NCBI RefSeq assembly: GCF_044324785.1 | Contig: NZ_CP172127.1 | Direction: 5' to 3' (one strand) | Length of the DNA stretch: 64,000 nt | Source: Escherichia coli | GTDB taxonomy: Bacteria > Pseudomonadota > Gammaproteobacteria > Enterobacterales > Enterobacteriaceae | Shown here: positions 1-64,000 of the stretch, one piece after another | Layout: each line of letters opens with the position of its first letter | Numbering within the stretch: the first letter of the stretch is position 1 | Translations under genes and position numbers: made by a program | Notes under the pieces: model-generated | Told to the model about the DNA's origin: nothing | What the model saw: only the letters and a program-made list of their open reading frames with translations | Database searches by the model: none

Positions 1-597
<597 letters not shown>

Positions 598-746
598 TTT
601 ACATCCCGGTAATGCAACAAAAGTTAGAGCTTTTAAACGCTGCTACTATACGCGCGCGATTGAGGTTTGGGAATGAGGGCAAGTTAAGGGAGCGTAAAAA
701 TTTATGGGCCTTAAGCGGCCCATAATTTTTTAAAGAGAATTCTGAT

Positions 747-1040
747 TTAAAAGAAGAAGAAAATCAGCCCGACAATGAGAACAATATCGGCAAGCAATGG
801 GCAAAAAATCCCTTGCCAAAGAACCTTCTGCGGACGAAAACCCACGCCGTGAATCACACCAGCACAGACGGCCCACATCAGCAATAAACCATGCCAGATT
901 TCCAGTTCACTGGTCTTCGCGGCGAAACGTGATGGGTCCCAAAACATACATCCTGCTAACAGAAGCGCCATCACGAAGGAAAGCGCCCGCAGGGGGCGCT
1001 TGTCCATTACCGCATACAAGGTTGCGATAATCTTACTCAT
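747..1040 (-). CDS. ybgE: Small inner-membrane protein YbgE (cyd operon)
   Basis: 97 aa hydrophobic ORF downstream of cydX; sequence and position as for E. coli YbgE. Confidence 0.9.
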   Translation of the reverse strand: MSKIIATLYAVMDKRPLRALSFVMALLLAGCMFWDPSRFAAKTSELEIWHGLLLMWAVCAGVIHGVGFRPQKVLWQGIFCPLLADIVLIVGLIFFFF

Positions 1041-1153
1041 CAGATGTCTTCTTGACCGGCTTTGCCTGATTCGACGTGCTCAAGCGCTAGCGCGGTGATT
1101 ACCCCAAACGAACAGGCAAGAAGCGTTCCCAGAATCCATGCGAAATACCACAT
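1040..1153 (-). CDS. cydX: Cytochrome bd-I accessory small subunit CydX (37 aa)
   Basis: Manual minus-strand translation gives MWYFAWILGTLLACSFGVITALALEHVESGKAGQEDI*; too short for the ORF track; lies between cydB and ybgE with a 1-nt overlap to the ybgE start. Confidence 0.85.
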   Translation of the reverse strand: MWYFAWILGTLLACSFGVITALALEHVESGKAGQEDI

Positions 1154-1167
1154 TTTTAGCTCCTTAC

Positions 1168-2307
1168 TTAGTACAGAGAGTGGGTGTTACGTTCAATATC
1201 TTCTTTGGTGATACGACCGAACATTTTCCAGTAACACCAGGCGGTGTAGAGCAGAATGATCGGTACCAGAACCACCGCAACCCAGGTCATGACGTTAAGT
1301 GTCAGCTGGCTGGAAGTTGCATCCCACATTGTCAGACTTGCGTTCATCATGGTGCTGGACGGCATCACAAACGGGAACATTGCAATACCGGCAGTCAGGA
1401 TGATGCAGGCCAGCGTCAGGGAGGAGAACACAAACGCCCACGCCGCTTTATCCATACGTGCAGTCAGAATGGTCAGCAGTGGCAGAACCACACCCAGTGC
1501 CGGAATAGCCCACAGAATCGGCGTGTTGTTGAAGTTCACCAACCATGCGCCAGCTTCACGAACCACTTCTTTATTCAACGGGTTAGAGGCTGCGTAATGG
1601 TCCATTGTCGATTTCACGACATAACCATCGATACCGTACATCACCCATACGCCAGCCAGTGCGAAGCAGACCAGTGTCACCAGTGCCGCCACCTGAGCCG
1701 TTGCACGGGTACGCAGGTGCAGTTCGCCCACGGTACGCATTTGCAGATAGGTTGCGCCCTGAGTAATGATCATCCCTACGCTCACCACGCCAGCCAGCAG
1801 GCCGAACGGGTTAAGCAGCTGGAAGAAGTTACCGGTGTAGTACAGACGCAGATATTCATCAACGTTGAACGGTACGCCCTGCAACAGGTTACCGAACGCC
1901 ACACCAATCACCAGCGGCGGAACGAAGCTACCAATGAAGATGCCCCAGTCCCACATGTTACGCCAGCGGGTTTCTTCAATCTTGGAGCGGTAGTCAAAAC
2001 CGACCGGACGGAAGAACAAAGACGCCAGCACGAGGATCATCGCCACATAGAAGCCGGAGAACGCAGCGGCATAGACCATCGGCCAGGCAGCAAAGAGTGC
2101 GCCGCCCGCGGTGATCAGCCAAACCTGGTTACCGTCCCAGTGTGGAGCAATGGAGTTAATCATAATTCGACGCTCGGTGTCGTTACGACCGAGGAAACGG
2201 GTGAGCATGCCCACCCCCATGTCGAAACCGTCAGTGACTGCAAAACCAATCAGCAGAACGCCAACCAGCAGCCACCAGATAAAACGCAATACTTCATAAT
2301 CGATCAT
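1168..2307 (-). CDS. cydB: Cytochrome bd-I ubiquinol oxidase subunit II
   Basis: 379 aa polytopic membrane ORF immediately downstream of cydA. Confidence 0.97.
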   Translation of the reverse strand: MIDYEVLRFIWWLLVGVLLIGFAVTDGFDMGVGMLTRFLGRNDTERRIMINSIAPHWDGNQVWLITAGGALFAAWPMVYAAAFSGFYVAMILVLASLFFRPVGFDYRSKIEETRWRNMWDWGIFIGSFVPPLVIGVAFGNLLQGVPFNVDEYLRLYYTGNFFQLLNPFGLLAGVVSVGMIITQGATYLQMRTVGELHLRTRATAQVAALVTLVCFALAGVWVMYGIDGYVVKSTMDHYAASNPLNKEVVREAGAWLVNFNNTPILWAIPALGVVLPLLTILTARMDKAAWAFVFSSLTLACIILTAGIAMFPFVMPSSTMMNASLTMWDATSSQLTLNVMTWVAVVLVPIILLYTAWCYWKMFGRITKEDIERNTHSLY

Positions 2308-2322
2308 TTGACGACTCCTGTC

Positions 2323-3891
2323 TTAGCGTGCCGGCTGAGTAGTCGTGGAAGACTGCTCAAAGTGATAGCGACCGGTTTTCAGGCTGCTTGGGCCGAGGCG
2401 TGCAAACTTGAACATTAAGAACAATTCTGCCACCAGGAACAGGGTATACAGGCCGCAAATCAGCACCATTGAGAAGATGAGGTCGCCTGCGGTCAGTGAC
2501 GAGTTCGCCACAGCTGTCGGCAGCACTTCACCGATAGCCCACGGTTGGCGGCCATATTCAGCCACAAACCAGCCCGCTTCTACAGCAATCCACGGCAGCG
2601 GAATACCGTACAGCGCGGCGCGCAGCAGCCATTTTTTCTCGCCAATGCGGTTGCGGATGACACTCCAGAAAGAGAGCGCGATGATTGCCAGCAGCAGGAA
2701 GCCACACGCCACCATGATACGGAACGCGAAGTACAGCGGCGCTACACGTGGAATGGAGTCTTTGGTTGCCTGTTGAATCTGCGCTTCAGTTGCATCCGCC
2801 ACGTTTGGCGTATAGCGTTTCAGCAGCAGACCGTAACCGAGGTCTTTCTTCATGCTATTGAACTGATCACGAACCGCCTGGTCGGTAGAACCAGAACGCA
2901 GTTGCTCGAGCAGAGAGTACGCCTTCATCCCGTTACGAATGCGTTCTTCATGCTGCACCATCAGTTCTTTCAGGCCGATAACTGGAGTATCCACGGAACG
3001 CGTTGCAATGATGCCCAGCGCGTAAGGGATCTGGATCGCAAATTTGTTCGTCTCCTCTTCCTGATCAGGAATGCCGAACAGAGTAAAGGCAGCAGGCGCA
3101 GGTTGCGTTTCCCACTCGGCTTCAATAGCAGCCAGTTTGGTTTTCTGCACGTCGCCCATTTCGTAGCCGGATTCATCACCCAGAACAATAACAGACAGAA
3201 CGGCAGCCATACCGAAGCTGGCAGCGATAGCAAAGGAGCGTTTAGCGAAGGCGAAGTCACGACCTTTCAGCATATACCATGCGCTGATACCGAGGATGAA
3301 CATCGCGCCAGTCACATAACCAGACGCTACAGTGTGAACGAATTTCACCTGAGCAACCGGGTTAAGCACCAGCTCGGAGAAGCTCACCATCTCCATACGC
3401 ATAGTTTCAAAGTTGAAATCGGATGCGATTGGGTTTTGCATCCAGCCGTTCGCAACCAGAATCCACAGTGCGGACAGGTTTGAACCGAGCGCCACCAGCC
3501 AGGTGACACACATATGCTGAACTTTACCCAGACGATCCCAACCGAAGAAGAACAGACCTACAAAGGTGGATTCGAGGAAGAAGGCCATCAGACCTTCGAT
3601 TGCCAGCGGCGCACCGAAGATATCCCCTACATAGTGGGAATAGTAAGACCAGTTAGTCCCGAACTGGAACTCCATGGTCAGACCGGTAGCCACACCCAGA
3701 GCGAAGTTGATACCAAACAACTTGCCCCAGAACTTGGTCATATCTTTATAAATCTGTTTGCCGGAAAGGACGTAGACCGTTTCCATAATGGCCAGCAGGA
3801 ACGCCATACCGAGCGTCAGTGGCACAAAAAGGAAGTGGTACATCGCGGTCAAGGCAAACTGTAAGCGCGACAGTTCGACTATATCTAACAT
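2323..3891 (-). CDS. cydA: Cytochrome bd-I ubiquinol oxidase subunit I
   Basis: ORF-track frame 2323-3894 (MMLDIVELS...); start placed at the second Met ([12 protein letters not shown]...) to give the 522 aa expected for CydA. Confidence 0.96.
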
Positions 3892-4228
3892 CATGACTCC
3901 TTGCTCATCGCATGAAGACTCCGAGAGTGAACCCCGTTAGAAAGGGTCACACGCATGCCCCAATACAAAATTATTTGCTCGCCTCTATCGTTGCCATTTC
4001 ATCAAAAGAGGAAAAGACAATGATAAAAAAGTTACAAATATGTTAATGAATAAACCAAATTGATCCCGTAATTATATTACGCCGCAAAATCCTTACAATA
4101 AACAGGTTTTTATTGAGCAAATTTGCATTTTTCGACAGTGATCAATTTATAGCGAAATTGTCACGACATCACCAATTTGATCTACGACAATTTATCGTGT
4201 TTTGCAGATTTTTTTCAAGAATTAAAAA

Positions 4229-4242
4229 TTGATTTATATCAA
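4229..4242 (-). promoter_or_regulatory. Perfect FNR-type box TTGAT-N4-ATCAA in the cydAB upstream regulatory region
   Basis: TTGATTTATATCAA read directly in the AT-rich region upstream of cydA; cydAB is a known FNR/ArcA-controlled operon. Confidence 0.5.
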
Positions 4243-4696
4243 AATCAGCCAAATATGTTAATTATGTATAAACCATAGATCATTGGTAATTTTATTGTTA
4301 ATTTATTGTGAAATATTTATGCAACACAATTATTACAATGAAAAAGTATAGATAAAAAACCAGTGTTTTATTTAACAGAACCGCCCTATCCACTTTTTAT
4401 AATACCAATTGATTAGAGTAGCCAATTTGTTGCTATTTTACATAACATATTTTTATCAAAGTTAATTGATTGTTGCCTTTATGAGCACCGACCGTAAGCC
4501 CGTTATGTTATTGTTTCATTAGTAATAATCACTTAAATGTATCGATAAAACAGGTATGACTTAGCGGGAGTGATTGTTTCTGAGTGAACAGAGGACACTT
4601 TCGCCTGATAAATGAAAAATGAGCGATTTTTGCAAGTTAGTTTTTCTATAGCCGAGTACGCTCAGCGCCTCGCTTGATTACAATGAGGTTGCTGCT

Positions 4697-5641
4697 ATGA
4701 GTCCTGATAATATCGGTTCGGCTGTCAATCGCTTCTTAGGTTGGCCATCTAATGATCCTCTAAAAACAGATAACGAATCAATGACATCACCCGTGACTGT
4801 GCAGGTAATAAAGATGATTGCCGCCATCCTTGACCCACATCGGATAGTCGTTGGAATCGATACACTTTATACAACGCAGCGCGAAACATTTACCTCAGAG
4901 AGTCAACAGCTCATTGAATCAGCATTGCAAACACTTCATGTGATGAATTTAAATAACCTGGAAACAAATCTCGATGAGGAAGGTCACTATCTGGCTTTTG
5001 GATATAACGTTGACACTCCTGACAGAATAACCGTTTCTGCTTATAATGAAAAAAAGCCTGGCTGCTATGGTCAATGTCTTTTAATACAGGATGACGAAAC
5101 AGACTTATTTAACCTGATAAAAGTTAAAATTTTTGAAACCAGGCATAATTATGTCGCTCAATTGATGAGCGATCCGGAATTTATGTTCAAATTTAGTTAT
5201 AGCGCTCAACAAAATAGATTAGAACCTCATCTTCTGGTTCCCACTTATTTCCCTCTAAAAACAAACGAACCGGTTACGCAAGAGGATGTACTGTTACTTT
5301 ATCGTTTCTTTAAAATGGATGGTGATTTTAATATATTAACATCAGATGAATACATGAGTATCATGACACCTCTGATGAAGTGTGAGCGCAGCATCCACGA
5401 CCACAACAGGTATGTGACGGGCAAAGATACCCTTCTTCTGGACTATCCTCCTTCTGGTAACCAGATATATTTCCATATTTTTCCTGACGAATCAGCAACA
5501 CTAGTCCTTTATTTTTCAAACAATGACATTGAATGTTTCGTCTTTGAAAGAGATATTCCGAGCCAGTATCGCTTTTTCAAAATGTTTACCAATCTGGCAC
5601 TGGTTATTGATCAGTTAACCGATGCCAATCAAATACTTTAA
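4697..5641 (+). CDS. Hypothetical protein, 314 aa, AT-rich, no recognisable domain
   Basis: Long ORF with GAGG upstream of the ATG; markedly AT-rich versus flanking core genes; no signal peptide, P-loop or other motif I recognise. Confidence 0.6.
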   Translation: MSPDNIGSAVNRFLGWPSNDPLKTDNESMTSPVTVQVIKMIAAILDPHRIVVGIDTLYTTQRETFTSESQQLIESALQTLHVMNLNNLETNLDEEGHYLAFGYNVDTPDRITVSAYNEKKPGCYGQCLLIQDDETDLFNLIKVKIFETRHNYVAQLMSDPEFMFKFSYSAQQNRLEPHLLVPTYFPLKTNEPVTQEDVLLLYRFFKMDGDFNILTSDEYMSIMTPLMKCERSIHDHNRYVTGKDTLLLDYPPSGNQIYFHIFPDESATLVLYFSNNDIECFVFERDIPSQYRFFKMFTNLALVIDQLTDANQIL

Positions 5642-5721
5642 TTTTTATATATTCCCTGTGGCAAATATTGCTAAACAATGCCCGGGGATTAATTTTTATT
5701 ACTCACGGAAAGATTTAAATA

Positions 5722-6144
5722 ATGATCCCATCTCAAATCTCTTTCAACACCCTTCCTGTCAATGCAACATACGCTTCAGAGACAACAGTTGACACACAAA
5801 AATTCTCTGACATCCTCTACTCAGCGGGGTGTTCCCTAAAGGATCTGGCTTATCTGAGCAGATGTCTGGCATCAATACATCCGACTATCGCCAAAAACAT
5901 TTATGAAACAGAAAATCTCAGCGATCAAAAATTACTGCATATTGATTGCCGTAGTACAAATGAAATCAAGATAAATATCTTTTTTGGTCAACAACGAGAA
6001 GGATTAATTGAAATTAATTCTGACACTGTCATTTTTCCGATATTGTCTTCATTAATTGACTCCGCCATTTCTAAATTTCAACACCAAATCCCCGTTAACG
6101 GTTCAGTAAATCCTGACCTATTGTATGAGGATTATACTGATTAA
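5722..6144 (+). CDS. Hypothetical protein, 140 aa, AT-rich, no recognisable domain
   Basis: ORF 80 bp downstream of 4697-5641 on the same strand with the same AT-rich composition; Ser/Thr-rich N-terminus (MIPSQISFNTLPVNATYASETTV...). Confidence 0.5.
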   Translation: MIPSQISFNTLPVNATYASETTVDTQKFSDILYSAGCSLKDLAYLSRCLASIHPTIAKNIYETENLSDQKLLHIDCRSTNEIKINIFFGQQREGLIEINSDTVIFPILSSLIDSAISKFQHQIPVNGSVNPDLLYEDYTD

Positions 6145-6691
6145 ATCCCTCCTGTCGCGAAAAATGGCCTGCGTTATTGCCAGACGTAATAAAACTTTTG
6201 ATTAACGTTACTCGTACTGGTAGCACCTTCATGTACTTTTCTTTTTTACGAAAAATCAAAAGAGCTAACAAAGGTCATAATTCGCATGAATCATTAATTA
6301 TTTGTTATTTTCAACATTATTTTTACATTAAGCAGAGATGAATTGCAGTGAAATTCGACTTAACTTTTATGAAATGCATTTACTCATGGCTAAAGCCACG
6401 TCACAAAAATGCAAATTAGAAGTTGATCACAATTATCTCAATACATCAAATCAAGTTAATTTTAAAAATTTAACATTCATGACATTAGTTGACATAACAC
6501 ACTGAATTAAAATGATAATTTGAAAACACACTTTAAACAATCATTTCCCGAAAGACATTTTGAAAATAGATCAATTGCAACATTACGGTCAGATAAAGAC
6601 ACTCCTGTGATATTAAACCTGTGCCGTTATGAGCGGCCATAAATACGACGTGTGTAACTTATTTTACTCTCTGTCTTACAAAGGATTACCC

Positions 6692-7141
6692 ATGAAGAAA
6701 GCAACACTTGTGATTGGCGTTATTGGCGCGGACTGCCATGCAGTAGGCAATAAAGTTCTGGACCGAGTTTTTAGCAACCATGACTTCAGAGTTATTAATC
6801 TGGGCGTAATGGTCAGCCAGGACGAATATATTGATGCTGCCATTGAAACTGGTGCTGACGCGATTGTCGTCTCCTCTATCTATGGGCATGGCGATATCGA
6901 TTGTCTGGGCATGCGCGAACGCTGCATCGAGCGTGGGCTGGGTAACATCCTGCTCTATGTGGGCGGTAACCTGGTGGTCGGAAAACATGACTTCGCTGAC
7001 GTGGAAACCAAGTTCAAAGAGATGGGATTTGATCGCGTCTTTTCCCCAAGTCATGACTTAGAAGATGTTTGTCAGCTGATGGCCCACGATATCAACCAAC
7101 GTCATGACGTTGATACTCGCATTCTTGAAGAGGCAATCTGA
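6692..7141 (+). CDS. glmS: Glutamate mutase (methylaspartate mutase) S subunit, B12-binding
   Basis: [24 protein letters not shown]... carries the cobalamin-binding DxHxxG-type motif and resembles clostridial GlmS/MutS; start at the internal Met with an AGGA RBS rather than the ORF-track start at 6629. Symbol follows clostridial nomenclature, not glucosamine-6-P synthase. Confidence 0.9.
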
Positions 7142-8529
7142 TGCAAATCGTCTCTGTCGATATTGGATCGACGTGGACCAAAGCAGCCCTCTTCACCCGG
7201 GAGGGGGACGCGTTAACGTTGGTTAACCACGTTCTGACCCCAACCACCACCCATCATCTGGCGAAGGGGTTTTTCTCCAGCCTGGACCAGGTGTTAAACG
7301 TAGATAATGCCCTCCCCCTGTTAAACAGTGGTGAGGTTGCATTGAAGTATTCCTCCTCTGCCAAAGGTGGGCTGGCGGTTGCCGCAATGGGATTGGTGCC
7401 TTCTATCACCCTGGAAACCGCGAAAGTAACCGCTCACTCTGCGGGGGCTAAAATTGCGCAATATTACGCCTACAAGCTGAACCGCCGTGATATCCAGGCA
7501 CTGGAAGAAACGCAGCCCGATATTCTCTTGTTCACCGGCGGCACCGACGGCGGAGAAGAAAGCTACGGCCTGAATAACGCCCGTGTGCTGGCAGAATCCA
7601 AACTCGACTGCGCCATTATTTATGCCGGAAACCGGGATATTCAGGACGAGGTGCAGGAGATCCTAGGGCATAAAGACCTGACCATCGTCGACAATGTTCT
7701 GCCCGATCTTGACCATCCGAACCCTTTAGCTGCACGCCAGGCTATCTGCGACATATTCCTTAAACGCATCGTTAAAGGGAAAGGGCTGGATGTCGTTGTT
7801 GATAAAACAGGCGAAGAACCAATGCCGACACCGTGGACAGTCTTTGAACTGGTTAAGGCAATCAGTAATGTCGATCACAGCTGGAAAGAGTTCATGCTGA
7901 TCGACATGGGTGGCGCAACCACCGATGTCTATTCCGCCTGTGCCAACACGCTCTCGCCCGACACCGTTTTACACGGCGTACCGGAACCCTTCGTGAAACG
8001 GACGGTGGAAGGCGATCTGGGAATGCGCGTCTCGGCAATGGTGGTTGGTGAAAGTGCGAAAGAGTTAGTCAATGTGAATTTTGCTCAGCAACCCGCACAG
8101 CTGGACGCTTTTTATCATTACCTCCGTCATCTAGTCGCTCATCCCGACTACTTACCCGCGAATGCAGAAGAAAAATATTTCGATACCGTCCTGGCCGGAC
8201 TGTGTGTGGGTTATGCCACCGAAAGACATGCGGGCACCAAAAAAGAGGTCTGCACCTGCGTCGGCAATGTCGATTTACAGATGGGACGTGACCTGACAAC
8301 CGTGCGTAAAGTCGTCGGATCCGGCGGATGGCTCTCGCGTGCCAGTCAGTTCGATATGCATCACTGGTTGAAATACCGCGAGTTAAACGACGACGGTAAA
8401 CGCATTCTCTTACCGACCGAATTTGAATATTACCGCGATTCCCGGGGGCTATTACCACTGCTGGCAAACGTCGCCAGAGTCGATCCACTGGCCGCCGCGC
8501 GCACCAGTATTCAATGCTTAACCCTATAA
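7141..8529 (+). CDS. glmL: Glutamate mutase-associated GlmL/MutL-type protein (actin-like ATPase family)
   Basis: 462 aa ORF between the S and E subunit genes, as in clostridial glmS-glmL-glmE; N-terminus [18 protein letters not shown] typical of the sugar-kinase/actin fold; ATGA overlap with glmS. Confidence 0.8.
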   Translation: MQIVSVDIGSTWTKAALFTREGDALTLVNHVLTPTTTHHLAKGFFSSLDQVLNVDNALPLLNSGEVALKYSSSAKGGLAVAAMGLVPSITLETAKVTAHSAGAKIAQYYAYKLNRRDIQALEETQPDILLFTGGTDGGEESYGLNNARVLAESKLDCAIIYAGNRDIQDEVQEILGHKDLTIVDNVLPDLDHPNPLAARQAICDIFLKRIVKGKGLDVVVDKTGEEPMPTPWTVFELVKAISNVDHSWKEFMLIDMGGATTDVYSACANTLSPDTVLHGVPEPFVKRTVEGDLGMRVSAMVVGESAKELVNVNFAQQPAQLDAFYHYLRHLVAHPDYLPANAEEKYFDTVLAGLCVGYATERHAGTKKEVCTCVGNVDLQMGRDLTTVRKVVGSGGWLSRASQFDMHHWLKYRELNDDGKRILLPTEFEYYRDSRGLLPLLANVARVDPLAAARTSIQCLTL

Positions 8530-8547
8530 CAATTAAGGCTGCAATCA

Positions 8548-9993
8548 ATGGAACTTCGAAATAAGAAATTAACCCATGACGAATTCATGACCGAGCGGCA
8601 ACAGGTACTGAAAACCTGGGAAACCGGCAAGGATGTTGAAAACTTTGAAGATGGCGTTAAATACCAACAAACCATTCCTGAGCATAAACGCTTCTCTCTT
8701 GCGCTGTTGAAAGCAGACAAGGAAGGTAAAACCCTTAGCCAACCGCGCGCAGGTGTGGCGCTGATGGACGAACACATCGAACTACTGAAAACACTACAAG
8801 AAGAGTGCGATCTGCTGCCGAGCACCATCGATGCATATACCCGTCTGAATCGGTACGAAGAAGCGGCTGTAGGGATTAAAAAATCCATCGAAGCCGGAAC
8901 CTCTAAACTGAACGGTTTACCGGTAGTTAACCACGGCGTCGCAGCTTGCCGTCGCCTCACCGAAACTTTGCAAAAACCGCTACAGATCCGCCACGGCACG
9001 CCAGATGCGCGTCTGCTGGCTGAAATCTCGATGGCCAGCGGCTTTACCAGTTATGAAGGCGGCGGCATTTCCTACAATATTCCGTATGCCAAGCGCGTAA
9101 CGCTGGAAAAATCGATCCGCGACTGGCAGTACTGCGACCGTTTAATGGGGATGTATGAAGAACACGGGATCCGCATCAACCGCGAACCGTTTGGCCCACT
9201 AACGGGTACGCTGATCCCGCCGTTTATCTCGCACTCTATCGCGATAATCGAAGGATTACTGGCGCTGGAACAGGGTGTGAAATCTATCACCGTTGGTTAT
9301 GGACAGGTCGGCAGCCTGACGCAGGATGTTGCGGCGATCCAGTCTCTGCGTGAACTTGCACATGAATACTTTCAGAGCTATGGCTATACCGACTATGAAT
9401 TAAGTACCGTGTTTCACCAGTGGATGGGCGGCTTTCCGGAAGACGAATCGAAAGCGTTCGCTATTATCTCCTGGGGCGCAGCCGTCGCGGGGATGTCTGG
9501 TGCCACCAAAGTCATCACCAAAAGTCCGCACGAAGCCTGGGGTATCCCGACTGCCGCTGCCAACATTCAGGGGCTGAAAGCCTCCCGCCAGATGCTCAAC
9601 ATGGTCAATGAGCAGAAATTCCCGCCGTGCCCTGCGGTTGAACTGGAAATTGAACTGATTAAGAGCGAGGTTCGCGCGGTACTGAATAAAGTGTTCGAAC
9701 TGGGTAATGGTGATATTGCGCGCGGTACGGTGCTGGCATTTGAAGCGGGCGTACTGGATGTGCCGTTTGCGCCAGCCGCCTGCAACGCGGGCAAAATTCT
9801 TCCGGTCCGTGACAACACCGGCGCAATACGCGTACTGGAAGCCGGAGCCGTTCCATTGCCAAAAGATATTCTCGACCTCCACCACGATTACGTTGCGGAA
9901 CGCGCACGCTTTGAAGGACGCCAACCGACATTCCAGATGGTTGTAGATGACATCAATGCTGTATCCCACAGTAAATTAATAGGAAGACCATAA
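8548..9993 (+). CDS. glmE: Glutamate mutase (methylaspartate mutase) E subunit
   Basis: 481 aa ORF, size and position of the catalytic E subunit; adjacent to the S subunit and methylaspartate ammonia-lyase. Confidence 0.9.
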   Translation: MELRNKKLTHDEFMTERQQVLKTWETGKDVENFEDGVKYQQTIPEHKRFSLALLKADKEGKTLSQPRAGVALMDEHIELLKTLQEECDLLPSTIDAYTRLNRYEEAAVGIKKSIEAGTSKLNGLPVVNHGVAACRRLTETLQKPLQIRHGTPDARLLAEISMASGFTSYEGGGISYNIPYAKRVTLEKSIRDWQYCDRLMGMYEEHGIRINREPFGPLTGTLIPPFISHSIAIIEGLLALEQGVKSITVGYGQVGSLTQDVAAIQSLRELAHEYFQSYGYTDYELSTVFHQWMGGFPEDESKAFAIISWGAAVAGMSGATKVITKSPHEAWGIPTAAANIQGLKASRQMLNMVNEQKFPPCPAVELEIELIKSEVRAVLNKVFELGNGDIARGTVLAFEAGVLDVPFAPAACNAGKILPVRDNTGAIRVLEAGAVPLPKDILDLHHDYVAERARFEGRQPTFQMVVDDINAVSHSKLIGRP

Positions 9994-11234
9994 TGAAAAT
10001 AAAACAGGCTCTGTTCACCGCTGGCTACTCCTCATTCTATTTCGATGACCAGCAGGCGATAAAAAACGGAGCGGGTCATGACGGCTTTTTTTATACCGGG
10101 GAGCCAGTAACACAGGGGTTTAACGCCGTACGTCAGGCCGGGGAGTGCGTATCGGTACAGTTGATTCTGGAAAACGGCGCGGTCGCTGTAGGTGACTGTG
10201 CTGCCGTACAGTATTCCGGGGCAGGTGGTCGCGATCCACTGTTCCTCGCAGAGCACTTTATTCCGTTCCTCAACGACCATATTAAGCCATTACTGGTAGG
10301 CCGCGATGTAGATGCTTTCCTGCCGAATGCCCGTTTCTTCGACAAATTGCGTATTGACGGCAACTTGCTACATACCGCCGTACGCTACGGATTATCACAG
10401 GCGCTGCTTGATGCTACCGCGCTGGCAACCGGCCGTCTGAAAACTGAAGTGGTCTGTGATGAATGGCAGTTGCCACGCGTGGCGGAATCCATTCCATTAT
10501 TTGGTCAGAGCGGGGACGATCGATATATCGCCGTCGATAAGATGATCCTTAAGGGCATCGACGTGCTGCCCCATGCACTGATTAATAACGTCGAAGAGAA
10601 ACTGGGCTTTAAAGGTGAAAAACTGCGCGAATATGTCCGCTGGCTGTCGGATCGTATTCTGAGCAAGCGCACCAGCGCACGCTACCACCCTACCCTGCAC
10701 ATCGATGTATACGGCACTATCGGTCTGATCTTCGATATGGATCCGCTTCGCTGTGCGCAATACATCGCCAGCCTGGAAAAAGAAGCGCAAGGCCTGCCGC
10801 TCTACATTGAAGGGCCGGTCGATGCCGGTAACAAGACCGATCAAATTCGCCTGCTGACCGCGATTACCAAAGAGCTGACGCGCCTCGGTTCCGGCGTGAA
10901 AATTGTGGCCGATGAATGGTGTAACACCTACCAGGATATTGTTGATTTCACTGATGCCGCCAGTTGCCACATGGTGCAAATCAAAACCCCGGATCTGGGC
11001 AGTATTCACAACATCGTCGATGCAGTTCTTTATTGCAACAGCCACAGCATGGAAGCGTACCAGGGCGGCACCTGCAATGAAACTGATGTCAGTGCCCGCA
11101 CCTGTGTCCACGTCGCCCTTGCCGCTCGCCCCATGCGTATGCTGGTAAAGCCAGGGATGGGCTTTGACGAAGGCCTCGATATCGTCTTCAACGAAATGAA
11201 TCGTACTATCGCGCTGTTGCAGGCTAAGGATTAA
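9993..11234 (+). CDS. mal: 3-Methylaspartate ammonia-lyase (beta-methylaspartase)
   Basis: 413 aa enolase-superfamily-like ORF, 1-nt overlap with the glmE stop; size and context match methylaspartate ammonia-lyase. Confidence 0.88.
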   Translation: MKIKQALFTAGYSSFYFDDQQAIKNGAGHDGFFYTGEPVTQGFNAVRQAGECVSVQLILENGAVAVGDCAAVQYSGAGGRDPLFLAEHFIPFLNDHIKPLLVGRDVDAFLPNARFFDKLRIDGNLLHTAVRYGLSQALLDATALATGRLKTEVVCDEWQLPRVAESIPLFGQSGDDRYIAVDKMILKGIDVLPHALINNVEEKLGFKGEKLREYVRWLSDRILSKRTSARYHPTLHIDVYGTIGLIFDMDPLRCAQYIASLEKEAQGLPLYIEGPVDAGNKTDQIRLLTAITKELTRLGSGVKIVADEWCNTYQDIVDFTDAASCHMVQIKTPDLGSIHNIVDAVLYCNSHSMEAYQGGTCNETDVSARTCVHVALAARPMRMLVKPGMGFDEGLDIVFNEMNRTIALLQAKD

Positions 11235-11237
11235 CAA

Positions 11238-12608
11238 ATGGCTCGTTCTTTTAAAGTCTTATCGCCAACGGCAATCCTCGGGTATGGATTCCCGGAAGAG
11301 AGCTTCCGCAAAGCGATGGCAGAATCGCCCGATCTGATCGCCGTTGATGCAGGCTCTTCCGATCCAGGCCCCCACTACCTCGGGGCGGGCAAACCGTTTA
11401 CCGATCGCGCAGGGGTCAAGCGCGATCTGCGCTATATGATCACCGCAGGCGTTCAAAATAATATACCGGTGGTGATCGGAACGGCCGGCGGTTCTGGTGC
11501 CGCTCCACACCTGGAGTGGTGCCGAGAAATAATTCATGAGATTGCCCGGGAAGAGCACCTCTCGTTCTCGATGGCGCTGATCCCAGCAGACGTTGACAAA
11601 GCCATCGTCCACCAGGCGCTGGATAACGGCAAAATCACGGCGCTGGATTTTGTCCCGCCGTTAACCCACGACGCGATTGACGAAAGTACGTATATCGTCG
11701 CGCAAATGGGCATCGAACCCTTCCAGCGGGCGCTGAAAGAAGGCGCGCAAGTGGTGCTGGGCGGGCGCGCTTACGACCCGGCCTGCTTTGCTGCGCTACC
11801 GATCATGCAAGGCTTTGATGAAGGTCTGGCGCTGCATTGCGGGAAAATCCTTGAATGCGCGGCAATCGCCGCAACGCCCGGCTCAGGCTCTGACTGTGCG
11901 ATGGGCATCATTGATGACAACGGCTTTACGCTGAAGACATTTAATCCGAAGCGTAAATTTACCGAAACGTCAGCAGCTGCACACACACTGTATGAGAAAT
12001 CCGATCCCTACTTCCTGCCAGGACCTGGCGGCGTGTTGAACCTGAAAGGCTGCACATTTAAAGCGGTCAATGACGGCGAAGTGTACGTCAGCGGTTCTAA
12101 GCATGAAGAAACGCCGTATGCCCTGAAACTGGAAGGTGCGCGACGGGTGGGCTTCCGCTGTCTGACCATCGCCGGAACGCGCGACCCGATCATGATCGCC
12201 GGGATCGATAAAATCATCGATGAAGTCAAAACCAGCGTTTCGCGTAACCTGTCGCTCGACGATGACAGCATTCGCATCAATTTCCACCTGTACGGCAAAA
12301 ACGGGGTGATGGGCGACCATGAACCGATGCAAACTGCCGGGCATGAGCTGGGGATTGTCCTAGATGTAGTTGCACCGACCCAGGAAATTGCCAACAGCGT
12401 TTGCTCGCTGGTGCGCTCTACTATGCTGCACTACGGCTATGAAAACCGCATCGCTACCGCAGGCAACCTGGCGTTCCCGTTCTCCCCTTCTGATATCCAG
12501 GGCGGGCCAGTATACGAATTTTCCATATATCACCTGATTGAAGCCAACGACGCTCTGCGTTTTGATTTCCATATTGAACAGGTGACGCCAGAAGGAGTTC
12601 AGGCATGA
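11238..12608 (+). CDS. Uncharacterised protein, 456 aa (possibly AtuA/DUF1446-like)
   Basis: ORF 4 bp downstream of mal, same strand and GC content as the cluster; family assignment is from memory of architecture only. Confidence 0.7.
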   Translation: MARSFKVLSPTAILGYGFPEESFRKAMAESPDLIAVDAGSSDPGPHYLGAGKPFTDRAGVKRDLRYMITAGVQNNIPVVIGTAGGSGAAPHLEWCREIIHEIAREEHLSFSMALIPADVDKAIVHQALDNGKITALDFVPPLTHDAIDESTYIVAQMGIEPFQRALKEGAQVVLGGRAYDPACFAALPIMQGFDEGLALHCGKILECAAIAATPGSGSDCAMGIIDDNGFTLKTFNPKRKFTETSAAAHTLYEKSDPYFLPGPGGVLNLKGCTFKAVNDGEVYVSGSKHEETPYALKLEGARRVGFRCLTIAGTRDPIMIAGIDKIIDEVKTSVSRNLSLDDDSIRINFHLYGKNGVMGDHEPMQTAGHELGIVLDVVAPTQEIANSVCSLVRSTMLHYGYENRIATAGNLAFPFSPSDIQGGPVYEFSIYHLIEANDALRFDFHIEQVTPEGVQA

Positions 12609-12922
12609 AACAGTCAATTGTCTCACTGGCGCAAGTCATTCGTTCGAAAAATGCCGGACCTTACGAACTGGTTTTAGATATTTTATTTAAAACCAAAGAA
12701 AACTATGAGCGAGTTAAATCATCAGGGCAATTAACCCCAGAACTGATTGCGCGCTTATATCATGTTGAACCTGACTTTATTCACCGTATTGTCTGGTTTG
12801 ATCCTTCTAACGCAGTAAAAATCGTCATGCCACGAGATATTATCTCCGGGAATGTAGGTGACAATGATGTCTATGGTGCACAGCAACATGCACCTTTATT
12901 AAATATGAGTTTCGATTTGTAA
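12605..12922 (+). CDS. Uncharacterised small protein, 105 aa (possibly DUF4387-like partner)
   Basis: ORF overlapping the previous stop by 4 nt (translational coupling). Confidence 0.6.
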   Translation: MKQSIVSLAQVIRSKNAGPYELVLDILFKTKENYERVKSSGQLTPELIARLYHVEPDFIHRIVWFDPSNAVKIVMPRDIISGNVGDNDVYGAQQHAPLLNMSFDL

Positions 12923-13000
12923 AAATCCGAACATTTTTAGCCAACTGACATCCCGTCACTTATTGCAGTTCAACACTTCAGCTATTTGTAAGGTTGTAAT

Positions 13001-13040
13001 AGCAGGTAGATGCCTGAATCTCTATTCGGGCATCTACTTC
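13001..13040 (+). other. Stem-loop (GTAGATGCC...GGCATCTAC) between the enzyme genes and the symporter gene
   Basis: 9-bp perfect inverted repeat read directly, followed by a pyrimidine-rich stretch; possible internal terminator or attenuator. Confidence 0.3.
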
Positions 13041-13082
13041 TCCTGATTCTGATTTATCGCCGTGCACCTGATGGAGGAAAAA

Positions 13083-14363
13083 ATGAAGAAAATAAGTTTA
13101 ACCACGATGATTCTTTTGGCGCTGGTACTTGGAATGATTATCGGCGTAGTGCTCAATAACACTGCTTCACCGGAAACCGCAAAACTCTATGCGCAAGAAA
13201 TATCGATATTCACGACGATTTTCTTACGACTGATAAAAATGATTATCGCTCCGTTAGTGGTCTCTACCCTGGTGGTAGGTATAGCTAAAATGGGCGATGC
13301 CAAAGCCCTTGGTCGTATTTTTTCTAAAACACTCTTTTTATTTATTTGCGCCTCATTGCTGTCAATTGCCTTAGGCTTGATAACAGTAAATTTCTTCATG
13401 CCAGGCACAGGAATTAATTTTGTTGCACACGGAGCCGAAACCACCGGAGTGGTCGCGTCAGAACCCTTTACGCTAAAAGTATTTATTTCGCATGCTTTCC
13501 CCACCAGCATTGTCGATGCCATGGCGCACAATGAAATTTTGCAAATCGTGGTGTTCTCAATTTTCCTCGGCTGTAGCCTGACGGCGATTGGCGAGAAAGG
13601 CAGCGCCATCGTTCACGCCTTAGATTCGCTGGCACATGCCATGTTAAAGCTCACTGGCTACGTCATGCTCTTCGCTCCCCTGACCGTATTCGCTGCTATT
13701 TCAGCATTGATTGCTGAACGAGGACTGGCAGTTATGGTGAGCGCCGGGATCTTTATGGGTGAATTTTATTTCACCATGTTATTACTTTGGGTGCTGCTTA
13801 TCGGTCTGGCCATCGTTTATGTCGGCCCCTGCATCAGACGCCTGACCCGCGCCCTTTCGGAACCCGCCCTGCTGGCATTTACCACATCCAGTTCTGAAGC
13901 GGCTTTTCCGGGAACGCTTGAAAAACTGGAGCAATTTGGCGTTTCCCCCAAAATTGCCAGCTTTGTCTTACCCATTGGCTACTCATTTAATCTCGTTGGA
14001 TCAATGGCCTACTGCTCCTTCGCCACAGTTTTCATCGCCCAGGCCTGCAATATCCATTTATCCATCGGTGAGCAAATCACCATGCTGTTGATCCTGATGT
14101 TGACCTCGAAAGGAATGGCTGGCGTACCACGCGCCTCAATGGTGGTTATCGCCGCCACGCTCAACCAGTTCAATATTCCGGAAGCGGGGCTGATCTTGCT
14201 GATGGGCGTTGATCCGTTCCTTGATATGGGGCGTTCCGCGACAAACGTCATGAGCAACGCAATGGGCGCTGCGATGGTGAGTCGGTGGGAAGGCGAACAT
14301 TTCGGCGAGGGCTGTCGGGGTAAAGCATTAAAACCCAATGAATCGAACGTTGCTCTGCCCTGA
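13083..14363 (+). CDS. Dicarboxylate/amino acid:cation symporter (DAACS, GltP-like); likely glutamate uptake
   Basis: About 426 aa polytopic membrane protein; start placed at the ATG preceded by GGAGG (ORF track starts at 13062). Confidence 0.85.
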   Translation: MKKISLTTMILLALVLGMIIGVVLNNTASPETAKLYAQEISIFTTIFLRLIKMIIAPLVVSTLVVGIAKMGDAKALGRIFSKTLFLFICASLLSIALGLITVNFFMPGTGINFVAHGAETTGVVASEPFTLKVFISHAFPTSIVDAMAHNEILQIVVFSIFLGCSLTAIGEKGSAIVHALDSLAHAMLKLTGYVMLFAPLTVFAAISALIAERGLAVMVSAGIFMGEFYFTMLLLWVLLIGLAIVYVGPCIRRLTRALSEPALLAFTTSSSEAAFPGTLEKLEQFGVSPKIASFVLPIGYSFNLVGSMAYCSFATVFIAQACNIHLSIGEQITMLLILMLTSKGMAGVPRASMVVIAATLNQFNIPEAGLILLMGVDPFLDMGRSATNVMSNAMGAAMVSRWEGEHFGEGCRGKALKPNESNVALP

Positions 14364-14470
14364 GGGGGATCTTAAGCAATCAGAAGCCAATGACTACGCA
14401 TTTTTATAAGCCGGATCATGAAGTTAGACGGCAATTAAGTAACACTAACGTTTAAGGTGAAAAGTGAAAT

Positions 14471-16123
14471 ATGTCCAAACCATTTATCTGGCAAGAACCG
14501 TTTCTACAAAATAAAGACGGTACAGAATATACATTAATTAGCGATCAACATATTACAGTAACGGAATTAGACGGCGAAGAAGTGATAAAAATCGCTCCTG
14601 AAGCATTAACGCTGCTTGCCCGGCAGGCATTTTATGAAGCCTCTTTTTTCTTACGTTCCGCTCATTTGCAACAGGTCGCCAGCATTCTTAACGATCCGCA
14701 GGCCAGTAGTAATGATAAATACGTTGCGTTGCAGTTATTACGTAATGCTGAAGTCTCAGCAAAAGGGGTATTACCCAACTGTCAGGATACCGGCACCGCA
14801 ACTATTGTTGCCAGTAAAGGGCAACAGATATGGACCGGAGGTAACGACGCCGAAGCCTTAAGCAAAGGCATTTACACCACTTTTCAGGAAAATAATCTGC
14901 GCTTTTCACAAAATGCGCCACTGGATATGTATACCGAAGTCAATACGCAAACCAATCTACCGGCGCAGATTGATATCAGCGCCGTCGCTGGTGATGAGTA
15001 CCATTTTCTCTGTATTAATAAAGGGGGCGGCTCTGCCAATAAAGCCGCGCTTTATCAGGAAACAAAATCCCTATTGCAACCAGAAAAACTGACCGCATTT
15101 TTAATCGAAAAAATGAAATCGCTGGGCACCGCTGCCTGCCCGCCTTACCACATCGCCTTTGTCGTCGGAGGGCTTTCAGCCGATCAAACCTTAAAAGTTG
15201 CCAAGCTGGCCTCAACGAAATATTACGACAATTTGCCCACCAGCGGAAACGCGCAGGGACAAGCATTCCGTGATATTGAGTTGGAAAAAGCGTTGCTCAA
15301 CGCCAGTCAGCAATTTGGTATTGGTGCGCAATTTGGGGGTAAATATTTCGCTCATGATATTCGCGTCATTCGTCTGCCGCGTCACGGTGGCTCTTGCCCG
15401 ATAGCTATGGCGCTCTCCTGTTCTGCCGATCGCAATATCAAAGCAAAAATTAACAAGCACGGTATCTGGCTGGAAAAACTCGTACACAATCCGGGGCAAT
15501 ATATTCCAGCCTCACTGCGGGAAGAAAATCACCCGCAACATGTACAGCTGGATCTAAACCGTCCGTTGCGTGACGTGATGCAGGATCTCGCCAGATTACC
15601 GGTAGGCACCCGCGTGTCGTTAAATGGTCCCATCGTAGTGGCGCGCGATATCGCCCACGCCAAAATAAAAGCGCGGCTGGATAGCGGCGAACCGATGCCG
15701 GATTACCTGAAGCATCATATTGTCTATTACGCTGGCCCGGCGAAAACACCTGAGAACATGGCCTGCGGTTCACTGGGTCCAACCACGGGTGGACGAATGG
15801 ACGGTTATGTCGATACCTTCCAGGCGGTTGGCGGCAGTCTGGTGATGTTATCGAAAGGTAACCGCAGCCAGCAGGTCACCGATGCCTGTCACAAACATGG
15901 CGGCTTCAATCTGGGAAGTATTGGCGGTGCAGCAGCGTTACTGGCGCAAGAATATGTCAAAAGTCTGCGTTGCCTGGAATACCCGGAGCTGGGTATGGAA
16001 GCGGTGTGGATGATGGAAGTGGAAAATCTGCCCGCATTCATCCTGGTAGATGATAAAGGCAATAATTTCTTTAGTCAGTTTGAGCAGCAACACCGCTGCG
16101 CCAGTTGCCCTGCGGGACATTAA
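14471..16123 (+). CDS. Class I (Fe-S) fumarate hydratase paralogue; candidate mesaconase
   Basis: 550 aa ORF co-linear with the FumA/FumB family ([11 protein letters not shown]..., GSCP and CxxC motifs); located inside the methylaspartate cluster. Confidence 0.9.
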
Positions 16124-16132
16124 GGAAAATGA

Positions 16133-16735
16133 ATGGAAGCGCGAATTTCAACTGAACGGCATGTGCAGCGCCAGCAGAAATTGAAGGAACAGGTCGATAC
16201 GCGCGTCGCGGCGGCGATAGAGAAAAAAGGGATCTTGATTGTTTTCACCGGCAACGGCAAAGGGAAATCCACTGCCGCGTTTGGTACTGTGACGCGCGCG
16301 GTGGGTCATGGCAAAACGGTGGGGGTTGCGCAGTACATCAAGGGGCAATGGGACAACGGCGAATACAACCTTCTCCAGCCGCTGGGGGTTGAGTTTCATA
16401 TTATGGGAACCGGTTTTACCTGGGAGACACAGAACCGGCAAGCGGATATCGACGCGGCGAAAGAGGTCTGGTCGGAAAGCAAACGGATGCTGGCTGACAA
16501 GCGTTACGACTTAGTGGTGCTTGATGAGCTGACCTATATGCTGGCTTACCATTATCTGGACACCGAAGAAGTGATCGCTTCTCTGCAAAACCGCCCGGCA
16601 CAACAAAGTGTCATTGTCACCGGACGCGGTTGCCACAGTCAGATATTAAAAATGGCGGATACGGTCAGCGAAATCCGCCCCGTCAAACATGCTTTTGATA
16701 ACGGCATTCAGGCGCAGCCGGGTATCGACTGGTAA
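16133..16735 (+). CDS. Corrinoid (cob(I)alamin) adenosyltransferase, BtuR/CobA family
   Basis: 200 aa ORF with P-loop VFTGNGKGKSTAAFG; strongly resembles BtuR; would supply adenosylcobalamin to glutamate mutase. Confidence 0.9.
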   Translation: MEARISTERHVQRQQKLKEQVDTRVAAAIEKKGILIVFTGNGKGKSTAAFGTVTRAVGHGKTVGVAQYIKGQWDNGEYNLLQPLGVEFHIMGTGFTWETQNRQADIDAAKEVWSESKRMLADKRYDLVVLDELTYMLAYHYLDTEEVIASLQNRPAQQSVIVTGRGCHSQILKMADTVSEIRPVKHAFDNGIQAQPGIDW

Positions 16736-16738
16736 TAA

Positions 16739-16765
16739 CTGCGCCTGGCATCCCGCCAGGCGCAG
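16739..16765. terminator. Bidirectional stem-loop between convergent adenosyltransferase and LysR genes
   Basis: CTGCGCCTGGCATCCCGCCAGGCGCAG palindrome read directly. Confidence 0.5.
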
Positions 16766-16768
16766 GTT

Positions 16769-17674
16769 TTACATCTCCTGCGGTACGACCGATTTCGCCA
16801 GCAACCATTCACGAAATTGCTGCAAGTGCGGCGAGTCAGACTTCTCTTCCTGCCACGTCATAATAAAACGATTACCGGTACGAATAGGCACATCACAGGG
16901 AATCACCATATCGCCACTATCCAAATCATGTTGAATAGCGAACCGTGGTAACAGCGCCACGCCGAGATTAGAGCGCACGGCGGCAATCAGCATTGAAAGC
17001 AAATCGAAACGTGGTCCGTTGTTGACCAGCGGACTGCTAACGCCAGATAAGGCAAACCACTCTTCCCAGCCAGTAATACGGGTACTTTGATGCAGAAGTG
17101 GTAACTCTGTAAGCAGTTCTGCCACTGACAGTTTTTGATCGGACATTGCAAGCAAACTGCCGCTGCATACCGGCAAAATCTCTTCTTCAAAGAGATATTC
17201 TACTTCCGCCCAGGGCGCGCAAAAATTTTCGCGCATAATGACAGCATCGTACTCCCGATTAAGAAAATCGCCGTTATTAGCTAAAGAGTGAATATTAACA
17301 ATAATATCGGGATGTAACTTTGTGAATTCATGTAAATTTGGGATTAACCAGTGGGTACTAAACGTAGGATTCACGGCAAGTTCAATAACCTGAACCGTAG
17401 GCTGCCAGGTCATAATGGTATTGGTATCGCGTTCCAGCTTATTTAATGTTTCTTTTACTATCCCCAGGTAATACTTCCCTGCATCATTAAGAAAAATACG
17501 TTTTTTAGAGTGTGAAAATAACGGAGTATGTAAAAATTCCTCCAGCGCACTCACTTGTCTGAATACTGCACTTTGGGTTAACGCTAACTCCTCTGCCGCT
17601 CTGGTATAACTTTCATGACGTGCGACGACCTCAAAAGTCACCAGCAGTTCCGTTTTAGGTATTTTCCCTCGCAT
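16769..17674 (-). CDS. LysR-family transcriptional regulator
   Basis: 301 aa ORF with N-terminal HTH (...YTRAAEELALTQSAVFRQVSALE...) and LTTR-type C-terminal domain. Confidence 0.9.
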   Translation of the reverse strand: MRGKIPKTELLVTFEVVARHESYTRAAEELALTQSAVFRQVSALEEFLHTPLFSHSKKRIFLNDAGKYYLGIVKETLNKLERDTNTIMTWQPTVQVIELAVNPTFSTHWLIPNLHEFTKLHPDIIVNIHSLANNGDFLNREYDAVIMRENFCAPWAEVEYLFEEEILPVCSGSLLAMSDQKLSVAELLTELPLLHQSTRITGWEEWFALSGVSSPLVNNGPRFDLLSMLIAAVRSNLGVALLPRFAIQHDLDSGDMVIPCDVPIRTGNRFIMTWQEEKSDSPHLQQFREWLLAKSVVPQEM

Positions 17675-17943
17675 AATGCCGTCCCTTAAAAATAGTTTAA
17701 ACCATCAAAAATACATTACTTATTACGAAGTAATGGTAACCAAAGCAGCAATAAATAATTTATAAGAATCATGATTGACATTTATAACCCAGTAAGCCTG
17801 GCGTGACAAATATCTTAATCAGATAATAATAATCCGAAAAGCACAGCGCCTTTCGAATTATCCGGAATCACATTAAGTGAAAATTATTAAATTGATATCA
17901 TTTATCATATCTGTGGATATTATGATAAACAATCAACAAAGAT

Positions 17944-18187
17944 TTTATTTTTGATTTATAGCATATCCCTCTAAGAATTTTTGCGATGCTGCAATATCCG
18001 GGGTAAAGACCCGATCCTGGCTGACAAATGGCACGACTTGACGATAAGCGGTGAACATCGCTTTTGTTGATTTACTTAACGCTACGGTCAAACGCTGGGA
18101 AGCCAGTGCATCAGGTAACGATTCGAAATTCGCCGTCGTTCTTATTCGTGGCTTGCGGTCGGTTGCGGCAATCCACAGTGGCTGTGG
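17944..18187 (-). pseudogene. Possible 3' gene remnant (about 80 codons open, no convincing start)
   Basis: Manual minus-strand translation: ...PLWIAATDRKPRIRTTANFESLPDALASQRLTVALSKSTKAMFTAYRQVVPFVSQDRVFTPDIAASQKFLEGYAINQK*; only an internal ATG; sits at the island/sucD boundary. Confidence 0.25.
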
Positions 18188-18236
18188 TCATGCAGTCAAG
18201 CCAGCGGTCAGATTTCGACCGTGGTTAACGTTTAAG

Positions 18237-18339
18237 GCATAAAAAAGGCCATCATACGATGGCCAACCATGTCGAAACCGACAGCCCTTCGCCATTCCTG
18301 TAGAGGGAAGCGGCGAGGGCTATTTCTTATTACAGATAT
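18237..18339 (-). ncRNA. sdhX: sucD 3'UTR-derived sRNA SdhX (RybD) with intrinsic terminator
   Basis: Directly after the sucD stop on the minus strand; ends in hairpin GGCCATCGTATGATGGCC plus T-tract (18241-18264); identity with SdhX is from memory of the K-12 3'UTR. Confidence 0.4.
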
Positions 18340-19209
18340 TTATTTCAGAACAGTTTTCAGTGCTTCACCGATATCCGCCAGGCTGCGAACGGTTTTCACG
18401 CCTGCGGCTTCCAGAGCAGCGAATTTCTCATCCGCAGTCCCTTTACCACCGGCAATGATGGCACCTGCGTGACCCATACGTTTGCCTTTCGGCGCAGTCA
18501 CACCAGCGATGTAACCCACAACTGGCTTGGTAACGTGCTCTTTGATGTACGCAGCCGCTTCTTCTTCAGCGCTACCGCCGATCTCACCGATCATCACGAT
18601 CGCTTCGGTCTGCGGATCTTTTTCGAACATTTCGAGGATGTCGATAAAGTTAGAGCCAGGGATCGGGTCGCCGCCGATACCAACACAGGTCGACTGACCG
18701 AAACCGTAATCCGTGGTCTGTTTAACCGCTTCATAGGTCAGTGTACCGGAACGGGAAACGATACCCACTTTACCCGGTTTGTGAATGTGACCAGGCTGGA
18801 TACCGATTTTGCATTCACCCGGAGTGATAACGCCTGGGCAGTTCGGGCCGATCATGCGAACGCCCGCTTCATCCAGTTTCACCTTCACGGTCAGCATATC
18901 CAGCGTCGGGATGCCTTCAGTGATGGTGATAATCAGTTTGATGCCTGCATCGATAGCTTCCAGAATGGAGTCTTTGCAGAACGGTGCTGGTACGTAGATA
19001 ACAGAAGCGGTAGCGCCAGTAGCAGCAACAGCTTCACGCACGGTGTTGAACACCGGCAGGCCGAGGTGGGTAGTACCGCCTTTACCTGGGGTTACGCCGC
19101 CAACCATTTTGGTGCCGTATGCAATGGCCTGTTCAGAGTGGAAAGTCCCCTGGCTACCGGTAAAGCCCTGGCAGATAACCTTGGTGTTTTTATCAATTAA
19201 AATGGACAT
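18340..19209 (-). CDS. sucD: Succinyl-CoA synthetase alpha subunit
   Basis: 289 aa ORF ([33 protein letters not shown]...). Confidence 0.97.
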
Positions 19210-20375
19210 TATTTCCCCTCCACTGCGGCAACAACCTGCTGAGCTGCATCCGTCAGACCTTTTGCTGCAATAATATTCAGGCCGCTGTCAGCCAGTTTCT
19301 TCGCGCCGAGTTCGGCGTTGTTACCTTCCAGACGTACCACGACCGGTACGTTAACACCCACTTCCGCTACCGCGCCGATGATACCGTCAGCGATCAGGTC
19401 GCAACGAACGATACCGCCGAAAATGTTAACCAGAACGGCTTTCACTTTGTCGTCAGAGAGGATGATTTTGAACGCTTCGGTTACACGTTCTTTGGTTGCG
19501 CCGCCGCCAACGTCCAGGAAGTTAGCTGGTTCGCCGCCGTGCAGTTTAACGATGTCCATGGTGCCCATCGCCAGACCTGCGCCGTTAACCATACAACCGA
19601 TGTTACCGTCCAGCGCAACGTAGTTCAGTTCCCACTGTGCAGCCTGTGCTTCACGCGGATCTTCCTGCGACTGGTCACGCATTTCGCGCAGATCAGGCTG
19701 GCGGAACAGTGCGTTGCCGTCAGCGCCCAGTTTGCCGTCGAGGCAAATCAGATCGCCCTGTTTGGTGATGACCAGCGGGTTGATTTCGATCAGCGCCAGG
19801 TCGCGCTCCAGGAAAATGGTCGCCAGGCCCATGAAGATTTTGGTGAACTGCTGAACCAGTTTACCTTCCAGACCCAGTTTGAACGCCAGCTCGCGTCCCT
19901 GATATGGCATCGGGCCAGTCAGCGGATCAAGCGCAACTTTGTGGATCAGGTGCGGAGTTTCTTCCGCCACTTTTTCGATTTCCACGCCGCCTTCGGTGGA
20001 GGCCATAAAGACCACACGACGGGAACTACGGTCTACAACGGCACCGAGATACAGCTCTTTAGCGATATCGGTCGCTGCTTCAACCAGAATCTGGTTAACC
20101 GGTTGGCCATTGGCATCTGTTTGATACGTTACCAGACGCTTGCCCAGCCAGTTTTCTGCAAAAGCACGGATGTCTTCTTTGCTGTTTACAACTTTCACAC
20201 CGCCCGCTTTACCGCGGCCACCAGCGTGAACCTGACATTTCACTACCCACGGACCGGCACCGATTTTTGAAGCGGCTTCTTCTGCTTCGCGCGGAGTAGT
20301 ACAGGCATAACCCACCGGTGCTGGTAAGCCATAGCGGGCAAAAAGTTGTTTTGCCTGATATTCATGTAAGTTCAT
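19209..20375 (-). CDS. sucC: Succinyl-CoA synthetase beta subunit
   Basis: 388 aa ORF ([18 protein letters not shown]...), 1-nt overlap with the sucD start. Confidence 0.97.
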
Positions 20376-20468
20376 GTGTTCTGTCCATCCTTCAGTAATC
20401 GTTATCTTTTAAACCGTAGACCGACACCCTATCCACGTCGGTCTACAGTGCAGGTGAAGCTTAAACTA

Positions 20469-21686
20469 CTAAACGTCCAGCAGCAGACGCGTCGGATCTT
20501 CCAGCAACTCTTTGATCGTTACCAGGAAGCCCACGGATTCGCGACCATCGATCAGACGGTGATCGTAGGACAGCGCCAGGTACATCATCGGCAGGATCTC
20601 AACCTGGCCATTCACTGCCATCGGACGATCTTTGATAGCGTGCATACCCAGAATTGCGCTCTGCGGCGGGTTGATGATCGGCGTAGACATCAGGGAACCG
20701 AACACACCACCGTTGGTGATGGTGAAGTTACCACCGGTCAGATCTTCAACCGTCAGCTTGCCGTCACGGCCTTTGACTGCCAGCTCTTTGATTTTCTTCT
20801 CGATGTCTGCCATGCCGAGGGTATCGACATCACGCAGTACCGGCGTCACCAGGCCGCGCGGCGTAGAAACCGCCATGCTGACGTCGAAATAGTTGTGGTA
20901 AACCACATCATCGCCGTCGATAGACGCGTTCACTTCCGGGTAACGTTTCAGGGCTTCAACCACCGCTTTCACGTAGAAGGACATAAAGCCCAGACGAATA
21001 CCGTGACGTTTTTCAAACGCTTCACCGTACTGCTTACGCAGATCCATAATCGGCTTCATGTTGACTTCGTTGAACGTGGTCAGCATGGCGGTGGAGTTTT
21101 TCGCTTCCAGCAGACGCTCTGCCACACGCTTACGCAGGCGAGTCATCGGCACACGTTTTTCGCTACGTGCAGCCAGAGCCGGTTGCGCCGCCGGAGCCGC
21201 AGCTGCCGGAGCAGACTCTTTCGCCGGAGCTTTCGCCAGATGTTTTTCCACATCTTCACGAGTCAGACGACCACCCACACCGGTACCTTTAATGGCGCTG
21301 GCGTCGAGGTTATGTTCAGCCAGCAGGCGACGGATCGCCGGGCTTAACGCATCGTTGTTTTGCTCTTCCAGAGACGCCTGCTGGCGTTGCGCCGGAGTGG
21401 ACGCTTTCTCTTCAGATTTGGCGCTGGTTTCTTTACCCGCGCTGTTGCCTTCACGCAGGCGACCAAGGATCTGACGAGACGTTACGGTTGTACCTTCATC
21501 TTCCAGAACCGCATCCAGAATGCCGTCTGCTGATGCCGGTACTTCCAGTACCACTTTGTCAGTTTCGATTTCTACCAGCACTTCATCACGTACGACTGCG
21601 TCGCCGGGTTTTTTATGCCAGGTTGCGACGGTGGCATCGGCTACGGATTCAGGCAGGTCAGGGACCAGAATATCTACGCTACTCAT
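20469..21686 (-). CDS. sucB: 2-Oxoglutarate dehydrogenase E2 (dihydrolipoyl succinyltransferase)
   Basis: 405 aa ORF with lipoyl domain and Ala/Pro-rich linker. Confidence 0.97.
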
Positions 21687-21700
21687 TGTGTATCCTTTAT

Positions 21701-24502
21701 TTATTCGACGTTCAGCGCGTCATTAACCAGATCTTGTTGCTGTTTCTGGTGAACGGACATATACCCTACCGCCGGAGAGGCGGAGGCCGGGCGGCCTGCA
21801 TAACGCAGAGAAGCCCCAAACGGAATCACTTCACGGAAATGATGCTGGCTGCAGTACCATGCGCCCTGGTTGAGCGGTTCTTCCTGGCACCAGACAAAAT
21901 CCTTGACGTGAGCAAACTGCTGCAACACTTCCTGCATCGCTTTATGCGGGAACGGGTAGAGTTGCTCGATACGCACAATGGCGACATCGTGTTGATTGTT
22001 CTTACGGCGTTGTTCCAACAGGTCGTAATAAACCTTACCAGAACACATCACTACGCGCTTCACGCCCTTCGGATCAAGCTCGTCGATTTCACCGATGGCT
22101 GGCAGGAAGGTGCCGTTCGCCAGTTCTTCGAGGCTGGAAACCGCCAGCGGATGACGCAGCAGGGATTTCGGCGACATCACGACCAGCGGACGACGCATCC
22201 CGCGCAGCGCCTGACGACGCAGCATGTGGTAAACCTGTGCCGGGGTAGACGGTACGCACACCTGCATGTTTTGCTCAGCGCAAAGTTGCAGATAACGTTC
22301 CAGACGCGCGGAGGAGTGCTCCGGCCCCTGCCCTTCGTAACCGTGCGGCAGCAACATCACCAGACCACACATCCGGCCCCATTTCTGTTCGCCAGAGGAG
22401 ATGAACTGGTCGATAACCACCTGAGCACCGTTGGCGAAGTCACCGAATTGCGCTTCCCAGATGGTCAGGGTGCGTGGTTCTGCGGTGGCATAACCGTATT
22501 CAAACGCCAGCACTGCTTCTTCAGACAGTACGGAGTCCCAGACACGGAACGCGCCCTGGCCGTTATGGATGTGTTGCAGCGGCGTGTAAGTGGAACCGTT
22601 AGACTGGTTGTGGATCACCGCGTGGCGGTGGAAGAAGGTACCGCGACCGGAGTCTTCACCCGACAGGCGAACCGGAATGCCTTCGTCAACCAGCGTGGCG
22701 TAAGCGAGGTTTTCCGCGCCGCCCCAGTCGAACAGTTTCTCACCGGCTGCCATTGCCTGGCGATCGCCATAAATCTTGGCAACGCGAGACTGCATTTCAA
22801 CTGCTTCCGGCACCGTGCTGATGCGTTTAGCCAGTTCCTGCAGGCGCTTCATCTCAACTTTGTTCGGGTACTCTTCGTCCCATTCGTGGTTGAGGTACGG
22901 TGACCAGGTGAAAGAGTGCATGTTCATCGGACGCCACTCTGCTACCACGCAATCGCCAGCATCCAGCGCATCGCGGTACAGGTTAACCATCTCGGTGGCA
23001 TCTTCCAGCGTCGCGACTTTTTCCTGCTCCAGCTTGTCAGCGTAGATTTTGCGCGGCGTCGGATGTTTTTTGATTTTCTGATACATCAGCGGCTGGGTTG
23101 CGCTCGGCTCGTCGGCTTCGTTATGGCCATGACGGCGGTAGCACACCAGGTCGATGAAGACATCACGTTTAAAGGTGTTACGGAAATCGAGCGCCAGACG
23201 GGTCACAAAGGCAACGGCTTCCGGATCGTCCGCGTTAACGTGGAAAATCGGGGCCTGAACCATCTTACCGATATCAGTACAGTACGGCGTAGAACGGGCA
23301 TCCAGCGGATTAGAGGTGGTGAAGCCAACCTGGTTGTTGATAACGATACGTACCGTACCGCCAACTTCATAACCACGCGCTTTCGACATGTTCAGAGTTT
23401 CCTGAACCACGCCCTGCCCGGTCACTGCGGCGTCACCATGAATGGTGATTGGCAGCACTTTGTTGCTGCTCGGCTCATCAAGTCTGTCCAGACGGGCACG
23501 AACAGAACCGATAACTACCGGGCTTACAATCTCAAGGTGAGACGGGTTAAACGCCAGCGCCAGGTGCACCAGGCCGCCATCGGTCTGGAAGTCAGACGAG
23601 AAGCCCATATGGTATTTCACGTCGCCTGTGCCGAGGTGTTCTTTATGTTTACCGGCAAACTCGTCGAACAAGTCTTGCGGTTTTTTACCCAGCACGTTCA
23701 CCAACACGTTCAGACGACCACGGTGCGCCATTCCGAGAACCACTTCGCGGGTGCCGCTGTTGCCAGCGTGGCGGATCATCTCTTTAAGCATCGGGATTAA
23801 CGCGTCACCGCCTTCCAGCGAGAAGCGTTTTGCGCCAGGGAATTTTGCGCCGAGGTAACGTTCAAGGCCTTCAGCGGCGGTCAGTTCGCTTAAGAAGCGT
23901 TTTTTCTCTTCGCTATTGAAAGTCGCGCGACCAGACTCGATACGCTGTTGGATCCAGCGTTTTTCTTCGGTGCTGGTGATGTGCATATACTCGGCACCAA
24001 TCGGGCCGCAGTAGGTTTGCTTGAGTGCTTCCAGCAGTTCGCCGAGTTTCATGGTTTCTTTGCCGCTGGCAAATGAACCGACGTTGAAGGTCTCCTGGAA
24101 GTCTGCTTCGGTCAGATCGTGGAAAGACGGATCCAGATCGGCCACTTTATCTTGCTGCCACAGTCCCAGCGGATCGAGATTCGCATGCTGGTGACCACGG
24201 AAGCGGTATGCGTTAATGAGCTGCAGGACTTTAACCTGCTTCACATTGGTGTCAGGGTCGGAGATCGTTGAAGAGTAACGTGAAGCGTCTTTCGCCAGGC
24301 GGCGGAAATATTCACGCGTTTGAGAGTGGAATTGATCCGGTTTGACTCCCGTACCAGGTAACTGCTGGAACGTCGAACGCCAGTTAGCGTCAACCGAGTC
24401 AGGATCGGTTAAGAAGTCTTCATAGAGCTGTTCTATCCAGCTCTGGTTTGCGCCAGAGAGGTAAGAAGAGTCCAACCAGGCTTTCAAAGCGCTGTTCTGC
24501 AT
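21701..24502 (-). CDS. sucA: 2-Oxoglutarate dehydrogenase E1 component
   Basis: 933 aa ORF. Confidence 0.97.
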
Positions 24503-24702
24503 CGTGATCCCTTAAGCATCTTTTTTATGCTTACTTCGCCGTGGATACTACCACGCACAGTGATGTGCGTGCCGGGGTTCACTTGCGAGCTCTTGTCTAC
24601 GTAGTGGCTCGCGAAGGAACCTTTAAAAACTGTCTTAGTGTCAGGGGCAGTTTTTAAAGATTTCCTGAATAGCCGGGGGATTTCCCCGGCATCAACATTT
24701 AA
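24503..24702 (-). other. sdhB-sucA intergenic region with nested palindromes
   Basis: Inverted repeats read directly: CACGCACAGTGATGTGCGTG, GGTTCACTTGCGAGC/GCTCGCGAAGGAACC, TTTAAAAACTG/CAGTTTTTAAA, CCGGGGGATTTCCCCGG. Confidence 0.3.
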
Positions 24703-25419
24703 TTACGCATTACGTTGCAACAACATCGACTTGATATGGCCGATGGCGCGCGTCGGGTTCAGCCCCTTCGGACATACACTGACGCAGTTCATGATGCTGT
24801 GACAGCGGAATACGCTGAATGCATCGCTCAAACCGTCGAGGCGGCTGTCAGTCTCGGTATCACGGCTATCGATCAGGAAACGATATGCCGCTAACAAGCC
24901 TGCCGGGCCGATAAACTTATCGGGATTCCACCAGAAAGACGGACAAGAGGTTGAACAACATGCGCAGAGAATACATTCATACAGCCCGTCGAGTTTTTCG
25001 CGCTGCTCTGGCATCTGTAAATGCTCGCGAGCTGGCGGATTTTGTCCATTATTCAACAGGTAAGGCTTAATTTTCTCATATTGCGCATAGAATTGTCCCA
25101 TGTCTACCACCAAATCGCGGATCACCGGTAAACCTGGCAGCGGGCGAATCACAATCTTCTTGCCCGGCTGGTTGAGTGCCGAAATCGGGGTAATACAGGC
25201 CAGACCATTCTTGCCGTTCATGTTCAGACCGTCGGAACCGCACACACCTTCACGGCAGGAGCGACGGAACGACAGGCTGGGATCTTTCTCTTTCAGCTGG
25301 ATAAGCGCATCCAGCAGCATCATGTCACGACCTTCTTCCGCTTCCAGGGTGTAATCCTGCATACGCGGAGCATCATCAACATCCGGGTTATAGCGATAAA
25401 TTGAAAACTCGAGTCTCAT
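24703..25419 (-). CDS. sdhB: Succinate dehydrogenase iron-sulfur subunit
   Basis: 238 aa ORF with Cys clusters. Confidence 0.97.
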   Translation of the reverse strand: MRLEFSIYRYNPDVDDAPRMQDYTLEAEEGRDMMLLDALIQLKEKDPSLSFRRSCREGVCGSDGLNMNGKNGLACITPISALNQPGKKIVIRPLPGLPVIRDLVVDMGQFYAQYEKIKPYLLNNGQNPPAREHLQMPEQREKLDGLYECILCACCSTSCPSFWWNPDKFIGPAGLLAAYRFLIDSRDTETDSRLDGLSDAFSVFRCHSIMNCVSVCPKGLNPTRAIGHIKSMLLQRNA

Positions 25420-25434
25420 TTTCCTGTCTCCGCA

Positions 25435-27201
25435 TTAGTAAGTACGAATCTTCGGCGGGAATGCCGGGCGCAGTTTCGGTTCCATGTTGACGCTTCGGCG
25501 CGTCATGGATTCCGACTCTGGCAGATACAGGGAGTGGCACAGCCAGTTTTCATCATCACGATCCGGGAAGTCGAAGCGGCTATGCGCGCCACGGCTTTCG
25601 GTACGGAAGTTGGCAGAAACAGCCGTTGCATACGCCGTTTCCATCAGGTTATCCAGTTCCAGGCACTCAACGCGCTGGGTGTTGAACTCGCTGGAAGTGT
25701 CATCCAGACGGGCATTTTTCAGACGCTCGCGGATCACTTTCAACTGCTCAAGCCCTTTCGCCATCGCATCACCTTCACGGAAGACCGAGAAGTTATGCTG
25801 CATACATTCTTGCAGCGCTTTACGGATCGCCACCGGATCTTCACCGTTACGGTTGTTGTTCCAGCGGTTCAGACGATCCAGAGACGCTTCTACATCAGAC
25901 TCGCTGGCATCGCGCAGTGCGCCCTGCTCGGCGATAGACTCTTGCAGATGCAGACCTGCCGCACGACCAAATACTACCAGGTCCAGCAGCGAGTTGCCGC
26001 CCAGACGGTTAGCACCGTGTACCGATACGCAGGCAATTTCACCTACCGCGAACAGCCCCGGAACCACCACATCTTCGCCTTTCTCATTCACAGTCAGCGC
26101 CTGACCGGTCACTTTGGTCGGAATACCGCCCATCATGTAGTGACAGGTTGGGATAACCGGAATCGGCTCTTTCACCGGATCGACGTGAGCGAAGGTACGG
26201 GAGAGTTCCAGGATACCCGGCAGACGGGATTCGAGAACTTCTTTACCCAGATGGTCAAGTTTCAGTTTTGCGTGTGGCCCCCACGGACCATCACAGCCGC
26301 GACCTTCACGGATTTCGATCATGATGGAACGCGCCACCACGTCACGGCCCGCCAGGTCTTTGGCGTTCGGCGCATAACGCTCCATAAAGCGTTCGCCATG
26401 TTTGTTCAGCAGATAACCGCCTTCACCACGGCAACCTTCGGTGACCAGTACGCCCGCACCTGCAATGCCGGTCGGGTGGAACTGCCACATTTCCATATCC
26501 TGTACTGGTACGCCTGCACGGATAGCCATGCCGACGCCGTCGCCAGTGTTAATGTGGGCGTTGGTGGTGGACTGATAAATACGCCCTGCCCCGCCAGTCG
26601 CCAGCACGGTAGCGCGGGCTTTGAAATAAACCACTTCACCAGTTTCGATGCACAGTGCGGTACAACCGACCACCGCGCCATCGGCGTTTTTCACCAGATC
26701 CAGCGCATACCATTCGGAGAAAATAGTGGTGTGGTTTTTCAGGTTCTGCTGATAAAGGGTGTGCAACAGTGCGTGACCGGTACGGTCAGCTGCCGCCGCA
26801 GTGCGTGCCGCCTGCTCGCCGCCGAAGTTTTTCGACTGACCGCCAAACGGACGTTGATAGATACGACCATCATCAAGACGCGAGAACGGGAGGCCCATGT
26901 GTTCCAGTTCCAGAATCGCTTCCGGCCCGGTTTTACACATATATTCAATCGCGTCCTGGTCACCGATATAGTCCGAACCTTTTACGGTGTCGTACATATG
27001 CCATTCCCAGTTATCTTCATGGGTATTACCCAGCGCAACGGTAATACCACCTTGCGCAGAAACGGTATGGGAACGGGTCGGGAAGACTTTAGAGAGCAGC
27101 GCACAGGTCTGACCGCTCTGGGAAATTTGCAGCGCCGCGCGCATACCTGCGCCACCGGCACCAATCACAACTGCATCAAATTCTCTGACTGGCAATTTCA
27201 T
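25435..27201 (-). CDS. sdhA: Succinate dehydrogenase flavoprotein subunit
   Basis: Start placed at [19 protein letters not shown] (588 aa); the ORF track extends 4 codons further upstream. Confidence 0.96.
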
Positions 27202-27548
27202 CACACACCCCACACCACAACGAATCCATAAATCACGTAAACCACCAGAGCAACGACAATCACCAGTTGCAGCATCAGGCGCAAGGCCAGCGGTTTAACG
27301 TAGTCGGTCAACACCTGCCACATGCCGATCCAGGCATGGATCAAGATAGAAAACAGCGCCAGCAGGGTGAACACTTTGGTGAACGCAGAGGCGAAGAAAC
27401 CGATCCAGACTTCATATGTCAGCTCGCCACTGGTAGCGAAAAAACCGACCATATAAATGATGTAGAGCGTCAGGACGATAGCGGTAGCGCGAACGAGGAT
27501 AAAATCATGTACGCCATTGCGTCCTAATGCGGAGGCGTTGCTTACCAT
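27201..27548 (-). CDS. sdhD: Succinate dehydrogenase membrane anchor subunit
   Basis: 115 aa hydrophobic ORF; stop overlaps the sdhA start. Confidence 0.95.
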
Positions 27549-27931
27549 ACGAGGACTCCTGCGAGAAGTGAAAGCACGACAGTAATAACAAAGGAGATTT
27601 TGGCGGAGCGTTTACCCGCTTCGAATGTTTCTTCCAGATAGCCAAAATCCATCATCATGTGGCGAATACCTACGACGACGTGATACGCCAGAGCGGTAAG
27701 GATGCCCCACATGATAAATTTGACGAAGAAGCTGCCCATAATCGCAGAAGCTTGCTCGAAACCTTCAGGGGAAGAGAGGCTGGTACCCAGAAGCCACAGC
27801 AGGATGCCCACTGCAACAAAGGTGATCACACCGGAAACGCGATGGAGAATGGACGCTATCGCCGTGATGGGGAACCGGATGGTCTGTAGGTCCAGATTAA
27901 CAGGTCTTTGTTTTTTCACATTTCTTATCAT
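27542..27931 (-). CDS. sdhC: Succinate dehydrogenase cytochrome b556 subunit
   Basis: Start at [15 protein letters not shown] (129 aa); the ORF track extends 5 codons further upstream. Confidence 0.93.
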
Positions 27932-28638
27932 GAATAACGCCCACATGCTGTTCTTATTATTCCCTGGGGACTACGGGCACAGAGGTTAACTTTCTGTTAC
28001 CTGGAGACGTCGGGATTTCCTTCCTCCGGTCTGCTTGCGGGTCAGACAGCGTCCTTTCTATAACTGCGCGTCATGCAAAACACTGCTTCCAGATGCGAAA
28101 ACGACACGTTACAACGCTGGGTGGCTCGGGATTGCAGGGTGTTCCGGAGACCTGGCGGCAGTATAGGCTGTTCACAAAATCATTACAATTAACCTACATA
28201 TAGTTTGTCGGGTTTTATCCTGAACAGTGATCCAGGTCACGATAACAACATTTATTTAATTTTTAATCATCTAATTTGACAATCATTCAACAAAGTTGTT
28301 ACAAACATTACCAGGAAAAGCATATAATGCGTAAAAGTTATGAAGTCGGTATTTCACCTAAGATTAACTTATGTAACAGTGTGGAAGTATTGACCAATTC
28401 ATTCGGGACAGTTATTAGTGGTAGACAAGTTTAATAATTCGGATTGCTAAGTACTTGATTCGCCATTTATTCGTCATCAATGGATCCTTTACCTGCAAGC
28501 GCCCAGAGCTCTGTACCCAGGTTTCCTCTCTTTCGCAGAGCGGCGAGCCAAATAACAAACGGGTAAAGCCAGGTTGATGTGCGAAGGCAAATTTAAGTTC
28601 CGGCAGTCTTACGCAATAAGGCGCTAAGGAGACCTTAA
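27932..28638. promoter_or_regulatory. Divergent gltA / sdhCDAB promoter-regulatory region
   Basis: About 700 bp non-coding spacer between divergently transcribed gltA and sdhC; individual binding sites not mapped here. Confidence 0.6.
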
Positions 28639-29922
28639 ATGGCTGATACAAAAGCAAAACTCACCCTCAACGGGGACACAGCTGTTGAACTGGATGTGCT
28701 GAAAGGCACGCTGGGTCAAGATGTTATTGATATCCGTACTCTCGGTTCAAAAGGTGTGTTCACCTTTGACCCAGGCTTCACTTCAACCGCATCCTGCGAA
28801 TCTAAAATTACTTTTATTGATGGTGATGAAGGTATTTTGCTGCACCGCGGTTTCCCGATCGATCAGCTGGCGACCGATTCTAACTACCTGGAAGTTTGTT
28901 ACATCCTGCTGAATGGTGAAAAACCAACTCAGGAACAGTATGACGAATTTAAAACTACGGTGACCCGTCATACCATGATCCACGAGCAGATTACCCGTCT
29001 GTTCCATGCTTTCCGTCGCGACTCGCATCCAATGGCAGTCATGTGTGGTATTACCGGCGCGCTGGCGGCGTTCTATCACGACTCGCTGGATGTTAACAAT
29101 CCTCGTCATCGTGAAATTGCCGCGTTCCGCCTGCTGTCGAAAATGCCGACCATGGCCGCGATGTGTTACAAGTATTCCATTGGTCAGCCATTTGTTTACC
29201 CGCGCAACGATCTCTCCTACGCCGGTAACTTCCTGAATATGATGTTCTCCACGCCGTGCGAACCGTATGAAGTTAATCCGATTCTGGAACGTGCTATGGA
29301 CCGTATTCTGATCCTGCACGCTGACCATGAACAGAACGCCTCCACCTCCACCGTGCGTACCGCTGGCTCTTCGGGGGCGAACCCGTTTGCCTGTATCGCA
29401 GCTGGTATTGCTTCACTGTGGGGACCTGCGCACGGTGGTGCTAACGAAGCGGCGCTGAAAATGCTGGAAGAAATCAGCTCCGTTAAACACATTCCGGAAT
29501 TTGTTCGTCGTGCGAAAGACAAAAATGACTCTTTCCGCCTGATGGGCTTCGGTCACCGCGTGTACAAAAATTACGACCCGCGCGCCACCGTAATGCGTGA
29601 AACCTGCCATGAAGTTCTGAAAGAGCTGGGCACCAAAGATGACCTGCTGGAAGTGGCTATGGAGCTGGAAAACATCGCGCTGAACGACCCGTACTTTATC
29701 GAGAAGAAACTCTACCCGAACGTCGATTTCTACTCTGGTATCATCCTGAAAGCGATGGGTATTCCGTCTTCTATGTTCACCGTGATCTTCGCTATGGCAC
29801 GTACCGTTGGCTGGATCGCCCACTGGAGCGAAATGCACAGTGACGGTATGAAGATTGCCCGTCCGCGTCAACTGTATACAGGATATGAAAAACGCGACTT
29901 TAAAAGCGATATCAAGCGTTAA
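28639..29922 (+). CDS. gltA: Citrate synthase
   Basis: 427 aa ORF ([36 protein letters not shown]...). Confidence 0.98.
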
Positions 29923-29951
29923 TGGTTGATTGCTAAGCCGTTTACTTTCCG

Positions 29952-29982
29952 GACCCGCCTTTAATAGAGCGGGTTCTTTTTT
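29952..29982 (+). terminator. Putative intrinsic terminator downstream of gltA
   Basis: GACCCGC-loop-GCGGGT followed by a T-tract. Confidence 0.5.
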
Positions 29983-30311
29983 ATATGGCTGAACATAATA
30001 AATTGTAAAAATTAAACCAGATGCAAATACCCATTAATAAGGTGAAAAAATGTGACAAGTCACATACTGAGCAGAATGATAAGTTTATTTTTATACTTTC
30101 CTGCCGGTAGCATTGTTAACCCAATGAAAATTATGCATATCCATCCCACCCCATCTTTCATCTCATTAAACAATAAATTTATGCACTCAATTATTCCATT
30201 CTTTATATAACAAGCTTTTTAATATTGTTAAATAAAACCAAATACATTCAACTGTCAGTTAATATATTCTTGCCACGCAACACTCTATCTCATTATTTAA
30301 AGGACTCAGTT

Positions 30312-30878
30312 ATGTTTAAAGGACAAAAAACATTGGCCGCACTGGCCATATCTCTGCTATTCACAGCACCTGTTTATGCGGCTGATGAAGGATCCGGTGA
30401 AATTCACTTTAAAGGTGAAGTTATTGAAGCACCGTGTGAAATACATCAGGATGATATTGATAAAGAGGTTGAACTCGGTCAGGTGACCACCAGCCATATT
30501 AATCAGTCGCATCACAGCGATGCCGTTGCTGTCGACCTGCGCTTAGTCAACTGCGATCTGGAAAACTCCAACAACGGTTCCGGCGGCAAGATTTCTAAAG
30601 TTGCAGTCACCTTTGAAAGCTCAGCGAAAACCACCGGCGCAGATCCGATTCTCAACAACACCAGCACGGGTGAAGCGACCGGTGTCGGCGTGCGTTTAAT
30701 GAATAAAGATCAAAGCAATATCGTTTTAGGCACCGCTACTCCAGATATCGACCTGGCACCAACCTCCAGCGAACAAACGTTAAATTTCTTTGCGTGGATG
30801 GAACAAATTGATCAGGCTACGCCCGTAACACCAGGCGCAGTTACGGCTAATGCGACCTACGTACTGGATTATAAATAA
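30312..30878 (+). CDS. ybgD: Fimbrial major subunit (cryptic chaperone-usher fimbriae)
   Basis: 188 aa with signal peptide MFKGQKTLAALAISLLFTAPVYA; start at the internal Met of the ORF-track frame; first gene of the operon. Confidence 0.9.
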   Translation: MFKGQKTLAALAISLLFTAPVYAADEGSGEIHFKGEVIEAPCEIHQDDIDKEVELGQVTTSHINQSHHSDAVAVDLRLVNCDLENSNNGSGGKISKVAVTFESSAKTTGADPILNNTSTGEATGVGVRLMNKDQSNIVLGTATPDIDLAPTSSEQTLNFFAWMEQIDQATPVTPGAVTANATYVLDYK

Positions 30879-30928
30879 GTATCACTTTGGCGGCGTCATC
30901 GCCGCCTTTCTTCAAATATTTATCAGGT

Positions 30929-33388
30929 ATGGACACCGTGAATATTTATCGACTCTCTTTTATATCCTGCCTGGTCATGGCGATACCTTCCGCATTGGCG
31001 GTCGAATTCAACCTGAATGTCCTCGATAAATCGATGCGAGATCGCATTGATATTTCATTATTAAAGGAAAAAGGGGGCATTGCTCCCGGTGAATATTTTG
31101 TTAGCGTTGCAGTAAATAACAACCAAATCAGTAACGGACAAAAAATTGACTGGAAAAAGAACGGTGACCAAACCATTCCATGCATCAATGATTCACTGGT
31201 CGATAAATTTGGTTTAAAACCAGATATCCGTCAGTCCTTGCCACAGATAGATCGGTGTATTGATTTCAGTTCCCGACCTGAAATGCTCTTCAATTTCGAT
31301 CAAGCCAATCAGCAACTGAATATTAGTATTCCGCAAGCCTGGCTGGCGTGGCACTCAGAAAACTGGGCTCCCCCCTCTACATGGAAAGAAGGTGTTGCCG
31401 GTGTCCTGATGGATTACAACTTGTTTGCCAGCAGCTACCGCCCACAGGACGGCAGCAGCAGCACTAATCTGAATGCCTACGGTACCGCCGGAATTAACGC
31501 CGGGGCATGGCGCTTACGCAGTGATTACCAGCTTAATAAGACTGATAGCGAAGATAACCATGACCAGTCAGGCGGAATATCGCGCACCTATCTTTTTCGT
31601 CCATTACCGCAATTAGGCTCTAAGTTAACCCTCGGCGAAACCGATTTCAGTTCCAATATTTTCGATGGTTTTTCTTATACCGGCGCGGCACTGGCGAGTG
31701 ACGATCGAATGTTACCGTGGGAGCTGCGTGGCTACGCCCCACAAATTAGCGGTATTGCACAGACCAATGCCACGGTGACGATCAGTCAATCAGGCCGCGT
31801 CATTTACCAGAAAAAAGTCCCGCCAGGCCCGTTTATTATTGATGACCTCAATCAGTCTGTTCAGGGCACGCTGGATGTCAAAGTGACGGAAGAAGATGGT
31901 CGGGTGAACAATTTCCAGGTTTCGGCAGCATCGACACCCTTCCTTACGCGCCAGGGGCAGGTTCGCTATAAATTGACCGCGGGTCAGCCACGGCCCTCCA
32001 TGTCACATCAAACTGAAAATGAAACCTTTTTTAGCAATGAAGTTTCCTGGGGGATGCTGTCAAATACCTCACTGTACGGCGGCCTGCTGATTTCGGGTGA
32101 CGACTACCATTCTGCCGCAATGGGTATCGGGCAAAATATGCTCTGGCTTGGTGCATTGTCGTTTGATGTCACCTGGGCCAGTAGTCAGTTTGATACTCAG
32201 CAGGACGAGCGGGGCTTAAGTTACCGCTTTAATTACAGCAAACAAGTGGATGCCACTAACAGCACGATTTCGCTCGCCGCTTATCGCTTTTCAGATCGTC
32301 ATTTTCACAGCTACGCCAACTATCTGGATCACAAATACAACGACAACGATGCGCAGGACGAAAAACAGACGATCAGCTTATCCGTGGGGCAACCGATTAC
32401 CCCACTGAACCTCAATCTGTACGCCAACCTGCTGCATCAAACCTGGTGGAATGCAGACGCCTCCACGACCGCCAACATCACGGCGGGTTTTAATGTTGAT
32501 ATTGGTAACTGGAGAGATATCTCGATCTCGACGTCATTCAATACAACCCATTACGAAGATAAAGATCGCGACAATCAGATTTACCTGTCGATTTCGCTCC
32601 CCTTCGGTAACGGGGGGCGGGTCGGTTATGACATGCAAAACAGTAATCACAGCACCACGCACCGCATGTCGTGGAATGATACGTTAGATGAACGTAATAG
32701 CTGGGGCATGTCTACCGGACTGCAATCCGACCGTCCGGATAATGGAGCCCAGGTGAGCGGTAACTATCAGCACCTGAGTTCAGCGGGTGAGTGGGATATT
32801 TCTGGTACCTATGCCGCCAATGATTACAGTTCCGTCAGCAGCAGCTGGAGCGGTTCTTTCACGGCAACTCAATATGGTGCGGCGTTCCATCGTCGCAGCT
32901 CCACCAATGAACCACGTCTGATGGTCAGTACCGATGGCGTGGCAGATATTCCGGTTCAGGGCAATCTCGACTACACCAACCATTTTGGCATTGCGGTGGT
33001 GCCGTTGATTTCCAGTTACCAGCCTTCCACCGTGGCGGTGAACATGAATGACTTACCCGACGGCGTAACAGTGGCAGAAAACGTTATCAAAGAAACGTGG
33101 ATAGAAGGCGCGATAGGTTACAAATCACTGGCTTCCCGTTCCGGTAAAGACGTTAACGTCATCATACGCAACGCCAGCGGTCAGTACCCTCCCCTCGGTG
33201 CGGATATCCGCCAGGATGACAGCGGCATTAGCGTGGGTATGGTTGGCGAGGAAGGACATGCCTGGTTAAGCGGAGTCGCTGAAAATCAACAATTTACCGT
33301 GGTCTGGGGTGATAGCCAGCATTGCTCGATCCATCTCCCTGAACATATGGAAGACACCGCAAATCGCCTGATTTTACCTTGTCATTAA
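30929..33388 (+). CDS. ybgQ: Fimbrial outer-membrane usher
   Basis: About 819 aa usher-sized ORF; start placed at MDTVNIYRLSF... Confidence 0.9.
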   Translation: MDTVNIYRLSFISCLVMAIPSALAVEFNLNVLDKSMRDRIDISLLKEKGGIAPGEYFVSVAVNNNQISNGQKIDWKKNGDQTIPCINDSLVDKFGLKPDIRQSLPQIDRCIDFSSRPEMLFNFDQANQQLNISIPQAWLAWHSENWAPPSTWKEGVAGVLMDYNLFASSYRPQDGSSSTNLNAYGTAGINAGAWRLRSDYQLNKTDSEDNHDQSGGISRTYLFRPLPQLGSKLTLGETDFSSNIFDGFSYTGAALASDDRMLPWELRGYAPQISGIAQTNATVTISQSGRVIYQKKVPPGPFIIDDLNQSVQGTLDVKVTEEDGRVNNFQVSAASTPFLTRQGQVRYKLTAGQPRPSMSHQTENETFFSNEVSWGMLSNTSLYGGLLISGDDYHSAAMGIGQNMLWLGALSFDVTWASSQFDTQQDERGLSYRFNYSKQVDATNSTISLAAYRFSDRHFHSYANYLDHKYNDNDAQDEKQTISLSVGQPITPLNLNLYANLLHQTWWNADASTTANITAGFNVDIGNWRDISISTSFNTTHYEDKDRDNQIYLSISLPFGNGGRVGYDMQNSNHSTTHRMSWNDTLDERNSWGMSTGLQSDRPDNGAQVSGNYQHLSSAGEWDISGTYAANDYSSVSSSWSGSFTATQYGAAFHRRSSTNEPRLMVSTDGVADIPVQGNLDYTNHFGIAVVPLISSYQPSTVAVNMNDLPDGVTVAENVIKETWIEGAIGYKSLASRSGKDVNVIIRNASGQYPPLGADIRQDDSGISVGMVGEEGHAWLSGVAENQQFTVVWGDSQHCSIHLPEHMEDTANRLILPCH

Positions 33389-33402
33389 TTAAGGAAATGA
33401 AA

Positions 33403-34134
33403 ATGACATTTATGAAAGGACTACCCCTTTTGTTGTTGGTTGCCAGTCTGTGCAGCCACGCTGCACTACAACCCGATCGCACTCGTATTGTGTTTAACGC
33501 TAATGATAAAGCCACCAGCCTGCGAGTGGATAATCGTAGCGATAAACTCCCCTACCTCGCTTATTCCTGGCTCGAAAATGAAAAAGGGGAGAAAAGCGAT
33601 GATCTTCTGGTTGCCCTGCCACCGATACAACGTCTGGAACCGAAAGCAACAACGCAGGTACGGATAGTAAAGCAAGCCTCGACCACAAAATTACCGGGCG
33701 ATCGCGAAACGCTATTTTTCTACAATATGCGTGAAATTCCTCCCGCCCCGGAAAAAAATAGCGACCATGCCGTTCTGCAAGTCGCTATCCAGAGTCGTAT
33801 CAAGGTGTTCTGGAGACCGTCCGCGTTACGCAAGAAAGCAGGAGAAAAAGTCGAGCTACAGTTACAAGTCAGCCAGCAGGGCAATCAACTTAACTTAAAA
33901 AACCCGACCGGCTATTACCTGACAATCGCCTACCTGGGCCGAAATGAACAAGGCGTTCTCCCCGGCTTCAAAACCGTGATGGTTGCGCCTTTTAGTACGA
34001 TCAACACAAACACCGGAAGTTATAGCGGCAGGCAGTTTTATCTCGGTTATATGGATGATTACGGCGCGTTACGCATGACGACGCTCAATTGCAACGGACA
34101 TTGCCGTTTACAAGCAGTGGAGGCGAAGAAATGA
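33403..34134 (+). CDS. ybgP: Fimbrial periplasmic chaperone
   Basis: About 243 aa with signal peptide; start at the ATG preceded by AAGGA (ORF-track frame opens at a TTG at 33379). Confidence 0.88.
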
Positions 34135-35192
34135 GTGCTGGCAAGGGAGTGTTGCTCGTCATCTGTCTGGTATTTCTGCCGTTGAAGTCTGCGCTTGCCC
34201 TGAACTGCTACTTTGGTTCATCCGGTGGTTCGGTAGAAAAATCAGAAGTGATTCAACCTTTTGCTGTACCAGGCAATGCCAAACCCGGCGATAAGATTTG
34301 GGAATCTGACGATATTAAAATTCCCGTCTATTGTGACAACAATACCAACGGCAACTTTGAAAGTGAGCATGTCTACGCCTGGGTAAACCCCTACCCGGGG
34401 GTGCAGGATCGCTATTATCAACTCGGCGTAACTTACAATGGCGTTGATTATGACGCCAACCAGGGAAAAAGCCGCATCGACACTAACCAGTGTATCGACA
34501 GTAAGAACATTGACATTTATACCCCTGAGCAGATCATCGCGATGGGATGGCAGAACAAAATTTGCTCGGGCGATCCCGCTAATATTCATATGTCGCGTAC
34601 CTTTCTCGCTCGCATGCGGTTATACGTCAAAATACGAGAAATGCCTCCGCATGATTATCAAAGTACGCTTAGCGACTATATCGTCGTGCAATTTGATGGT
34701 GCCGGTAGCGTTAACGAAGACCCTACCGCCCAAAACCTGAAATACCATATTACTGGTCTGGAAAACATTCGTGTACTGGATTGCAGCGTCAATTTTTCTA
34801 TTTCACCAGAAACACAGGTGATTGATTTTGGTAAATTTAACCTGCTGGATATTCGCCGCCACACAATGTCGAAAACATTCAGTATTAAGACGACAAAATC
34901 ACAAAATGACCAGTGCACCGACGGATTTAAGGTCAGCTCTTCGTTTTATACCGAAGAAACATTGATTGAAGAGGATAAAGCACTGCTGATTGGTAATGGA
35001 CTGAAGCTCCGTTTGCTGGATGAAAATTCTTCACCCTATACTTTCAACAAATACAGCGAATATGCTGATTTCACCAGCGATATGTTGATCTACGAAAAAA
35101 CCTATACGGCTGAACTTTCGTCCATTCCAGGTACCCCCATCGAGGCTGGCCCCTTCGATACAGTGGTGCTTTTTAAGATTAACTATAACTGA
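34131..35192 (+). CDS. ybgO: Fimbrial adhesin-like subunit
   Basis: 353 aa; ATGA overlap with the ybgP stop; signal peptide [23 protein letters not shown]. Confidence 0.88.
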
Positions 35193-35343
35193 TTTGCCAT
35201 GGTGCCCTTTGCAGCCGGAAAGAGCATCTCTTTCAGAAAATTGCTGATTTTCCCCTTTTCCTTGATTGCTGTTATTTTTTCCTGGCCCGGCTTTCTTTAT
35301 GCTGTATCGATACACCAAAGAGAAAATAATGAGGGAGCGAAGG

Positions 35344-36390
35344 ATGCCAGTTTTGCAGTGGGGAATGTTATGTGTGCTATCACTTCTCCTTTCTATTGGT
35401 TTCCTCGCGGTACATCTCCCGGCGGCACTATTACTTGGGCCGATGATCGCCGGGATCATCTTTAGTATGCGCGGAATTACTCTGCAACTTCCTCGCTCCG
35501 CTTTTCTCGCCGCCCAGGCCATTCTTGGCTGCATGATTGCGCAAAACCTCACTGGTTCGATTCTCACCACGTTGGCCGCCAACTGGCCGATAGTGTTAGC
35601 CATTTTACTGGTGACGCTGCTTTCCAGCGCCATCGTGGGTTGGTTATTGGTGCGCTATAGCTCACTGCCTGGAAATACCGGTGCCTGGGGTTCTTCTCCT
35701 GGCGGCGCGGCGGCAATGGTCGCTATGGCGCAAGATTACGGCGCAGATATTCGCCTGGTGGCGTTTATGCAATATCTGCGAGTGCTGTTCGTCGCGGGGG
35801 CGGCTGTTCTGGTCACCCGCATGATGCTGGGCGATAACGCTGAAGCGGTTAACCAGCAGATCGTCTGGTTCCCGCCAGTGAGCATTAATCTCCTGCTTAC
35901 GATTTTGCTCGCGGTCGTTGCCGGTACGGCGGGATGCTTGCTACGTCTTCCTTCCGGCACAATGCTCATCCCGATGCTGGCGGGCGCAGTGCTCCAGTCT
36001 GGTCAGCTCATCACGATTGAACTCCCGGAATGGCTGCTGGCGATGGCGTATATGGCAATTGGCTGGAGGATTGGTCTTGGTTTCGATAAGCAAATCTTAC
36101 TGCGAGCATTGCGCCCACTGCCACAAATCTTGCTGTCGATTTTTGCTCTGCTGGCTATTTGTGCAGGTATGGCGTGGGGGCTGACCCGGTTTATGCATAT
36201 TGATTTTATGACCGCCTACCTCGCCACCAGTCCCGGCGGGCTTGATACCGTGGCGGTCATCGCCGCAGGGAGCAATGCCGATATGGCGCTTATTATGGCG
36301 ATGCAAACCCTGCGCCTGTTCAGTATTTTGCTGACGGGGCCAGCCATTGCGCGGTTTATTTCAACCTATGCGCCGAAGCGGTCGGCCTAG
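35344..36390 (+). CDS. abrB: AbrB-family putative membrane transporter/regulator
   Basis: 348 aa polytopic ORF starting [16 protein letters not shown]; AGG then ATG at 35344; the ORF-track frame extends upstream to 35266. Confidence 0.9.
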
Positions 36391-37178
36391 TGCTGGCAGC
36401 CTGGACACCAGTAAAACGGGCGCGAGGACAGCGTAGTTTTCTCAATGATGCCGCCACAGCGTTCGCACGGTTCGCCATCACGATGAAAAACCTTAAAGCG
36501 AAACAGCGCCCCATGATATTTGTTTTCATCCACCTGCCCCCGCGTAGCGTAAGAAAGTCGCGGAATATCCAGTAACGCGTGTGCGAGTGCATCCAGTTGC
36601 GCCGCATTGAGATCTTTCGCTTTATGATTTCCGGTTAACCCCACCTGCCAGAGGATCTCCACCCGCAAATAATTGCCAAGTCCTGCCAGAAACGCCTGAT
36701 CGAGCAGTAATCCAGCAAACTGACGGTTACGAAAGCGCGGCGACAATAATCGTTCCTTTACCACCTCCGGCGTCAGATTCGGATCCAGCACATCGGGGCC
36801 GACTCGTTGTAAAAACGGATGCGTGGTCAGTTGTTCCGGGGTCAACATCTCAATATCCGAGGCGCTATAAAGCAGAATGGTTTTGTCAGCCGTTTGCAGT
36901 TTTACCCGCAATACTCGCGTGGTCTGCGGCTCTTCGCCGGTATCAACCACGCGCCAGACGCCGTAAAGCTGATTATGGCTGTAGAGCGTTAAACCGTTGG
37001 AAAAATGAGTTAACAACGCCTTACCTCGCGTTTCCACATGGGTAACGTGTTGACCGATAAGTTGTGATTGATAAGGTTCTAACTGCGGGAAGGCAAACCA
37101 GACATCAGTTAGTGGTTTGCCTTTGATCGCCGCCTCCAGGTTATCCGCTGCACGGCGGATCTCCGGGCCTTCAGGCAT
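36387..37178 (-). CDS. nei: Endonuclease VIII (DNA glycosylase/AP lyase)
   Basis: 263 aa starting [26 protein letters not shown] (Fpg/Nei N-terminal Pro) with C-terminal zinc finger CxxCxn...CPGCQ. Confidence 0.97.
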
Positions 37179-37213
37179 GGTGATATCCTTTTTTCATTCT
37201 TTATTAAGCGGGG

Positions 37214-37948
37214 TTATGCTGCGACAACAATCCCCTTTTCGGCAAATGTAAAGCGTAGTCGGCGGGCGAATGCCAGTGCGTGTTCTCCATCGCCATGCAG
37301 GCAGACCGTTTGCGCCGTGACCGTTGCCCATTCGCCGTTGATACTTTTGACTCTGCCGTGTTGCACCATCTCCAACGTTTGCGCCAGCGCCTGTTCTTCG
37401 TCTTCAATCAGCGCTCCTGGCTGGCTTCGCGGCACCAGCGAGCCGTCAGCCTGATAACCGCGATCGGCGAACACTTCCTCGCGCGTTGTCAGGCCATATT
37501 GCTTGCCTGCACGAATCAGCTCGCTTCCCGCCAGCCCGACGAGAATCAATGCCGGATCGCAAGCGTATACCGCTCTGGCGATAGCGTCTGCCAGTTGTGC
37601 CTCTTTCGCCGCCTGGTTGTATAACATGCCGTGCGGTTTGACATGACGCATTACGCCGCCTTGCGCACGGGCAATCGCTGCCAGCGCGCCAATTTGATAC
37701 AGCGTCTGGGCGTAAACGGTTTCTGGCGGCAGCTGCATGGCGCTGCGACCAAAATTTTCCCTGTCGGGAAAACTCGGGTGAGCGCCAATCGCGACACCAT
37801 TTTTTATTGCTTCACGCACGCAAGCCTGCATGGTTTGCGCATTGCCTGCATGAAATCCACAAGCAATATTGGCAGAGGAAACCAGCGTTAATAGCTCTGC
37901 GTCGCTGGCGCAGCCTTCGCCCAGATCGGCGTTCAGGTCAATTTTCAT
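37214..37948 (-). CDS. pxpA: 5-Oxoprolinase subunit A (LamB/YcsF family)
   Basis: 244 aa ([20 protein letters not shown]...). Confidence 0.95.
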
Positions 37949-38870
37949 TGTGCAGCCGCCACGCTAATTGTTCGAAATAACGTTGCTGATCTTGCCGTGC
38001 TTTCAGTGCCTCTTCCAGTGAACACTGGACAAAATGAATCGGCTGACCGAGCGGAATTTGCGCCAGATGGTACATATCAGCCTCAATGATACAGGCAATA
38101 CGCGGATAACCACCGGTGGTCTGTGCGTCGTTCATCAATACAATCGGCTGGCCGTTATGCGGTACCTGCACCACACCCGGCAACAAACCGTGAGATAACA
38201 GTTCGCGATCGGTGGTACGTTTTAAAATTTGCCCCTGTAAGCGATAGCCCATTCGGTTACTTTGCGAGCTAAGCTGCCAGGGCGAACGCCAGAATGCATC
38301 CTGTGAGGCGCGATCGAACTCATGATATTCCGGCCCCGGCAAGGCGCGAATGCGGTTGCCCCACAGCAACTGTTTAACGCCCTGCGCTTCCATAAAATCA
38401 CGCTTCGCTTTGCCAATCGGGAGTCGGTCACCATCCTTCAGTAAACGGCCTTCCAGCCCGCCAATCCCCACTTTGAGATCGGTGCTGCATGACCCCATTA
38501 CCGGCGGAACATCAATACCACCCGCGACCGCCAGATAACTGCGCATCCCGTGCTGCGGGCGTTTAAGCGTTAAACGCTGGCCTGCTTTCATCGGCAATCG
38601 CCAGCCGGTCCAGACGGCGTTATCATCCAACCGCGCTTCGCAACCGGCCCCCGTCAGAGCAAACCACCCATCAGTTTCGAACTCAACCGTTAACTGACCG
38701 AGCGTGATCTCCAGCGCGGGGGCATTGGCGTCATTACCCACCAGTAGGTTAGCAATGCGTAACGCGGGCATATCCAGTGCGCCGCAGTGGCTGATACCCG
38801 ACTGGCGAAAACCGTGACGACCGCCATCCTGCACAGTGGTATACATGCCCGCACGAATAATCTTCAGCAT
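37938..38870 (-). CDS. pxpC: 5-Oxoprolinase subunit C
   Basis: 310 aa ORF overlapping pxpA and pxpB. Confidence 0.93.
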
Positions 38871-39520
38871 ACTCCCTCCTTCTGCGGTACAAAGCGCACG
38901 CTGTCTCCCGGACGTAATAAGATGGGTTCGTCACGCGCCGGATCAAACAGGCTGAGTGAGGTATGACCAATCAACTGCCAGCCACCCGGCGTTGCCAGCG
39001 GATAAACACCAGTCTGCGGCCCGCCGATCCCGACAGAACCTGCCGGAACGAGCAAGCGCGGTTCAGCGCGCCGTGGCGTGTGTAGTTGTTCCGGCAAACT
39101 CCCGAGATACGGGAAACCCGGCTGAAAGCCCAAAAACCAGACCACATATTCCACGGAGGAGTGCAGTTCAACGACCTGTTTTTCGCTCAACCCACAATGC
39201 GCCGCGACCACCGCCAAATCCGGTCCGCCTGCGCCACCGTAAACCACCGGAATTTCAATAAAACGAGACTCCGGCTCCAGCGCCTCACTCTCCTCCCACC
39301 AGCGTTGCAAACGCTCTATGGCATCCAGTGCCAGCGACTCAGGATTACGTAAAATCACCGTGATATTGTTCATGCCGGGAATGGCTTCAACCACATTCGG
39401 CATATCCACCAGACGCTGCGCCAGTCGCCAGATCCGTTTCTGGCTAGCCAGCGTCACCGGCGGTTCCAGCTCCAGCACTACCGCCGTTTCACCTATCAGA
39501 TAACAACGCGCTCGTTGCAC
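38864..39520 (-). CDS. pxpB: 5-Oxoprolinase subunit B
   Basis: 218 aa ORF. Confidence 0.93.
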
Positions 39521-39542
39521 TTTCGATCCCTCTGATTATTCG

Positions 39543-40286
39543 TTATGCAGGATTAGGAATATCAATAAAGGTCACATCAAGATCGGTATTTTCATTCAGC
39601 CACTCGCTCAATGCGCGAATACCACCGCGTTCAGTGGCATGGTGACCCGCAGCATAAAAATGCAATCCCTGCTCGCGGGCTGAATGAATGGTCTGTTCTG
39701 AAACTTCGCCAGTAATAAAAGCATCCACGCCAAAACGCGCGGCGCTATCGATAAAACTTTGCCCGCCGCCCGTGCACCAGGCAACGCGCTGGACCACCTC
39801 AGGTCCGGTATCGCCACACCATAACGGCTTACGTCCCAGACGCGCTTCAATCCAGGAGGCTAGTTCCAGTCCCGGCACAGGCATGGTCAGTTCGCCCCAC
39901 GGCACCAACGGCTCAATTTCGCCCATGACCGTGATCCCCAGTAACGCCGCCAGCTGTGCGTTATTGCCCAGCTCAGGATGTGCGTCAAGCGGCAAATGCC
40001 AGCCATACAGGTTGATATCATTTGCCAGCAACGTTTTTAAACGGTTACGCTTCATGCCGCGAATGACCGGAGATTCGCCTTTCCAGAAGTAGCCATGATG
40101 CACAATGACCGCATCCGCGCCCAGACGCACTGCCTCATCGAGCAAAGCCTGGCTGGCAGTGACACCGGTAACAATTTTTTGCACCGTCTCTTTGCCTTCC
40201 ACCTGCAAACCATTCGGCGCGTAATCACTAATCGCCGCGCTGTTCAGTTTTTCGTTAATCAGTTGTTCCAGTTCGGTGTTTTTCAT
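39543..40286 (-). CDS. ybgI: Nif3-family metal-binding protein
   Basis: 247 aa (MKNTELEQLINEKLNSAAISDYAPNGLQVEG...). Confidence 0.95.
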   Translation of the reverse strand: MKNTELEQLINEKLNSAAISDYAPNGLQVEGKETVQKIVTGVTASQALLDEAVRLGADAVIVHHGYFWKGESPVIRGMKRNRLKTLLANDINLYGWHLPLDAHPELGNNAQLAALLGITVMGEIEPLVPWGELTMPVPGLELASWIEARLGRKPLWCGDTGPEVVQRVAWCTGGGQSFIDSAARFGVDAFITGEVSEQTIHSAREQGLHFYAAGHHATERGGIRALSEWLNENTDLDVTFIDIPNPA

Positions 40287-40373
40287 CTTCGCGCCTTCCG
40301 TATTCTGATAGCTACACCGTTAACATAGCGTTACCTCGCCTGTTCGTCGATAGCCAATCTTTTGACATATTAA

Positions 40374-42038
<1,665 letters not shown>

Positions 42039-42053
42039 CAGGCCAGCACCGAT

Positions 42054-42086
42054 GCCTGATAAAACGCTCGCTGCGTTTTATCAGGC
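42054..42086. terminator. REP-like hairpin between convergent dtpD and phr
   Basis: GCCTGATAAAACGC...GCGTTTTATCAGGC perfect inverted repeat overlapping the phr stop. Confidence 0.5.
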
Positions 42087-43499
42087 TCCTTTCCTCGCTT
42101 CTTCGTACGCTGCCAGCGTTCGCAGCCTTGCCTCTTTGTGATCGACTATCGGTTGCGGATAATCCAGCGTCACACCTGCTTTCTCAGCCCACTTCCACGG
42201 CTCATGCACTGCTTTCCCCGGTACATTGCGCAACTCTGGTAGCCACCGGCGGATAAACTCGCCTTCGCGGTCAAATTTCTCGCCCTGGGTTGTCGGGTTA
42301 AAAATACGAAAATACGGCGCTGCATCGGTTCCGGTTGAAGCGGCCCACTGCCAGCCACCGTTATTGGCTGCCAAATCACCATCAATCAGCTGCGACATGA
42401 AATATCGCTCGCCTTCGCGCCAGTCGATCAATAAATCTTTCACCAAAAAACTGGCTGTAATCATCCGTAGCCGGTTATGCATCCAGCCAGTGCTGTTAAG
42501 CTGACGCATGGCAGCATCAACAATCGGGTATCCCGTTTTACCTTCTTGCCAGGCTTTAAAATGGGCGGGATTGCGCTGCCACTGCACACGATCCGTCCAG
42601 ACAATAAACGGACGATGTTTACACAGCGAAGGATAATACGTCATCAAATGGCGGTAGAACTCGCGCCAGATCAACTCATTAAGCCAGACACTACCGGCCC
42701 CATCTTCCAGCGCCTGCGGCTGTTCCGCCAACAGGCGATGCAGACACTGGCGAGGCGATAACCCGCCCGTTGCCAGGCTGGCGGACAAACGGCTGGTGCC
42801 TTCTACCGCAGGGAAATCTCGCTGTTGCTCGTACTCCCCTGCTCCGCTCTGGCAAAACTGGCGTAATTGCGCAATCGCCGCTTTCTCTTCCACCGGGAAA
42901 TGCGCAGTATCGAAAGGCTGACGAGGATAATTCAGCGTAATGGATGGCGCGGGAGCTATCGATCCGCTACTACGTACTTTTGGCGCAGCGACGCACTCCG
43001 GCATCCCTTCTCGCAGCCGTTTCAGCCAGGCGTTTTTAAATGGCGTAAAGACTTTGTACATCTCATGATTGCCAGTCATCACCGCCCCCGGCGGCAGGAT
43101 CACGCTGTCATCAAATCCTTCACACACCACGTTACGCAGCGCCCTCTCAGCCTGCACATCCCGCGCCCGCTCATTCACCTCATACTGATAGTTATAAAAC
43201 AGATGAGTAACGCGGTTTTCCGCGCACACCTGCTTAACTATTTCGACGCTGGCGGCAAAGTCATCCACTTCATGAAACAGCAAAGGAATGCCTTTTTCCG
43301 CCAGCGCGATTTGTAGCCCGTTCAGTTGAGCATTGATAAATTCAGCCTGACGCGGCGACATATTATGCGCCGCCCACTGGCGTGGTGTAGCGATATACAA
43401 CGCCAGCACACGTGCAGACGAATTGCGGCAGGCGGCAGCCAGTGCGAAATTATCGTGCAGACGTAAATCCTGGCGAAACCAGACCAGATGGGTAGTCAT
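42081..43499 (-). CDS. phr: Deoxyribodipyrimidine photolyase
   Basis: 472 aa (MTTHLVWFRQDLRLHDNFALAAA...), photolyase signature. Confidence 0.97.
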   Translation of the reverse strand: MTTHLVWFRQDLRLHDNFALAAACRNSSARVLALYIATPRQWAAHNMSPRQAEFINAQLNGLQIALAEKGIPLLFHEVDDFAASVEIVKQVCAENRVTHLFYNYQYEVNERARDVQAERALRNVVCEGFDDSVILPPGAVMTGNHEMYKVFTPFKNAWLKRLREGMPECVAAPKVRSSGSIAPAPSITLNYPRQPFDTAHFPVEEKAAIAQLRQFCQSGAGEYEQQRDFPAVEGTSRLSASLATGGLSPRQCLHRLLAEQPQALEDGAGSVWLNELIWREFYRHLMTYYPSLCKHRPFIVWTDRVQWQRNPAHFKAWQEGKTGYPIVDAAMRQLNSTGWMHNRLRMITASFLVKDLLIDWREGERYFMSQLIDGDLAANNGGWQWAASTGTDAAPYFRIFNPTTQGEKFDREGEFIRRWLPELRNVPGKAVHEPWKWAEKAGVTLDYPQPIVDHKEARLRTLAAYEEARKGA

Positions 43500-44005
43500 A
43501 AAACTCCTGAATGGCGCAAGTTAATCACACGCGGCCAAAGTTCGAAATAACGCTGCCCTGAAAGCCAGGCGTCAGGATAAAGCGCCATATAGTGTTTGAT
43601 ACGCATCAGCAGCGCAAGAAGCGGTTGCTCGCCTCGGCGATAACTGTCGATAAGCGCCGCCAGCTGCTGGCGTTCTGTGGAATCAATATGCGGGCGAAAA
43701 TAACCCTGAACGTGCATCAAAACGTTGGTGTGGTCACGTCGGTTGGCGGGGTGAGAAAGCAAAACAATTACGCGTTGGCGGTACTGGTTGTAATAGTCAT
43801 CCAGATTTTGCCACTGGTGAATATCAGCCACGAACGGGCCAAGTTTGCGGTATTCCGGCTGGGAATGAGCCAGAAAGACGAGTTTATAGCGGCTGTGATA
43901 ATCGAGAAGCGCCCCGCGCGTTAAGCCATGTTCTTTCAGTCGATGTAACTCATGAAGGGCGAAGATACGGATTAGGGTGCTGTCATCAAATCGTTGCTGA
44001 TTCAT
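43496..44005 (-). CDS. ybgA: DUF1722 protein YbgA
   Basis: 169 aa starting MNQQRFDDSTLIRIF with upstream GGAG; ATGA overlap with phr; the ORF track extends 37 codons upstream. Confidence 0.9.
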   Translation of the reverse strand: MNQQRFDDSTLIRIFALHELHRLKEHGLTRGALLDYHSRYKLVFLAHSQPEYRKLGPFVADIHQWQNLDDYYNQYRQRVIVLLSHPANRRDHTNVLMHVQGYFRPHIDSTERQQLAALIDSYRRGEQPLLALLMRIKHYMALYPDAWLSGQRYFELWPRVINLRHSGVL

Positions 44006-44289
44006 TACTGCTCCTGAGATATTAACAGGAGTAAGTGTAGACGATGGTAAATGAATTTTGTGGGGCAGAGTTTTTGCGGGGAAGTATTTTGTTGGTAAAA
44101 ATATTATCAACTTCATCTGAGCGAGAATTATTCTACTATTTTCCGAGCTGCATTCATTTTTTGTATTTTTTATTTTTAGAAAATAACAGTTCTCAAAGCT
44201 TAATCACCTCACTATTAATTGTATTTCAAACCAATAATCGCACTCCATTTTCTCTTTTTAAAAAATATAAACACTGTTAAAACAAATAT

Positions 44290-44664
44290 TTATTTCGTTA
44301 TCTTAAATGCTATTTCTACATCACTCGTCCTTATAATCAAATTATTCTTATTCATAGCTATTTTTGCAGGTTTAAAATAGCGGCTTTCACCAAAGTCAGC
44401 CATAAAAATTAGACTACAAGTTCTCCCAGCCTTTGCACATGAGAAAAACCACCCATCAACTCTATTTATTCCTGAACCTTTAACACCATAATAAATCAGA
44501 ATTTCTGGGTATTGTTCATCCTTCACGTTTTCATATTTTTGGTATTTAATTGAAAACCAAGAGTCTATACTGCCAACATCTTCAAAAAATATTGGAGCTG
44601 ATGTTTCCGCATGAACATATGCAGAAAATGCTAACAAAATGGCAATACTTAGTTTGGTAAACAT
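44290..44664 (-). CDS. Predicted secreted immunity protein for the orphan Rhs C-terminal toxin
   Basis: AT-rich ORF directly downstream of and overlapping the orphan toxin; N-terminal signal peptide [22 protein letters not shown]; start ambiguous (GTG at 44676 or ATG at 44664). Confidence 0.6.
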
Positions 44665-45452
44665 ATCGTTCCACACTTTTCAGGATAATCTATTGGGGGG
44701 AGGGGATCTTTTCCTCTAAATCTAATTGCACCCACGCCTTGTTTGTCAGACCATTCGCCATTTGCATCCTGACGATACCAGTGATAATCCCCACCCATTC
44801 CTATAAAATTGTGAGGACGAATAAACAATTGAGCTTTATGGTAACCAGATGGACAACTCCCATTATCTAAATCCTTGGCACCATCATTTTTTGACGCTTC
44901 AAAAATACTACTACAAGTGAGTTTAGAAAACTCTTTTCCAGATAATTCTCCAGGTTGTAATCCTCCGCCGCCAAAAATCCTACTCCCAGGATTTCCATAC
45001 CTATTTAGAGCATATGAATAGCAATTATTTACGGCAAGATAATACGCATCTGAATTTAGTTCTCGATTGAATACTGGAGCAGGTTTATCAATTAAGCCCA
45101 GCGGATCAATAGAATAGGTTGGATGTATGGAAGCATATACATACTGATTCCACCCGCCTTCCAGCCCAATCGGATCCTGAGTGATATACCGCCCCTGCAG
45201 CGGGTCATAATAGCGGTGGCGGTTGTAATACAGGCCGGACTCCTCATCATACTGCTGCCCCGGCAGACGGATAAGCTGCTGCAGGTGCTGCGGGTTCTCT
45301 TCATTCAGCAGGTTGCCCCATTCATCATATTCTGCGCACCATTCTGTTGCCCCGTCAGGGCTGATAAGCGTCAGCGGCAGGCCGCGATAGTCGCAGTGGT
45401 AGAGGTGGATTATTCGCAGTGATCTATATGCCAACGTCATCTTATTTTTCAT
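44649..45452 (-). CDS. Orphan Rhs C-terminal fragment: end of Rhs core plus a distinct toxin domain
   Basis: 267 aa; N-terminal 120 aa nearly identical to the end of the rhsC core ([12 protein letters not shown]...[17 protein letters not shown]); C-terminal ~147 aa unique; own ATG with GGAG. Confidence 0.8.
45161..45410 (-). repeat. Rhs core-end repeat, orphan copy (~93% identical to 46481-46730)
   Basis: Direct DNA repeat found by aligning the two stretches; offset exactly 1320 bp. Confidence 0.85.
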
Positions 45453-45504
45453 CTACTCCAACGAGTAGACAAGTTTTTTATTAAACCATTTATACCTTTT
45501 ACGA

Positions 45505-46008
45505 TTAAATTTTCTTATGTAATAGAGGTGAATAATCTTCCCAAAAATCCATACAAGCTTTACTTGCATAAAAGAATCCAGCGTCTGATTCATAAGACAT
45601 AAACTGTGCAATAATAGATAGTTGTATATCTGAAAAATTAAAAACAAAATTCAAAAAATCATCGTGATCCCGATACTCAGGACATAAATATTGTTGAATA
45701 AAATCGGATTCAAAAACCCAAAAATCATTCTTATTAAACAACGAGGCATAAATATACAGAGGGATGTAATAGCAGAATACTTTCTCAGGGAGGAATGTAA
45801 TTCCTAACTCTAAAGCATAAGAGTCATCCTTTATTTTAAAATTGTTGGCTATTTCATTCCATTGTTTCTTTTGGAAAAAATTATATACAATATCCAGTTC
45901 CTCCAGCCCTGTAATATCATTTGAAATATGAGGTAATGGCTGGCATGGGAAATGAATCATAAGTTCATCATAGACTGCACTCTCGTTAGAGAAAATTATT
46001 TTTTTCAT
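45505..46008 (-). CDS. Predicted cytoplasmic immunity protein for the rhsC C-terminal toxin
   Basis: AT-rich 167 aa ORF whose ATG (46006-46008) overlaps the rhsC TGA stop (46005-46007) in an ATGA arrangement; no signal peptide. Confidence 0.65.
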
Positions 46009-49000
46009 TTTATTAAGCCACTGCAATCAGCTGCTGTTTTATATGCTTTATTCTCTTCTTCCATATGGGCCTTATCTCCACCACCAAAGCACTGATTATT
46101 AATCTGCTTTCTGACCGAAGCGCACGCCAAATTTATCTCGTACCGTCTCAATATTTCTTTTCTCAGCATCTGAGGAGCGCAAGCTCTAGACTGGTTACAT
46201 AATCTGTTTTTTTCATTTTGTAAGTCACTCAGGTTCTGGGGACTACAGTTACCACCAGGATTTACACCTGACTTATGTTCATCTGTTAATTTGTCGGCTT
46301 CTGGATTAACTTTACGGCCATATTGATCTCTGCGTTGTTGCCCACTTTGGATAACACCACCTGATGAAAACAAACCGCAACTCATCAGTGCTACAACACC
46401 AAGAATTAACGGATTTAACCCTTGTGGGTCTATCTCTGAGATCGGATTTAACGGATACTGATAAAAATTCCATCCCCCCTTCAGTCCAATCGGATCCTGA
46501 GTGATATACCGCCCCTTCAGCGGGTCATAATAGCGGTGGCGGTTGTAATACAGGCCGGACTCCTCATCATACTGCTGACCCGGCAGGCGGATGAGCTGCT
46601 GCAGCTGGTGCGGGTTCTCTTCATTCAGCAGGTTGCCCCATTCATCGTATTCTGCGCACCATTCTGTTGCCCCTTCCGTGCTGACAAGCGCCAGCGGCAG
46701 GCCGCGATGGTCGCAGTGGTACAGGTGGATTTTTCGCGCCGGCGTGTACACCGGGTCCATCTGGTTTTGTATCTGCTCCACCGTCAGGCCGCACGATGCC
46801 AGCCAGCGGCGGCTTTCCTCACTCACCCGGTCAGCCAGGATTTCACTTTCCAGCCGGTCGAGCATCTGCACCAGCACCGGCGGGAACACCACACTGCCAC
46901 CGTCTTCACCGCCGGACTGCTGAAGCGCATCCGCCAGGCTGCGGCGCTGCGTTTTCGCCAGCTCACCGGTGGCGGTTTCGACCCTGATGAGTGGCGTGAA
47001 GCTCCCCGGCTGATAAACCGTCTGGATGCGGGTTCTGTCGTTCTGTATCGTGGTCAGCCGGTCGCCGTCCCAGCCGTACCAGGTCACTTCCGGTTTCCGT
47101 GACAGCGACATCCAGCCCGTCAGGTCCCGTTCACGCCGCCACACCCGTTTTGCCACCCTGCGGCCCAGCGGGTCGTAAAGATAGCGACTTTCGACCAGCG
47201 GCTCTGCATATTGTGTCCGCGTGTAGTGCACCAGCCGGTGCCGGCTGTCGTAATGGTACTGGTGAGTCCGCTCATCATCCGTGCGGATAACCCCTTCCGG
47301 GATGAGGTCGGTTTTCTCTGTCAGCCTGCCGTGACGGTCATACCGGTAAAGATAGTGCGCGTCACGGGCGATACGGTTATCCGGCCACATGCTGAGGGTG
47401 CTGTCCGGGTGCAGCTCCGGGTCGGGCAGGCGGTTGCCTGCCGGGTCCGTGGCATACGGGATGCGGATATCAAGGTTCGCTGCCGTGGTGTGGACGCCGG
47501 TCAGCCTGCCGGTGTCGCTGTAGCTGTAACTCCGGGTCTGGCGCGGGCTGCTGATGCGGATGAGTTCGCCGTTGTCGTTCCAGGTGTAATCGCGGTCATA
47601 CTGCAGGCTGTTCAGGTGCTGGCTCTGTAACTGCCCGGCAGAGGTATAAGCGGTGGTGAGTTCATAACGGCCGAAGCTGCGCAGCGTTTCCCGGTGCAGG
47701 CGGTCGCGGGTATACTCCACCAGCGGTGTGTCGCCGAGTTTCATGCCTGCCAGCCAGCCGCTGCCGTAAGTCAGCCATTCCACGGCGGGCAGGCTGTCCG
47801 GTATACAGCGGTTCGCCAGCCCCTGCGCGTTGTACGCATGTCTGGTTTCATGCTGCCAGAGCAGTGCTTCCGTCTGCGGGTGATGCACCGTCTGGCGCTC
47901 ACCGGTCAGGCGGCCTTTCTCATCATACCCGTAATGCACCGTCACCCGGTGGCCTTCGCTGAGATGGCTGATGCCTGTCAGCCAGCCGCGTTCGTCATAC
48001 TGCCACTGCTCTGCAGGTTCACCCTTCACGGTACGCTGCGTGATGCGGTCTGCTTCGTCATAGTGCCAGTGGGTGACCAGCCCCTCATCCTCGCTGCGGA
48101 TAAGTTTGCCGGTCAGGTCGTGGTGATAACGCTGTGTACGGCCGTCAAAGCCGGTTTCCTGTATCAGCCGGTCGAGTACATCGTAACGGAAGGTGGTGTG
48201 GCTGCCGTTTTCACTGGTCAGGCGGATGACCCGTCCGGCAGCATCGTATTCCATACTGCGCGTCAGACCGCCCTGCGTGGTACGGATGGCCTTTCCCCAC
48301 GCATCGTACTGTGTCCCGTTTCTGCTGCCGTCCGGGGCAATGACGGCGGTCAGGTCACCGGCGGCGTTGTATTCATACCGCGTTTCATGGCCCTGCATGT
48401 CTTTCACCGCAATTAACTGTCCACGGCTGTCGTATGCGCGGTACTGGCTCAGGCCTTCCTCGCGGTGCACCGCCGTCACCTGACCAAAACGGTCATGGTC
48501 ATAACGGGTTACATAACCGGAACAGTCAGTGACGGTCAGCAACTGACCGTAACGGCTCCATGTCATGGTTTTCCGGCTGCCGGTGGCATCTTCCGTTGCG
48601 CAGGGTAAGTCACTGTGTGGATTATCATAACGGTAGCGGGTGATATCGCCGTTGTGTGCGGTTTCCTGAATCAGACGGCCGGATTCATCATATTCCCGGC
48701 GCAACTCCAGCCCGTCAGTCCCGGTGGCTGACGTTAACTGGTTGTGGTGGTTATAGTAAAACGCCGATGCCCTGCCATCCGGTGTGGTGATGCGCGTGAT
48801 GAGTCCCGTCACCACATCCGGGCTGTACTCAGTCGTCCGGCCTGCGGCATCCGTCTGTGCCTTAAGCCTGCCCACCGCGTCAAACTGACTCTGCGTGACG
48901 CTGCCGTCCGCGTGTTCCTTTTTCACCACCCGCTTCAGCCCGCCTTCGCCCTGCGTGTGCAGGACTTCACGGCGGTCCAGGCTGTCGGTGATGGTGATGT

Positions 49001-50156
49001 GGTCTTTCTCATACTGATACGTGTAGCTTAAGCCTGCCGGGTTTAGCTGTTCTGTCACCCGCCCGTCACTGTCGTAACGGTAACGGATTTCCGGCCGGCC
49101 CGTGTGACGGTGCGCCACCATCCGGCCCCGGTATTTATCATCGTAAGTAAAGCTGCGCACCTGTGTGCCGCTGCGGTCATACACCGCCGCCAGTTCGCCG
49201 CGTGGCGTCCAGCCATAGCGTACCAGCGGCGCGGCTGGCAGGTTGTCCGGATATTCCGGGTCGTGCGTCAGCCACACGGCAGACAGACGGATGCCGTTGT
49301 CCCGGCCATATTCGGTGTAACCCGGCAGGGTATCAGGAAAAGCGGACGGTTCCGCCCCGCCGGAAATGGCCTGCTGCCGGGCCTCTTCTGCCCGCAACGC
49401 CTGCGTGGTCAGTACCAGCCGGAAGTGACGCCCGGCACCATCCGTCACGCCGGTGATTTCGCCGCTGAATTCGCCGCCAGCCTCACGGTGGAACGTCTGT
49501 GTGCGCCCGAAGCGGTCCACCAGCCCGGTCAGTACCCGGTACGGCGGCAGTGGCGCAGGCAGCACCTCATCCGCCTCCGGCACCCGCTCACACCAGCCGA
49601 GTACCCACCACGGCCCCTGCGGACTGTTCGTCGCCAGATAACGATGCGGACTCAGGCGAAGCTCTTCCGGCAGCGCCTGCCAGAGTGCGGCCAGCCGGTG
49701 ACCTTCATCCAGTTTCGCCACGCCGCCGCGCACCAGCCAGAGTGACTCGCTGCGGCTGTAACCGTCCTCACCGGGAAACAGGTGCTCAAAATACAGGCTT
49801 CTGCCGCCGTTATCACTGAGTATCAGTGTGTTATCGCGCAGCTGTAAGCGGATATCCGCAGGCATTTTCCAGCCGGGGCCGAGGCTCCCCACCGGCGCGG
49901 GCGTTTTTGTCCGGTAACTGCTGTAGGTGCGGGAGAGGATGAACGGCAGCGGGCCGGGCAGGGCAAGGTCGGTTTCTCCGGGAAGGACCTTCGCACCGAG
50001 CAGCGGATTGACCGGATGGCCGGACGTCACCCCGCCGGGGCACACCGAACAGGCCACGCCGGTGGGGGCACCAATACGTACCCCGGCTGAACCCTGAACA
50101 ATGCTACCGCCATACTGCGTCATGTCGCCCTGACGCGCCGCCGGTTTTCCGCTCAT
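46005..50156 (-). CDS. rhsC: Rhs family polymorphic toxin (rhsC-like): YD-repeat core plus 136 aa C-terminal toxin domain
   Basis: 1383 aa; N-terminus [29 protein letters not shown]; YD/RHS repeats; core ends at ...DPQGL; GC-rich core versus AT-rich tip; position next to ybfA as for K-12 rhsC. Confidence 0.93.
46481..46730 (-). repeat. Rhs core-end repeat, full-length rhsC copy
   Basis: Partner of 45161-45410. Confidence 0.85.
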
Positions 50157-50343
50157 CTGCTCATCCTTGTTTTATCGGGTTATTTGTCTGCTGACAGGCG
50201 AAACCCTACAGATTTATAAGAAAGCCTTAAGTGAGATATCCGTCAGATAGAAACAATTAGGAAAATATTTATATATGTTTCATGAATATATGTTTCGATT
50301 GGTATAACGGTGTCTAAATATTCCTCTGAACATCTTCCTGATA

Positions 50344-50378
50344 CAAAAAAACCGCCAGCGTTTCCGCTGGCGGTTTTC
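50344..50378 (-). terminator. Intrinsic terminator downstream of ybfA
   Basis: AAAAAAACCGCCAGCG-loop-CGCTGGCGGTTTTC; stem plus T-tract on the minus strand directly after the ybfA stop. Confidence 0.6.
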
Positions 50379-50399
50379 AATGTATTCAGAACTCAGCAA

Positions 50400-50606
50400 T
50401 CAGTAAAAATCACCAGTTGCCTTTTCTGCCTGATCCATCCACACCGGTTTCTCGCTGGTTTTCGACCAGACGCGGTGCAGGTAGCTGTAAAAGCGGGCGC
50501 GGTCTTTCCAGAAAAGCATGAAAGGCAGCGCCAGAACGCCCGCTGCAACCGCATAAGTACGGCGTAAAAAGATAAGCCATGCAGGATATTCTCTGTAGAG
50601 TTCCAT
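50400..50606 (-). CDS. ybfA: Small protein YbfA (DUF2517)
   Basis: 68 aa ([68 protein letters not shown]). Confidence 0.9.
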
Positions 50607-50820
50607 ACTTTTCTCCCCCTTTTGTATCTACCCGGTGAGGTGAATGGCACCGGAAAAATGAATTTGTTTATCTGATGAAAATAGTACCGCCTTTTGTGTA
50701 ATTTTACTACTCATCCGACCACTTATTTTTGCTTATTGATGGTTTATTTACATTCACCGTGTAATTAAGTTACACAAAAGTTAAATTAATACTAACCATC
50801 AGTTAAATCATGGCTTTTGC

Positions 50821-50850
50821 CATTTTTATACTTTTTTTACATCCCGCCCG
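50821..50850 (+). promoter_or_regulatory. KdpE binding site / kdpFABC promoter
   Basis: CATTTTTATACTTTTTTTACATCCCGCCCG about 75 bp upstream of kdpF; matches the KdpE-protected T-rich box as I recall it. Confidence 0.55.
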
Positions 50851-50923
50851 AAGATTTTTGCGAAATCTTTGCAGCCAGAATTCTACCCTTCCGGTATCAC
50901 TTTTAGGCCACTGGAGGTGCACT

Positions 50924-51013
50924 GTGAGTGCAGGCGTGATAGCCGGCGTGTTGCTGGTGTTTTTATTACTGGGTTATCTGGTTTATGCCCTGATCAATGC
51001 GGAGGCGTTCTGA
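50924..51013 (+). CDS. kdpF: Kdp ATPase small subunit KdpF (29 aa)
   Basis: GTG start after GGAGG; translation (M)[28 protein letters not shown]; stop overlaps the kdpA ATG. Confidence 0.85.
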
Positions 51014-52686
51014 TGGCTGCGCAAGGGTTCTTACTGATTGCCACGTTTTTACTGGTGTTAATGGTGCTGGCACGTCCTTTAGGCAGCGGGCTGGCGCGGC
51101 TGATTAATGACATACCTCTTCCCGGTACAGCGGGTGTTGAACGCGTACTTTTTCGTTTACCTGGCGTCTCTGACAGTGAGATGAACTGGAAGCAGTATCT
51201 CTGTGCCATTCTCGGCCTGAACATGCTGGGGCTGGCGGTGCTGTTTTTTATGTTGCTCGGTCAGCACTATCTGCCGCTTAATCCACAGCAGTTGCCGGGG
51301 CTGTCGTGGGATCTGGCGCTGAATACTGCCGTCAGCTTTGTCACCAATACCAACTGGCAATCTTACAGCGGTGAAACCACGTTGAGCTATTTCAGCCAGA
51401 TGGCGGGCTTAACGGTGCAAAACTTTCTTTCTGCCGCCAGCGGGATTGCGGTGATTTTTGCCCTCATCCGTGCGTTTACCCGCCAGAGCATGAGCACACT
51501 CGGGAATGCCTGGGTCGATCTGTTACGCATCACGTTATGGGTGCTAGTCCCTGTGGCGTTGTTGATCGCACTGTTTTTTATTCAACAAGGTGCACTGCAA
51601 AACTTTCTGCCCTATCAGGCGGTGAATACCGTTGAAGGAGCGCAACAGCTGTTACCCATGGGTCCGGTGGCTTCTCAGGAAGCGATCAAGATGCTCGGTA
51701 CTAACGGCGGTGGCTTCTTTAATGCCAACTCGTCGCATCCGTTTGAAAACCCAACCGCACTGACCAACTTCGTGCAGATGCTGGCGATCTTCTTGATCCC
51801 AACAGCGCTGTGCTTTGCCTTTGGTGAAGTGGCAGGCGATCGCCGCCAGGGGCGCATGTTGCTGTGGGCGATGTCAGTGATTTTTGTCATCTGCGTAGGC
51901 GTGGTGATGTGGGCAGAAGTTCAGGGTAATCCTCATCTGCTGGCACTGGGTGCGGACAGCAGCATCAATATGGAAGGTAAAGAGAGCCGTTTCGGCGTGT
52001 TGGTCAGTAGCCTGTTTGCGGTCGTGACTACGGCGGCGTCCTGTGGCGCGGTGATTGCGATGCATGATTCGTTTACCGCTCTCGGCGGCATGGTGCCGAT
52101 GTGGCTGATGCAAATTGGTGAAGTGGTGTTCGGCGGTGTCGGTTCTGGTCTTTACGGCATGATGCTGTTTGTCCTGCTGGCGGTGTTTATTGCCGGGCTG
52201 ATGATTGGTCGTACGCCGGAATATCTGGGTAAAAAAATCGACGTACGCGAGATGAAACTGACCGCACTGGCGATTCTGGTCACCCCGACGCTAGTGCTGA
52301 TGGGCGCGGCGCTGGCAATGATGACCGACGCCGGACGTAGCGCCATGCTCAACCCGGGCCCGCATGGTTTTAGCGAAGTGCTGTACGCCGTGTCGTCCGC
52401 CGCTAACAACAACGGCAGCGCCTTTGCCGGATTAAGCGCCAACTCCCCATTCTGGAACTGTTTGCTGGCGTTCTGCATGTTTGTTGGTCGCTTCGGGGTG
52501 ATTATTCCGGTGATGGCAATTGCTGGTTCGCTGGTGAGTAAAAAGAGCCAACCCGCCAGCTCCGGCACACTGCCTACGCACGGCCCGCTGTTTGTTGGCC
52601 TGTTAATCGGCACCGTGTTGCTGGTTGGCGCACTGACCTTTATCCCTGCCCTGGCGCTTGGTCCGGTGGCGGAATATCTCTCCTGA
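51013..52686 (+). CDS. kdpA: K+-transporting ATPase subunit A
   Basis: 557 aa starting [24 protein letters not shown]. Confidence 0.96.
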
Positions 52687-52708
52687 TGATATTGAGTGAG
52701 CACTGAAT

Positions 52709-54757
52709 ATGAGTCGTAAACAACTGGCGCTATTCGAACCAACACTTGTCGTTCAGGCGCTGAAAGAAGCGGTGAAAAAATTAAACCCGCAGGCGCAATG
52801 GCGCAATCCGGTGATGTTTATCGTCTGGATCGGCAGTCTGTTAACCACCTTTATTAGCATCGCGATGGCAAGCGGTGCGATGCCTGGCAATGCGCTGTTT
52901 AGCGCGGCAATTAGCGGCTGGCTGTGGGTCACCGTACTGTTCGCTAATTTCGCCGAGGCGCTGGCAGAAGGCCGCAGTAAAGCGCAGGCCAACAGTCTGA
53001 AAGGGGTGAAAAAAACTGCCTTTGCCCGCAAGCTTCGTGAGCCGAAATATGGCGCTGCGGCAGACAAAGTTCCTGCCGATCAACTGCGTAAAGGCGATAT
53101 CGTACTGGTGGAAGCTGGCGATATTATCCCCTGCGATGGTGAAGTCATTGAAGGGGGCGCATCGGTCGATGAAAGCGCCATCACCGGGGAATCGGCACCG
53201 GTGATCCGTGAATCCGGCGGCGATTTTGCCTCCGTCACTGGCGGCACGCGTATTCTTTCTGACTGGCTGGTGATTGAGTGTAGCGTTAACCCCGGCGAGA
53301 CATTTCTGGATCGGATGATCGCGATGGTGGAAGGCGCACAGCGACGTAAAACGCCGAACGAGATTGCCCTGACCATCCTGCTGATTGCCCTGACTATCGT
53401 CTTTTTACTGGCAACCGCCACGCTGTGGCCGTTTTCCGCGTGGGGCGGTAATGCAGTCAGCGTAACGGTACTGGTGGCGCTGCTGGTCTGTCTGATCCCA
53501 ACCACTATTGGCGGCCTGTTGTCAGCGATCGGCGTCGCCGGGATGAGCCGGATGCTGGGCGCGAATGTGATTGCCACCAGCGGACGTGCAGTTGAAGCGG
53601 CGGGTGACGTTGACGTCCTGCTACTGGATAAAACCGGCACCATCACACTCGGTAACCGTCAGGCGTCGGAGTTTATCCCCGCGCAAGGCGTGGATGAAAA
53701 AACGCTGGCTGACGCCGCACAACTGGCTTCGCTGGCTGATGAAACGCCAGAAGGCCGCAGTATTGTGATCCTCGCCAAGCAGCGTTTTAACCTGCGCGAG
53801 CGCGATGTGCAGTCGCTCCATGCCACCTTTGTACCGTTTACTGCGCAAAGCCGGATGAGCGGGATCAACATCGACAACCGCATGATCCGTAAAGGTTCTG
53901 TCGATGCCATTCGCCGCCATGTTGAGGCTAACGGTGGTCACTTCCCTGCCGATGTTGATCAAAAAGTCGATCAGGTTGCGCGTCAGGGAGCCACGCCGCT
54001 GGTGGTGGTGGAAGGTTCCCGCGTGCTGGGCGTTATTGCGCTGAAAGATATCGTTAAAGGCGGTATTAAAGAGCGCTTCGCCCAACTGCGCAAAATGGGC
54101 ATTAAAACGGTGATGATTACCGGCGATAACCGTCTGACTGCCGCTGCGATTGCTGCGGAAGCGGGCGTCGATGATTTCCTCGCTGAAGCGACACCGGAGG
54201 CCAAGCTGGCACTGATCCGTCAGTATCAGGCGGAAGGCCGTTTGGTGGCGATGACCGGCGACGGCACCAACGATGCTCCGGCGCTGGCGCAGGCAGATGT
54301 CGCGGTGGCGATGAACTCCGGTACTCAGGCGGCGAAAGAAGCGGGCAATATGGTGGATCTCGACTCTAACCCGACCAAGTTGATCGAGGTGGTACATATT
54401 GGCAAACAGATGCTGATGACCCGTGGCTCGCTGACCACCTTCAGCATTGCCAACGATGTGGCGAAATACTTCGCCATTATTCCGGCGGCGTTCGCGGCAA
54501 CGTATCCGCAGTTAAATGCGCTGAACATCATGCGCCTGCATTCGCCCGACTCCGCCATTCTCAGTGCGGTCATTTTCAACGCCTTGATTATCGTCTTTTT
54601 GATTCCCCTGGCGTTAAAAGGCGTGAGTTATAAACCGCTTACCGCTTCTGCCATGTTGCGCCGTAACTTATGGATTTACGGTCTGGGTGGGCTGCTGGTG
54701 CCATTTATTGGTATCAAAGTCATTGATTTACTGCTGACCGTTTGCGGTCTGGTGTGA
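52709..54757 (+). CDS. kdpB: K+-transporting P-type ATPase subunit B
   Basis: 682 aa with P-type ATPase motifs ([17 protein letters not shown]). Confidence 0.97.
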
Positions 54758-54765
54758 GGTTTACC

Positions 54766-55338
54766 ATGCGTGGATTACGTCCGGCATTATCGACATTTAT
54801 CTTTCTGTTATTGATTACTGGCGGCGTTTACCCGCTGCTGACCACCGCGCTGGGGCAATGGTGGTTTCCCTGGCAGGCCAACGGTTCGTTGATCCGTGAA
54901 GGTGATACGGTGCGCGGTTCGGCATTAATCGGGCAGAATTTTTCCGGCAACGGCTATTTTCATGGTCGCCCGTCGGCAACGGCAGAAATGCCCTATAATC
55001 CACAGGCTTCTGGCGGGAGCAATCTGGCGGTCAGTAACCCTGAGCTGGATAAACTAATAGCCGCACGCGTTGCTGCATTACGGGCCGCTAACCCGGATGC
55101 CAGCGCGAACGTTCCGGTTGAACTGGTGACGGCATCGGCAAGCGGGCTGGACAATAACATCACCCAGCAAGCGGCGGCCTGGCAGATCCCACGCGTGGCG
55201 AAAGCGCGTAATCTCAGCGTTGAACAGCTCACGCAACTGATCGCAAAATACAGCCAACAACCGCTGGTGAAATATATCGGCCAGCCGGTCGTCAACATTG
55301 TCGAACTCAATCTGGCGCTGGATAAGCTTGATGAATAA
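54766..55338 (+). CDS. kdpC: K+-transporting ATPase subunit C
   Basis: 190 aa starting [20 protein letters not shown]. Confidence 0.95.
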
Positions 55339-58015
55339 CGAACCCTTACGTCCCGACCCCGATCGTCTGCTGGAACAAACTGCCGCGCCGCATCGGGGGA
55401 AGCTGAAAGTTTTCTTCGGTGCCTGTGCGGGCGTCGGGAAGACCTGGGCGATGCTGGCAGAGGCCCAGCGACTGCGGGCGCAAGGGCTGGATATTGTGGT
55501 TGGCGTGGTTGAAACCCACGGGCGGAAAGATACCGCCGCAATGCTGGAAGGGCTGGCTGTTCTGCCGCCCAAACGCCAGGCGTACCGTGGGCGGCATATC
55601 AGCGAGTTTGATCTCGATGCCGCCCTCGCCCGCCGTCCGGCGCTGATCTTAATGGACGAACTGGCGCACAGTAATGCGCCAGGTTCTCGTCATCCTAAAC
55701 GCTGGCAGGACATCGAAGAGCTGCTGGAAGCAGGCATTGATGTTTTCACAACCGTCAACGTTCAGCATCTGGAAAGTCTGAATGATGTGGTCAGCGGCGT
55801 CACCGGAATTCAGGTACGGGAAACCGTGCCCGATCCTTTTTTCGATGCCGCCGACGACGTGGTGCTGGTGGACTTGCCCCCGGACGATCTGCGTCAAAGG
55901 CTGAAAGAAGGTAAAGTCTATATTGCCGGGCAGGCGGAACGCGCCATTGAACATTTTTTTCGCAAAGGCAATCTGATCGCCCTGCGCGAACTGGCACTGC
56001 GCCGTACTGCCGATCGCGTAGATGAGCAAATGCGCGCCTGGCGGGGGCATCCTGGCGAAGAGAAAGTCTGGCACACGCGCGACGCGATCCTTTTATGCAT
56101 CGGGCATAACACCGGCAGCGAAAAACTGGTCCGCGCGGCGGCGCGGCTGGCGTCACGGCTGGGTAGCGTCTGGCACGCGGTGTATGTTGAAACCCCTGCC
56201 CTGCACCGCTTACCGGAGAAAAAACGTCGGGCAATTCTCAGCGCCTTACGTCTGGCGCAGGAGCTGGGCGCGGAGACGGCAACACTTTCTGATCCAGCGG
56301 AAGAGAAAGCGGTAGTGCGTTATGCGCGTGAACATAATCTCGGCAAGATTATTCTCGGTCGCCCGGCCTCGCGCCGCTGGTGGCGTCGGGAAACGTTTGC
56401 TGACCGACTGGCGCGCATCGCCCCCGATCTCGATCAGGTGCTGGTCGCGCTTGATGAACCACCCGCCCGCACGATTAACAACGCGCCGGATAGCCGCTCT
56501 TTTAAAGACAAGTGGCGGGTACAGATTCAGGGATGCGTGGTTGCCGCCGCGTTATGCGCCGTTATCACCTTAATTGCCATGCAGTGGCTGATGGCGTTTG
56601 ATGCCGCCAACCTGGTGATGCTGTATCTGCTGGGCGTGGTGGTGGTGGCGCTATTTTATGGACGCTGGCCTTCGGTGGTTGCCACCGTCATTAATGTGGT
56701 GAGTTTCGATCTCTTTTTTATCGCCCCACGCGGCACGCTCGCCGTCTCTGATGTGCAATATCTGCTGACCTTCGCGGTGATGTTAACCGTCGGGCTGGTG
56801 ATCGGGAACCTTACTGCTGGCGTGCGTTATCAGGCGCGGGTAGCCCGTTACCGCGAGCAACGCACACGGCACTTATATGAAATGTCGAAAGCTCTGGCTG
56901 TGGGCCGCAGTCCGCAGGACATCGCCGCCACCAGCGAACAATTTATTGCCTCCACGTTTCATGCCCGCAGTCAGGTGTTGTTGCCCGATGACAACGGTAA
57001 ATTGCAGCCGTTAACACATCCGCAAGGAATGACGCCGTGGGACGATGCCATCGCGCAGTGGAGTTTTGATAAAGGCCTGCCTGCGGGCGCGGGCACCGAC
57101 ACGTTACCCGGTGTACCGTACCAGATTTTGCCGCTAAAAAGCGGCGAGAAAACCTACGGGCTGGTGGTGGTGGAACCGGGGAATCTGCGCCAGTTGATGA
57201 TCCCGGAACAGCAACGCCTGCTGGAGACGTTTACGCTGTTAGTCGCCAATGCGCTTGAGCGGCTGACACTGACCGCCAGCGAAGAACAGGCGCGGATGGC
57301 AAGCGAACGAGAACAGATCCGCAACGCCCTGCTGGCGGCGCTTTCGCATGATTTACGCACGCCGCTTACGGTGCTGTTCGGACAGGCAGAAATCTTAACG
57401 CTCGATCTGGCAAGCGAAGGATCGCCGCACGCCCGCCAGGCCAGCGAGATTCGTCAGCATGTGCTGAACACGACCCGACTGGTGAATAATCTACTGGATA
57501 TGGCGCGAATTCAGTCCGGCGGCTTTAATTTGAAGAAAGAGTGGTTAACGCTGGAAGAAGTGGTCGGCAGCGCGCTGCAAATGCTGGAACCGGGTTTATC
57601 GTCGCCCATCAATCTTTCTCTGCCAGAACCGCTGACCTTAATCCACGTTGACGGGCCACTCTTTGAACGGGTGCTGATTAATCTGCTGGAGAACGCGGTG
57701 AAATACGCGGGTGCACAGGCCGAAATTGGTATCGATGCCCACGTTGAGGGCGAAAATCTACAACTGGATGTCTGGGATAACGGCCCCGGTCTTCCGCCAG
57801 GCCAGGAGCAGACGATATTTGATAAGTTTGCTCGCGGGAATAAAGAGTCGGCGGTGCCGGGTGTCGGGCTTGGGCTGGCAATTTGTCGGGCGATTGTGGA
57901 TGTACACGGTGGCACCATTACCGCGTTCAACCGACCGGAAGGTGGTGCCTGTTTTCGTGTTACACTTCCCCAGCAAACTGCCCCTGAACTTGAAGAATTT
58001 CATGAGGATATGTGA
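55331..58015 (+). CDS. kdpD: Sensor histidine kinase KdpD
   Basis: 894 aa starting [38 protein letters not shown]; C-terminal HisKA/HATPase (H-box LSHDLRTPL). Confidence 0.96.
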
Positions 58016-58689
58016 CAAACGTTCTGATTGTTGAAGATGAACAGGCTATTCGTCGCTTTCTGCGCACGGCGCTGGAGGGCGACGGTATGCGCGTCTTTGA
58101 GGCCGAAACGCTGCAACGCGGCTTGCTGGAAGCGGCAACCCGTAAGCCAGATTTGATTATTCTCGATCTCGGCCTGCCCGATGGTGATGGGATTGAGTTT
58201 ATCCGCGACCTGCGCCAGTGGAGCGCGGTGCCGGTGATTGTGCTTTCCGCACGTAGCGAAGAGAGCGACAAAATCGCCGCGCTGGATGCCGGAGCGGATG
58301 ATTACCTGAGTAAGCCATTTGGTATTGGCGAATTGCAGGCCCGCCTGCGCGTCGCTTTACGCCGCCACTCTGCCACCACCGCGCCCGATCCGATGGTGAA
58401 ATTTTCCGATGTTACCGTCGATTTAGCAGCTCGTGTGATCCATCGGGGCGAGGAAGAGGTGCATCTCACCCCGATTGAGTTCCGCCTGCTGGCAGTGTTG
58501 CTTAATAATGCGGGAAAAGTGCTCACCCAGCGCCAGCTCCTTAACCAGGTGTGGGGGCCAAACGCGGTCGAACACAGTCATTATTTGCGTATTTATATGG
58601 GGCATCTGCGACAAAAACTGGAGCAAGATCCCGCCCGCCCCCGCCATTTTATTACTGAAACCGGTATTGGGTATCGGTTTATGCTTTAG
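58012..58689 (+). CDS. kdpE: Response regulator KdpE (OmpR family)
   Basis: 225 aa; ATGA overlap with kdpD. Confidence 0.96.
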   Translation: MTNVLIVEDEQAIRRFLRTALEGDGMRVFEAETLQRGLLEAATRKPDLIILDLGLPDGDGIEFIRDLRQWSAVPVIVLSARSEESDKIAALDAGADDYLSKPFGIGELQARLRVALRRHSATTAPDPMVKFSDVTVDLAARVIHRGEEEVHLTPIEFRLLAVLLNNAGKVLTQRQLLNQVWGPNAVEHSHYLRIYMGHLRQKLEQDPARPRHFITETGIGYRFML

Positions 58690-58699
58690 GGTCTGAATT

Positions 58700-58797
<98 letters not shown>

Positions 58798-58807
58798 AGT
58801 CATAAGT

Positions 58808-58840
58808 AAAAAAGGGCGATCTTCCGACCGCCCTTTTTCT
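58808..58840. terminator. Bidirectional intrinsic terminator between convergent kdpE and pgm
   Basis: AAAAAGGGCGATCTTCCGACCGCCCTTTTTCTT; stem with A-tract and T-tract on either side. Confidence 0.65.
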
Positions 58841-58852
58841 TATTAAATGTGT

Positions 58853-60493
58853 TTACGCGTTTTTCAGAACTTCGCTAACAATCTCAACCGCTTCTTTCTC
58901 AATCTGCTTGCGATGTTCTTCCCCGAGGAAGCTTTCGCAATAAATCTTGTACGCGTCTTCCGTGCCTGACGGACGCGCGGCGAACCAGCCGTTGTCAGTC
59001 ATCACTTTCAGACCGCCAATAGAAGCACCGTTGCCCGGAGCAGCAGTCAGGCGTGCGGTGATCGGGTCACCTGCCAGGGTGCTGGCGCTCACCATTTCCG
59101 GAGACAGCTTAGACAGCGCCGCTTTTTGTGCGGAAGTCGCAGCTGCCTGCAAACGGTTGTAGCTCGGCGCACCAAAGCGTTTTGCCAGTTCGTTGTAGTG
59201 TTCCTGCGGGTTCTTACCGGTGACAGCGGTGATTTCCGCCGCCAGCAGACACATAATGATGCCGTCTTTATCGGTGGACCACGGCGTGCCGTCGAAACGC
59301 AGGAAGGAAGCCCCTGCGCTCTCTTCACCGCCAAAGCCGAAGCTGCCGTCGAACAGACCATCAACAAACCATTTGAAACCTACCGGTACTTCTACCAGCT
59401 TACGGCCCAAATCATTGACCACACGGTCGATCATCGCAGATGAAACCAGCGTTTTACCGACAGCAACATCTTTGCCCCACTGCGGACGATGCTGGAACAG
59501 GTAGTTGATCGCCACCGCCAGGTAGTGGTTCGGATTCATCAAACCTGCCGGAGTGACGATACCGTGACGGTCATAATCCGGGTCGTTAGCAAACGCCAGA
59601 TCGAACTTATCACGCAGTGCCAGCAAGCCCGCCATCGCACACTCGGAGGAGCAGTCCATACGGATCGCGCCGTCTTTATCGAGGTGCATAAAGCGGAAGG
59701 TTTGATCGACCTGATCGTTAACGATGGTCAGGTTGAGATTGTAATACTCGCCAATGCGCTTCCAGTATTCGATACCGGAACCACCCAGCGGATCAACGCC
59801 CAGCGTCAGGCCCGCTTTCTGAATCGCCGCCATATCAACGATATCGGCCAGACCTTCCACAAACGGCTGCACCAGATCCTGCTCTTTCACATGACCGGAT
59901 GCCATCGCTTCGTCGAGGGCGATACGCTTCACGCCTTTCAGGCCATCAGCCATCAGTGCGTTGGCCCTGTCTTCCACCACTTTAGTGACGTTGGTATCAG
60001 CCGGGCCACCATTTGGCGGATTGTACTTGATACCACCATCTTCCGGCGGGTTATGAGACGGTGTAATCACGATACCGTCTGCCAGCGGGCCACCTTTTTT
60101 ATTGTGAACCAGGATGGCATTGGAAACGGCAGGCGTCGGGGTGAAGCCATTGTTTTCCTGCACAATGACATCAACGCCATTCGCTGCCAGCACTTCCAGT
60201 ACGGAAATGAACGCAGGCTCGGACAGAGCGTGAGTATCTTTACCCACATAGCAAGGGCCAGTGATGCCGTTTTTCGCACGTTCTTCAGCAATTGCCTGAG
60301 CGATCGCCAGAATGTGCGGCTCGTTAAAGCTGTGGCGCGCTGCACTACCACGGTGACCGGAAGTACCGAATTTCACCGCGTGCTCCGCATTCCCTGCTTC
60401 TGGTTTCAGTACATAATATTGCGCCGTCAGTTGGGCGACGTTAATCAAATCACTCTGTTGTGCAGGTTGGCCTGCACGATTGTGGATTGCCAT
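58853..60493 (-). CDS. pgm: Phosphoglucomutase
   Basis: 546 aa starting [22 protein letters not shown]; active-site TASHNP-like motif ([10 protein letters not shown]); ORF track extends 17 codons upstream. Confidence 0.96.
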
Positions 60494-60518
60494 TGCTTTG
60501 TCCTTTGTCTGCAACGTT

Positions 60519-61064
60519 TTAGATAGTTCCGCAAACCTTCTCAATCAATTCCGCCGGGAATTGCATCGACTGCATGATGTGTTCGATCATGCTGCATTTA
60601 CGGCCGGTGTTGGTGTTGGTGATCACCCAATATGGCGTGCCTGGCACATGTTTCGGCTTGGTCTGATTACCATTTTTCAGCAGCGTTTGTTCATCTGCCG
60701 CAAAGTAAACGCGTGTACGACCGTGCAACGATTCCGTGGCCTCGGCAAACGCCTGGGCGTCAAGAGAATATAGTGTAGACAACAGCAGCATGAAGCGATT
60801 GACCGCTCGCTTTTGCTCTGCGTATTCATCCGAAAGCAAAAGTTCACGCATTGCGCGAACCTTGTCTTTAATCGTTTTGACCGGCTTCGCTTCGACGATA
60901 GCAGGTGACGCAACGCGAACCTCTTTCGTCACCGGAGCAGCAGGCTGTGATGCGGCGGAAAATTTCAACATACGCCGTAAAATGTCGGATGCGCTCTCGC
61001 CGATATGCTTAGTGTGGCTGGCAATATAGCTGTAGAGTTCATCATCAACTTCAATCGTTTTCAT
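60519..61064 (-). CDS. seqA: Negative modulator of replication initiation SeqA
   Basis: 181 aa starting [32 protein letters not shown]; ORF track extends 45 codons upstream. Confidence 0.96.
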
Positions 61065-61248
61065 CTTAATCCAGTGCAGTGTCTTAGCTGAATACAAGTC
61101 GCCAGGAGTATATGAATAAATCCCGGCAGCGGATAGCGTCAAGCCTGGCTTGCAGAAAAACTCGGAATAAACCTTATTTGTTGCAGCCCTGTGGCACAAT
61201 GGTCAACATAATACCCTAACCCGACAACGCGAAAAAAAGAACTTTGCC

Positions 61249-62013
61249 ATGAAATTGAATATCCGCGCGCAAACTGCACAAAACCAGCACAATAATTCTC
61301 CCATCGTTCTTGTCCATGGTCTGTTTGGTAGCCTCGACAACCTTGGCGTACTGGCTCGCGATCTGGTAAACGATCACAATATCATCCAGGTTGATATGCG
61401 TAACCACGGTCTTTCACCGAGAGATCCGGTAATGAATTACCCGGCGATGGCGCAGGATCTTGTTGATACCCTGGATGCACTGCAGATCGATAAAGCAACA
61501 TTTATCGGTCACTCCATGGGCGGTAAAGCGGTAATGGCACTTACTGCACTGGCCCCCGATCGCATCGATAAACTGGTGGCGATCGATATCGCACCGGTCG
61601 ACTATCACGTACGCCGGCATGATGAGATTTTCGCGGCCATCAACGCAGTCAGTGAATCGGACGCACAAACTCGCCAGCAAGCAGCAGCAATAATGCGCCA
61701 GCATCTTAATGAAGAAGGGGTGATTCAGTTTCTGCTGAAATCTTTTGTTGACGGGGAGTGGCGCTTTAACGTGCCGGTATTGTGGGATCAGTATCCGCAT
61801 ATTGTGGGGTGGGAGAAAATCCCGGCATGGGATCACCCTGCCCTGTTTATCCCTGGCGGCAATTCTCCATATGTTAGCGAGCAGTACCGTGATGATTTAC
61901 TGGCACAATTTCCACAGGCACGGGCGCATGTGATTGCAGGCGCAGGTCACTGGGTCCATGCTGAAAAACCGGATGCGGTATTACGCGCTATCCGTCGCTA
62001 TCTCAATGATTAA
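61249..62013 (+). CDS. ybfF: Alpha/beta-hydrolase esterase YbfF
   Basis: 254 aa; GHSMGG nucleophile elbow. Confidence 0.95.
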   Translation: MKLNIRAQTAQNQHNNSPIVLVHGLFGSLDNLGVLARDLVNDHNIIQVDMRNHGLSPRDPVMNYPAMAQDLVDTLDALQIDKATFIGHSMGGKAVMALTALAPDRIDKLVAIDIAPVDYHVRRHDEIFAAINAVSESDAQTRQQAAAIMRQHLNEEGVIQFLLKSFVDGEWRFNVPVLWDQYPHIVGWEKIPAWDHPALFIPGGNSPYVSEQYRDDLLAQFPQARAHVIAGAGHWVHAEKPDAVLRAIRRYLND

Positions 62014-62152
62014 CGCAACTGATTAAAAACCCAGCGTCCGCGTCGCTTTCCGCGCGTGGGCGTTGGCGTGACTCATCGCGCTGATGTATTATGGCGCGCT
62101 ATCCATCCGGGCAGAGGCCTGGCTGATTGTTTCCCCCGAAGTCACCAAGATC

Positions 62153-62446
62153 ATGGCCAAAGAACAAACGGACCGTACGACATTAGATCTGTTCGCGCAC
62201 GAGCGTCGACCGGGACGACCGAAAACTAATCCGCTTTCGCGCGATGAACAGCTGCGTATTAATAAACGCAACCAGCTAAAACGCGACAAAGTACGTGGCC
62301 TTAAGCGTGTCGAACTGAAGCTGAACGCGGAAGCTGTCGAGGCGCTAAACGAGCTGGCGGAATCGCGCAATATGAGCCGTAGCGAACTGATCGAAGAGAT
62401 GTTAATGCAGCAACTGGCGGCGCTGCGTAGTCAGGGCATCGTTTAA
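62153..62446 (+). CDS. ybfE: CopG/RHH-family DNA-binding protein YbfE
   Basis: 97 aa starting [28 protein letters not shown]; ORF track extends 23 codons upstream. Confidence 0.85.
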
Positions 62447-62585
62447 ATTTCCACTTTCATGTAGCACAGTGTGCAGTCCTGCTCGTTTGCTGATTCCGCA
62501 AGACTGCCTGTTCTGCTATGATTGCCTTTATCCGTGGGCAATTTTCCACCCCCATTTCAATAAGTTTCAAGAGGTTATTTCACTC

Positions 62586-63116
62586 ATGGCTATCACTGGC
62601 ATCTTTTTCGGCAGCGACACCGGTAATACCGAAAATATCGCAAAAATGATTCAAAAACAGCTTGGTAAAGACGTTGCCGATGTCCATGACATTGCAAAAA
62701 GCAGCAAAGAAGATCTGGAAGCATATGACATTCTGCTGCTGGGCATCCCAACCTGGTATTACGGCGAAGCGCAGTGTGACTGGGATGACTTCTTCCCGAC
62801 TCTCGAAGAGATTGATTTCAATGGCAAACTGGTTGCGCTGTTTGGTTGTGGTGACCAGGAAGATTACGCTGAATACTTCTGTGACGCATTGGGCACCATC
62901 CGCGACATCATTGAACCGCGCGGTGCAACCATTGTTGGTCACTGGCCAACTGCGGGCTATCATTTCGAAGCATCAAAAGGTCTGGCAGATGACGACCACT
63001 TTGTCGGTCTGGCTATCGACGAAGACCGTCAGCCGGAACTGACCGCTGAACGTGTAGAAAAATGGGTTAAACAGATTTCTGAAGAGTTGCATCTCGACGA
63101 AATTCTCAATGCCTGA
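62586..63116 (+). CDS. fldA: Flavodoxin 1
   Basis: 176 aa starting [23 protein letters not shown] (FMN-binding loop). Confidence 0.97.
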
Positions 63117-63321
63117 TGTGATGCGGCGTAGACTCATGTCTACGCCGTATTAATAGATAATGCCAATCAAAATAATTGCTACAAATTTGTAACTTTTGCT
63201 GTTGTACCTGTACAATGTCCCGGTGTTCAAGTGGCCTTGCCGTTGTAAATGTAAGCAGTGCCACGTTTTTATTAACAATATTTGCCAGGGACTTGTGGTT
63301 TTCATTTAGGCGTGGCAATTC

Positions 63322-63340
63322 TATAATGATACGCATTATC
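63322..63340 (+). promoter_or_regulatory. Fur box at the uof-fur promoter (fur autoregulation)
   Basis: TATAATGATACGCATTATC, about 16/19 match to GATAATGATAATCATTATC, overlapping the uof start. Confidence 0.7.
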
Positions 63341-63412
63341 TCAAGAGCAAATTCTGTCACTTCTCCTAATGAAGTGAACCGCTTAGTAACAGGACAGATT
63401 CCGCATGACTGA
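63326..63412 (+). CDS. uof: fur leader peptide Uof (28 aa)
   Basis: MIRIISRANSVTSPNEVNRLVTGQIPHD*; stop overlaps the fur start. Confidence 0.8.
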   Translation: MIRIISRANSVTSPNEVNRLVTGQIPHD

Positions 63413-63851
63413 TAACAATACCGCCCTAAAGAAAGCTGGCCTGAAAGTAACGCTTCCTCGTTTAAAAATCCTGGAAGTTCTTCAGGAGCCGGACAACCAT
63501 CACGTCAGTGCGGAAGATTTATACAAACGTCTGATCGATATGGGTGAAGAAATTGGTCTGGCTACGGTATATCGCGTACTGAACCAGTTTGACGACGCTG
63601 GTATCGTCACCCGCCACAATTTTGAAGGCGGTAAATCCGTATTTGAACTGACACAGCAACATCACCACGATCACCTGATCTGCCTCGACTGCGGCAAGGT
63701 TATCGAATTTAGTGATGATTCCATCGAAGCGCGTCAGCGTGAAATTGCCGCAAAACATGGCATTCGCCTGACTAACCACAGTCTCTATCTTTACGGTCAC
63801 TGTGCCGAAGGCGATTGCCGCGAAGATGAGCACGCGCACGAAGGCAAATAA
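63405..63851 (+). CDS. fur: Ferric uptake regulator
   Basis: 148 aa starting MTDNNTALKKAGLKVTLPRLKILEVLQEP; HHDH and CxxC metal sites. Confidence 0.98.
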   Translation: MTDNNTALKKAGLKVTLPRLKILEVLQEPDNHHVSAEDLYKRLIDMGEEIGLATVYRVLNQFDDAGIVTRHNFEGGKSVFELTQQHHHDHLICLDCGKVIEFSDDSIEARQREIAAKHGIRLTNHSLYLYGHCAEGDCREDEHAHEGK

Positions 63852-63866
63852 GCCAGCCGGAACGAG

Positions 63867-63894
63867 AAAAGCCAACCTGCGGGTTGGCTTTTTT
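63867..63894 (+). terminator. fur intrinsic terminator
   Basis: AAAAGCCAACC-loop-GGTTGGCTTTTTT. Confidence 0.7.
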
Positions 63895-63934
63895 ATACAC
63901 GGGAAATAAGAAAAGCGAGAGTTACAGCTCTCAC

Positions 63935-64000
63935 TTATTTGTTATTACTGCGAATTTCCTGCCAGACCTTATCACAATCGGCTTTCACCGCCTGATCATT
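63935..64000 (-). CDS. chiQ: 3' end of chiQ-like lipoprotein gene (continues beyond window end)
   Basis: Minus-strand translation ...NDQAVKADCDKVWQEIRSNNK*; K-12 places chiQ next to fur, convergent. Confidence 0.5.
   Translation of the reverse strand, partial: NDQAVKADCDKVWQEIRSNNK

Follow-up and report, generated by a model that had tools for sequence, protein, structure and literature searches.

A perfect FNR box in a genus-typical Escherichia cydAB control region most likely has no direct part in expression of the adjacent gene island

The DNA considered here (the window, 64,000 nucleotides) is an interval of the Escherichia coli chromosome, with 100% identity to strain N3 and 98.6% to O157:H7. 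Rightward from cydA, the gene order is ORF1, ORF2, glmS, glmL, glmE, methylaspartate ammonia-lyase, an AtuA-like gene, DUF4387, a transporter, class I fumarase (fumD), cobO, and a LysR regulator, followed by sucD. cydA (minus strand) and ORF1 (plus strand) are divergent, their start codons being 802 bp apart. For cydA, the start in RefSeq is the second ATG (window position 3891); the ORF list has an in-frame ATG at 3894. GC content is 50–56% in cydA, 36% in 3901–4200 and 26% in 4201–4500. The original prediction described an AT-rich control region between cydA and a divergent ORF at 4697, and this is what is found: the region has a GC content of 26–36%, and ORF1 is annotated in RefSeq. The main features are:

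1168–2307, minus strand: cydB, beside cydA
2323–3891, minus strand: cydA (cytochrome bd-I subunit I) by RefSeq annotation; WP_000884361.1, an accession common to BL21
3895–4537, minus strand: genus-typical Escherichia cydAB control region, with Fnr-1, Fnr-2, and three ArcA-box clusters
4538–6285, plus strand: AT-rich orphan module (159-bp upstream region, ORF1, and ORF2), 1.75 kb, GC 35–40%
4697–5641, plus strand: ORF1, 314 aa, ECs0767 in Sakai, RefSeq hypothetical protein
5722–6144, plus strand: ORF2, 140 aa, ECs0766 in Sakai, RefSeq hypothetical protein; orphan
6286–6691, plus strand: glmS upstream region, 78% identical to that of E. whittamii

The sucD–cydA interval has at least four alternative occupants in Escherichia:

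mngR-mngA-mngB, in K-12 and BL21, with mngB co-directional with cydA
a TPR protein, in TPR-type E. coli
ORF1/2 plus the methylaspartate cluster (the window type, here called the island)
ORF1 plus a 258-aa protein, without the methylaspartate cluster, in E. albertii-type loci

Sites were compared across 18 Escherichia and Citrobacter loci, six of them Citrobacter, and further loci came from a scan taking one genome per species. These comparisons show what the motifs are, their orthology by position, where the break points lie, and that the sites do not depend on the neighboring genes. The methylaspartate cluster directly abuts cydA, without ORF1/2, in three cases (E. whittamii, Escherichia sp. 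E1V33, and Citrobacter amalonaticus); in C. sedlakii and another C. amalonaticus it is mngB that does so, in the K-12 fashion.

A crude scan for sigma-70-like promoters gave five matches in 3895–4696, all facing cydA; none facing 4697 was found anywhere in that region. The cydA-proximal promoters, FNR-type boxes, and leader are:

4229–4242, no strand assigned: Fnr-1 operator of cydAB P1, TTGATTTATATCAA, a perfect TTGAT-N4-ATCAA centered at –53.5
4177–4190, no strand assigned: Fnr-2 orthologue, TTGATCTACGACAA, a weaker FNR-like box centered at –1.5 of the predicted P1 start
4189–4218, minus strand: predicted cydAB P1, TTGAAA-18-TAAATT, with its start at ~4182, 7 nt downstream
4071–4098, minus strand: sigma-70-like promoter TTGTAA-16-TATAAT (10/12 matches), facing cydA
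3895–3966, minus strand: cydA leader, the 72 nt next to the start codon, invariant, with an allele junction at its upstream end (~3966/3967)

The 4071–4098 promoter lies within the block most conserved across genera. It is probably the proximal cydAB promoter P2; the promoters P1–P5 of cydAB and the Fnr-1/Fnr-2 arrangement are reportedly described in Cotter 1997 and Govantes 2000. With TTGATTTATATCAA placed at –53.5, the P1 start falls at window position 4182 and the weaker box at –1.5, and the predicted 5′ UTR is 291 nt in the window and 288 nt in K-12. The predicted position of P1 agrees with K-12, where cydAB has an FNR ChIP-seq peak with the site at –53.5 (Myers 2013, PMC3688515). The 72-nt leader is 97–100% identical over the 18 loci and 100% identical in five of the six Citrobacter loci, where the cydA coding sequence is only ~88% identical. 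A structured RNA in the leader was considered, but the fold is no better than that of shuffled sequences (z = 0.22), and an Rfam search of 3700–6800 gave no match.

The perfect FNR box was correctly predicted: TTGATTTATATCAA is read at 4229–4242, with 10 of 10 consensus positions, and is the sole perfect TTGAT-N4-ATCAA box within the 64-kb window. When five E. coli strains are aligned upstream of cydA, the K-12-type orthologue (BL21, TTGATAAATATCAA) falls in the same columns. The box is perfect in every one of the 18 loci, representing two genera, although the flanking bases and the N4 spacer vary; it always starts 332–335 nt upstream of the first cydA ATG, and it is retained beside at least four different upstream neighbors (mngB, TPR protein, ORF1, and glmS). 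By alignment, then, TTGATTTATATCAA is the positional orthologue of the K-12 cydAB Fnr-1 operator. Half sites of the form TTGAT and ATCAA are commoner in AT-rich sequence, and the box could in principle be a chance match without function, but perfect boxes are expected at only 0.002 per composition-matched shuffle of 3895–4696, and the orthologous K-12 site is bound in ChIP-seq (PMC3688515); conservation across the 18 loci refutes this explanation, to which we give practically no credence.

Fnr-2 is the nearer of the two boxes to cydA, with 52 bp between their centers in all loci compared. It reads TTGATCTACGACAA in the window and TTGATCGAGAACAA in BL21. The A-to-G change at 4186, which gives the half site GACAA, was considered as an island-specific weakener of repression and rejected, as it also occurs in Citrobacter, E. 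albertii, and TPR-type E. coli; because it is present in Citrobacter and in TPR-type E. coli, the GACAA/AACAA variation is not specific to the island.

The 18-bp matrix used to score ArcA boxes, in which two TGTTA-like repeats are spaced by 11 bp, derives from 112 Park 2013 boxes, those of cydA excluded. Seven boxes of at least 14 bits are found in the cydAB control region, against 0.17 expected in shuffles:

4029–4046, plus strand: ArcA box AAGTTACAAATATGTTAA, 20.5 bits (14.9 in BL21), orthologue of the K-12 ChIP-seq region cydA3
4255–4338, plus strand: ArcA-box cluster, orthologue of K-12 ArcA region cydA2
4255–4272, 4284–4301, and 4295–4312, plus strand: boxes of this cluster, 16.5, 17.3, and 20.9 bits
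4321–4338, minus strand: further box of this cluster, 14.3 bits
4442–4459, minus strand: distal ArcA box, 17.6 bits, positional analogue of K-12 cydA1
4459–4476, plus strand: distal ArcA box, 14.2 bits, positional analogue of K-12 cydA1

The K-12 regions cydA1–3 are those found by ArcA ChIP-seq at cydAB (Park 2013 Tables S2–S4, PMC3798270). The AAGTTACAAATATGTTAA box is found in all 18 loci; the cluster orthologous to cydA2 scores 13.0, 10.6, and 12.5 bits in BL21. The distal pair has the orientation of cydA1 and lies at nearly the same distance, but the sequences are not homologous: cydA1 is in K-12-specific DNA, ~25 bp further out than the analogous box of the window. The minus-strand box at 4442–4459 is kept in every Escherichia locus compared except BL21, including strain HH97, which has a K-12-type proximal allele.

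Where the island DNA begins can be read from the break points with other loci. The stretch 3895–4537 is ~90% identical over ~640 bp to four loci, none of which has ORF1/2, and all sampled Escherichia types but the mng one (K-12/BL21) share 3895–4532/4537; the break point with TPR-type and E. whittamii-type loci is at 4532–4537. Homology to Citrobacter runs from 3895 to ~4272 only, and that to K-12 fades at ~4270–4310. On the glmS side, E. whittamii matches 6286–6694 at 78%, and Citrobacter matches only a short element (6536–6579) at 89–97%. This pattern indicates that 3895–4537 is core cydAB control DNA and that the ORF1/2 module is an indel in an older divergent intergenic region between cydA and glmS. 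Because the control region is ~90% orthologous in strains and species without ORF1/2 or without the whole island, it is, as judged from these alignments, not interrupted by the island.

Island-specific DNA starts at ~4538, 296 bp beyond the perfect FNR box. The orphan module is missing from E. whittamii, from Escherichia sp. E1V33, and from Citrobacter; there, glmS comes directly after the cydA control region. Its patchy distribution (1138 of 5426 E. coli genomes) and deviant composition are those of a mobile island. No flanking repeats or other mobile-element signatures were found at the edges of 4538–6285, however, and there are no mobility genes between cydA and sucD. Within E. coli, the module (1138/5426) and the methylaspartate cluster (1135/5426) co-occur, but across the genus they are separable: ORF1 is found without the cluster in E. 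albertii-type loci, and the cluster without ORF1/2 in E. whittamii and Citrobacter. By these comparisons, the island is a composite of an orphan two-gene module and the methylaspartate/FumD cluster.

The orphan genes themselves have few relatives. dN/dS is 0.29–0.43 for ORF1 and 0.27–0.34 for ORF2, and neither contains a Pfam family; relatives of both are confined to Escherichia and Shigella, with only 5 clusters for ORF1. No remote homologues of ORF1 were found among 1.84 billion representatives, only fragments of ORF1 itself, and its AlphaFold2 model (pLDDT 49) is too poor for a structure search. A literature search by the locus tags ECs0766/0767 and Z0897–0899 found no mention of either gene. 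Since ORF1 is under constraint by its dN/dS, annotated in RefSeq, and conserved, we regard it as a real gene, although it is apparently frameshifted in E. albertii NBRC 107761 and Escherichia sp. MOD1-EC7003. On present comparisons, both ORFs are fast-evolving orphan genes.

Immediately upstream of ORF1 is a block that is conserved in an alignment of nine ORF1-bearing loci, E. albertii included:

4613–4696, plus strand: conserved block of ~85 bp, with a Shine–Dalgarno sequence (GAGG) at 4685–4688

Given this block and the GAGG site, ORF1 probably brings its own expression signals, and we presume that 4613–4696 holds its promoter and 5′ UTR. No convincing sigma-70 promoter for ORF1 was found; the best match in a relaxed scan is 8/12, and its –35 element is not conserved. 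A sigma-28 candidate, CAAGTTA-N11-GCCGAGTA at 4632–4658, was rejected: a shuffled region yields 3.25 matches of equal quality by expectation, and several loci have a changed –10 element. A sigma-54 promoter around TTGCA at 4630 lacks the –24 GG (by eye), and for the inverted repeat TGAGCG...CGCTCA upstream of ORF1, considered as an RNA structure, compensatory changes are not seen.

The remainder of the island is well described. The methylaspartate/FumD glutamate-fermentation cluster is known from O157:H7, and its genes were not inducible in the laboratory (Kronen and Berg 2015, PMC4682846). Kato and Asano are also said to have described the methylaspartate (mesaconate) pathway in 1997. GC content is normal in the metabolic genes, which occupy the same locus in Citrobacter. 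The first of them, glmS, is 2.4 kb from the perfect FNR box and has an AT-rich upstream region of its own (547 bp), in which a motif scan found no FNR box; other elements there are:

6311–6328, minus strand: ArcA box, 19 bits
6536–6579: Citrobacter-conserved element, 89–97% identity

It had been proposed that the cydAB regulatory region is shared with the island, and that insertion of the island could have put its genes under anaerobic control or altered regulation of cydAB. The first of these ideas survives in part: oxygen-responsive control DNA does lie near the island (296 bp from the box to its edge), but direct sharing finds no support in the form of a plus-strand promoter. The other two find no support in the sequence comparisons, which give some evidence against them. 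Anaerobic control of the island genes is not indicated, as 4538–4696 has no FNR box with one mismatch or fewer, no ArcA box of 8 bits or more, and no promoter facing the island; nor is a change to cydAB, whose control region (3895–4537) is intact and ~90% identical in loci without the island. The causal interpretation is unsupported on several counts: the canonical Fnr-1 box is kept whatever the neighbor, and the control region is orthologous in loci without the island; the sequence between the junction and ORF1 lacks sites, nothing promoter-like points toward 4697, and the metabolic genes are 2.4 kb away; and the implied reference is inverted, since it is the K-12 upstream region that is a diverged, replaced allele. 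The box does not move in any of the Escherichia and Citrobacter loci, and there is no sign that the island has borrowed or disturbed it. Our preferred reading, to which we assign a probability of about 0.75, is that 3895–4537 is native DNA that was not inserted into, and that its FNR box most likely has no direct part in expression of the island.

Under this reading three things are inferred: that the proteins bind in this strain, where the promoters lie, and that the region is not used divergently. The region would act on cydA in the manner known from K-12. FNR would bind at 4229–4242 (Fnr-1) and 4177–4190 (Fnr-2), the two together repressing P1 under anoxia, and under microaerobiosis ArcA-P would bind the clusters at 4029–4046, 4255–4338, and 4442–4476 and relieve H-NS silencing of the AT-rich DNA. 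The orphan module would bring its own 159-bp upstream sequence and ribosome-binding site, and the methylaspartate cluster its own 547-bp upstream region.

Control in both directions, with the cydAB FNR and/or ArcA sites also regulating a divergent promoter of ORF1 (and ORF2) and the orphans being oxygen-responsive, has some points in its favor. The genes are divergent, with start codons only 802 bp apart, and transcription of ORF1 may begin within the shared region. As for the distal ArcA boxes, they lie ~60–95 bp from the module junction and ~220–255 bp from the ORF1 start codon, within ~150–250 bp of any ORF1 promoter, near enough for ArcA or H-NS to affect ORF1; ArcA action needs neither a fixed position nor a fixed orientation (PMC3798270). 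The intergenic region between cydA and ORF1 is also similar in length in E. albertii-type loci (802 vs. 805 bp) and 85% identical, against 64% for ORF1 itself. No plus-strand sigma-70-like promoter is found in 3895–4696, however; 455 bp separate the FNR box from the start codon of ORF1; and the sites are unchanged where the divergent gene is absent, as in K-12 with its co-directional mngB. The sole –10-like hexamer near the distance for class II FNR activation (TATAAA, 4267–4272) was rejected as a candidate: it is off by 2–3 bp, is not conserved in other alleles, and has no ORF within the next 420 nt. Overall, we consider such dual use of the sites unlikely.

A chromatin-level connection is also conceivable. 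GC content is 26–40% without a break from 3900 to 6600, and the AT-rich module and glmS upstream region could extend an H-NS domain, altering both the silencing of cydAB in air and its need for ArcA. In K-12, cydAB is described as being repressed by H-NS and anti-repressed by ArcA (Govantes 2000, as cited in PMC3798270), and the failure to induce the glutamate-fermentation genes in the laboratory (PMC4682846) would fit silencing. Against this, the idea rests on inference, and TPR-type and E. whittamii-type loci are similarly AT-rich beyond 4537, such that the module may change nothing; an extended H-NS domain seems to us quite improbable as an influence on cydAB, and native control DNA beside an independently equipped module is still the preferred account.

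The K-12 and window control regions are evidently two different alleles. Window and BL21 are 99–100% identical through cydA and the first 72 nt upstream, after which identity drops to 61, 85, and 70% in successive 100-bp segments, with a sharp junction at ~3966/3967, which is ~72 nt from the cydA start. Identities in the 375 bp that precede cydA are:

K-12-type vs. window allele: 77.9%
window allele vs. E. albertii, E. whittamii, and three other Escherichia lineages: 94–99%
window allele vs. Citrobacter: 82–87%
K-12-type allele vs. every sampled Escherichia allele: 77–79%
K-12-type allele vs. every sampled Citrobacter allele: 78–82%

From this pattern, the window region is the ancestral type and the K-12 region the replaced one. 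The distal part of the K-12 allele, which includes ArcA site cydA1, has weak homology (70–79%) to the distal region of Citrobacter, and strain HH97 is a recombinant of K-12-type and window alleles. Counted by identity band, ~3733 complete genomes (~69%) have the K-12-type allele and ~1692 the window type.

Both alleles keep the plan of FNR and ArcA sites, which points to a conserved regulatory logic; the strength of the sites and the distal ArcA region are not the same in the two, so different microaerobic expression is possible. As a tentative proposal, one we would rate somewhat below even odds, there are two ancient cydAB control alleles, the K-12 one a horizontal replacement and the window one genus-typical, which may set different microaerobic levels of cytochrome bd-I. 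Cytochrome bd-I is reported to contribute to gut colonization, and to our knowledge the K-12 allele underlies every classical study of cydAB regulation. Regulatory models from K-12 need checking on the window allele for O157:H7, strain 042, and other carriers, and the replacement of the cydAB allele is the only point here that deserves an experiment.

Neither the FNR box nor the ArcA sites nor the glutamate-fermentation cluster is new to the literature. What changes is the position of the island edge, now placed at ~4538, and the division of the island into an orphan module and a cluster whose position next to cydA is shared by Citrobacter. A way into the silence of the cluster in the laboratory might be its own upstream region, which is AT-rich and has an ArcA box, and not the cydAB FNR site.

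Compared with the known O157:H7 cluster, that of the window is identical in genes and gene order, from glmS to the LysR regulator, and in its location between sucD and cydA. We find it in 1135 of 5426 complete E. coli genomes, against a published frequency of 26.5% (PMC4682846). The published account of the O157:H7 cluster omits the two orphan genes and the relation to the cydAB control region; the separability of module and cluster is added here.

Compared with the K-12 control region, that of the window is similar in the distance of Fnr-1, the position of Fnr-2 52 bp downstream, the AT-rich DNA, the predicted positions of P1- and P2-like hexamers, the ArcA boxes orthologous to cydA3 and cydA2, and a distal box oriented as cydA1. 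It differs in sequence (78% identity over the alignable 375 bp, and no homology beyond ~4270–4310), in its higher-scoring ArcA boxes (20.5 vs. 14.9 and 20.9 vs. 12.5 bits), in the Fnr-2 half site (GACAA, where K-12 has AACAA), and in its neighbor, the divergent ORF1 in place of the co-directional mngB.

Horizontal regulatory switching of E. coli intergenic regions is said to have been described by Oren et al. in 2014. It is in any case a known phenomenon in this species (Piggy; Thorpe et al. 2018, PMC5890482), and a literature search found no report of it at cydAB. The cydAB case has what such switching leaves behind: a nearly identical core gene (cydA, 98.8% between window and BL21 in coding sequence), two deeply diverged intergenic alleles (78%), and a sharp junction. 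It differs from the known pattern in two respects: it is the allele of the laboratory reference that stands apart, and both alleles retain the architecture of transcription-factor sites.

The sucD-cydA interval (3895-18340) is occupied by alternative gene sets in the loci compared (L002, L003, L007, L014, L017, and L020):

mngRAB
a TPR protein
ORF1 with a 258-aa putative outer-membrane protein
the methylaspartate cluster, alone or together with ORF1 and ORF2

The mng state is seen in Escherichia as well as in Citrobacter, and so is the methylaspartate state; the locus is a long-lived replacement hot spot. Marks of mobile elements were not found, whether as flanking repeats around 4538-6285 or as mobility genes between cydA and sucD.

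ORF1 and ORF2 (4697-6144) are orphans confined to Escherichia (compared with L007 9880-10824, L011, and L023). They are fast-evolving, with 64% amino acid identity to the E. albertii-type copy vs. 99.4% for cydA, and dN/dS values of 0.27-0.43; the 85 bp 5' of ORF1 are more conserved than the ORF1 protein. ORF1 has an apparent frameshift in E. albertii NBRC 107761 and in Escherichia sp. MOD1-EC7003. Copies 97% (ORF1) and 98% (ORF2) identical to those of E. coli are found on contig DXKH01000067.1 (L016) of a “Citrobacter sp.” MAG, which is probably a mis-binned E. coli contig.

On the other side of these genes, the cydAB control region is divided as follows:

3895-3966, minus strand: cydA leader, 72 nt adjoining the start codon; 97-100% identity over the 18 Escherichia and Citrobacter loci
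3967-4310: diverged stretch, with its junction at ~3966/3967; the other allele is in L002 and L004

There are two deeply diverged alleles of this region in E. coli, with 77.9% identity over 375 bp between the window type and the K-12 type, while cydA itself is 98.8% identical. Compared with all sampled Escherichia species and Citrobacter, the K-12 type is the outlier; it is found in ~3733 complete genomes, and the window type in ~1692. Strain N3 is identical to the window across 3895-6285; RefSeq annotates two genes of this strain, nadA and ybgE of the cyd operon, as frameshifted pseudogenes (L001 4621-5663 and 12854-13146).

Of the six Citrobacter loci, five carry the leader at 100% identity, although the cydA coding sequence is only ~88% identical. 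The leader contains the mini-ORFs ATGCGATGA and ATGAGCAAGGAGTCATGA, overlapping the ribosome-binding site and start codon. Folding of 3895-3966 as RNA gave no significant structure (z = 0.22), and the same 72 nt had no match in Rfam.

To the right of ORF2, the methylaspartate cluster gene glmS is preceded by an upstream region with two features inside it:

6286-6691: glmS upstream region, 27% GC
6311-6328: strong ArcA box, 19 bits
6536-6579: element of 30-44 bp, 89-97% identity to Citrobacter amalonaticus

Laboratory induction of the glutamate-fermentation cluster has not succeeded (PMC4682846). For this cluster, the element shared with C. amalonaticus is a candidate operator or promoter.

Follow-up and report, generated by a model that had tools for sequence, protein, structure and literature searches.

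The concept of E. coli ORFans, or taxonomically restricted genes, was reportedly introduced by Daubin and Ochman in 2004. Orphan genes of EHEC have been treated in PMC4765031. The methylaspartate cluster of glutamate fermentation has been published with the order glmS-mutL-glmE-mal-DUF1446-gltP-fumD-cobA-LTTR (PMC4682846), a definition that excludes both genes described below, and this glm cluster is also present in Klebsiella, Citrobacter, Enterobacter, Salmonella, Yersinia and Morganella (Kronen and Berg 2015, PMC4682846). Class I type III secretion chaperones with the CesT/SycE/SicP fold and the alpha-beta sandwiches of frataxin/CyaY were likewise among the closest known systems considered.

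A window of 64,000 nucleotides from E. coli (contig NZ_CP172127.1; all positions are those of the window) was analysed for two consecutive open reading frames, ORF A and ORF B, which adjoin the oxygen-regulated control region of cydAB and a glutamate-fermentation island. A and B are uncharacterised genes of O157:H7, O145, EAEC 042, many phylogroup D/E/F ExPEC lineages and E. albertii, and a function for them, if found, would establish a new family of proteins. The explanation proposed here, held with about even confidence, is that they are orphan genes of foreign origin, vertically inherited, near-silent, weakly selected and dispensable, with a binding role in a specific niche.

Locus, reading frames and homology searches

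The stretch was 100% identical in strain N3 and 99.3% identical in EAEC 042. ORF A and ORF B correspond to ECs0767 and ECs0766 of O157 Sakai, both annotated as 'hypothetical protein', and to EC042_RS03945 and EC042_RS03940 of E. coli 042; source names of the matches to A and B in a collection of 15 billion sequences were all 'hypothetical' or 'uncharacterized'. The minus-strand neighbours of the pair are ybgC-ybgE-cydX-cydB-cydA, followed by a spacer of about 800 bp before ORF A, and on the plus strand ORF A and ORF B are followed by glmS-glmL-glmE-mal-AtuA-DUF4387-symporter-class I fumarase (FumD)-cobO, after which a LysR regulator and sucD are found in the window. K-12 has mngR-mngAB where the window has A-B-glm, and K-12 MG1655 shares homology with the window no further than position 4267, which is 373 bp upstream of cydA. 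The cydAB control region common to K-12 (3895–4267, minus strand), which is context outside the module, was 79–84% identical to K-12, compared with 98.8% for the cydA coding sequence, and contained a perfect FNR consensus box (TTGATTTATATCAA, 4229–4242) whose offset matches that of the K-12 box. The comparison shows that the region upstream of cydAB exists as two diverged haplotypes, tied to mngRAB or to A-B-glm.

The island-specific, AT-rich leader (4268–4696, plus strand; GC 26–38%) is missing from K-12 and is the probable promoter region of ORF A; promoter-like hexamers in it were not above shuffle expectation, so no promoter was assigned. Over its full length the cydA-A spacer was about 85% identical to E. 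albertii. ORF A (4697–5641, plus strand) encodes a soluble acidic protein of 314 aa and starts with ATG, with a GAGG Shine-Dalgarno sequence 8 nt upstream; ORF B (5722–6144, plus strand) encodes a small acidic protein of 140 aa whose conserved core spans residues of about 41–117, and the Shine-Dalgarno sequence of ORF B is weak. Between them lies an 80-bp spacer (5642–5721, plus strand) in which a terminator scan was negative, and the two ORFs may be co-transcribed across it. ORF B is followed by an AT-rich spacer that includes the upstream region of the glm operon (6145–6691, plus strand; GC 28–34%); an Rfam scan of this spacer gave no match. Positions 6286–6700 were 81% identical to E. albertii (L014), and a 52-nt block (6532–6583) was identical between E. 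coli and E. albertii, the longest identical run. By repeat and tRNA searches, the pair is not bounded by repeats, a tRNA, an integrase or IS elements, and the Rfam, terminator, promoter, repeat and tRNA scans returned nothing informative.

GC content was 38.3% for ORF A and 37.1% for ORF B (GC3 36% and 34%), compared with 52.8% for cydA, 52.4% for glmE and 52–55% for the flanks; positions 4000–6600 lay at 26–38%, and the spacers flanking the pair dropped to 26–28%. When 4268–6628 was shuffled 2000 times with dinucleotides preserved, the longest open frame had a maximum of 198 codons (0/2000 reached 314) and the second-longest frame never reached 140 codons, so chance in AT-rich DNA does not account for ORFs of 314 and 140 codons. 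Both proteins are acidic and hydrophilic (pI about 4.6; 4.65 for B), and no transmembrane segment or signal peptide was seen in either (maximum KD19 1.25 and 1.33). The N-terminus of B is modestly rich in Ser/Thr (8/28 residues versus 18% overall); among the first 36 residues of A, 16 are S, T, N or P, which is an observation on composition only. An earlier, sequence-only reading of the locus had described two consecutive plus-strand ORFs of these lengths, far more AT-rich than the core genes and the glm cluster, with no recognisable motif, transmembrane segment or signal peptide, a Ser/Thr-rich N-terminus in the smaller protein, and transcription divergent from the cydAB region; this description was confirmed at exact coordinates throughout.

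Searches of A and B against Pfam, NCBIfam, PADLOC and PHROGs matched no family; full-length proteins, A domains and the divergent E. albertii homologs were used as queries, with nothing found at E ≤ 0.1. PDB sequences were searched with these queries as well, by single sequence and by profile, and at that threshold neither protein had a match. In two word-indexed searches of 5.8 billion proteins, matches were restricted to Escherichia and Shigella, and when 1.84 billion cluster representatives were scanned exhaustively with HMMER profiles, the matches were solely fragments of the same protein. When one genome per GTDB species was searched, the matches were E. albertii (68% identity), Escherichia sp. 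MOD1-EC7003 (50%, a broken gene) and two MAG contigs. MAG matches labelled 'Collinsella' and 'Citrobacter' (97–98% identity) were rejected as evident E. coli contamination, and three 'plasmid' matches were rejected as mislabelled, chromosome-sized records of 0.73–4.9 Mb. Two candidate distant homologs of B (P0046 and P0047) were discarded as frameshifted copies from poor assemblies. No copies of A or B were found in GenBank phages or IMG/VR contigs, and neither gene is present in the orphan and translatome lists of the supplements searched (Sakai RIBOseq, EDL933 translatome). A and B are true, taxonomically restricted orphans, whose relatives are confined to E. coli/Shigella, E. albertii and Escherichia sp. 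MOD1-EC7003.

Structure prediction by AlphaFold2 with shallow alignments gave a pLDDT of 43.5 for A and 41.7 for B; in A, residues of about 190–290 alone reached 54–84. The predicted secondary structure of A comprises a disordered N-terminus of about 36 residues, a middle alpha-beta3-alpha region and a C-terminal alpha2-beta5-alpha domain, and that of B is alpha3-beta3-alpha. In its best-modelled part A resembles a two-layer alpha/beta sandwich, a resemblance that is not evidence of family membership. Foldseek against AFDB50 retrieved solely the family's own, equally poor models. B was also considered as a paralog of an A domain and rejected (BLASTP E 2.2, hhalign probability 2%), and the two proteins show no detectable relationship. 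The homolog and structure searches place neither A nor B in a known family.

Selection, decay and expression

ORF A had exactly 314 codons and no indel in 11/11 distinct E. coli alleles, and the same length without indel was found in an E. albertii cluster of 131 sequences (77% nucleotide identity). Over the same divergence, the 945 nt of ORF A carried 0 indels whereas the upstream 805-nt spacer carried 13–17 gaps. The dN/dS ratio was 0.36–0.43 for A (p = 3e-6) and 0.27–0.49 for B, all significantly below 1. Polymorphism within E. coli comprised 36 synonymous and 65 nonsynonymous sites in A and 20 synonymous and 24 nonsynonymous sites in B, and neutrality was rejected in every test (binomial p between 3e-6 and 7e-4). 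In a neutral simulation with random substitution at the observed density, ORF A stayed open in 0.07% of runs. Between E. coli and E. albertii, dN was 0.22 for A and 0.32 for B, compared with 0.002 for cydAB and 0.013–0.058 for the glm genes, while dS of A and B (0.53–0.65) was comparable to that of the glm genes (0.68–1.07); the two proteins have evolved 4–100 times faster than their neighbours. A and B are real coding genes under weak purifying selection, with constraint much weaker than in the neighbouring genes. Their homologs are confined to a narrow taxon and selection acts on the reading frame, as in orphan genes.

These data bear on a reading in which A and B are decaying relics that were acquired once, are functionless in all lineages and persist because they are silenced and harmless. 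Evidence against it comes from a dN/dS that is significantly lower than 1 in the comparison of species and likewise in the polymorphism of E. coli, from the constant, indel-free length of A in both species and from the small fraction of neutral runs in which ORF A stays open. The magnitude of dN/dS, at about 0.4 and far above that of the neighbours, speaks for it, as does the pattern of inactivation. ORF B was intact in 9/11 sampled E. coli alleles and frameshifted at codon 35 in the O145 strain RM12275-C1 and at codon 123 in strain VE-T9; A was intact at both loci with a frameshifted B (L017 and L018). In E. albertii L014, B carries an in-frame stop at codon 37 and terminates early, leaving a core ORF of 90 codons, and in E. 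albertii L002/L012 it is present as a remnant only. B is further affected by a deletion plus an ERIC element in MOD1-EC7003, by an IS insertion in a chicken isolate (L022) and by truncation in Shigella dysenteriae. ORF A carries a frameshift in the type strain of E. albertii; in MOD1-EC7003 an ERIC element splits it, in S. dysenteriae it is truncated, and in L022 it is cut by an IS. These cases amount to at least five independent inactivations of B and at least three of A: B has been lost repeatedly, and A has been kept more faithfully, though lost in places. Genes heading to loss could equally show such repeated decay alongside a dN/dS of about 0.4.

Expression was assessed from RNA-seq of EDL933 (PMC4048457, Table S4), in which A and B had RPKM values of 0–12 across 11 conditions; these conditions were mostly aerobic, and an induced state may have been missed. 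Near-silence of this kind is also what relics would show; with the evidence of selection set against it, the relic reading is considered rather unlikely. The supplements of the bovine-content transcriptome contain no mention of A or B. The tract is both AT-rich and transcriptionally repressed, as is H-NS-silenced xenogeneic DNA. Xenogeneic silencing of the tract by H-NS, which the sequence composition suggests, would fit the near-silence; the accessible text and supplements of the Sakai H-NS/Pch/Ler ChIP-chip paper contain nothing on this locus.

Linkage and history of the pair

The pair was present as a single chromosomal copy in 1135/5426 (21%) complete E. coli genomes, among them those of O157:H7, O145 and 042; glmE was present in 1131 of the complete genomes and the contiguous stretch 4000–6700 in 1134, so within this species the pair and the island constitute a single haplotype block. 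A survey of co-occurrence of the pair and of linkage to the island had been proposed with the sequence-only reading; the linkage is shown here. The gene order in E. albertii L014–L016 is cydA, A, the B homolog and the glm island, and the arrangement therefore predates the split of E. coli and E. albertii. In E. albertii L002 and L012, A is followed by a 44-nt remnant of B and by an unrelated 258-aa gene that replaces the glm island; this glm-less form is therefore a secondary deletion. In the other genera that carry the glm cluster, protein and genome searches found no homolog of A or B. Since the cluster is widespread and A and B are without homologs elsewhere, they are an Escherichia-specific addition beside the cluster and not part of it. 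Co-occurrence of A and B with glmSE/mal was accordingly found inside Escherichia only and does not extend over the range of the cluster. The proposal of a separate horizontal origin for the pair holds in that A and B, confined to Escherichia, are distinct from the widespread glm cluster; in practice the pair is nevertheless not independent of the island, as the two are one haplotype block in E. coli.

The physical linkage favours a role for A and B as accessory or regulatory factors that are specific to Escherichia and serve the glm island, for example as a helper in cofactor handling or assembly of the B12-dependent glutamate mutase or of the Fe-S mesaconase FumD. Such a role would involve read-through from A and B into the glm operon. 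Tight linkage is, however, expected anyway for vertically inherited neighbours, and the same cluster works as a unit in genera without A and B (PMC4682846). In MOD1-EC7003 the glm genes are intact while both A and B are destroyed, and conversely some E. albertii strains have kept A after loss of the glm island. GC content and evolutionary rates of A and B also differ sharply from those of the glm genes, and an accessory function in the island is accordingly judged unlikely.

Possible roles and comparison with known systems

Under the preferred explanation of A and B as weakly selected orphans, AT-rich foreign DNA with both genes would have entered the sucD-cydA junction before E. coli and E. 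albertii diverged, and would afterwards have been passed down vertically as one block with the glm/mal/fumD glutamate-fermentation island. The products would be soluble, acidic, cytoplasmic alpha/beta proteins without a detectable catalytic signature, kept near-silent in laboratory and in plant or faecal conditions, presumably by H-NS, and they would be dispensable under weak purifying selection. The mode of action may be non-enzymatic protein binding in an adaptor or chaperone-like role; this is suggested, with low confidence, by the acidic, soluble alpha/beta character of the proteins, the lack of a catalytic signature, the high level of amino-acid change tolerated and the dispensability of the genes. 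Use of the proteins would be limited to a niche-specific state, plausibly an anaerobic gut condition that induces the glm operon.

A more speculative extension, to which a low probability is given, is that A, possibly with B, founds an Escherichia-specific family for host or niche interaction, acting as a substrate or adaptor of the ETT2 or LEE type III system that consists of chaperone-like alpha/beta sandwich domains, or as a frataxin-like helper of the oxygen-sensitive Fe-S/B12 enzymes of the glm island; either would be expressed in the anaerobic gut only, after relief from H-NS silencing. A narrower proposal, which takes up the effector/chaperone option of the sequence-only reading, is that the pair consists of a type III secretion substrate and its partner chaperone (LEE or ETT2); it draws on the size and charge of B, which at 140 aa and pI 4.65 resembles the small (about 130–150 aa) acidic chaperones, a feature that is not specific. 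For B, neither a profile match to CesT/SycE or other chaperone families nor the alpha-beta3-alpha-beta2-alpha dimer fold was found, A showed no homology to effector families, and the surroundings of the locus, cydA on one side and glmS on the other, lack phage features; this proposal is regarded as improbable.

The sequence-only reading had also put forward a toxin/immunity or small defence module from the large/small arrangement of the pair. In favour of a toxin-immunity, toxin-antitoxin or anti-phage defence module is the order of a large gene and then a small one, both of the same strand and of no known function, within AT-rich accessory DNA. Such a module is nevertheless very improbable: several independent lineages combine an intact A with a B that is broken (frameshifted, nonsense-bearing in E. 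albertii L014, or a remnant in L002), which disfavours B as an essential antidote to A, no toxin, antitoxin, immunity or trafficking domain was found in Pfam, NCBIfam, PADLOC and PDB sequence searches, and for defence there were 0 PADLOC families and no Pfam or PHROGs match, a single, vertically inherited chromosomal copy with no mobile-element features, flanks of respiration and fermentation genes and no defence island, and no phage, plasmid or viral-contig copies. A silent A could make loss of B tolerable in any case. The further designation of the pair as the best candidate for a previously undescribed system is not borne out, as nothing shows the two genes acting as a system, and the analysis removes the unsupported label of a 'novel toxin or defence system'.

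A and B resemble the methylaspartate cluster in that they are its immediate neighbours, share its strand and, in E. coli, are always inherited together with it. They are unlike it in GC content (37% versus 52%), in a dN that is 4 to 17 times higher, and in that they can be destroyed while the cluster remains intact, as in MOD1-EC7003. From E. coli ORFans in AT-rich, H-NS-silenced DNA they differ in having no phage relative or phage context that could be found, in the length of A, which at 314 aa is great for an ORFan, and in age, the pair being older than the split of E. coli and E. albertii and not recent. In the remaining respects they are like these ORFans: restricted to the genus, low in GC, fast-evolving under relaxed constraint, very low in expression and frequently lost. 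On this evidence, silenced and weakly selected orphan DNA has here met its ordinary fate, and the locus serves mainly as a well-dated case of the persistence and decay of orphan genes.

Divergence upstream of cydAB

Over the cydA coding sequence, the window and K-12 share 98.8% identity. In the adjoining cydAB control region, by contrast, window positions 3895-4267 were aligned with positions 9086-9458 of the K-12 locus (L008) at an identity of only ~79-84% with 13 gaps, and homology to K-12 ends abruptly at window position 4267. The FNR box (4229-4242) is kept in position and reads TTGATTTATATCAA in the window and TTGATAAATATCAA in K-12. Judged from the difference in identity between cydA and its control region and from the loss of K-12 homology at that point, the cydAB upstream region exists in two diverged haplotypes, one linked to mngRAB and the other to the orphan genes A (4697-5641, plus strand) and B (5722-6144, plus strand) followed by the glm glutamate-fermentation island. 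In the A-B-glm haplotype, the far-upstream portion of the K-12 cydAB regulatory region is replaced.

The E. coli locus was also found at 97-98% identity on two metagenome-assembled contigs whose records name Collinsella sp. and Citrobacter sp. as the source (L010 and L011); at this identity an origin in these taxa was rejected and the records were attributed to binning contamination. Plasmid-borne copies were likewise discounted, the PLSDB entries CP088669.1, NZ_CP141089.1 and NZ_CP134663.1 (0.73-4.9 Mb) being mislabelled chromosomal records.

Disrupted loci and loci lacking the glm island

The locus of Escherichia sp. MOD1-EC7003 (L013) contains two ERIC/IRU insertions, one splitting the A gene (10349-10470; perfect match to primer ERIC1R, one mismatch to ERIC2) and the other located where B is deleted (~11090-11220), and the glm genes 3' of these insertions are still intact. 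ISVsa5/IS4-family insertions were found at both genes in a Brazilian chicken isolate (L022; NZ_CP182371.1, 4317034-4322201), in which A is truncated with loss of its N-terminus and B is disrupted at its 3' end.

E. albertii strains without the glm island carry, between the B remnant and sucD, a gene for a 258-aa protein (L002, 11786-12562; L012, 11862-12206), which is truncated in the E. albertii type strain. As its sequence is beta-rich and its N-terminus resembles a signal peptide, this protein may be an outer-membrane protein.

Conservation at the 5' end of A and upstream of glmS

Over codons 1-40 of A (window 4697-4816) dS is 0.16, versus 0.56-0.67 in the remainder of the gene, and the local dN/dS is 1.36, a value based on small counts (3.8 synonymous changes). 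These codons are overlapped by an antisense ORF (4678-4827, minus strand) of 49 aa in the window and 89 aa in E. albertii. A regulatory or RNA constraint that overlaps the coding sequence could account for the low dS.

The spacer ahead of glmS has an overall identity of 81% between E. coli and E. albertii, but within it a 52-nt block (TTTAAACAATCATTTCCCGAAAGACATTTTGAAAATAGATCAATTGCAACAT, window 6532-6583), ~110 nt from glmS, shows 100% identity. This block is a candidate for the glm operon's operator or promoter, and may be where the LysR regulator binds. The glmS start was placed at an ATG at 6629 (170 aa) by mechanical ORF calling and at 6692 (149 aa) by RefSeq; the shorter form is supported by an E. 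albertii locus with the glm island (L014), in which ACG replaces the upstream ATG.

Gene labels in the Sakai record

In the O157:H7 Sakai record (L009, 16934-18618), two genes of the glm island carry questionable names: the AtuA-family gene ECs_0760 is labelled '3-methylaspartate ammonia-lyase' and the DUF4387 gene ECs_0759 'acyl-CoA synthetase'. An ammonia-lyase label on a DUF1446/AtuA-type gene 3' of mal was already flagged as unexplained by Kronen and Berg (PMC4682846); by our own reading, the 'acyl-CoA synthetase' label of ECs_0759 looks like a misannotation.

Follow-up and report, generated by a model that had tools for sequence, protein, structure and literature searches.

A probable glutamate-catabolic methylaspartate pathway operon at the hypervariable cydA-sucD site of an Escherichia coli genome

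We analyzed a 64,000-nt stretch of an Escherichia coli chromosome (contig NZ_CP172127.1; hereafter, the window) in which cydA (2323-3894, minus strand) and sucD (18340-19209, minus strand) flank an accessory segment. Between them lie 12 intact genes: two orphan genes, the series glmS-glmL-glmE-mal-cmlA-cmlB-DAACS symporter-fumD-cobO, and a convergent lysR. All 12 open reading frames (ORFs) equal their annotated O157:H7 counterparts in length and have no internal stops, and the genes are tightly packed, with overlaps of 1 to 4 nt at glmS/glmL, glmE/mal, and cmlA/cmlB. The genes listed in the original prediction, made from the sequence alone, were all present, intact, and in the order given, and profile matches supported its account of an accessory segment with a B12-dependent glutamate mutase, a methylaspartase, a class I fumarase paralogue, a transporter, an adenosyltransferase, and a LysR regulator. 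It had also rightly noted that mngR-mngA-mngB is missing here; no mngRAB gene lies between cydA and sucD in the window, at the site where K-12-type genomes carry them.

Comparisons by blastn placed the inter-strain variable segment between 4268 (relative to K-12-type loci) or 4533 (relative to loci with a TPR gene at this site) and 18236, with left-side homology stopping at 4267 and 4532, respectively (L003, L004, and L005). This segment is wider than the predicted span of 4697-17674, whose ends are the first start codon and the start codon of lysR. The left junction (4268..4696) is AT-rich, noncoding, and beyond the cydA regulatory region. The right junction (17693..18237) consists of gene fragments, identified by blastn and tblastn against L010, L011, and L012: a histidine ammonia-lyase-like gene of the hut operon is represented by its final 47 codons (17945-18085) and by codons 378-397 (18077-18136), and an rtcB paralogue by two 3' pieces (18142-18198 and 18199-18237). 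No integrase, transposase, or other mobility gene is annotated in the collinear O157:H7 locus, no tRNA genes occur within the window, and the only repeats flanking the island were chance-level 17- to 27-mers, so we rejected a mobile (integrative) element. An Rfam E-value scan of 3800-18500 gave no match to a cobalamin riboswitch or other known RNA element.

The AT-rich region upstream of glmS (6145..6691, plus strand; ∼34 to 38% GC) presumably holds the operon promoter and operator, and a promoter-like site, a consensus match only, lies at 6489-6516. We placed the start of glmS (6692-7141, plus) at the ATG at 6692, which has AGGA 8 nt ahead of it, and rejected a longer ORF starting at 6629. 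The product is the B12-binding sigma subunit of glutamate (methylaspartate) mutase (NF002612, 252 bits, cut-off 110; TIGR01501, 246 bits), and alignment to 1I9C_A showed the cobalamin motif D14-x-H16-x-x-G19 (DxHxxG). The mutase accessory/reactivating protein is encoded by glmL (mutL; 7141-8529, plus; NF040745, 511 bits, cut-off 475; TIGR01319, 892 bits) and the catalytic epsilon subunit by glmE (8548-9993, plus; TIGR01503, 865 bits, cut-off 390). In GlmE, alignment to 6H9E_B showed conservation of the substrate-binding residues R66, R100, R149, E171, and Y181 (Clostridium cochlearium numbering), and the dN/dS of glmE within E. coli is 0.01. Next is mal (9993-11234, plus; TIGR01502, 545 bits, cut-off 286), for 3-methylaspartate ammonia-lyase. 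Its product matched the Citrobacter amalonaticus enzyme 1KKO (E = 5e-269) and retained 10/10 checked residues (Q172, H194, D238, E273, D307, Q329, K331, T360, C361, and L384), which include the Mg2+ ligands and the catalytic Lys331 and His194. The last gene of the series, cobO (16133-16735, plus), encodes a CobA/BtuR-type ATP:cob(I)alamin adenosyltransferase (NF004637, 296 bits, cut-off 185; TIGR00708, 247 bits). Equivalog-level NCBIfam matches exceeded the curated cut-offs for glmS, glmL, glmE, mal, fumD, and cobO. The segment is thus predicted to supply both an adenosylcobalamin-dependent glutamate mutase and a 3-methylaspartate ammonia-lyase.

Downstream of mal, cmlA (11238-12608, plus) encodes an AtuA/DUF1446 family protein that matched PDB 9ERQ_A/9EVF over its full length (E = 1e-292; about 93% identity, no gaps), entries named “Citramalate lyase, subunit A (cmlA).” Its start overlapping cmlA by 4 nt, cmlB (12605-12922, plus) encodes a DUF4387 protein that matched 9ERQ_B, “Citramalate lyase, subunit B (cmlB),” likewise over its full length (E = 5e-57). 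The same two-subunit make-up is found in Raoultella planticola CmlAB (9ERQ/9EVF). The dN/dS of cmlA is 0.08 within E. coli, and the order glmS-glmL-glmE-mal-cmlA-cmlB is kept in Riflebacteria and two other distant genomes, with CmlA identity of 62 to 66%. The assignment draws on how the PDB entries name their molecules and on one preprint in which the enzyme was used, showing Raoultella CmlAB function in vivo (bioRxiv 10.64898/2026.01.16.699985); our literature search found no primary biochemical paper on CmlAB. By this homology, the E. coli protein would split citramalate directly into pyruvate and acetate, without CoA intermediates. The original prediction of two coupled unknown genes stands as to coupling, and the pair now has a name.

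Mesaconate hydration is predicted to fall to fumD (14471-16123, plus; NF011921, 1,274 bits, cut-off 1060), which encodes a class I fumarase acting as mesaconase (mesaconate to (S)-citramalate). The fused 550-aa protein is 97.6% identical to O157:H7 FumD, which has been characterized biochemically as a mesaconase with a kcat/Km for mesaconate of 2e6 M-1 s-1 (PMC4682846), and fumD has a dN/dS of 0.12 to 0.21 within E. coli. The DAACS-family dicarboxylate/amino acid:cation symporter (13083-14363, plus) scored 312 bits for DctA and 302 bits for GltP, both under the curated cut-offs, and therefore belongs to a distinct subfamily. We presume that it is the glutamate importer; it was called GltP in Fig. 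5 of PMC4682846. Between the convergent cobO and lysR, a GC-rich hairpin with an 11-bp stem (16739..16765) is probably a terminator serving both genes. The lysR product (16769-17674, minus) is a GcvA/DsdC-like LysR-family protein (NF008352, 221 bits, under the cut-off of 288) and the presumed regulator of the operon. A review of O-island regulators does not cover this gene.

We conclude that the segment is very probably an enterobacterial operon for glutamate breakdown by the methylaspartate (mesaconate) pathway, set in the hypervariable cydA-sucD interval. Glutamate would be taken up by the DAACS symporter. Based on homology and established biochemistry, GlmS and GlmE with adenosylcobalamin would convert it to (2S,3S)-3-methylaspartate, and GlmL would keep the mutase active. 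CobO would adenosylate salvaged cobalamin, since E. coli cannot synthesize B12 de novo. Judging from solved homologues, Mal would then remove ammonia to yield mesaconate. FumD would hydrate mesaconate to (S)-citramalate, as indicated by the biochemistry of the 97.6%-identical O157:H7 protein, and CmlAB would cleave citramalate directly to pyruvate and acetate, as suggested by the names of 9ERQ/9EVF and the in vivo work on the Raoultella orthologue (2026 preprint). The original prediction had the identity of the pathway right and called it near-complete; with CmlA and CmlB named as citramalate lyase, no step between glutamate and its products pyruvate, acetate, and ammonia would be missing.

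The cluster is already known, having been published by Kronen and Berg in 2015, who assigned no function to the DUF1446 gene and did not settle what becomes of citramalate (PMC4682846). Its occurrence outside E. coli has likewise been published. The O157:H7 cluster has the same genes, order, and chromosomal site; its DNA is collinear and 98.3% identical across 3001-19500, and its pathway proteins are 97.6 to 100% identical to those of the window, with allelic differences only. The clostridial cluster (C. tetanomorphum, C. tetani, and C. cochlearium) performs the same chemistry with homologous GlmS, GlmL (MutL), GlmE, and Mal. However, clostridia have a split mesaconase (MesA/MesB) and an acyl-carrier-dependent, CitDEF-type citramalate lyase with CitCXG maturation genes (PMC4682846), whereas the window has a fused FumA-like protein and the unrelated CmlAB; no genes for a CitDEF-like lyase, CitCXG, or split MesAB occur within 4268-18237. 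The window cluster also has a dedicated CobO and a LysR regulator, and the clostridial cluster has a GntR regulator. In the haloarchaeal methylaspartate cycle, succinyl-CoA:mesaconate CoA-transferase and mesaconyl-CoA hydratase serve in the activation of mesaconate to mesaconyl-CoA; both mesaconate CoA-transferase and mesaconyl-CoA hydratase are absent from the island gene list.

The cluster might instead serve mainly for the use of external C5-dicarboxylates (mesaconate, citramalate, or methylaspartate) rather than glutamate, with the symporter importing mesaconate and FumD and CmlAB yielding pyruvate and acetate with no need for B12. Consistent with such a role, mesaconate is the FumD substrate of highest catalytic efficiency (PMC4682846), engineered E. 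coli can grow on mesaconate with just FumA and CmlAB (bioRxiv 10.64898/2026.01.16.699985), the symporter scores no worse for DctA (C4-dicarboxylates) than for GltP, under the cut-off in both cases, and an Accumulibacter contig has cmlAB without glm or mal genes. We consider this improbable, because cotranscription of a B12-dependent mutase, its chaperone, a methylaspartase, and a dedicated adenosyltransferase, and very strong purifying selection on these genes (glmE dN/dS, 0.01), would be unexpected if only the lower half of the route mattered, and the glutamate-making hut genes in the long form of the island point to entry by glutamate. Entry at glutamate is thus the reading that we favor. 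The function of the cluster in E. coli is one that we infer, given that none of the conditions tried by Kronen and Berg led O157:H7 to express it; they detected neither methylaspartase activity nor anaerobic growth on glutamate, and cobalamins had no stimulating effect (PMC4682846).

These negative results in every condition tried would also fit a cryptic, decaying remnant, silenced and heading for loss with no current function in E. coli (PMC4682846). Repeated loss at the locus points the same way, as seen in the hut and rtcB fragments in the window, an internal deletion from cmlA to lysR in strain A34, and glmS and hutU fragments in TPR-type loci, and the GC content upstream of glmS (∼34 to 38%) would be typical of xenogeneically silenced DNA. 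Against this, all 10 pathway and regulator ORFs (10/10) are full length and intact both here and in O157:H7, >1,100 genomes retain at least 80% of the region, and dN/dS values of 0.01 to 0.2 indicate continuing protein-level selection. In addition, Asano and Kato are said to have purified 3-methylaspartase from an E. coli isolate in 1994. Decay without function is therefore very unlikely, and a working glutamate pathway remains our preferred interpretation.

Counting genomes that keep ≥80% of the region, 1117/5426 complete E. coli genomes (about 21%) carry the cluster; it is thus no rare marker of a metabolically unusual lineage, as had been proposed. In the 2015 paper by Kronen and Berg (PMC4682846), its share was 26.5% in E. 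coli and 90.6% in O157:H7. Alignment showed that K-12-type loci lack the cluster, and the arrangement is accordingly not one shared by essentially all relatives including K-12. At least eight arrangements make the cydA-sucD interval a hotspot, and some strains have the island alongside mngBAR, an rtcB paralogue, or a complete hut operon, which leads from histidine to glutamate. The island and mngBAR are not alternatives, since both are found in strains elppa5 and A34. The long form with hut genes was found in 145 genomes and has lysR between cobO and the hut operon. The hut ammonia-lyase and rtcB fragments at the right junction imply that the window form was trimmed by deletion from a longer island. 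Where a TPR gene occupies the site, fragments of glmS and hutU are kept, which implies that absence of the island there reflects loss; no island remnants were found in K-12-type loci. Absence of the island across strains is thus due at least in part to loss, and the history of the locus suggests that many lineages have undergone loss, not gain.

It is conceivable, if somewhat doubtful, that the 13-kb island is the trimmed remnant of a ∼22- to 30-kb catabolic island present at cydA-sucD early in E. coli evolution, that most lineages, including K-12, are loss variants, and that the 145 hut-bearing strains are overlooked histidine/glutamate fermenters. The gene run of such an ancestor may have been the orphan genes, the glm/mal/cml/fumD operon, lysR, the hut operon, the rtcB paralogue, and mngBAR, and it would have encoded conversion of histidine via glutamate to pyruvate, acetate, and ammonia. 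The hut-joined islands of the 145 genomes would take histidine by way of glutamate to pyruvate and acetate and can be likened to the hut and methylaspartate “oxidative histidine pathway” of gut anaerobes (bioRxiv 10.64898/2026.06.22.733842); in the window, unlike in that system, the hut genes are deleted and fragments are kept. In that preprint, which covers Firmicutes and Fusobacteria, E. coli served as a non-histidine-metabolizing control. The cluster would provide some E. coli, including most O157:H7, with the genetic capacity for anaerobic glutamate fermentation using salvaged B12. Glutamate is abundant in the gut, so the cluster could matter for colonization there, a point already published. 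Our update is that the long-missing last step, citramalate cleavage, has a named enzyme inside the operon and that, in a minority of strains, a hut operon is joined to the pathway.

The predicted island span also takes in two unrelated low-GC orphan genes that had gone unmentioned, encoding 314 aa (4697-5641, plus; 38% GC) and 140 aa (5722-6144, plus; 37% GC). Neither has a Pfam, NCBIfam, or PADLOC match or a significant PHROG match, and we rejected them as defense or phage genes (PADLOC, zero; PHROGs, a single match at E = 0.25). The 314-aa orphan is restricted to Escherichia: a word-indexed search of 5.8 billion proteins returned five protein clusters, all from this genus, and a full HMMER search for remote homologues among 1.8 billion representatives returned only fragments of the same protein. 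It is unrelated (E = 0.79) to the ∼315-aa gene 3' of cmlB in distant clusters, which encodes a P-loop protein. The two orphans are not significantly similar to each other (BLASTP E = 2.2) and were rejected as paralogues, and their predicted structures (mean pLDDT, 45.8 and 52.0) were too poor for a fold search. The 314-aa gene occurs in 1135/5426 complete E. coli genomes, and in E. coli the 140-aa gene always accompanies it. The orphan genes form a module distinct from the glm operon; in L006, an intact 64%-identical copy of the 314-aa gene adjoins cydA with the glm operon absent, alongside a decayed fragment of the 140-aa gene. Their dN/dS values are 0.35 to 0.50 (314 aa) and 0.17 to 0.36 (140 aa), and their products are the most divergent of the island relative to O157:H7 (93.3% and 96.4% identity).

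Between cydA (2323-3894, minus strand) and sucD (18340-19209, minus strand), ORF listing and family searches recovered every gene named in the original prediction. The genes glmS (6692-7141), glmL (7141-8529), glmE (8548-9993), mal (9993-11234), and cobO (16133-16735) each matched an NCBIfam equivalog far above the curated cutoff, and the class I fumarase gene fumD (14471-16123) scored 1274 bits against NF011921 (cutoff, 1060). An AtuA/DUF1446 gene (cmlA, 11238-12608) and a DUF4387 gene (cmlB, 12605-12922) were identified from family and PDB sequence matches, and a DAACS symporter (13083-14363) and a convergent LysR-family gene (16769-17674, minus strand) from family searches. The longest glmS ORF has 170 aa and begins at 6629; a start at 6692, which gives 149 aa, is backed by the family profile, by RefSeq, and by an AGGA 8 nt upstream. 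The symporter scored equally against the DctA and GltP models, under both curated cutoffs, and belongs to a distinct subfamily that may carry glutamate or C5-dicarboxylates. As predicted, mngR, mngA, and mngB are not among the cydA-sucD genes, and K-12-type loci carry them at the same position, in the order cydA-mngB-mngA-mngR-sucD.

The island is already known. Kronen and Berg (PLoS One 2015; PMC4682846) described the exact cluster in E. coli O157:H7, with frequencies of 26.5% in E. coli, 90.6% in O157:H7, and 14.8% in Enterobacteriaceae. The fumarase, which they called FumD, was shown to be a mesaconase/fumarase (kcat/Km for mesaconate, 2e6 M-1 s-1). They found no condition under which the cluster genes were expressed in O157:H7, and gave no function for the DUF1446 gene downstream of mal. 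Because citramalate lyase activity was not detected, the fate of (S)-citramalate was left “still unclear” (PMC4682846). The question of citramalate cleavage has since been answered by others.

The original prediction had described the route as near-complete and the AtuA/DUF1446 and DUF4387 genes as two coupled unknown genes. The glutamate pathway and the gene pair are indeed present, but the route is not left incomplete and the pair is not unknown, since PDB entries 9ERQ/9EVF name the two genes cmlA and cmlB, subunits of citramalate lyase. In a PDB sequence search, both proteins aligned over their full lengths and without gaps, the AtuA-family protein to 9ERQ_A/9EVF (E = 1e-292; “Citramalate lyase, subunit A (cmlA)”) and the DUF4387 protein to 9ERQ_B (E = 5e-57; “Citramalate lyase, subunit B (cmlB)”). 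The two-subunit Cml of Raoultella planticola, from I. Berg's laboratory, was used in work in which engineered E. coli required cmlAB to grow on mesaconate, as confirmed isotopically (bioRxiv 10.64898/2026.01.16.699985); our literature search found no primary publication on CmlAB. Distant CmlA proteins (62-66% identical) are encoded on a gut-metagenome contig and in two genomes, one of Rifleibacterium and one of 5.4 Mb, all three of which keep the order glmS-glmL-glmE-mal-cmlA-cmlB, and an Accumulibacter contig carries cmlAB on its own. These gene neighborhoods are independent support for the assignment of cmlAB as a citramalate lyase. Given the matches and the conserved neighborhoods, the encoded pathway is therefore complete. 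It would lead from glutamate through 3-methylaspartate, mesaconate, and (S)-citramalate to pyruvate and acetate. The observation behind the original prediction is thus confirmed, and its interpretation is supported with these corrections.

The gene directly 3′ of cmlB in distant glm-mal-cmlAB clusters outside the enterobacteria encodes a conserved protein of ∼315 aa (L015, 10712-11665; L016, 10698-11654; L017, 10677-11618). It has a Walker A motif (GAEGSGKSTLI), matches no Pfam family, and may be an uncharacterized accessory protein of the pathway. It is not the counterpart of the 314-aa orphan protein at the left end of the E. coli island, to which it is unrelated, and the E. coli operon lacks it.

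The flanks of the region (megablast of window 3900-18400) were found in 5425 of 5426 complete E. coli genomes, and ≥80% of the whole region was found in 1117 (20.6%). O157:H7 strain ATCC 43889 is collinear with window 3001-19500 at 98.3% identity; the twelve genes are also annotated there in RefSeq, each ORF is equal in length between the strains, and the pathway proteins are 97.6-100% identical. Homology to K-12-type loci ends at window 4267 and restarts at 18237, and that to TPR-repeat-gene loci ends at 4532, so the variable segment whose boundaries the original prediction had proposed to define spans ∼4268/4533 to 18236. It is bounded on the left by the cyd regulatory region, and its right end lies just past the sucD terminator hairpin (18247-18264). 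We found no tRNA within the window, no meaningful flanking repeats of the segment, and no mobility gene in the annotation of the collinear O157:H7 locus. The cydA-sucD site is a recombination/deletion hotspot, not an integrative element.

At least eight arrangements of the cydA-sucD interval occur among the E. coli loci compared: mngBAR alone (K-12 type), a TPR gene with mngBAR, a TPR gene alone, the island alone (the window and O157:H7), the island with an rtcB paralogue (strain 100248), the island with rtcB and mngBAR (strain elppa5), the same with an internal cmlA-to-lysR deletion (strain A34), and the island with a six-gene hut operon and rtcB (strain ampC_0069). The hut operon (hutU, permease, hutD, hutI, hutG, and a HutH-like ammonia-lyase) is directly joined to the island and occurs in 145 of the 5426 complete E. 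coli genomes (e.g., MS6198 and ampC_0069, the latter at NZ_CP046396.1 2940000-2972000, L012/L013). This junction, which we did not find noted for E. coli in the literature, would link histidine, via glutamate, to pyruvate and acetate in one contiguous route. Among the ∼1135 island-bearing genomes, ∼775 have the short form seen in the window, ∼145 keep rtcB without hut, and ∼145 keep both hut and rtcB; these counts are estimates from spread listings rather than exact values.

Remnants at the site bear on how these forms arose. Window 17348-18082 is 91.7% identical to the lysR-to-ammonia-lyase stretch of the hut-bearing form. Within the lysR-sucD spacer (17693-18237), tblastn detected two pieces of the HutH-like ammonia-lyase, residues 511-557 at 89% identity and 378-397 at 90%, followed by two 3′ pieces of the rtcB paralogue (18142-18198 and 18199-18237). 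The spacer thus holds pseudogene fragments, showing that a hut operon and rtcB were deleted in this lineage; O157:H7 has the same scars, since it is collinear with the window. Based on these scars, the short form arose by deletion from a longer island, which would also have made glutamate from histidine. The TPR-type loci (roughly 1090 genomes, judged by the 90-95% identity band of the megablast) keep residues 69-102 of glmS (E = 1e-5), directly adjoined by residues 24-44 of hutU, and also match the hutU-rtcB spacer at the nucleotide level; in two such loci, these remnants lie at L004 3338-3439 and L005 3339-3746. We therefore conclude that these loci lost the island by deletion and had not simply failed to acquire it. 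K-12-type loci hold mngBAR, and no island remnant was found in them; the cluster is not an arrangement common to K-12.

The pathway genes are intact. GlmS has the D14-x-H16-x-x-G19 cobalamin-binding motif, and alignment showed that GlmE retains R66, R100, R149, E171, and Y181, whose roles are known from the C. cochlearium structures. Mal, which matches the Citrobacter amalonaticus enzyme 1KKO (E = 5e-269), retains Q172, H194, D238, E273, D307, Q329, K331, T360, C361, and L384. Within E. coli, dN/dS was 0.01 for glmE, 0.08 for cmlA, and 0.12-0.21 for fumD; the pathway proteins are under purifying selection despite their reported silence in the laboratory. Genes overlap at glmS/glmL, glmE/mal, and cmlA/cmlB, and the other intergenic gaps are 3-18 nt, except for 160 nt before the symporter and 107 nt before fumD, a spacing that suggests a single operon with translational coupling. 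An 11-bp, GC-rich hairpin (16739-16765) lies between cobO and the convergent lysR, and an Rfam scan of 3800-18500 found no match in the island region to the cobalamin riboswitch or to any other family. In strain elppa5 (L010 14459-14917), an IS200C transposase is inserted in the cobO-lysR gap, where the window has its hairpin terminator.

The left end of the island holds two orphan ORFs of 314 aa (4697-5641) and 140 aa (5722-6144), with 37-38% GC versus 51% for the operon. Neither matched Pfam, NCBIfam, PADLOC, or PHROG. When HMMER was run in full against 1.8 billion representatives, no relatives outside Escherichia were found. Their AlphaFold models (pLDDT, 46 and 52) were too poor for use. 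They occur in the same E. coli genomes as the operon (1135/5426). A more distant Escherichia is represented by a contig (L006) whose cyd region is ∼90% identical. There, an intact, 64%-identical copy of the 314-aa gene adjoins cydA, the 140-aa gene survives as a decayed fragment, and the glm operon is absent; the orphans therefore form a separable module. Their dN/dS of 0.17-0.50 and the conservation of the ORF at 64% identity indicate that they are real but fast-evolving genes. A 258-aa protein without a family match also adjoins the 314-aa gene in L006.

Follow-up and report, generated by a model that had tools for sequence, protein, structure and literature searches.

The 547-bp intergenic region ahead of the methylaspartate-pathway (glm) operon, in the 64-kb stretch of Escherichia coli DNA analysed here (hereafter the window), is probably, at roughly 60% by our estimate, the promoter and regulatory region of that operon, with an overlapping operator and activation by a LysR-type regulator, and not an RNA leader. 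Across more than 50 glmS upstream regions of Enterobacterales, conservation outside Escherichia is confined to the proximal ~150 bp. The analysis narrows the control region to about 60 bp of operator and promoter, with a candidate regulator, for an operon that has so far resisted induction, and it speaks against the long leader or B12 riboswitch that might have been expected. This cluster for glutamate fermentation is present in about one-fifth of complete E. coli genomes.

Genomic setting of the glmS upstream region

The intergenic region extends from 6145 to 6691, between the stop of an ORFan gene (a homologue of ECs_0766; stop at 6144) and the ATG of glmS at 6692; an earlier note on this DNA had described it as a long, AT-rich and non-coding gap before the operon, and its coordinates were exact. 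The GC content of the gap is 32.0%, compared with 51.2% for the whole window, and A/T tracts of at least 4 nt occur 3.3 times per 100 nt, compared with 1.0 in the window. The gene that follows, glmS (methylaspartate mutase S subunit; 6692-7141, plus strand), has its Shine-Dalgarno sequence AAGGA at 6681-6685 and is the first of an operon that runs on the plus strand in the order glmS-glmL-glmE-mal-atuA-DUF4387-transporter-fumD-cobO, within a strain-variable island sited between cydA (2323-3894, minus strand) and sucD. Over 45 kb of annotated sequence of strain EDL933, three inter-feature gaps exceed 500 bp, all of them in or at the edges of the glm island. The gap stretch is carried by 1135 of 5426 complete E. 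coli genomes, and the RefSeq records of these 1135 carriers hold no annotated feature within it. An in-frame ATG at 6629 gives glmS a mechanical ORF of 170 aa, but neither E. whittamii nor Escherichia sp. E1V33 has this ATG, which leaves 6692, as annotated, as the start. Over the 50 nt that precede the glmS ATG these two genomes match the window exactly, save for 4 nt inserted in E. whittamii, and the identity of 6640-6691, including ~25 nt around the ribosome-binding site, exceeds what a Shine-Dalgarno sequence alone would need.

The cluster has been reported, in the only experimental paper that our search found on it, from roughly 90% of O157:H7 strains and from many opportunistic enterobacteria, and Kronen & Berg, its authors, who drew the LysR regulator discussed below as part of the enterobacterial cluster, found that no tested condition induced it in O157:H7, including anaerobiosis, glutamate and three cobalamins (PMC4682846). 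Our literature search returned no regulatory study of the operon that addresses its regulator or promoter, and the box and promoter described below appear to be undescribed so far in the literature searched. Two of the assemblies encountered have discordant labels: a contig of a metagenome-assembled genome named 'Collinsella sp.' is 99.6% identical to the E. coli region (locus L003), and a 'Citrobacter sp.' assembly contains both E. coli-like and Citrobacter-like glm loci (L004 and L010); these look like mis-binned or mixed bins.

A conserved operator-like block and a predicted weak promoter

A scan for GlmS in a collection of species-representative genomes yielded 80 loci; the upstream regions were compared in an alignment (26 sequences) and, for more than 50 loci, as an ungapped stack with ATCAATTG as its anchor, and per-position counts were taken over 30 sequences from more than 15 genera. 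When the gap was compared with the 80 loci by BLAST, only ~6494-6616 was conserved outside Escherichia, and in Enterobacteriaceae this part is always found ~100-130 nt before glmS. Its components follow a conserved order, namely a T-run, GAAAGA, TTTTGAAAATAGATCAATTG, a stretch of variable sequence and fixed length, and a -10-like hexamer. The block TTTTGAAAATAGATCAATTG (6558-6577) is nearly invariant in Enterobacteriaceae and is the core of a conserved operator-like block, TTTnnnGAAAGAnATTTTGAAAATAGATCAATTGCAA (6544-6580, plus strand), in which ATCAATTG is kept at 29-30 of 30 across Enterobacterales (ATCA and TTG in 30 of 30 sequences, dyad bases in 27-30 of 30). The distance from the element to the ATG is 92-288 nt, irrespective of whether cydA, sumT, a threonine-kinase-like or a btuF-like gene lies upstream. 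In Citrobacter amalonaticus S646, ~100 nt that may be a repetitive element are inserted in the predicted 5' untranslated region (UTR), between the promoter and the ribosome-binding site (L015:4770-5000).

Within the block lies the dyad TGA-N7-TCA, TGAAAATAGATCA (6561-6573; centre 6567), which has the T-N11-A form and dyad symmetry of a LysR-type box. The short palindromes that the earlier note had remarked on in this gap show no excess over chance for AT-rich DNA, with one exception at this very place: TTGA-N7-TCAA (6560-6574) occurs once in the gap, compared with 0.4 times in shuffled sequences, and is invariant across genera. Patterns for FNR, CRP, IHF, ArcA, NarL, Fur, sigma-54, ArgR, Lrp, NtrC and Nac gave nothing above chance in the gap. 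The sole FNR/CRP matches with two or fewer mismatches, at 6416-6436, are themselves at chance level and unconserved outside Escherichia, and the operator, being N7-spaced, does not have the form of a class II FNR or CRP site.

The right-hand end of the block overlaps a predicted -35 element, TTGCAA (6575-6580, plus strand), of which TTG (6575-6577) is present in 30 of 30 sequences, and a predicted weak -10 element, GACACT (6598-6603, plus strand), follows after 17 bp, within the 16-18 bp range of sigma-70 hexamer spacing. The 14 positions 6581-6594 vary in sequence and never in length, and the spacer is always 17 bp. At positions 2, 4 and 6 of the -10 hexamer A, A and T are found in 30, 29 and 30 of 30 sequences, respectively, a pattern characteristic of a -10 element and one that retains its two critical bases; the hexamer elsewhere reads CACATT, CATATT, GAAACT or CACACT. 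The agreement with consensus is weak (TTGCAA 4/6 and GACACT 3/6, 7/12 in all), and a consensus scanner made no call here. The earlier note had placed the control signals of the operon within the gap, and the conserved operator-like block with its predicted -35 and -10 elements would bear this out.

Judged from the position of the -10 element, transcription is predicted to start at 6609-6610 (plus strand), which would place the dyad centre at about -43, a semi-conserved TTTnnnGAAAGA at -66 to -55, and leave a 5' UTR of ~82 nt (6610-6691, plus strand) with no significant or conserved secondary structure. A further hexamer, TATTAA (6611-6616, plus strand), is kept in Enterobacteriaceae and is not kept in Yersinia, Hafnia or Morganella; together with ACTCC (6601-6605) it is conserved in Enterobacteriaceae beyond the needs of the -10 element alone. 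TATTAA could be the true -10 element, in which case the start would shift by ~13 nt to ~6623 and the dyad to ~-56, or it could mark a second protein contact. With either choice of -10 element the UTR is predicted to measure ~70-85 nt, not 547.

A LysR-type regulator linked to the cluster

A GcvA-like LysR-type regulator is encoded at 16769-17674 on the minus strand, at the opposite end of the cluster from glmS and in convergent orientation, as had been noticed from the sequence earlier. Its best named family is GcvA, with 221 bits against a family cut-off of 288 bits, so it is a paralogue and not GcvA itself. Orthologues are found at the cluster end and in convergent orientation in Klebsiella and Enterobacter (85% identity for Enterobacter), 2.7 kb upstream in Yersinia (62-64%), upstream in Yokenella (57%) and next to a transporter-fumD-cobO unit in locus L089, and they are adjacent and divergent to glmS in locus L090 (55%) and in Rhodoferax and Aromatoleum (42-45%). 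The gene is genetically linked to the cluster in more than eight genera, with three arrangements that are divergent and adjacent, and linkage of a cognate gene to its target is a feature of LysR-type regulators. In L090, the best match to a position weight matrix (PWM) built from the glmS sites in the whole 10.9-kb locus falls in the divergent regulator-glmS gap and is followed by TTGCAA, 17 bp and GATTTT; in the Betaproteobacterial regulator-glmS gaps the enteric motif is not recognisable. The left half-site differs in Yokenella, and so does the recognition helix of the regulator (TQGALFRQ vs TQSAVFRQ). The box persists in Hafnia and, with its left half degenerate, in Morganella, and no LysR gene lies within 10 kb in either genus; a protein search for orthologues of the regulator returned none labelled Morganella or Hafnia. 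We put the odds that the box is bound by the cluster's own LysR regulator at a little over one half.

Further operator-like sites were sought with the same matrix. The full-length version (38 nt) finds the glmS site alone in the E. coli window, which suggests that a single operon may be controlled there. In four Yersinia species, one further match per locus was found, TTGCAGATAGAACAATTG followed by TTGCTT, 16 bp and AATAAT; it lies ~140 nt ahead of a gene for a class I fumarase (fumD-like), in the stretch that directly follows the LysR orthologue (L042:1307-1326, minus strand; homologues in L045, L047 and L049). That the box also precedes a -35 TTG and a near-consensus -10 element, suitably spaced, at an unrelated promoter of this pathway supports the promoter reading and a small pathway regulon. 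Two weaker operator-like sequences lie upstream of the LysR gene in the window, and neither is shared with Klebsiella or Yersinia: TGAAAATTATTAAATTG (17878-17894, plus strand; 10.7 bits), which is the third-best PWM match of the window and is taken as a lead only, and TTAAAAATAGTTTAA (17686-17700), with three mismatches and 12 nt before the LysR ATG. Such sites would make autoregulation possible. Upstream of cbiA, Morganella and Enterobacter share a motif, TGAAAAAA(A/T)ATCAAGTA (L083:1952-1968 and L088:2556-2572, minus strand), which came up there as the second-best PWM match and probably belongs to the control region of the cob operon.

The distal ~400 bp is lineage-specific and AT-rich

The remainder of the gap has a separate history. 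A stretch of ~1.75 kb in E. coli (4538-6285) has no counterpart in E. whittamii or Escherichia sp. E1V33 (loci L005 and L006); it contains two ORFan genes on the glmS strand and the initial 140 bp of the gap. What corresponds to the ancestral upstream region of Escherichia is 6286-6691, and the distal segment 6145-6285, missing in both relatives, was inherited with the ORFan genes. These genes encode proteins of 314 aa (4697-5641) and 140 aa (5722-6144), together spanning 4697-6144 on the plus strand; they are low in GC and restricted to Escherichia, where E. whittamii and Escherichia sp. E1V33 lack them and Escherichia sp. MOD1-EC7003 carries them in frameshifted form. Their products have no Pfam, NCBIfam or PADLOC match and homologues at the Escherichia level only. 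The pattern suggests that they were inserted recently, between the control region of cydA and the glm promoter.

Two blocks of the ancestral segment are conserved within Escherichia only: 6300-6319, with 19 of 20 positions identical to E. whittamii, and 6400-6479, with 66 of 80; their flanks are unalignable between E. coli and E. whittamii. The second block contains a CRP-like TTAGA-N6-TCACA and, on the minus strand, TGnGATAAT. In every Enterobacterales locus, the 400 nt upstream of glmS are 23-35% GC, compared with 46-59% in coding sequence, and these upstream sequences are unalignable. AT-rich DNA on strain-variable islands is the usual substrate of H-NS, and the gap has the composition of xenogeneic DNA (32% vs 51% GC) on an island present in only part of the species. 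In the gap the 10-bp high-affinity H-NS motif shows no enrichment. These distal ~400 bp form a lineage-specific mosaic of AT-rich DNA to which H-NS would plausibly bind.

Weighing of alternative explanations

That the operator is real and has another binder, an IHF-, H-NS- or CRP/FNR-family-like protein or an unlinked factor that perhaps represses over the -35 element, is the most serious competitor, to which we give about one chance in four. The dyad overlaps the -35 region, a position that repressors also use, the box contains ATCAA (the IHF core) and an 8/10 match to the high-affinity H-NS motif, the LysR gene of E. coli is not divergent from its presumed target, and Morganella and Hafnia retain the box with no LysR gene nearby. 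Yet the box fits none of the global-regulator consensus patterns tested, its 20 bases invariant across genera are held far more tightly than is usual for IHF or H-NS sites, and its dyad is of the T-N11-A form. The linkage of the LysR gene to the cluster in more than eight genera, including the three divergent-adjacent arrangements, and the joint alteration of half-site and recognition helix in Yokenella also argue for the linked regulator.

A transcribed 5' leader of several hundred nucleotides with control at the RNA level, by a riboswitch, an attenuator or Rho- or RfaH-dependent processivity, seems improbable, despite a long gap without an ORF before the gene of an enzyme that requires B12, for which a riboswitch would make sense. 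No Rfam family, the cobalamin riboswitch (RF00174) included, reached its gathering score anywhere in the window (1-64000) or in eight orthologous loci, in keeping with the earlier note, whose author had recognised no B12 box; a permissive cmscan (E up to 10) of 5500-7300 returned two noise matches and nothing else. Fold z-scores were unremarkable (-0.65 for 6608-6710 and -1.47 for 6145-6710), RNAalifold over 15 genera found three invariant pairs and no compensatory changes or covarying pairs, and a consensus pattern search found no RfaH ops element in the gap. The best consensus promoter match in the gap (TTGACA, 16 bp, AATGAT; 6489-6516) would suit a longer transcript, but the gap holds five promoter-like matches against 5.0 in shuffled sequences, and this one is unconserved even within E. 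coli, its -10 element being lost in O157 and L004 and its -35 element in MOD1-EC7003. No intrinsic terminator was seen in the gap or between the upstream same-strand ORFan genes and glmS, so read-through transcripts from the ORFan genes may cross the gap; such read-through, or a start further upstream, is compatible with the data. Sequence upstream of ~6494 is nonetheless unconserved outside Escherichia. The earlier proposal that all 547 bp form a transcribed untranslated leader consequently finds no RNA family, significant fold or covariation in its favour, and only the proximal ~150 bp is conserved outside Escherichia. Less probable still is an unannotated gene in the gap, either a small RNA or a small protein, for which the 55-aa ORF at 6338-6505 (perhaps the former ECs0765) would be an example. 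The Sakai annotation formerly placed a locus tag, ECs_0765, between glmS and ECs_0766 and has since dropped it, and the blocks 6300-6319 and 6400-6479 are conserved within Escherichia. In E. whittamii and Escherichia sp. MOD1-EC7003, however, every ORF of 20-58 aa in the gap is disrupted by stops or frameshifts (the 55-aa ORF by stops in the former and a frameshift in the latter), in line with the earlier impression that there was no obvious ORF; none exceeds 58 aa or is conserved, and differences among E. coli lineages are mostly amino-acid-changing. Pfam, NCBIfam and Rfam gave no match, and a terminator and any annotation in the 1135 genomes are likewise lacking.

Proposed model of glm operon control

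In the preferred reading, a LysR-activated promoter with an overlapping operator, the operator at 6544-6580 with its TGA-N7-TCA dyad would overlap the -35 element TTGCAA of a weak sigma-70 promoter, and transcription from the -10 element GACACT would begin near 6610, giving an unstructured 5' UTR of ~82 nt, so that most of the 547 bp would probably lie upstream of the operon's own promoter. Because the -10 element is poor, the promoter would depend on an activator at ~-43, and the likeliest activator would be the GcvA-like LysR regulator from the far end of the cluster, acting with a co-inducer. The remaining ~400 bp upstream would probably serve mainly as an H-NS silencing platform for the acquired island, perhaps with Escherichia-specific sites. 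The failed induction in O157:H7 (PMC4682846) fits an activator-dependent or silenced promoter.

Several observations sit less easily with this model. The dyad is predicted near -43 and not at the classical LysR recognition site of ~-65, the consensus scanner passes over a promoter this weak, and ACTCC and TATTAA are more conserved than the -10 element explains; furthermore, Morganella and Hafnia keep the element with no LysR gene within 10 kb, the gap shows no enrichment for the H-NS consensus motif, and with no terminator after the same-strand ORFan genes read-through could contribute. A more elaborate version, which we regard as speculative and rather unlikely, is a silencing and counter-silencing switch, in which H-NS coats the ~400-bp tract and keeps the operon off until it is displaced by the LysR regulator, bound at the box with a co-inducer from the host (glutamate, methylaspartate, mesaconate or a gut signal). 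If so, the blocks 6300-6319 and 6400-6479 would add pathotype-specific inputs, and the switch would account for the lack of any successful induction of the cluster in vitro.

Comparison with known regulatory systems

The predicted arrangement most resembles promoters controlled by LysR-type regulators, such as GcvA/gcvT, DsdC/dsdXA, BenM/benA and CbnR/cbnA, with which it shares a T-N11-A dyad upstream of or overlapping a weak sigma-70 -35 element and a LysR gene linked to the pathway, with a divergent regulator-target pair in L090, Rhodoferax and Aromatoleum. It differs from them in the location of the regulator gene, which in E. coli, Klebsiella and Enterobacter lies at a distance of ~10 kb and in convergent orientation, and in the placement of its strongest dyad. 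LysR-type promoters classically have a recognition site at ~-65 and an activation site near -35, whereas the dyad centre here is predicted at -43, or at -56 if TATTAA is the -10 element. Class II activator promoters (CRP/FNR, with the site at -41.5) are similar in having a dimer-sized palindrome over the -35 element and a poor -10 element, but TGA-N7-TCA fits neither the FNR sequence TTGAT-N4-ATCAA nor the CRP sequence TGTGA-N6-TCACA. With the cobalamin riboswitch leaders of btuB, cob and the eut/pdu context, the region has in common a long non-coding stretch before a B12-dependent pathway operon; unlike them, it has no match to RF00174 or another Rfam family, no B12 box and no conserved structure. 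The likeness to H-NS-silenced islands of E. coli and Salmonella lies in A-tract DNA of ~30% GC at the edge of a strain-variable island and in an operon that is silent in the laboratory (PMC4682846), while H-NS binding is here predicted from composition and the 10-bp motif is not enriched. Taken together, a weak promoter, an overlapping LysR-type operator and the AT-rich edge of an acquired island, as read from the sequence, would make up an arrangement that is standard for bacteria.

Follow-up and report, generated by a model that had tools for sequence, protein, structure and literature searches.

A coupled AtuA/DUF4387 gene pair in the Escherichia coli methylaspartate operon is predicted to encode a two-subunit citramalate lyase

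What becomes of citramalate in E. coli O157:H7 was left open in 2015, when the citrate, isocitrate and methylisocitrate lyases were found to give no citramalate lyase activity and the gene here called cmlA was listed as coding for a protein without a known function (Kronen & Berg 2015). In the window analysed here (the whole 64,000-nucleotide stretch of E. coli contig NZ_CP172127.1), two overlapping ORFs, cmlA and cmlB, lie inside a methylaspartate operon. A preliminary description of this DNA had recognised a mutase, an ammonia-lyase and a hydratase candidate in the cluster and no obvious citramalate lyase, and had proposed that the pair supplies the missing step or, alternatively, acts as a chaperone or repair function for the radical enzyme. 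Its account of the cluster is accurate, in that glmS, glmL, glmE and mal lie upstream of the pair and a transporter gene, fumD and cobO downstream, and tblastn with E. coli queries detected no homologue of CitC, D, E, F, X or G within the window.

The ORF list and the raw sequence agree with that description on two ORFs of 456 and 105 aa that overlap by 4 nt, with the cmlB ATG at 12605-12607 and the cmlA TGA at 12606-12608. The adjacency to mal also holds, but the spacing does not: the mal TAA occupies 11232-11234 and cmlA starts at 11238, which leaves 3 nt in between, the previously given 4 having counted the start position. Compared with Klebsiella michiganensis, dN/dS was 0.036 for cmlA and 0.069 for cmlB, in the same range as the values for mal (0.033) and glmE (0.042), and both genes are under strong purifying selection. 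Because each has a Shine-Dalgarno site (Table 1), a Pfam match and a low dN/dS, cmlA and cmlB are genuine genes and not chance ORFs, and 1122 E. coli records carry both of them intact. Translational coupling of the two genes favours 1:1 synthesis of the complex, beside which can be set the equal chain numbers in the crystals of the orthologous enzyme (PDB 9ERQ and 9EVF, released in October 2025, each with two A and two B chains).

Table 1. Features of the methylaspartate operon and its flanks (positions in the window)
Feature	Coordinates	Strand	Description	Basis
Candidate sigma-70-like promoter, 5' of glmS	6489..6516	+	TTGACA-16-AATGAT, 10 of 12	Consensus scan
glmS	6692..7141	+	Glutamate (methylaspartate) mutase subunit S, step 1	RefSeq annotation, orthologous E. 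coli locus
glmL	7141..8529	+	MutL-type accessory/reactivating protein of glutamate mutase	RefSeq annotation
glmE	8548..9993	+	Glutamate mutase subunit E	RefSeq annotation
mal	9993..11234	+	3-Methylaspartate ammonia-lyase, step 2	PDB matches
cmlA Shine-Dalgarno AAGGA	11226..11230	+	Within last mal codons, 7 nt before ATG	Seen in sequence
cmlA	11238..12608	+	Predicted citramalate lyase large subunit, 456 aa, ATG start	AtuA/DUF1446 family
cmlB Shine-Dalgarno GAAGGAG	12591..12597	+	Within cmlA, 7 nt before ATG	Seen in sequence
cmlA/cmlB ATGA start/stop overlap	12605..12608	+	Translational coupling	Seen in raw sequence
cmlB	12605..12922	+	Predicted citramalate lyase small subunit, 105 aa, ATG start	DUF4387
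Dicarboxylate/amino acid:cation symporter (GltP/DctA-like)	13083..14363	+	Likely glutamate importer	NCBIfam, RefSeq
fumD	14471..16123	+	Class I fumarase/mesaconase, forming (S)-citramalate from mesaconate (step 3)	
cobO	16133..16735	+	Cob(I)yrinic acid a,c-diamide adenosyltransferase (adenosyl-B12 for mutase)	
Intrinsic-terminator-like hairpin after cobO	16739..16765	+	Strong, 11 bp, 9 GC	
LysR-family regulator	16769..17674	-	Convergent with operon	RefSeq annotation

We found that CmlA matches the Pfam family AtuA (PF07287/DUF1446; E 6.7e-19, 68.4 bits), with residues 63-394 aligned to model positions 61-397 of 437, and that CmlB matches DUF4387 (PF14330; E 2.9e-39, 134 bits), with residues 6-101 aligned to positions 2-97 of 98. 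The Pfam search for these two families, which had been suggested beforehand, thus matched both members of what had been taken for an AtuA-like large protein with a small partner. CmlA matches AtuA alone, without the enolase-superfamily domains MAAL_N and MAAL_C, and the weakness of that match (68 bits) indicates a distinct, divergent subfamily. Pfam detected no P-loop or other known nucleotide-binding domain in CmlA, and neither the MutL domain PF13941 nor any CitCDEFXG-type domain in either protein; neither of the two is covered by an NCBIfam model, and PADLOC gave no match. Many database entries label CmlA '3-methylaspartate ammonia-lyase', a mislabel that has been noted before (PMC4682846).

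Both proteins match, over their full length and with no indels, the chains of a crystallised enzyme from Raoultella planticola/Klebsiella: CmlA the A chains of 9ERQ and 9EVF, 'Citramalate lyase, subunit A (cmlA)' (E 1.2e-292, 92.3% identity), and CmlB 9ERQ_B and 9EVF_B, 'subunit B (cmlB)' (E 5.2e-57, 84.6% identity). Substitutions number 35 in CmlA and 16 in CmlB. Of the approximately 150 CmlA columns that are invariant among 33 orthologues, not one is touched by the 35 differences from 9ERQ_A. The invariant residues of CmlB are R13, S14, K15, N16, P19, D25, F65, K72, R77, S81, D88, Y90-G-A-Q-Q-H95 and P97. The Raoultella/Klebsiella enzyme has the same architecture of a 456 aa AtuA-type and a 105 aa DUF4387 protein, the same operon order (mal-cmlA-cmlB-transporter-fumD-cobO) and the same ATGA overlap; the present pair differs in lying on an Escherichia-type chromosome and in being known here from sequence.

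The Raoultella pair also has a function in vivo. On its own it enables E. coli to make acetyl-CoA from mesaconate: an acetyl-CoA auxotroph grew on mesaconate only with a cmlAB plasmid, and labelling confirmed the passage of carbon into acetyl-CoA (bioRxiv 10.64898/2026.01.16.699985). E. coli K-12 is without the island at the syntenic site, and the complementation therefore needs no other island gene. Orthology to the crystallised enzyme, that enzyme's binding of citramalate or pyruvate and of an adenine nucleotide, the in vivo function in Raoultella and co-conservation with glm and mal together lead us to conclude that cmlAB very probably encodes a two-subunit citramalate lyase, needing neither CoA nor acyl-carrier protein, for the last step of the methylaspartate pathway, by which enterobacteria ferment glutamate. 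The catalysis predicted here, (S)-citramalate to pyruvate and acetate, is carried over from the Raoultella/Klebsiella orthologue. The earlier suggestion that cleavage of citramalate, the step missing from the cluster, falls to this pair is upheld by this combination of 92% and 85% identity with the orthologue's function, and the gap left in 2015 would be filled; the accompanying remark that such an architecture lacks an established biochemical function became outdated when the PDB entries were released in October 2025. The function of CmlAB as such is already known from those entries and from the 2026 preprint, while a full-text literature search did not find a primary description of the enzyme.

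The rest of the operon would provide a complete route to citramalate. The GltP-like carrier would import glutamate, which GlmS and GlmE would convert to methylaspartate, reactivated by GlmL and provided with adenosyl-B12 through CobO; Mal would deaminate methylaspartate to mesaconate, FumD would hydrate mesaconate to (S)-citramalate and CmlAB would split (S)-citramalate into pyruvate and acetate. The assignments of these neighbours are of differing strength. Mal matches the ammonia-lyases of Citrobacter amalonaticus (PDB 1KKO, E 4.8e-269) and Clostridium tetanomorphum (1KCZ, E 7e-150). FumD scores 1274 bits against NCBIfam NF011921, above the cut-off, and the FumD of E. coli O157:H7 has been characterised as a mesaconase (PMC4682846). 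CobO is likewise above the cut-offs of TIGR00708 and NF004637, and the symporter matches the GltP/DctA models of NCBIfam at E 1e-90 to 1e-93, under their curated cut-offs. The longest ORF for glmS begins at 6629, and the annotated start corresponds to 6692. As for control of the operon, the promoter candidate is weak, promoter-like sites not being enriched over shuffled sequence in the glmS region, and a search of 3800-18400 against Rfam at E up to 1 gave no match, so that the leader contains no riboswitch, whether for B12 or of another kind. The hairpin after cobO likely marks the end of the operon, in common with the convergent LysR gene, which is a candidate regulator of the operon; a LysR family is kept beside the cluster in 19 loci.

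To place the pair in a wider context, we surveyed the neighbourhoods of 80 cmlA loci from many phyla (1.32 Mb in total). In 79 of them cmlB is the next gene downstream of cmlA, with a 4-nt overlap in 38 of the 79 and a gap of 30 nt or less in 71. mal is found 5' of cmlA in 71 of the 80 loci; a FumD-like gene is present in 36 and glmE in 64, so that the neighbourhood check set beforehand gave strong co-conservation with glutamate mutase. tblastn for CitCDEFXG returned zero matches across the 80 loci, while all four clostridial glm-mal clusters examined contain MesAB and CitDEF without an AtuA gene. A natural fusion of CmlB to GlmS and the AtuA-DUF4387 fusions of fungi also speak for the assignment. 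Because CitDEF is missing from the 80 loci and occurs without AtuA in the four clostridial clusters, CmlAB and CitDEF represent a case in which non-orthologous enzymes replace each other at a single step of the pathway. The two systems were mutually exclusive in every cluster examined. CitDEF with CitC, X and G, of the Clostridium tetanomorphum type, likewise converts (S)-citramalate, in net terms, to pyruvate and acetate, from the same place at the end of glm-mal-mesaconase clusters, but has no sequence or fold relationship with CmlAB. It needs an ACP with phosphoribosyl-dephospho-CoA, an acetyl-thioester cycle and three maturation proteins, whereas CmlAB consists of two proteins and a bound adenine nucleotide. 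The citramalyl-CoA route (succinyl-CoA:citramalate CoA-transferase and citramalyl-CoA lyase) also splits citramalate into C3 and C2 units, but requires CoA activation and yields acetyl-CoA; the CmlAB operon encodes no homologues of its enzymes, and the genes of this route are missing from most enterobacteria (Kronen & Berg 2015).

Two other functions were considered for the pair, and both are very improbable. The first is that of a chaperone, repair or reactivation factor for glutamate mutase, a radical B12 enzyme; the tight co-conservation of the pair with glmS and glmE, the fusion of CmlB (DUF4387) to GlmS and the binding of nucleotide are all compatible with a reactivase. The crystals, however, hold citramalate and pyruvate and not mutase components, cmlAB alone brings about the conversion of mesaconate to acetyl-CoA in a host that is without the glutamate mutase island at the syntenic site, and the loci with cmlAB are exactly complementary to those with CitDEF, not to those with MutL. 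The reactivase role is already covered in every cluster by glmL, which carries the MutL domain PF13941 in orthologous clusters, and the chaperone proposal of the preliminary description is effectively refuted. Action on another intermediate, as a citramalyl-CoA-forming CoA-transferase or ligase, a second mesaconase or an acyclic-terpene (Atu) enzyme with no part in glutamate catabolism, is hinted at by the Pfam name AtuA, by the UniRef label 'CaiB/BaiF family enzyme' on some fungal fusion homologues and by the ammonia-lyase label on CmlA, but no Pfam or NCBIfam match links CmlA or CmlB to the families of CoA-transferases, ligases, MAAL or fumarases, and the cluster has a mal and a mesaconase gene of its own besides the pair. 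The AtuA match is weak, and between cydA and mngB the annotation of the orthologous E. coli locus lists no atu gene (for example for a carboxylase or an acyl-CoA dehydrogenase). CoA-transferase, MAL and mesaconase identities for CmlAB were rejected for want of a domain match.

How such a lyase could work without a thioester is suggested by the titles of the two PDB entries, 'Citramalate lyase - AMPPNP - citramalate complex' and 'Citramalate lyase - ADP - pyruvate complex', from which we predict that the present pair binds an adenine nucleotide (AMPPNP or ADP) together with substrate or product. We speculate, at somewhat short of even chances, that bound ATP is a catalytic cofactor, with a transient acyl phosphate replacing the thioester, a mechanism read solely from the pairs of ligands in these titles. 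Citramalate would receive the gamma-phosphate of ATP on its C4 carboxylate, the carbanion at C3 would be stabilised by the acyl phosphate while the C2-C3 bond is cleaved, and acetyl phosphate would return the phosphate to ADP, giving pyruvate and free acetate as net products. The nucleotide in CmlAB would thereby stand in for the acetyl-S-ACP thioester of the classical CitDEF lyase. In ATP-citrate lyase, too, a beta-hydroxy acid is activated at its carboxylate by ATP, by way of a citryl-phosphate intermediate, before the C-C bond is cleaved, but that enzyme goes on via citryl-CoA and consumes ATP; the likeness is one of mechanistic analogy only, with no sequence or fold similarity to CmlAB.

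Two other roles for the nucleotide deserve consideration, each of which we judge unlikely, at roughly one chance in four. ATP may be a true co-substrate, citramalate and ATP giving pyruvate, acetyl phosphate and ADP, with acetate kinase or phosphotransacetylase elsewhere recovering ATP or making acetyl-CoA. That AMPPNP accompanies the substrate in the crystals, and ADP the product pyruvate, is the pattern of a reaction from ATP to ADP, and an acetate-derived product is missing from the title of the product complex. On the other hand, the gene families that recur as neighbours in the 80 loci include neither ack nor pta, and the preprint gives pyruvate and acetate as products and describes a requirement for Acs up-regulation for growth and a suspected inhibition by high acetate, which fits free acetate (bioRxiv 10.64898/2026.01.16.699985). 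Equally, the nucleotide may be a structural or allosteric ligand, with citramalate cleaved by a direct acid/base, possibly metal-assisted, retro-aldol reaction via an acetate carbanion. The reaction has been described as a direct cleavage to acetate (bioRxiv 10.64898/2026.01.16.699985), and a set of acid/base residues (D37, D42, D63, H91, R177, D180, H200, K203, E206, C207, H249 and E253) is invariant family-wide. Among these residues are those of the H-x-G-K-x-x-E-C segment of CmlA, which we take to recall, loosely, the catalytic Cys loop of isocitrate lyase. Isocitrate lyase carries out a comparable direct retro-aldol cleavage, with succinate.

CmlAB provides the first concrete biochemical function for the AtuA/DUF1446 and DUF4387 families, whose members mostly carry annotations as unknown or terpene-utilisation proteins, or the mistaken name methylaspartate ammonia-lyase. 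An 'AtuA family protein plus DUF4387' beside mal can accordingly be renamed CmlA and CmlB, the subunits of citramalate lyase. A lyase for citramalate that takes only two genes and needs no CoA, ACP or maturation is already in use in synthetic pathways (bioRxiv 10.64898/2026.01.16.699985). We further raise, tentatively and as somewhat doubtful, the proposal that a tightly bound, catalytic ATP and a transient acyl phosphate, in place of the thioester of CitDEF or CoA-dependent lyases, constitute a new mode of C-C cleavage next to a carboxylate that applies across the AtuA/DUF4387 family, though much of this new-chemistry reading may already be contained in the publication behind 9ERQ and 9EVF. 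If true, the chemistry would cover fungal fusions, the paralogous pairs that occur in catabolic clusters of other kinds, and AtuA itself, which would be the long-disputed acetate-releasing lyase of terpene degradation.

AtuA of terpene utilisation shares the Pfam family PF07287 with CmlA, and 43 residues, the acid/base set included, are invariant between CmlA orthologues and seven distant AtuA-family members, a comparison from which the canonical Pseudomonas and Thauera AtuA proteins were left out. We know of no biochemical demonstration of AtuA activity. The reaction tentatively assigned to it also frees acetate from a tertiary beta-hydroxy acid, and the Thauera protein has 615 aa (PMC4847356); the length of AtuA proteins, approximately 600 aa, fits a fused AtuA and DUF4387, as in the fungal homologues in which AtuA-DUF4387 domain fusions exist. 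The two differ in that AtuA has a CoA-ester substrate and an atuB-H context, whereas CmlA belongs to a glmSLE-mal-cmlAB-transporter-fumD-cobO operon, and an atu cluster (geranyl-CoA carboxylase AtuC/F, AtuD and AtuE) is absent from around cmlAB at this locus.

Within E. coli, the operon is present in 1117 of 5426 complete genomes, approximately one fifth, O157:H7 among them. Beyond the methylaspartate clusters, cmlAB occurs at five loci with no glm or mal within 10 kb (three in Shewanella and one each in Accumulibacter and Desulfospira), and use of the enzyme therefore extends beyond glutamate fermentation; a check of these standalone pairs for alternative pathway partners showed unrelated genes around them, for HrpA, MalQ, a protease and an RND efflux system. 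In non-enteric clusters, an uncharacterised, highly conserved P-loop protein is encoded right after cmlB. Two hypothetical ORFs 5' of glmS were ruled out as its counterpart by tblastn and HMM search, and in the non-enteric bacteria this P-loop protein could be a further component.

The preliminary description had placed two overlapping ORFs directly after mal, and both the ORF listing and the raw sequence agree with this. The upstream 413-aa ORF (9993..11234) ends in TAA and cmlA begins 3 nt further on, a trivial difference from the 4 bp given in that description, which is otherwise accurate. Among complete E. coli records, 1122 carry both genes intact, and the dN/dS of the two against Klebsiella michiganensis (cmlA 0.036, cmlB 0.069) is indistinguishable from that of mal (0.033) and glmE (0.042). 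cmlA and cmlB are real genes. The GC content of cmlB is 38.7% versus 55.5% for the overlapping cmlA; this deficit is about 12 points in most Enterobacterales loci (7–15 points over all of them) and small in GC-rich Betaproteobacteria, and it may reflect amino-acid composition or relaxed codon constraint.

Coordinates of features in the window and, where a locus handle precedes them, in loci of other genomes
Feature	Coordinates	Strand	Details
Hypothetical ORF	4697-5641		314 aa; no NCBIfam/PADLOC match
Hypothetical ORF	5722-6144		140 aa; no NCBIfam/PADLOC match
Spacer before glmS	6145-6691
Promoter-like site	6489-6516		upstream of glmS
Shine-Dalgarno AAGGA of cmlA	11226-11230	+	7 nt before ATG, within preceding gene
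cmlA	11238..12608	+	ORF, 456 aa, ATG start
Shine-Dalgarno GAAGGAG of cmlB	12591-12597	+	7 nt before ATG, within preceding gene
ATGA overlap, cmlA stop / cmlB start	12605-12608	+	sequence read
cmlB	12605..12922	+	ORF, 105 aa, ATG start
Hairpin, 15 bp, perfect or near-perfect	13005-13038		GGTAGATGCCTGAAT-CTCT-ATTCGGGCATCTACT; in 160-nt spacer, cmlB to transporter gene
Strong terminator-like hairpin	16739-16765		3' of cobO
Island edge	16769-24502		LysR gene to suc genes
P-loop protein, conserved	L034:11694-12647; L024:9857-10780; L080:4532-5446		~310 aa; plus 34 other loci
DUF4387 (CmlB)-GlmS natural fusion	L082:9001-9753; L083:3990-4742		250 aa; six cluster members

A PDB sequence search with both window proteins returned full-length matches (E 1.2e-292 for the cmlA product, E 5.2e-57 for the cmlB product) to entries 9ERQ and 9EVF, whose chains are named 'Citramalate lyase, subunit A (cmlA)' and 'subunit B (cmlB)' and alternatively labelled 'Acyclic terpene utilization AtuA family protein' and 'DUF4387 domain-containing protein', respectively. 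Identity to these chains is 92.3% for CmlA (35 substitutions, no indel) and 84.6% for CmlB, a match in sequence that we regard as decisive for the identity of the pair. The entries, titled 'Citramalate lyase - AMPPNP - citramalate complex' (9ERQ, released 2025-10-22) and 'Citramalate lyase - ADP - pyruvate complex' (9EVF, released 2025-10-08), show that the enzyme is an A–B complex that binds an adenine nucleotide along with citramalate or pyruvate. Each has two copies of chain A and two of chain B, from which it follows that CmlA and CmlB form a 1:1 complex. An E. coli acetyl-CoA auxotroph carrying a plasmid with the Raoultella cmlAB pair grew on mesaconate only while the plasmid was present, isotope labelling traced carbon of mesaconate to acetyl-CoA, and Acs was up-regulated in the auxotroph, capturing acetate (bioRxiv 10.64898/2026.01.16.699985). 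Earlier work had shown FumD to be a mesaconase, had detected no citramalate lyase activity in E. coli O157:H7, leaving the fate of citramalate open, and had described the 'DUF1446' gene 3' of mal as coding for a protein whose function was not known, often mislabelled methylaspartate ammonia-lyase (Kronen & Berg, PMC4682846). On every testable criterion the pair agrees with a citramalate lyase of the CmlAB type. The structural matches, the preprint and the co-conservation described below thus support the proposal that the pair supplies the missing citramalate-cleaving step; the observation is confirmed, its function having already been established by others, with structures in October 2025 and the enzyme in use in 2026.

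Scanning one genome per species, we obtained 80 loci encoding CmlA at 57–92% identity, from Enterobacterales, Betaproteobacteria, Alphaproteobacteria, Shewanella, Desulfobacterales, Myxococcota, Riflebacteria, Aminicenantes/Acidobacteriota, Spirochaetes, Lentisphaerae, Chloroflexi, Planctomycetes and Firmicutes. CmlB is encoded directly downstream in 79/80 loci, the lone exception stopping at a contig edge; the two genes overlap by 4 nt in 38/79 and lie at most 30 nt apart in 71/79. The expected co-conservation with glutamate mutase and mal was borne out, with Mal upstream in 71/80 loci (in 4 of the 9 loci lacking a mal match, the sequence upstream of cmlA spans <1.3 kb), GlmE in 64, GlmS in 57, GlmL in 56 and a FumD-like protein in 36. 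Five pairs at 57–68% identity, in Shewanella (L060, L075, L078), Accumulibacter (L029) and Desulfospira (L064), have no glm or mal gene within 10 kb, and their neighbours are unrelated (HrpA helicase, M4 protease, MalQ, RND efflux, corrinoid methyltransferases). These standalone pairs suggest that citramalate comes from another source, or that pathway genes lie elsewhere in the genome.

No homologues of CitC, D, E, F, X or G were found in the window or across the 80 cmlA loci (1.32 Mb). The four clostridial-type mal clusters examined (C. tetani, C. scatologenes, Hathewaya, Oceanirhabdus) all have the order GntR-glmS-mutL-glmE-mal-mesA-mesB-citD-citE-citF, three continuing with citC and citX and two of these three also with citG, and none of the four contains AtuA or DUF4387 genes. 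In every cluster examined, therefore, the same slot is taken by one lyase type or the other and never by both, which is the signature of non-orthologous displacement. The window pair does not match the HMMs of CitDEF-type lyases. The domain search suggested for DUF1446 and DUF4387 gave a weak match of CmlA to Pfam AtuA (PF07287, E 6.7e-19) and a match of CmlB to DUF4387 (PF14330, E 2.9e-39); the pair sits outside an atu gene cluster, and it works like the proposed AtuA action, yet is not AtuA. MAL and MutL were rejected as identities for the pair by HMM.

Direct cleavage of citramalate is difficult chemistry, since a carboxylate's alpha-carbanion has to serve as the leaving group; the classical lyase bypasses this by acting on a thioester formed at C4 with a prosthetic group that an ACP carries. 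CmlAB requires no CoA, no ACP and no maturation genes. Its substrate complex was trapped with a non-hydrolysable ATP analogue, which was needed, and its product complex with ADP, and from these ligand pairs we infer transfer of the gamma-phosphate to the C4 carboxylate. In the mechanism that we tentatively prefer, the resulting acyl phosphate would stabilise the enolate while the C2–C3 bond breaks, and acetyl phosphate would hand its phosphate back to ADP. ATP would act catalytically, and the net products would be pyruvate and acetate, matching the preprint's description; set beside that description, net formation of acetyl phosphate by CmlAB seems unlikely. A purely structural or allosteric nucleotide seems about equally unlikely. 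Comparing CmlA orthologues with distant paralogues and fungal fusions, we found D37, G39, S40, D42, D63, G84, G85, G87, H91, Q156, R177, D180, H200, G202, K203, E206, C207, H249, Y252, E253, G262-P-G264 and N410 to be invariant throughout; their conservation makes them candidate residues for binding the nucleotide and for acid/base chemistry. Residues specific to the CmlA clade (K61, W94, C95, D118, the 215-220 loop, R239, R404) may define the substrate pocket.

For the orthologous locus in E. coli, the annotation reads glmS-glmL-glmE-mal-'AtuA family protein'-'DUF4387 protein'-dicarboxylate/amino acid symporter-class I fumarate hydratase-cobO, with a LysR gene next in convergent orientation. 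Solved MAL structures back the identity of mal (1KKO, E 4.8e-269), the fumarase gene is a FumD equivalog, and cobO was likewise confirmed. The longest glmS ORF (6629-7141) has its start at 6629 (170 aa); the ATG at 6692 (149 aa, MKKATLVIG...) is backed by RefSeq annotation and by alignments of homologues. No Rfam elements were found in the operon region. The hairpin behind cmlB is followed by a moderately U-rich stretch, in a region more stable than shuffled sequence (z -2.4), and may act as a partial terminator or stabilise the mRNA, splitting the operon into two expression units. As one unit of 10.4 kb, the operon occurs at 98–99% identity in 1117/5426 complete E. coli genomes and is missing from K-12 at the syntenic sucD-cydA interval, which there holds mngR-mngA-mngB. 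The island in the window is flanked by cydAB and sucDCBA and abuts sucD directly, the LysR gene being followed by a 665-nt spacer and sucD-sucC-sucB-sucA on the minus strand; past its LysR gene, E. coli AR_0067 has an RtcB gene and mngB. In Klebsiella michiganensis sucD also lies just past the cluster, with an AraC-family gene between it and the LysR gene, and the island location therefore looks ancestral in Enterobacteriaceae. Between cydA and glmS, window positions 4000-7000 are AT-rich (32–38% GC vs 51% for the window) and include two ORFs labelled hypothetical in the E. coli annotation; this segment may be a separately acquired piece or a regulatory leader of the operon.

A P-loop gene is present in 37 non-enterobacterial loci, right behind cmlB in most and just 5' of glmS in some Firmicutes (L063, L080), and has no counterpart in the window. 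Its product carries a Walker A motif (G-x-G-K-S-T) and the conserved blocks YAPRG, FPGLELTNDD, RRVVVEHFDL, MAHSAED and CTGxRxHV; it belongs to no family in Pfam or NCBIfam, and its only resemblance in the PDB is a weak P-loop likeness to ABC ATPases. Either the nucleotide-binding lyase or the pathway could have this protein as an accessory factor.

In fungi, AtuA and DUF4387 occur as single polypeptides. Such fusions (proteins P0345, P0346, P0349, P0377, P0388 and P0355) measure ~600-735 aa, with one of 1096 aa; those with names are fungal (Tremella, Lojkania, Sporothrix, Xylariaceae), and their UniRef labels, '3-methylaspartate ammonia-lyase' or 'CaiB/BaiF family enzyme', are probably wrong. 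In one bacterial lineage DUF4387 is joined to the B12-binding GlmS, with the order AtuA-[DUF4387-GlmS]-MutL-GlmE-MAL, and these fusions reinforce the links among AtuA, DUF4387 and GlmS. The rearranged cluster, represented by L082 and L083, includes GntR next to AtuA and adjoins a phage-type integrase gene. Paralogues of AtuA/DUF4387 are many. In one locus (L084:4216-6587) a paralogous AtuA gene precedes a DUF4387-isochorismatase fusion, beside amidohydrolase, UGSC-family and TPP enzyme genes, which indicates that other catabolic pathways have recruited this module.

Follow-up and report, generated by a model that had tools for sequence, protein, structure and literature searches.

Intercistronic stem-loops that stabilise mRNA are known from the REP hairpins between malE and malF of Escherichia coli and from the hairpins between pufA and pufL of Rhodobacter capsulatus. 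RNase E and RNase III process polycistronic transcripts at intercistronic sites such as papB-papA, rpsO-pnp and R1.1 of phage T7. Here we describe a hairpin, H2, located between the enzyme genes and the symporter gene of the glutamate-fermentation (glm) cluster of E. coli. Like the malE-malF and puf stem-loops, H2 is a very stable, GC-rich, intra-operonic hairpin without a U-tract that acts in the sense RNA and separates genes whose products are required at unequal levels. Unlike the malE-malF REP hairpins, it is single-copy and locus-specific, belongs to a larger fold and keeps a fixed distance to a start codon. It resembles the RNase E and RNase III sites in that two hairpins (H1 and H2) flank an AU-rich single-stranded linker and in that H2, together with an enclosing helix (stem A), forms an interrupted rod of about 23-26 bp. 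Unlike RNase III sites, however, H2 offers a continuous duplex of only 16 bp (18 bp with a bulge, to which stem A adds about 7-10 interrupted pairs), which is short for an enzyme that uses about 20 bp or more.

With rho-independent terminators H2 shares the GC-rich stem, a suitable loop and, in E. coli, Citrobacter sedlakii and Trabulsiella, a U-rich stretch; unlike terminators it lacks a U-tract in 27 of 32 spacers and is intra-operonic, with a start codon 44 nt downstream. Structured 5' leaders, in turn, resemble this RNA, which combines several covarying helices with conserved unpaired bases immediately 5' of a transporter gene and is kept with that gene even in a monocistronic context (Trabulsiella). 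Unlike riboswitches, thermometers and leaders that sequester the Shine-Dalgarno sequence (SD), it has no Rfam match and no ligand candidate, and its apical helix is dispensable in one lineage. The RNA is a locus-specific, covariation-supported cis-acting element that belongs to none of the catalogued families against which it was compared. Among features proposed to regulate the cluster it is the first concrete one, and it is a candidate new entry for RNA-family catalogues. Moreover, it provides a defined target for mutagenesis and would offer a first way into the regulation of the island.

Locus and hairpin

The window, i.e. the whole stretch of 64,000 nucleotides analysed here, contains a glutamate-fermentation (glutamate-mutase/methylaspartase) island of the E. 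coli chromosome, which is flanked by cydA and sucD. Its genes are arranged in the order glmS, glmL, glmE, methylaspartate ammonia-lyase, AtuA-like, DUF4387, spacer, DAACS-family symporter, class I fumarase FumD and cobO; 3' of cobO follow a strong terminator hairpin (16739-16765) and a convergent LysR gene. About one in five complete E. coli genomes carries the island, O157:H7 among them, as do many opportunistic enterobacteria. Citrobacter amalonaticus and Morganella are reported to show methylaspartase activity. In the only study of the cluster, conditions for its expression were sought and none were found (PMC4682846). FumD has been characterised as a mesaconase, while the fate of citramalate in the pathway is unknown and the pathway is incomplete on paper (PMC4682846). 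Transcript data for the cluster were not found in the literature on its locus tags (ECs0757-0762, Z0890-0895) or on DUF4387. The features relevant to the following analysis are:

12605-12922, + strand: DUF4387 gene (PF14330, E 2.6e-39; RefSeq annotation of the identical E. coli locus)
12923-13082, + strand: untranslated spacer of 160 nt, in which the conserved structured RNA (H1, stem A, H2) takes its E. coli form
12945-12981, + strand: degenerate remnant of H1 (alignment columns 24-32/52-60; covariance-model mismatches in E. coli)
12992-13002, + strand: 5' strand of stem A, GGUUGUAAUAG, which encloses H2 (local fold; homologous to GGUUGGU of Citrobacter and relatives)
13004-13039, + strand: hairpin H2, stem 13004-13019/13024-13039, loop CUCU at 13020-13023 (folding, covariation, pair-preserving alleles)
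13040-13061, + strand: U/C-rich tail CUCCUGAUUCUGAUUUAUCGCC, which also carries the interrupted 3' strand of stem A (sequence, local fold)
13043-13045, 13054-13057 and 13059-13061, + strand: 3' strand of stem A, interrupted (local fold)
13073-13077, + strand: SD GGAGG of the symporter gene (sequence; five bases 5' of the ATG at 13083)
13083-14363, + strand: dicarboxylate/amino-acid:cation symporter gene, 426 aa (PF00375, E 2e-102; RefSeq annotation)

DUF4387 is the final gene 5' of the spacer and ends with the stop codon TAA at 12920-12922. An earlier note on this DNA had singled out the 160-bp spacer as the only sizeable gap of the cluster. The spacer is indeed the largest gap, but a second one of 107 nt exists between the symporter gene and fumD (14364-14470), which is unstructured (z +0.8). 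The GGAGG ribosome-binding site that the note had placed downstream of the hairpin is present, and the motif GATGGAG at this site is invariant in 32 of 32 spacers.

The note had further described a perfect 9-bp inverted repeat followed by a T/C-rich tract. Both arms were recovered (GTAGATGCC at 13006-13014 and GGCATCTAC at 13029-13037), yet the H2 helix is longer than this and comprises 16 consecutive pairs, 14 of them Watson-Crick, the remaining two being the wobble pairs G.U at 13005/13038 and U.G at 13015/13028. Beyond a one-base bulge, positions 13001-13002 form two further pairs with 13040-13041. The sequence following the stem (CTCCTGATTCTGATTTATCG) is pyrimidine-rich as described but contains no T-run. 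Folding of the 56-nt segment 12995-13050 yields a minimum free energy of -23.6 kcal/mol compared to a mean of -10.2 kcal/mol for dinucleotide shuffles (z -5.6), with none of 200 shuffles folding as well.

The helix is also preserved within the species. Of 5426 complete E. coli genomes, 1123 contain the spacer, each in a single copy, and its alleles were counted by exact 41-mer searches. The most frequent of the three main alleles carries A13028, i.e. a U-A pair (611 genomes), followed by the G13028 allele of the window with its U.G pair (315 genomes) and by a third allele that combines A13028 with G13010, by which an A-U pair becomes G.U (96 genomes). All 16 pairs of H2 are intact in each of them, and both allelic stem changes are wobble-compatible on the + strand only. 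A loop variant (C to T) is present in E. coli as well, and about 100 further genomes carry other alleles. In strain 100416 the DUF4387 gene and the left arm of H2 were lost by an IS1-associated deletion (L002 1749-2570). As a separate observation, IS1 is found repeatedly at this spot: apart from the deletion in strain 100416, it lies inside DUF4387 in two ETEC strains (ETEC4077/4079).

Conservation across genera

A genome scan with the symporter protein yielded 80 loci, in which the adjacency of DUF4387 and the symporter gene is maintained across Enterobacterales. The spacer flanks align well in Escherichia, Citrobacter, Enterobacter, Lelliottia, Pluralibacter, Buttiauxella, Salmonella and a Raoultella-labelled MAG. 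In each of these genera H2 occupies the homologous position; most of its stem sequence differs, and its loop is not conserved across genera. In a sequence-based alignment of 31 spacers from about ten enterobacterial genera (out of 32 spacers in the full set), 93.2% of the H2 cells pair and 13 of 15 pairs have changed on both sides, values that none of 500 column shuffles reach; as a control, sliding the 3' partners by 1-3 columns leaves only 19-48% of the cells paired. These covariation counts refer to sequences rather than to independent events, with at least six clearly different versions of the stem among them. The H2 helix is recovered independently by RNAalifold, and in spacers with a DUF4387 gene upstream its stem has a stability of -20 to -38 kcal/mol. 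The ratio of G.U to A.C cells amounts to 48:12 in H2, 44:7 in H1 and 30:1 in stem A. Such an excess of G.U over A.C points to a constraint on the + strand (sense) RNA and not on duplex DNA or the antisense strand. From these sequence comparisons we conclude that H2 is an RNA-level structure under selection in the sense transcript.

H2 is not free-standing, but forms the apical helix of a larger conserved RNA. Judged from the alignment, H2, stem A and H1 together form a structured RNA of about 160 nt that fills the spacer. Its layout is: stop codon; about 20 A/C-rich nucleotides; H1; AU-rich linker; stem A capped by H2; about 44 nt; start codon. H1 lies about 22 nt 3' of the stop codon and shows double changes in five of eight pairs in the other genera; in E. 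coli, pairing is left only between CUGA (12945-12948) and UCAG (12978-12981). Thermodynamic folding predicts a long-range helix CCAUUGG/CCGAUGG instead, which would sequester the SD. Covariation favours H1, since the changes A27-U57 and C24-G60 keep H1 and break that helix. The AU-rich linker between H1 and stem A is conserved and unpaired, and reads AUUAUUCAUGC in most genera; conserved unpaired stretches are thus seen in the H1 loop (GCUGUAUC) and in the linker (AUUCAUGCGG). In stem A (GGUUGGU with ACCAGCC) 93.5% of the cells pair, with changes on one side only, while the E. coli strands GGUUGUAA and UUAUCGCC are taken to differ from those of Citrobacter on both sides, a reading based on a fold from a fixed-window hairpin finder, which is a crude method.

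A covariance model of the RNA, R1, was built from the 32 spacers. It matches the window at 12924-13085 with 90.9 bits (E 4e-18), a score that is to be expected given that the window's own spacer is part of the training set, and finds no other match in the 64 kb. A search of Rfam 15 returned nothing in 12923-13085 at E<=10, nor did the homologous spacers of C. braakii, Trabulsiella, S. arizonae and Yokenella match any Rfam family at E<=5.

With respect to its position, the RNA follows the symporter gene. The end of H2 is 39-47 nt away from the symporter ATG in 32 of 32 spacers. Trabulsiella odontotermitis has no glm gene upstream but a non-coding, AT-rich stretch of about 340 nt and, on the opposite strand, a truncated aminotransferase gene; it keeps the complete RNA with H1, stem A and H2 (R1: 119 bits); nearly all of its H2 sequence has been replaced, yet 11 of 12 positions pair. 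In Klebsiella oxytoca, an ERIC-like insertion of about 195 nt (L088 2637-2832) separates the DUF4387 stop codon from the RNA, which still adjoins the symporter gene. Together with the fixed spacing, these two cases argue that the RNA goes with the symporter gene and not with the end of DUF4387. Another ERIC-like insertion was noted in C. amalonaticus S646 (L023 around 3850-3975), in this case within the RNA, where it separates H2 from the 3' strand of stem A.

The element also has phylogenetic limits. In the Pseudescherichia group H2 is gone while H1 and stem A are kept, so that H2 must be dispensable in at least one lineage. Homologues of R1 were not found in Yersinia, Hafnia, Morganella and Budvicia, where DUF4387 is instead immediately followed by a hairpin of another type with 3-4 U and then by a long AT-rich spacer. 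A conserved motif, AAAGGTACTGTTTTTCTT, follows the post-DUF4387 hairpin in several spacers of the Yersinia/Hafnia/Budvicia group (L045, L049, L050, L053, L055, L043) and may serve the symporter gene there as an operator or promoter element.

Functional interpretation

No sigma-70-like promoter was detected on the + strand in or just before the spacer of E. coli or C. braakii, which is a weak negative. Along with the spacer of Yokenella, which measures only 61-64 nt in total, this makes co-transcription of enzyme and symporter genes likely, and a selected RNA at their boundary then renders a post-transcriptional separation of enzyme and transporter plausible. The long GC-rich stem, in view of the missing U-tract in 27 of 32 spacers, has the anatomy of a decay barrier rather than of a terminator; likewise, two hairpins flanking an AU-rich single-stranded linker, with a variable loop, correspond in build to decay barriers and processing sites by which genes of one operon come to differ in mRNA level. 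We therefore tentatively favour, at somewhat less than even chances, the view that the RNA is a boundary element within the polycistronic glm mRNA and acts in cis, after transcription, on stability or processing. It probably tunes transporter relative to enzyme expression.

The present analysis shows the structure, its compensatory conservation, its strand, its spacing and its persistence beside the symporter gene, and from there on co-transcription, cleavage or termination and an effect on stability are inferred. In the proposed mechanism, endonucleolytic cleavage or leaky termination would occur in the single-stranded linker or in the tail, so that each newly formed RNA end carries a very stable stem-loop. 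On the enzyme part, 3'-to-5' exonucleases would be stopped by H1 or H2, and stem A-H2 would be placed near the 5' end of the symporter part. As a consequence, the mRNA levels of enzymes and transporter could differ despite a shared promoter. In E. coli, the U/C-rich tail could possibly add intrinsic termination. Several points argue against the boundary element: Trabulsiella keeps the whole RNA with no upstream gene to protect, which a 5'-leader function would fit at least equally well, H2 is missing in the Pseudescherichia group, and H1 is degenerate in E. coli. In addition, conditions for expression of the cluster were not found (PMC4682846), and cleavage by RNase E or RNase III is not reliably predictable from sequence. 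If the RNA only fixes the enzyme-to-transporter ratio, it would represent ordinary, though well-conserved, fine-tuning of an operon.

Alternatively, H2 and its tail could act as a leaky intrinsic terminator or attenuator at which E. coli polymerase partly stops, thereby lowering symporter, fumD and cobO relative to the enzyme genes. The strong stem is in line with this possibility, and with 16 bp, a loop of 4 nt and -23.6 kcal/mol H2 falls within the range of terminator hairpins (about 5-20 bp, loop of 3-8 nt). U accounts for six of the 12 bases that follow the last G-C pair. Tails were scored with the TransTermHP formula, for which a cut-off of -2.5 applies. This is passed by E. coli (UUCUCCUGAUUC, -2.9, which is borderline for an intrinsic terminator), C. 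sedlakii (-3.4) and Trabulsiella (CUUUUGAUUAUU, -3.3). In contrast, 27 of the 32 spacers score only -1.5 to -2.3; they are devoid of a U-tail, and ACCCUACA follows the stem. Moreover, a scan with a terminator consensus does not call the 16-bp hairpin, the only site found there being a 5-bp alternative stem at 13003-13016, and the true operon-end terminator looks different. The hairpin at 16739-16765 between cobO and the LysR gene is GC-rich, has 11 bp and is likely a bidirectional terminator of the cluster end. Given its absence in 27 of 32 spacers, the U-tail is a lineage feature and termination is not the conserved function. We regard this explanation as unlikely, though for E. coli itself the U/C-rich tail makes it a reasonable competitor or a possible additional function. 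The suggestion of the earlier note, a partial terminator or processing site separating enzyme from transporter expression, thus holds as far as a selected sense-RNA structure does lie at the boundary and an expression-separating role is plausible, but does not hold for termination as a conserved function.

A role as translational or factor-responsive leader of the symporter gene appears similarly doubtful. Here, the rod of stem A and H2 would bring the 3' arm of H1, acting as an anti-SD, beside the ribosome-binding site, and a ligand, a protein or temperature would operate the switch. The fixed distance between RNA and ATG and the retention of the RNA by the symporter gene in Trabulsiella and, despite the 195-nt insertion, in K. 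oxytoca speak for such a leader. As in regulatory 5' leaders, a multi-helix, covariation-supported fold with conserved unpaired nucleotides (H1 loop, linker) lies upstream of a gene. Pairing of the H1 3' arm with UGGAGUA is possible in 92.9% of the cells, with all variation in the arm keeping the pair, and the SD is predicted to be unpaired with a probability of 0.07-0.47. Yet the anti-SD register was selected as the best of many, and, because the SD is invariant, no double changes are possible in this pairing. Resemblance between the 5' arm of H1 and the ribosome-binding site, as expected for a duplication that mimics the SD, reaches significance in Salmonella alone (3/2000) and is not seen in E. 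coli, and this candidate was rejected. For a sensor, H2 is furthermore unusually long and perfect, its loop is not conserved, it is missing in one lineage, and no Rfam family corresponds to it. That H1, stem A and H2 constitute an undescribed riboswitch-like or protein- or temperature-controlled translational switch of a glutamate-pathway transporter, with H2 as the rigid arm that places the anti-SD, is in our view quite improbable. If true, it would represent a new class of regulatory RNA in Enterobacteriaceae and a handle on the inducing signal of the island.

We also considered the RNA as a target of the small RNA GcvB, whose R1 region (distinct from the covariance model R1) pairs with C/A-rich loops. 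This candidate was rejected: the E. coli leader pairs with -19.9 kcal/mol compared to a background mean of -21.8 kcal/mol for 56 other 5' regions, and the leaders of other genera fall between the 9th and the 79th percentile, i.e. no better than background.

H2 could, in principle, be a stable hairpin that has no function and merely persists by descent, for which its absence in the Pseudescherichia group and the loss of its left arm in E. coli strain 100416 might be cited. Since neutral drift would destroy a 16-bp helix, whereas compensatory changes in 13 of 15 pairs keep 93% of the cells paired despite heavy sequence turnover, we consider this highly improbable.

An element acting at the DNA level, be it a palindromic operator for a dimeric regulator or a remnant of a REP or mobile element, can for practical purposes be dismissed despite the near-perfect 36-bp palindrome, the LysR-type regulator gene at the cluster end and the GTAG...GCCTGA of the hairpin, which we take to be loosely reminiscent of REP sequences: the sequence turns over while the pairing holds and the 48:12 bias of G.U over A.C favours the + strand, on which grounds a DNA operator or cruciform was rejected; in addition, H2 is single-copy and occupies an orthologous position in about ten genera. 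With regard to REP/BIME elements, H2 occurs at one place per genome in the 1123 E. coli genomes, the 41-mer being found once per genome, and a search of the window for other copies of H2 returned none beyond its own arms and three matches with three mismatches, which is about the number expected by chance. Comparison with the REP consensus led to the same rejection, as a genuine REP pair of C. braakii (GCCGGATGACGC...TTATCCGGCC), located in the next spacer, is unlike H2. This spacer between the symporter and glutaminase genes of C. braakii (L030 5306-5430) is in itself a canonical REP pair (BIME) with -53 kcal/mol and z -6.2.

Further observations on the cluster

In the window, a terminator-like hairpin (GGTGCAC...ATGCACC followed by TTTATTAAAT) is located at 12875-12894, within the last 50 nt of the DUF4387 coding sequence. 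The DUF4387 gene (105 aa) and the AtuA-like gene (456 aa) together span 11238-12922 with a stop/start overlap. The pair lies between the ammonia-lyase and symporter genes in nearly every enterobacterial cluster examined, one MAG (L043) being without it, and neither gene has a known function. As the fate of citramalate is unknown (PMC4682846), the pair is a candidate for the missing pathway step.

A glutaminase gene (PF04960) is found between the symporter gene and fumD in Citrobacter, Klebsiella and Enterobacter (e.g. C. braakii, L030 5431-6432). E. coli and S. enterica are without this glutaminase and show a short symporter-fumD spacer instead (14364-14470 in the E. coli window). A contig labelled 'Collinsella sp. 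MAG' (L007) carries the E. coli cluster at 98-100% protein identity and is probably mis-binned E. coli. Morganella (L038-L042, L046-L052) possesses two symporter paralogues about 36 kb apart, one 3' of DUF4387 and the other 5' of fumD-cobO with its own 500-nt upstream region. In Yokenella, two copies of a repeat of about 125 nt (L037 5332-5454 and 6495-6618) lie between the symporter gene and fumD, both giving weak, sub-threshold matches to the Rfam family V_AS5.
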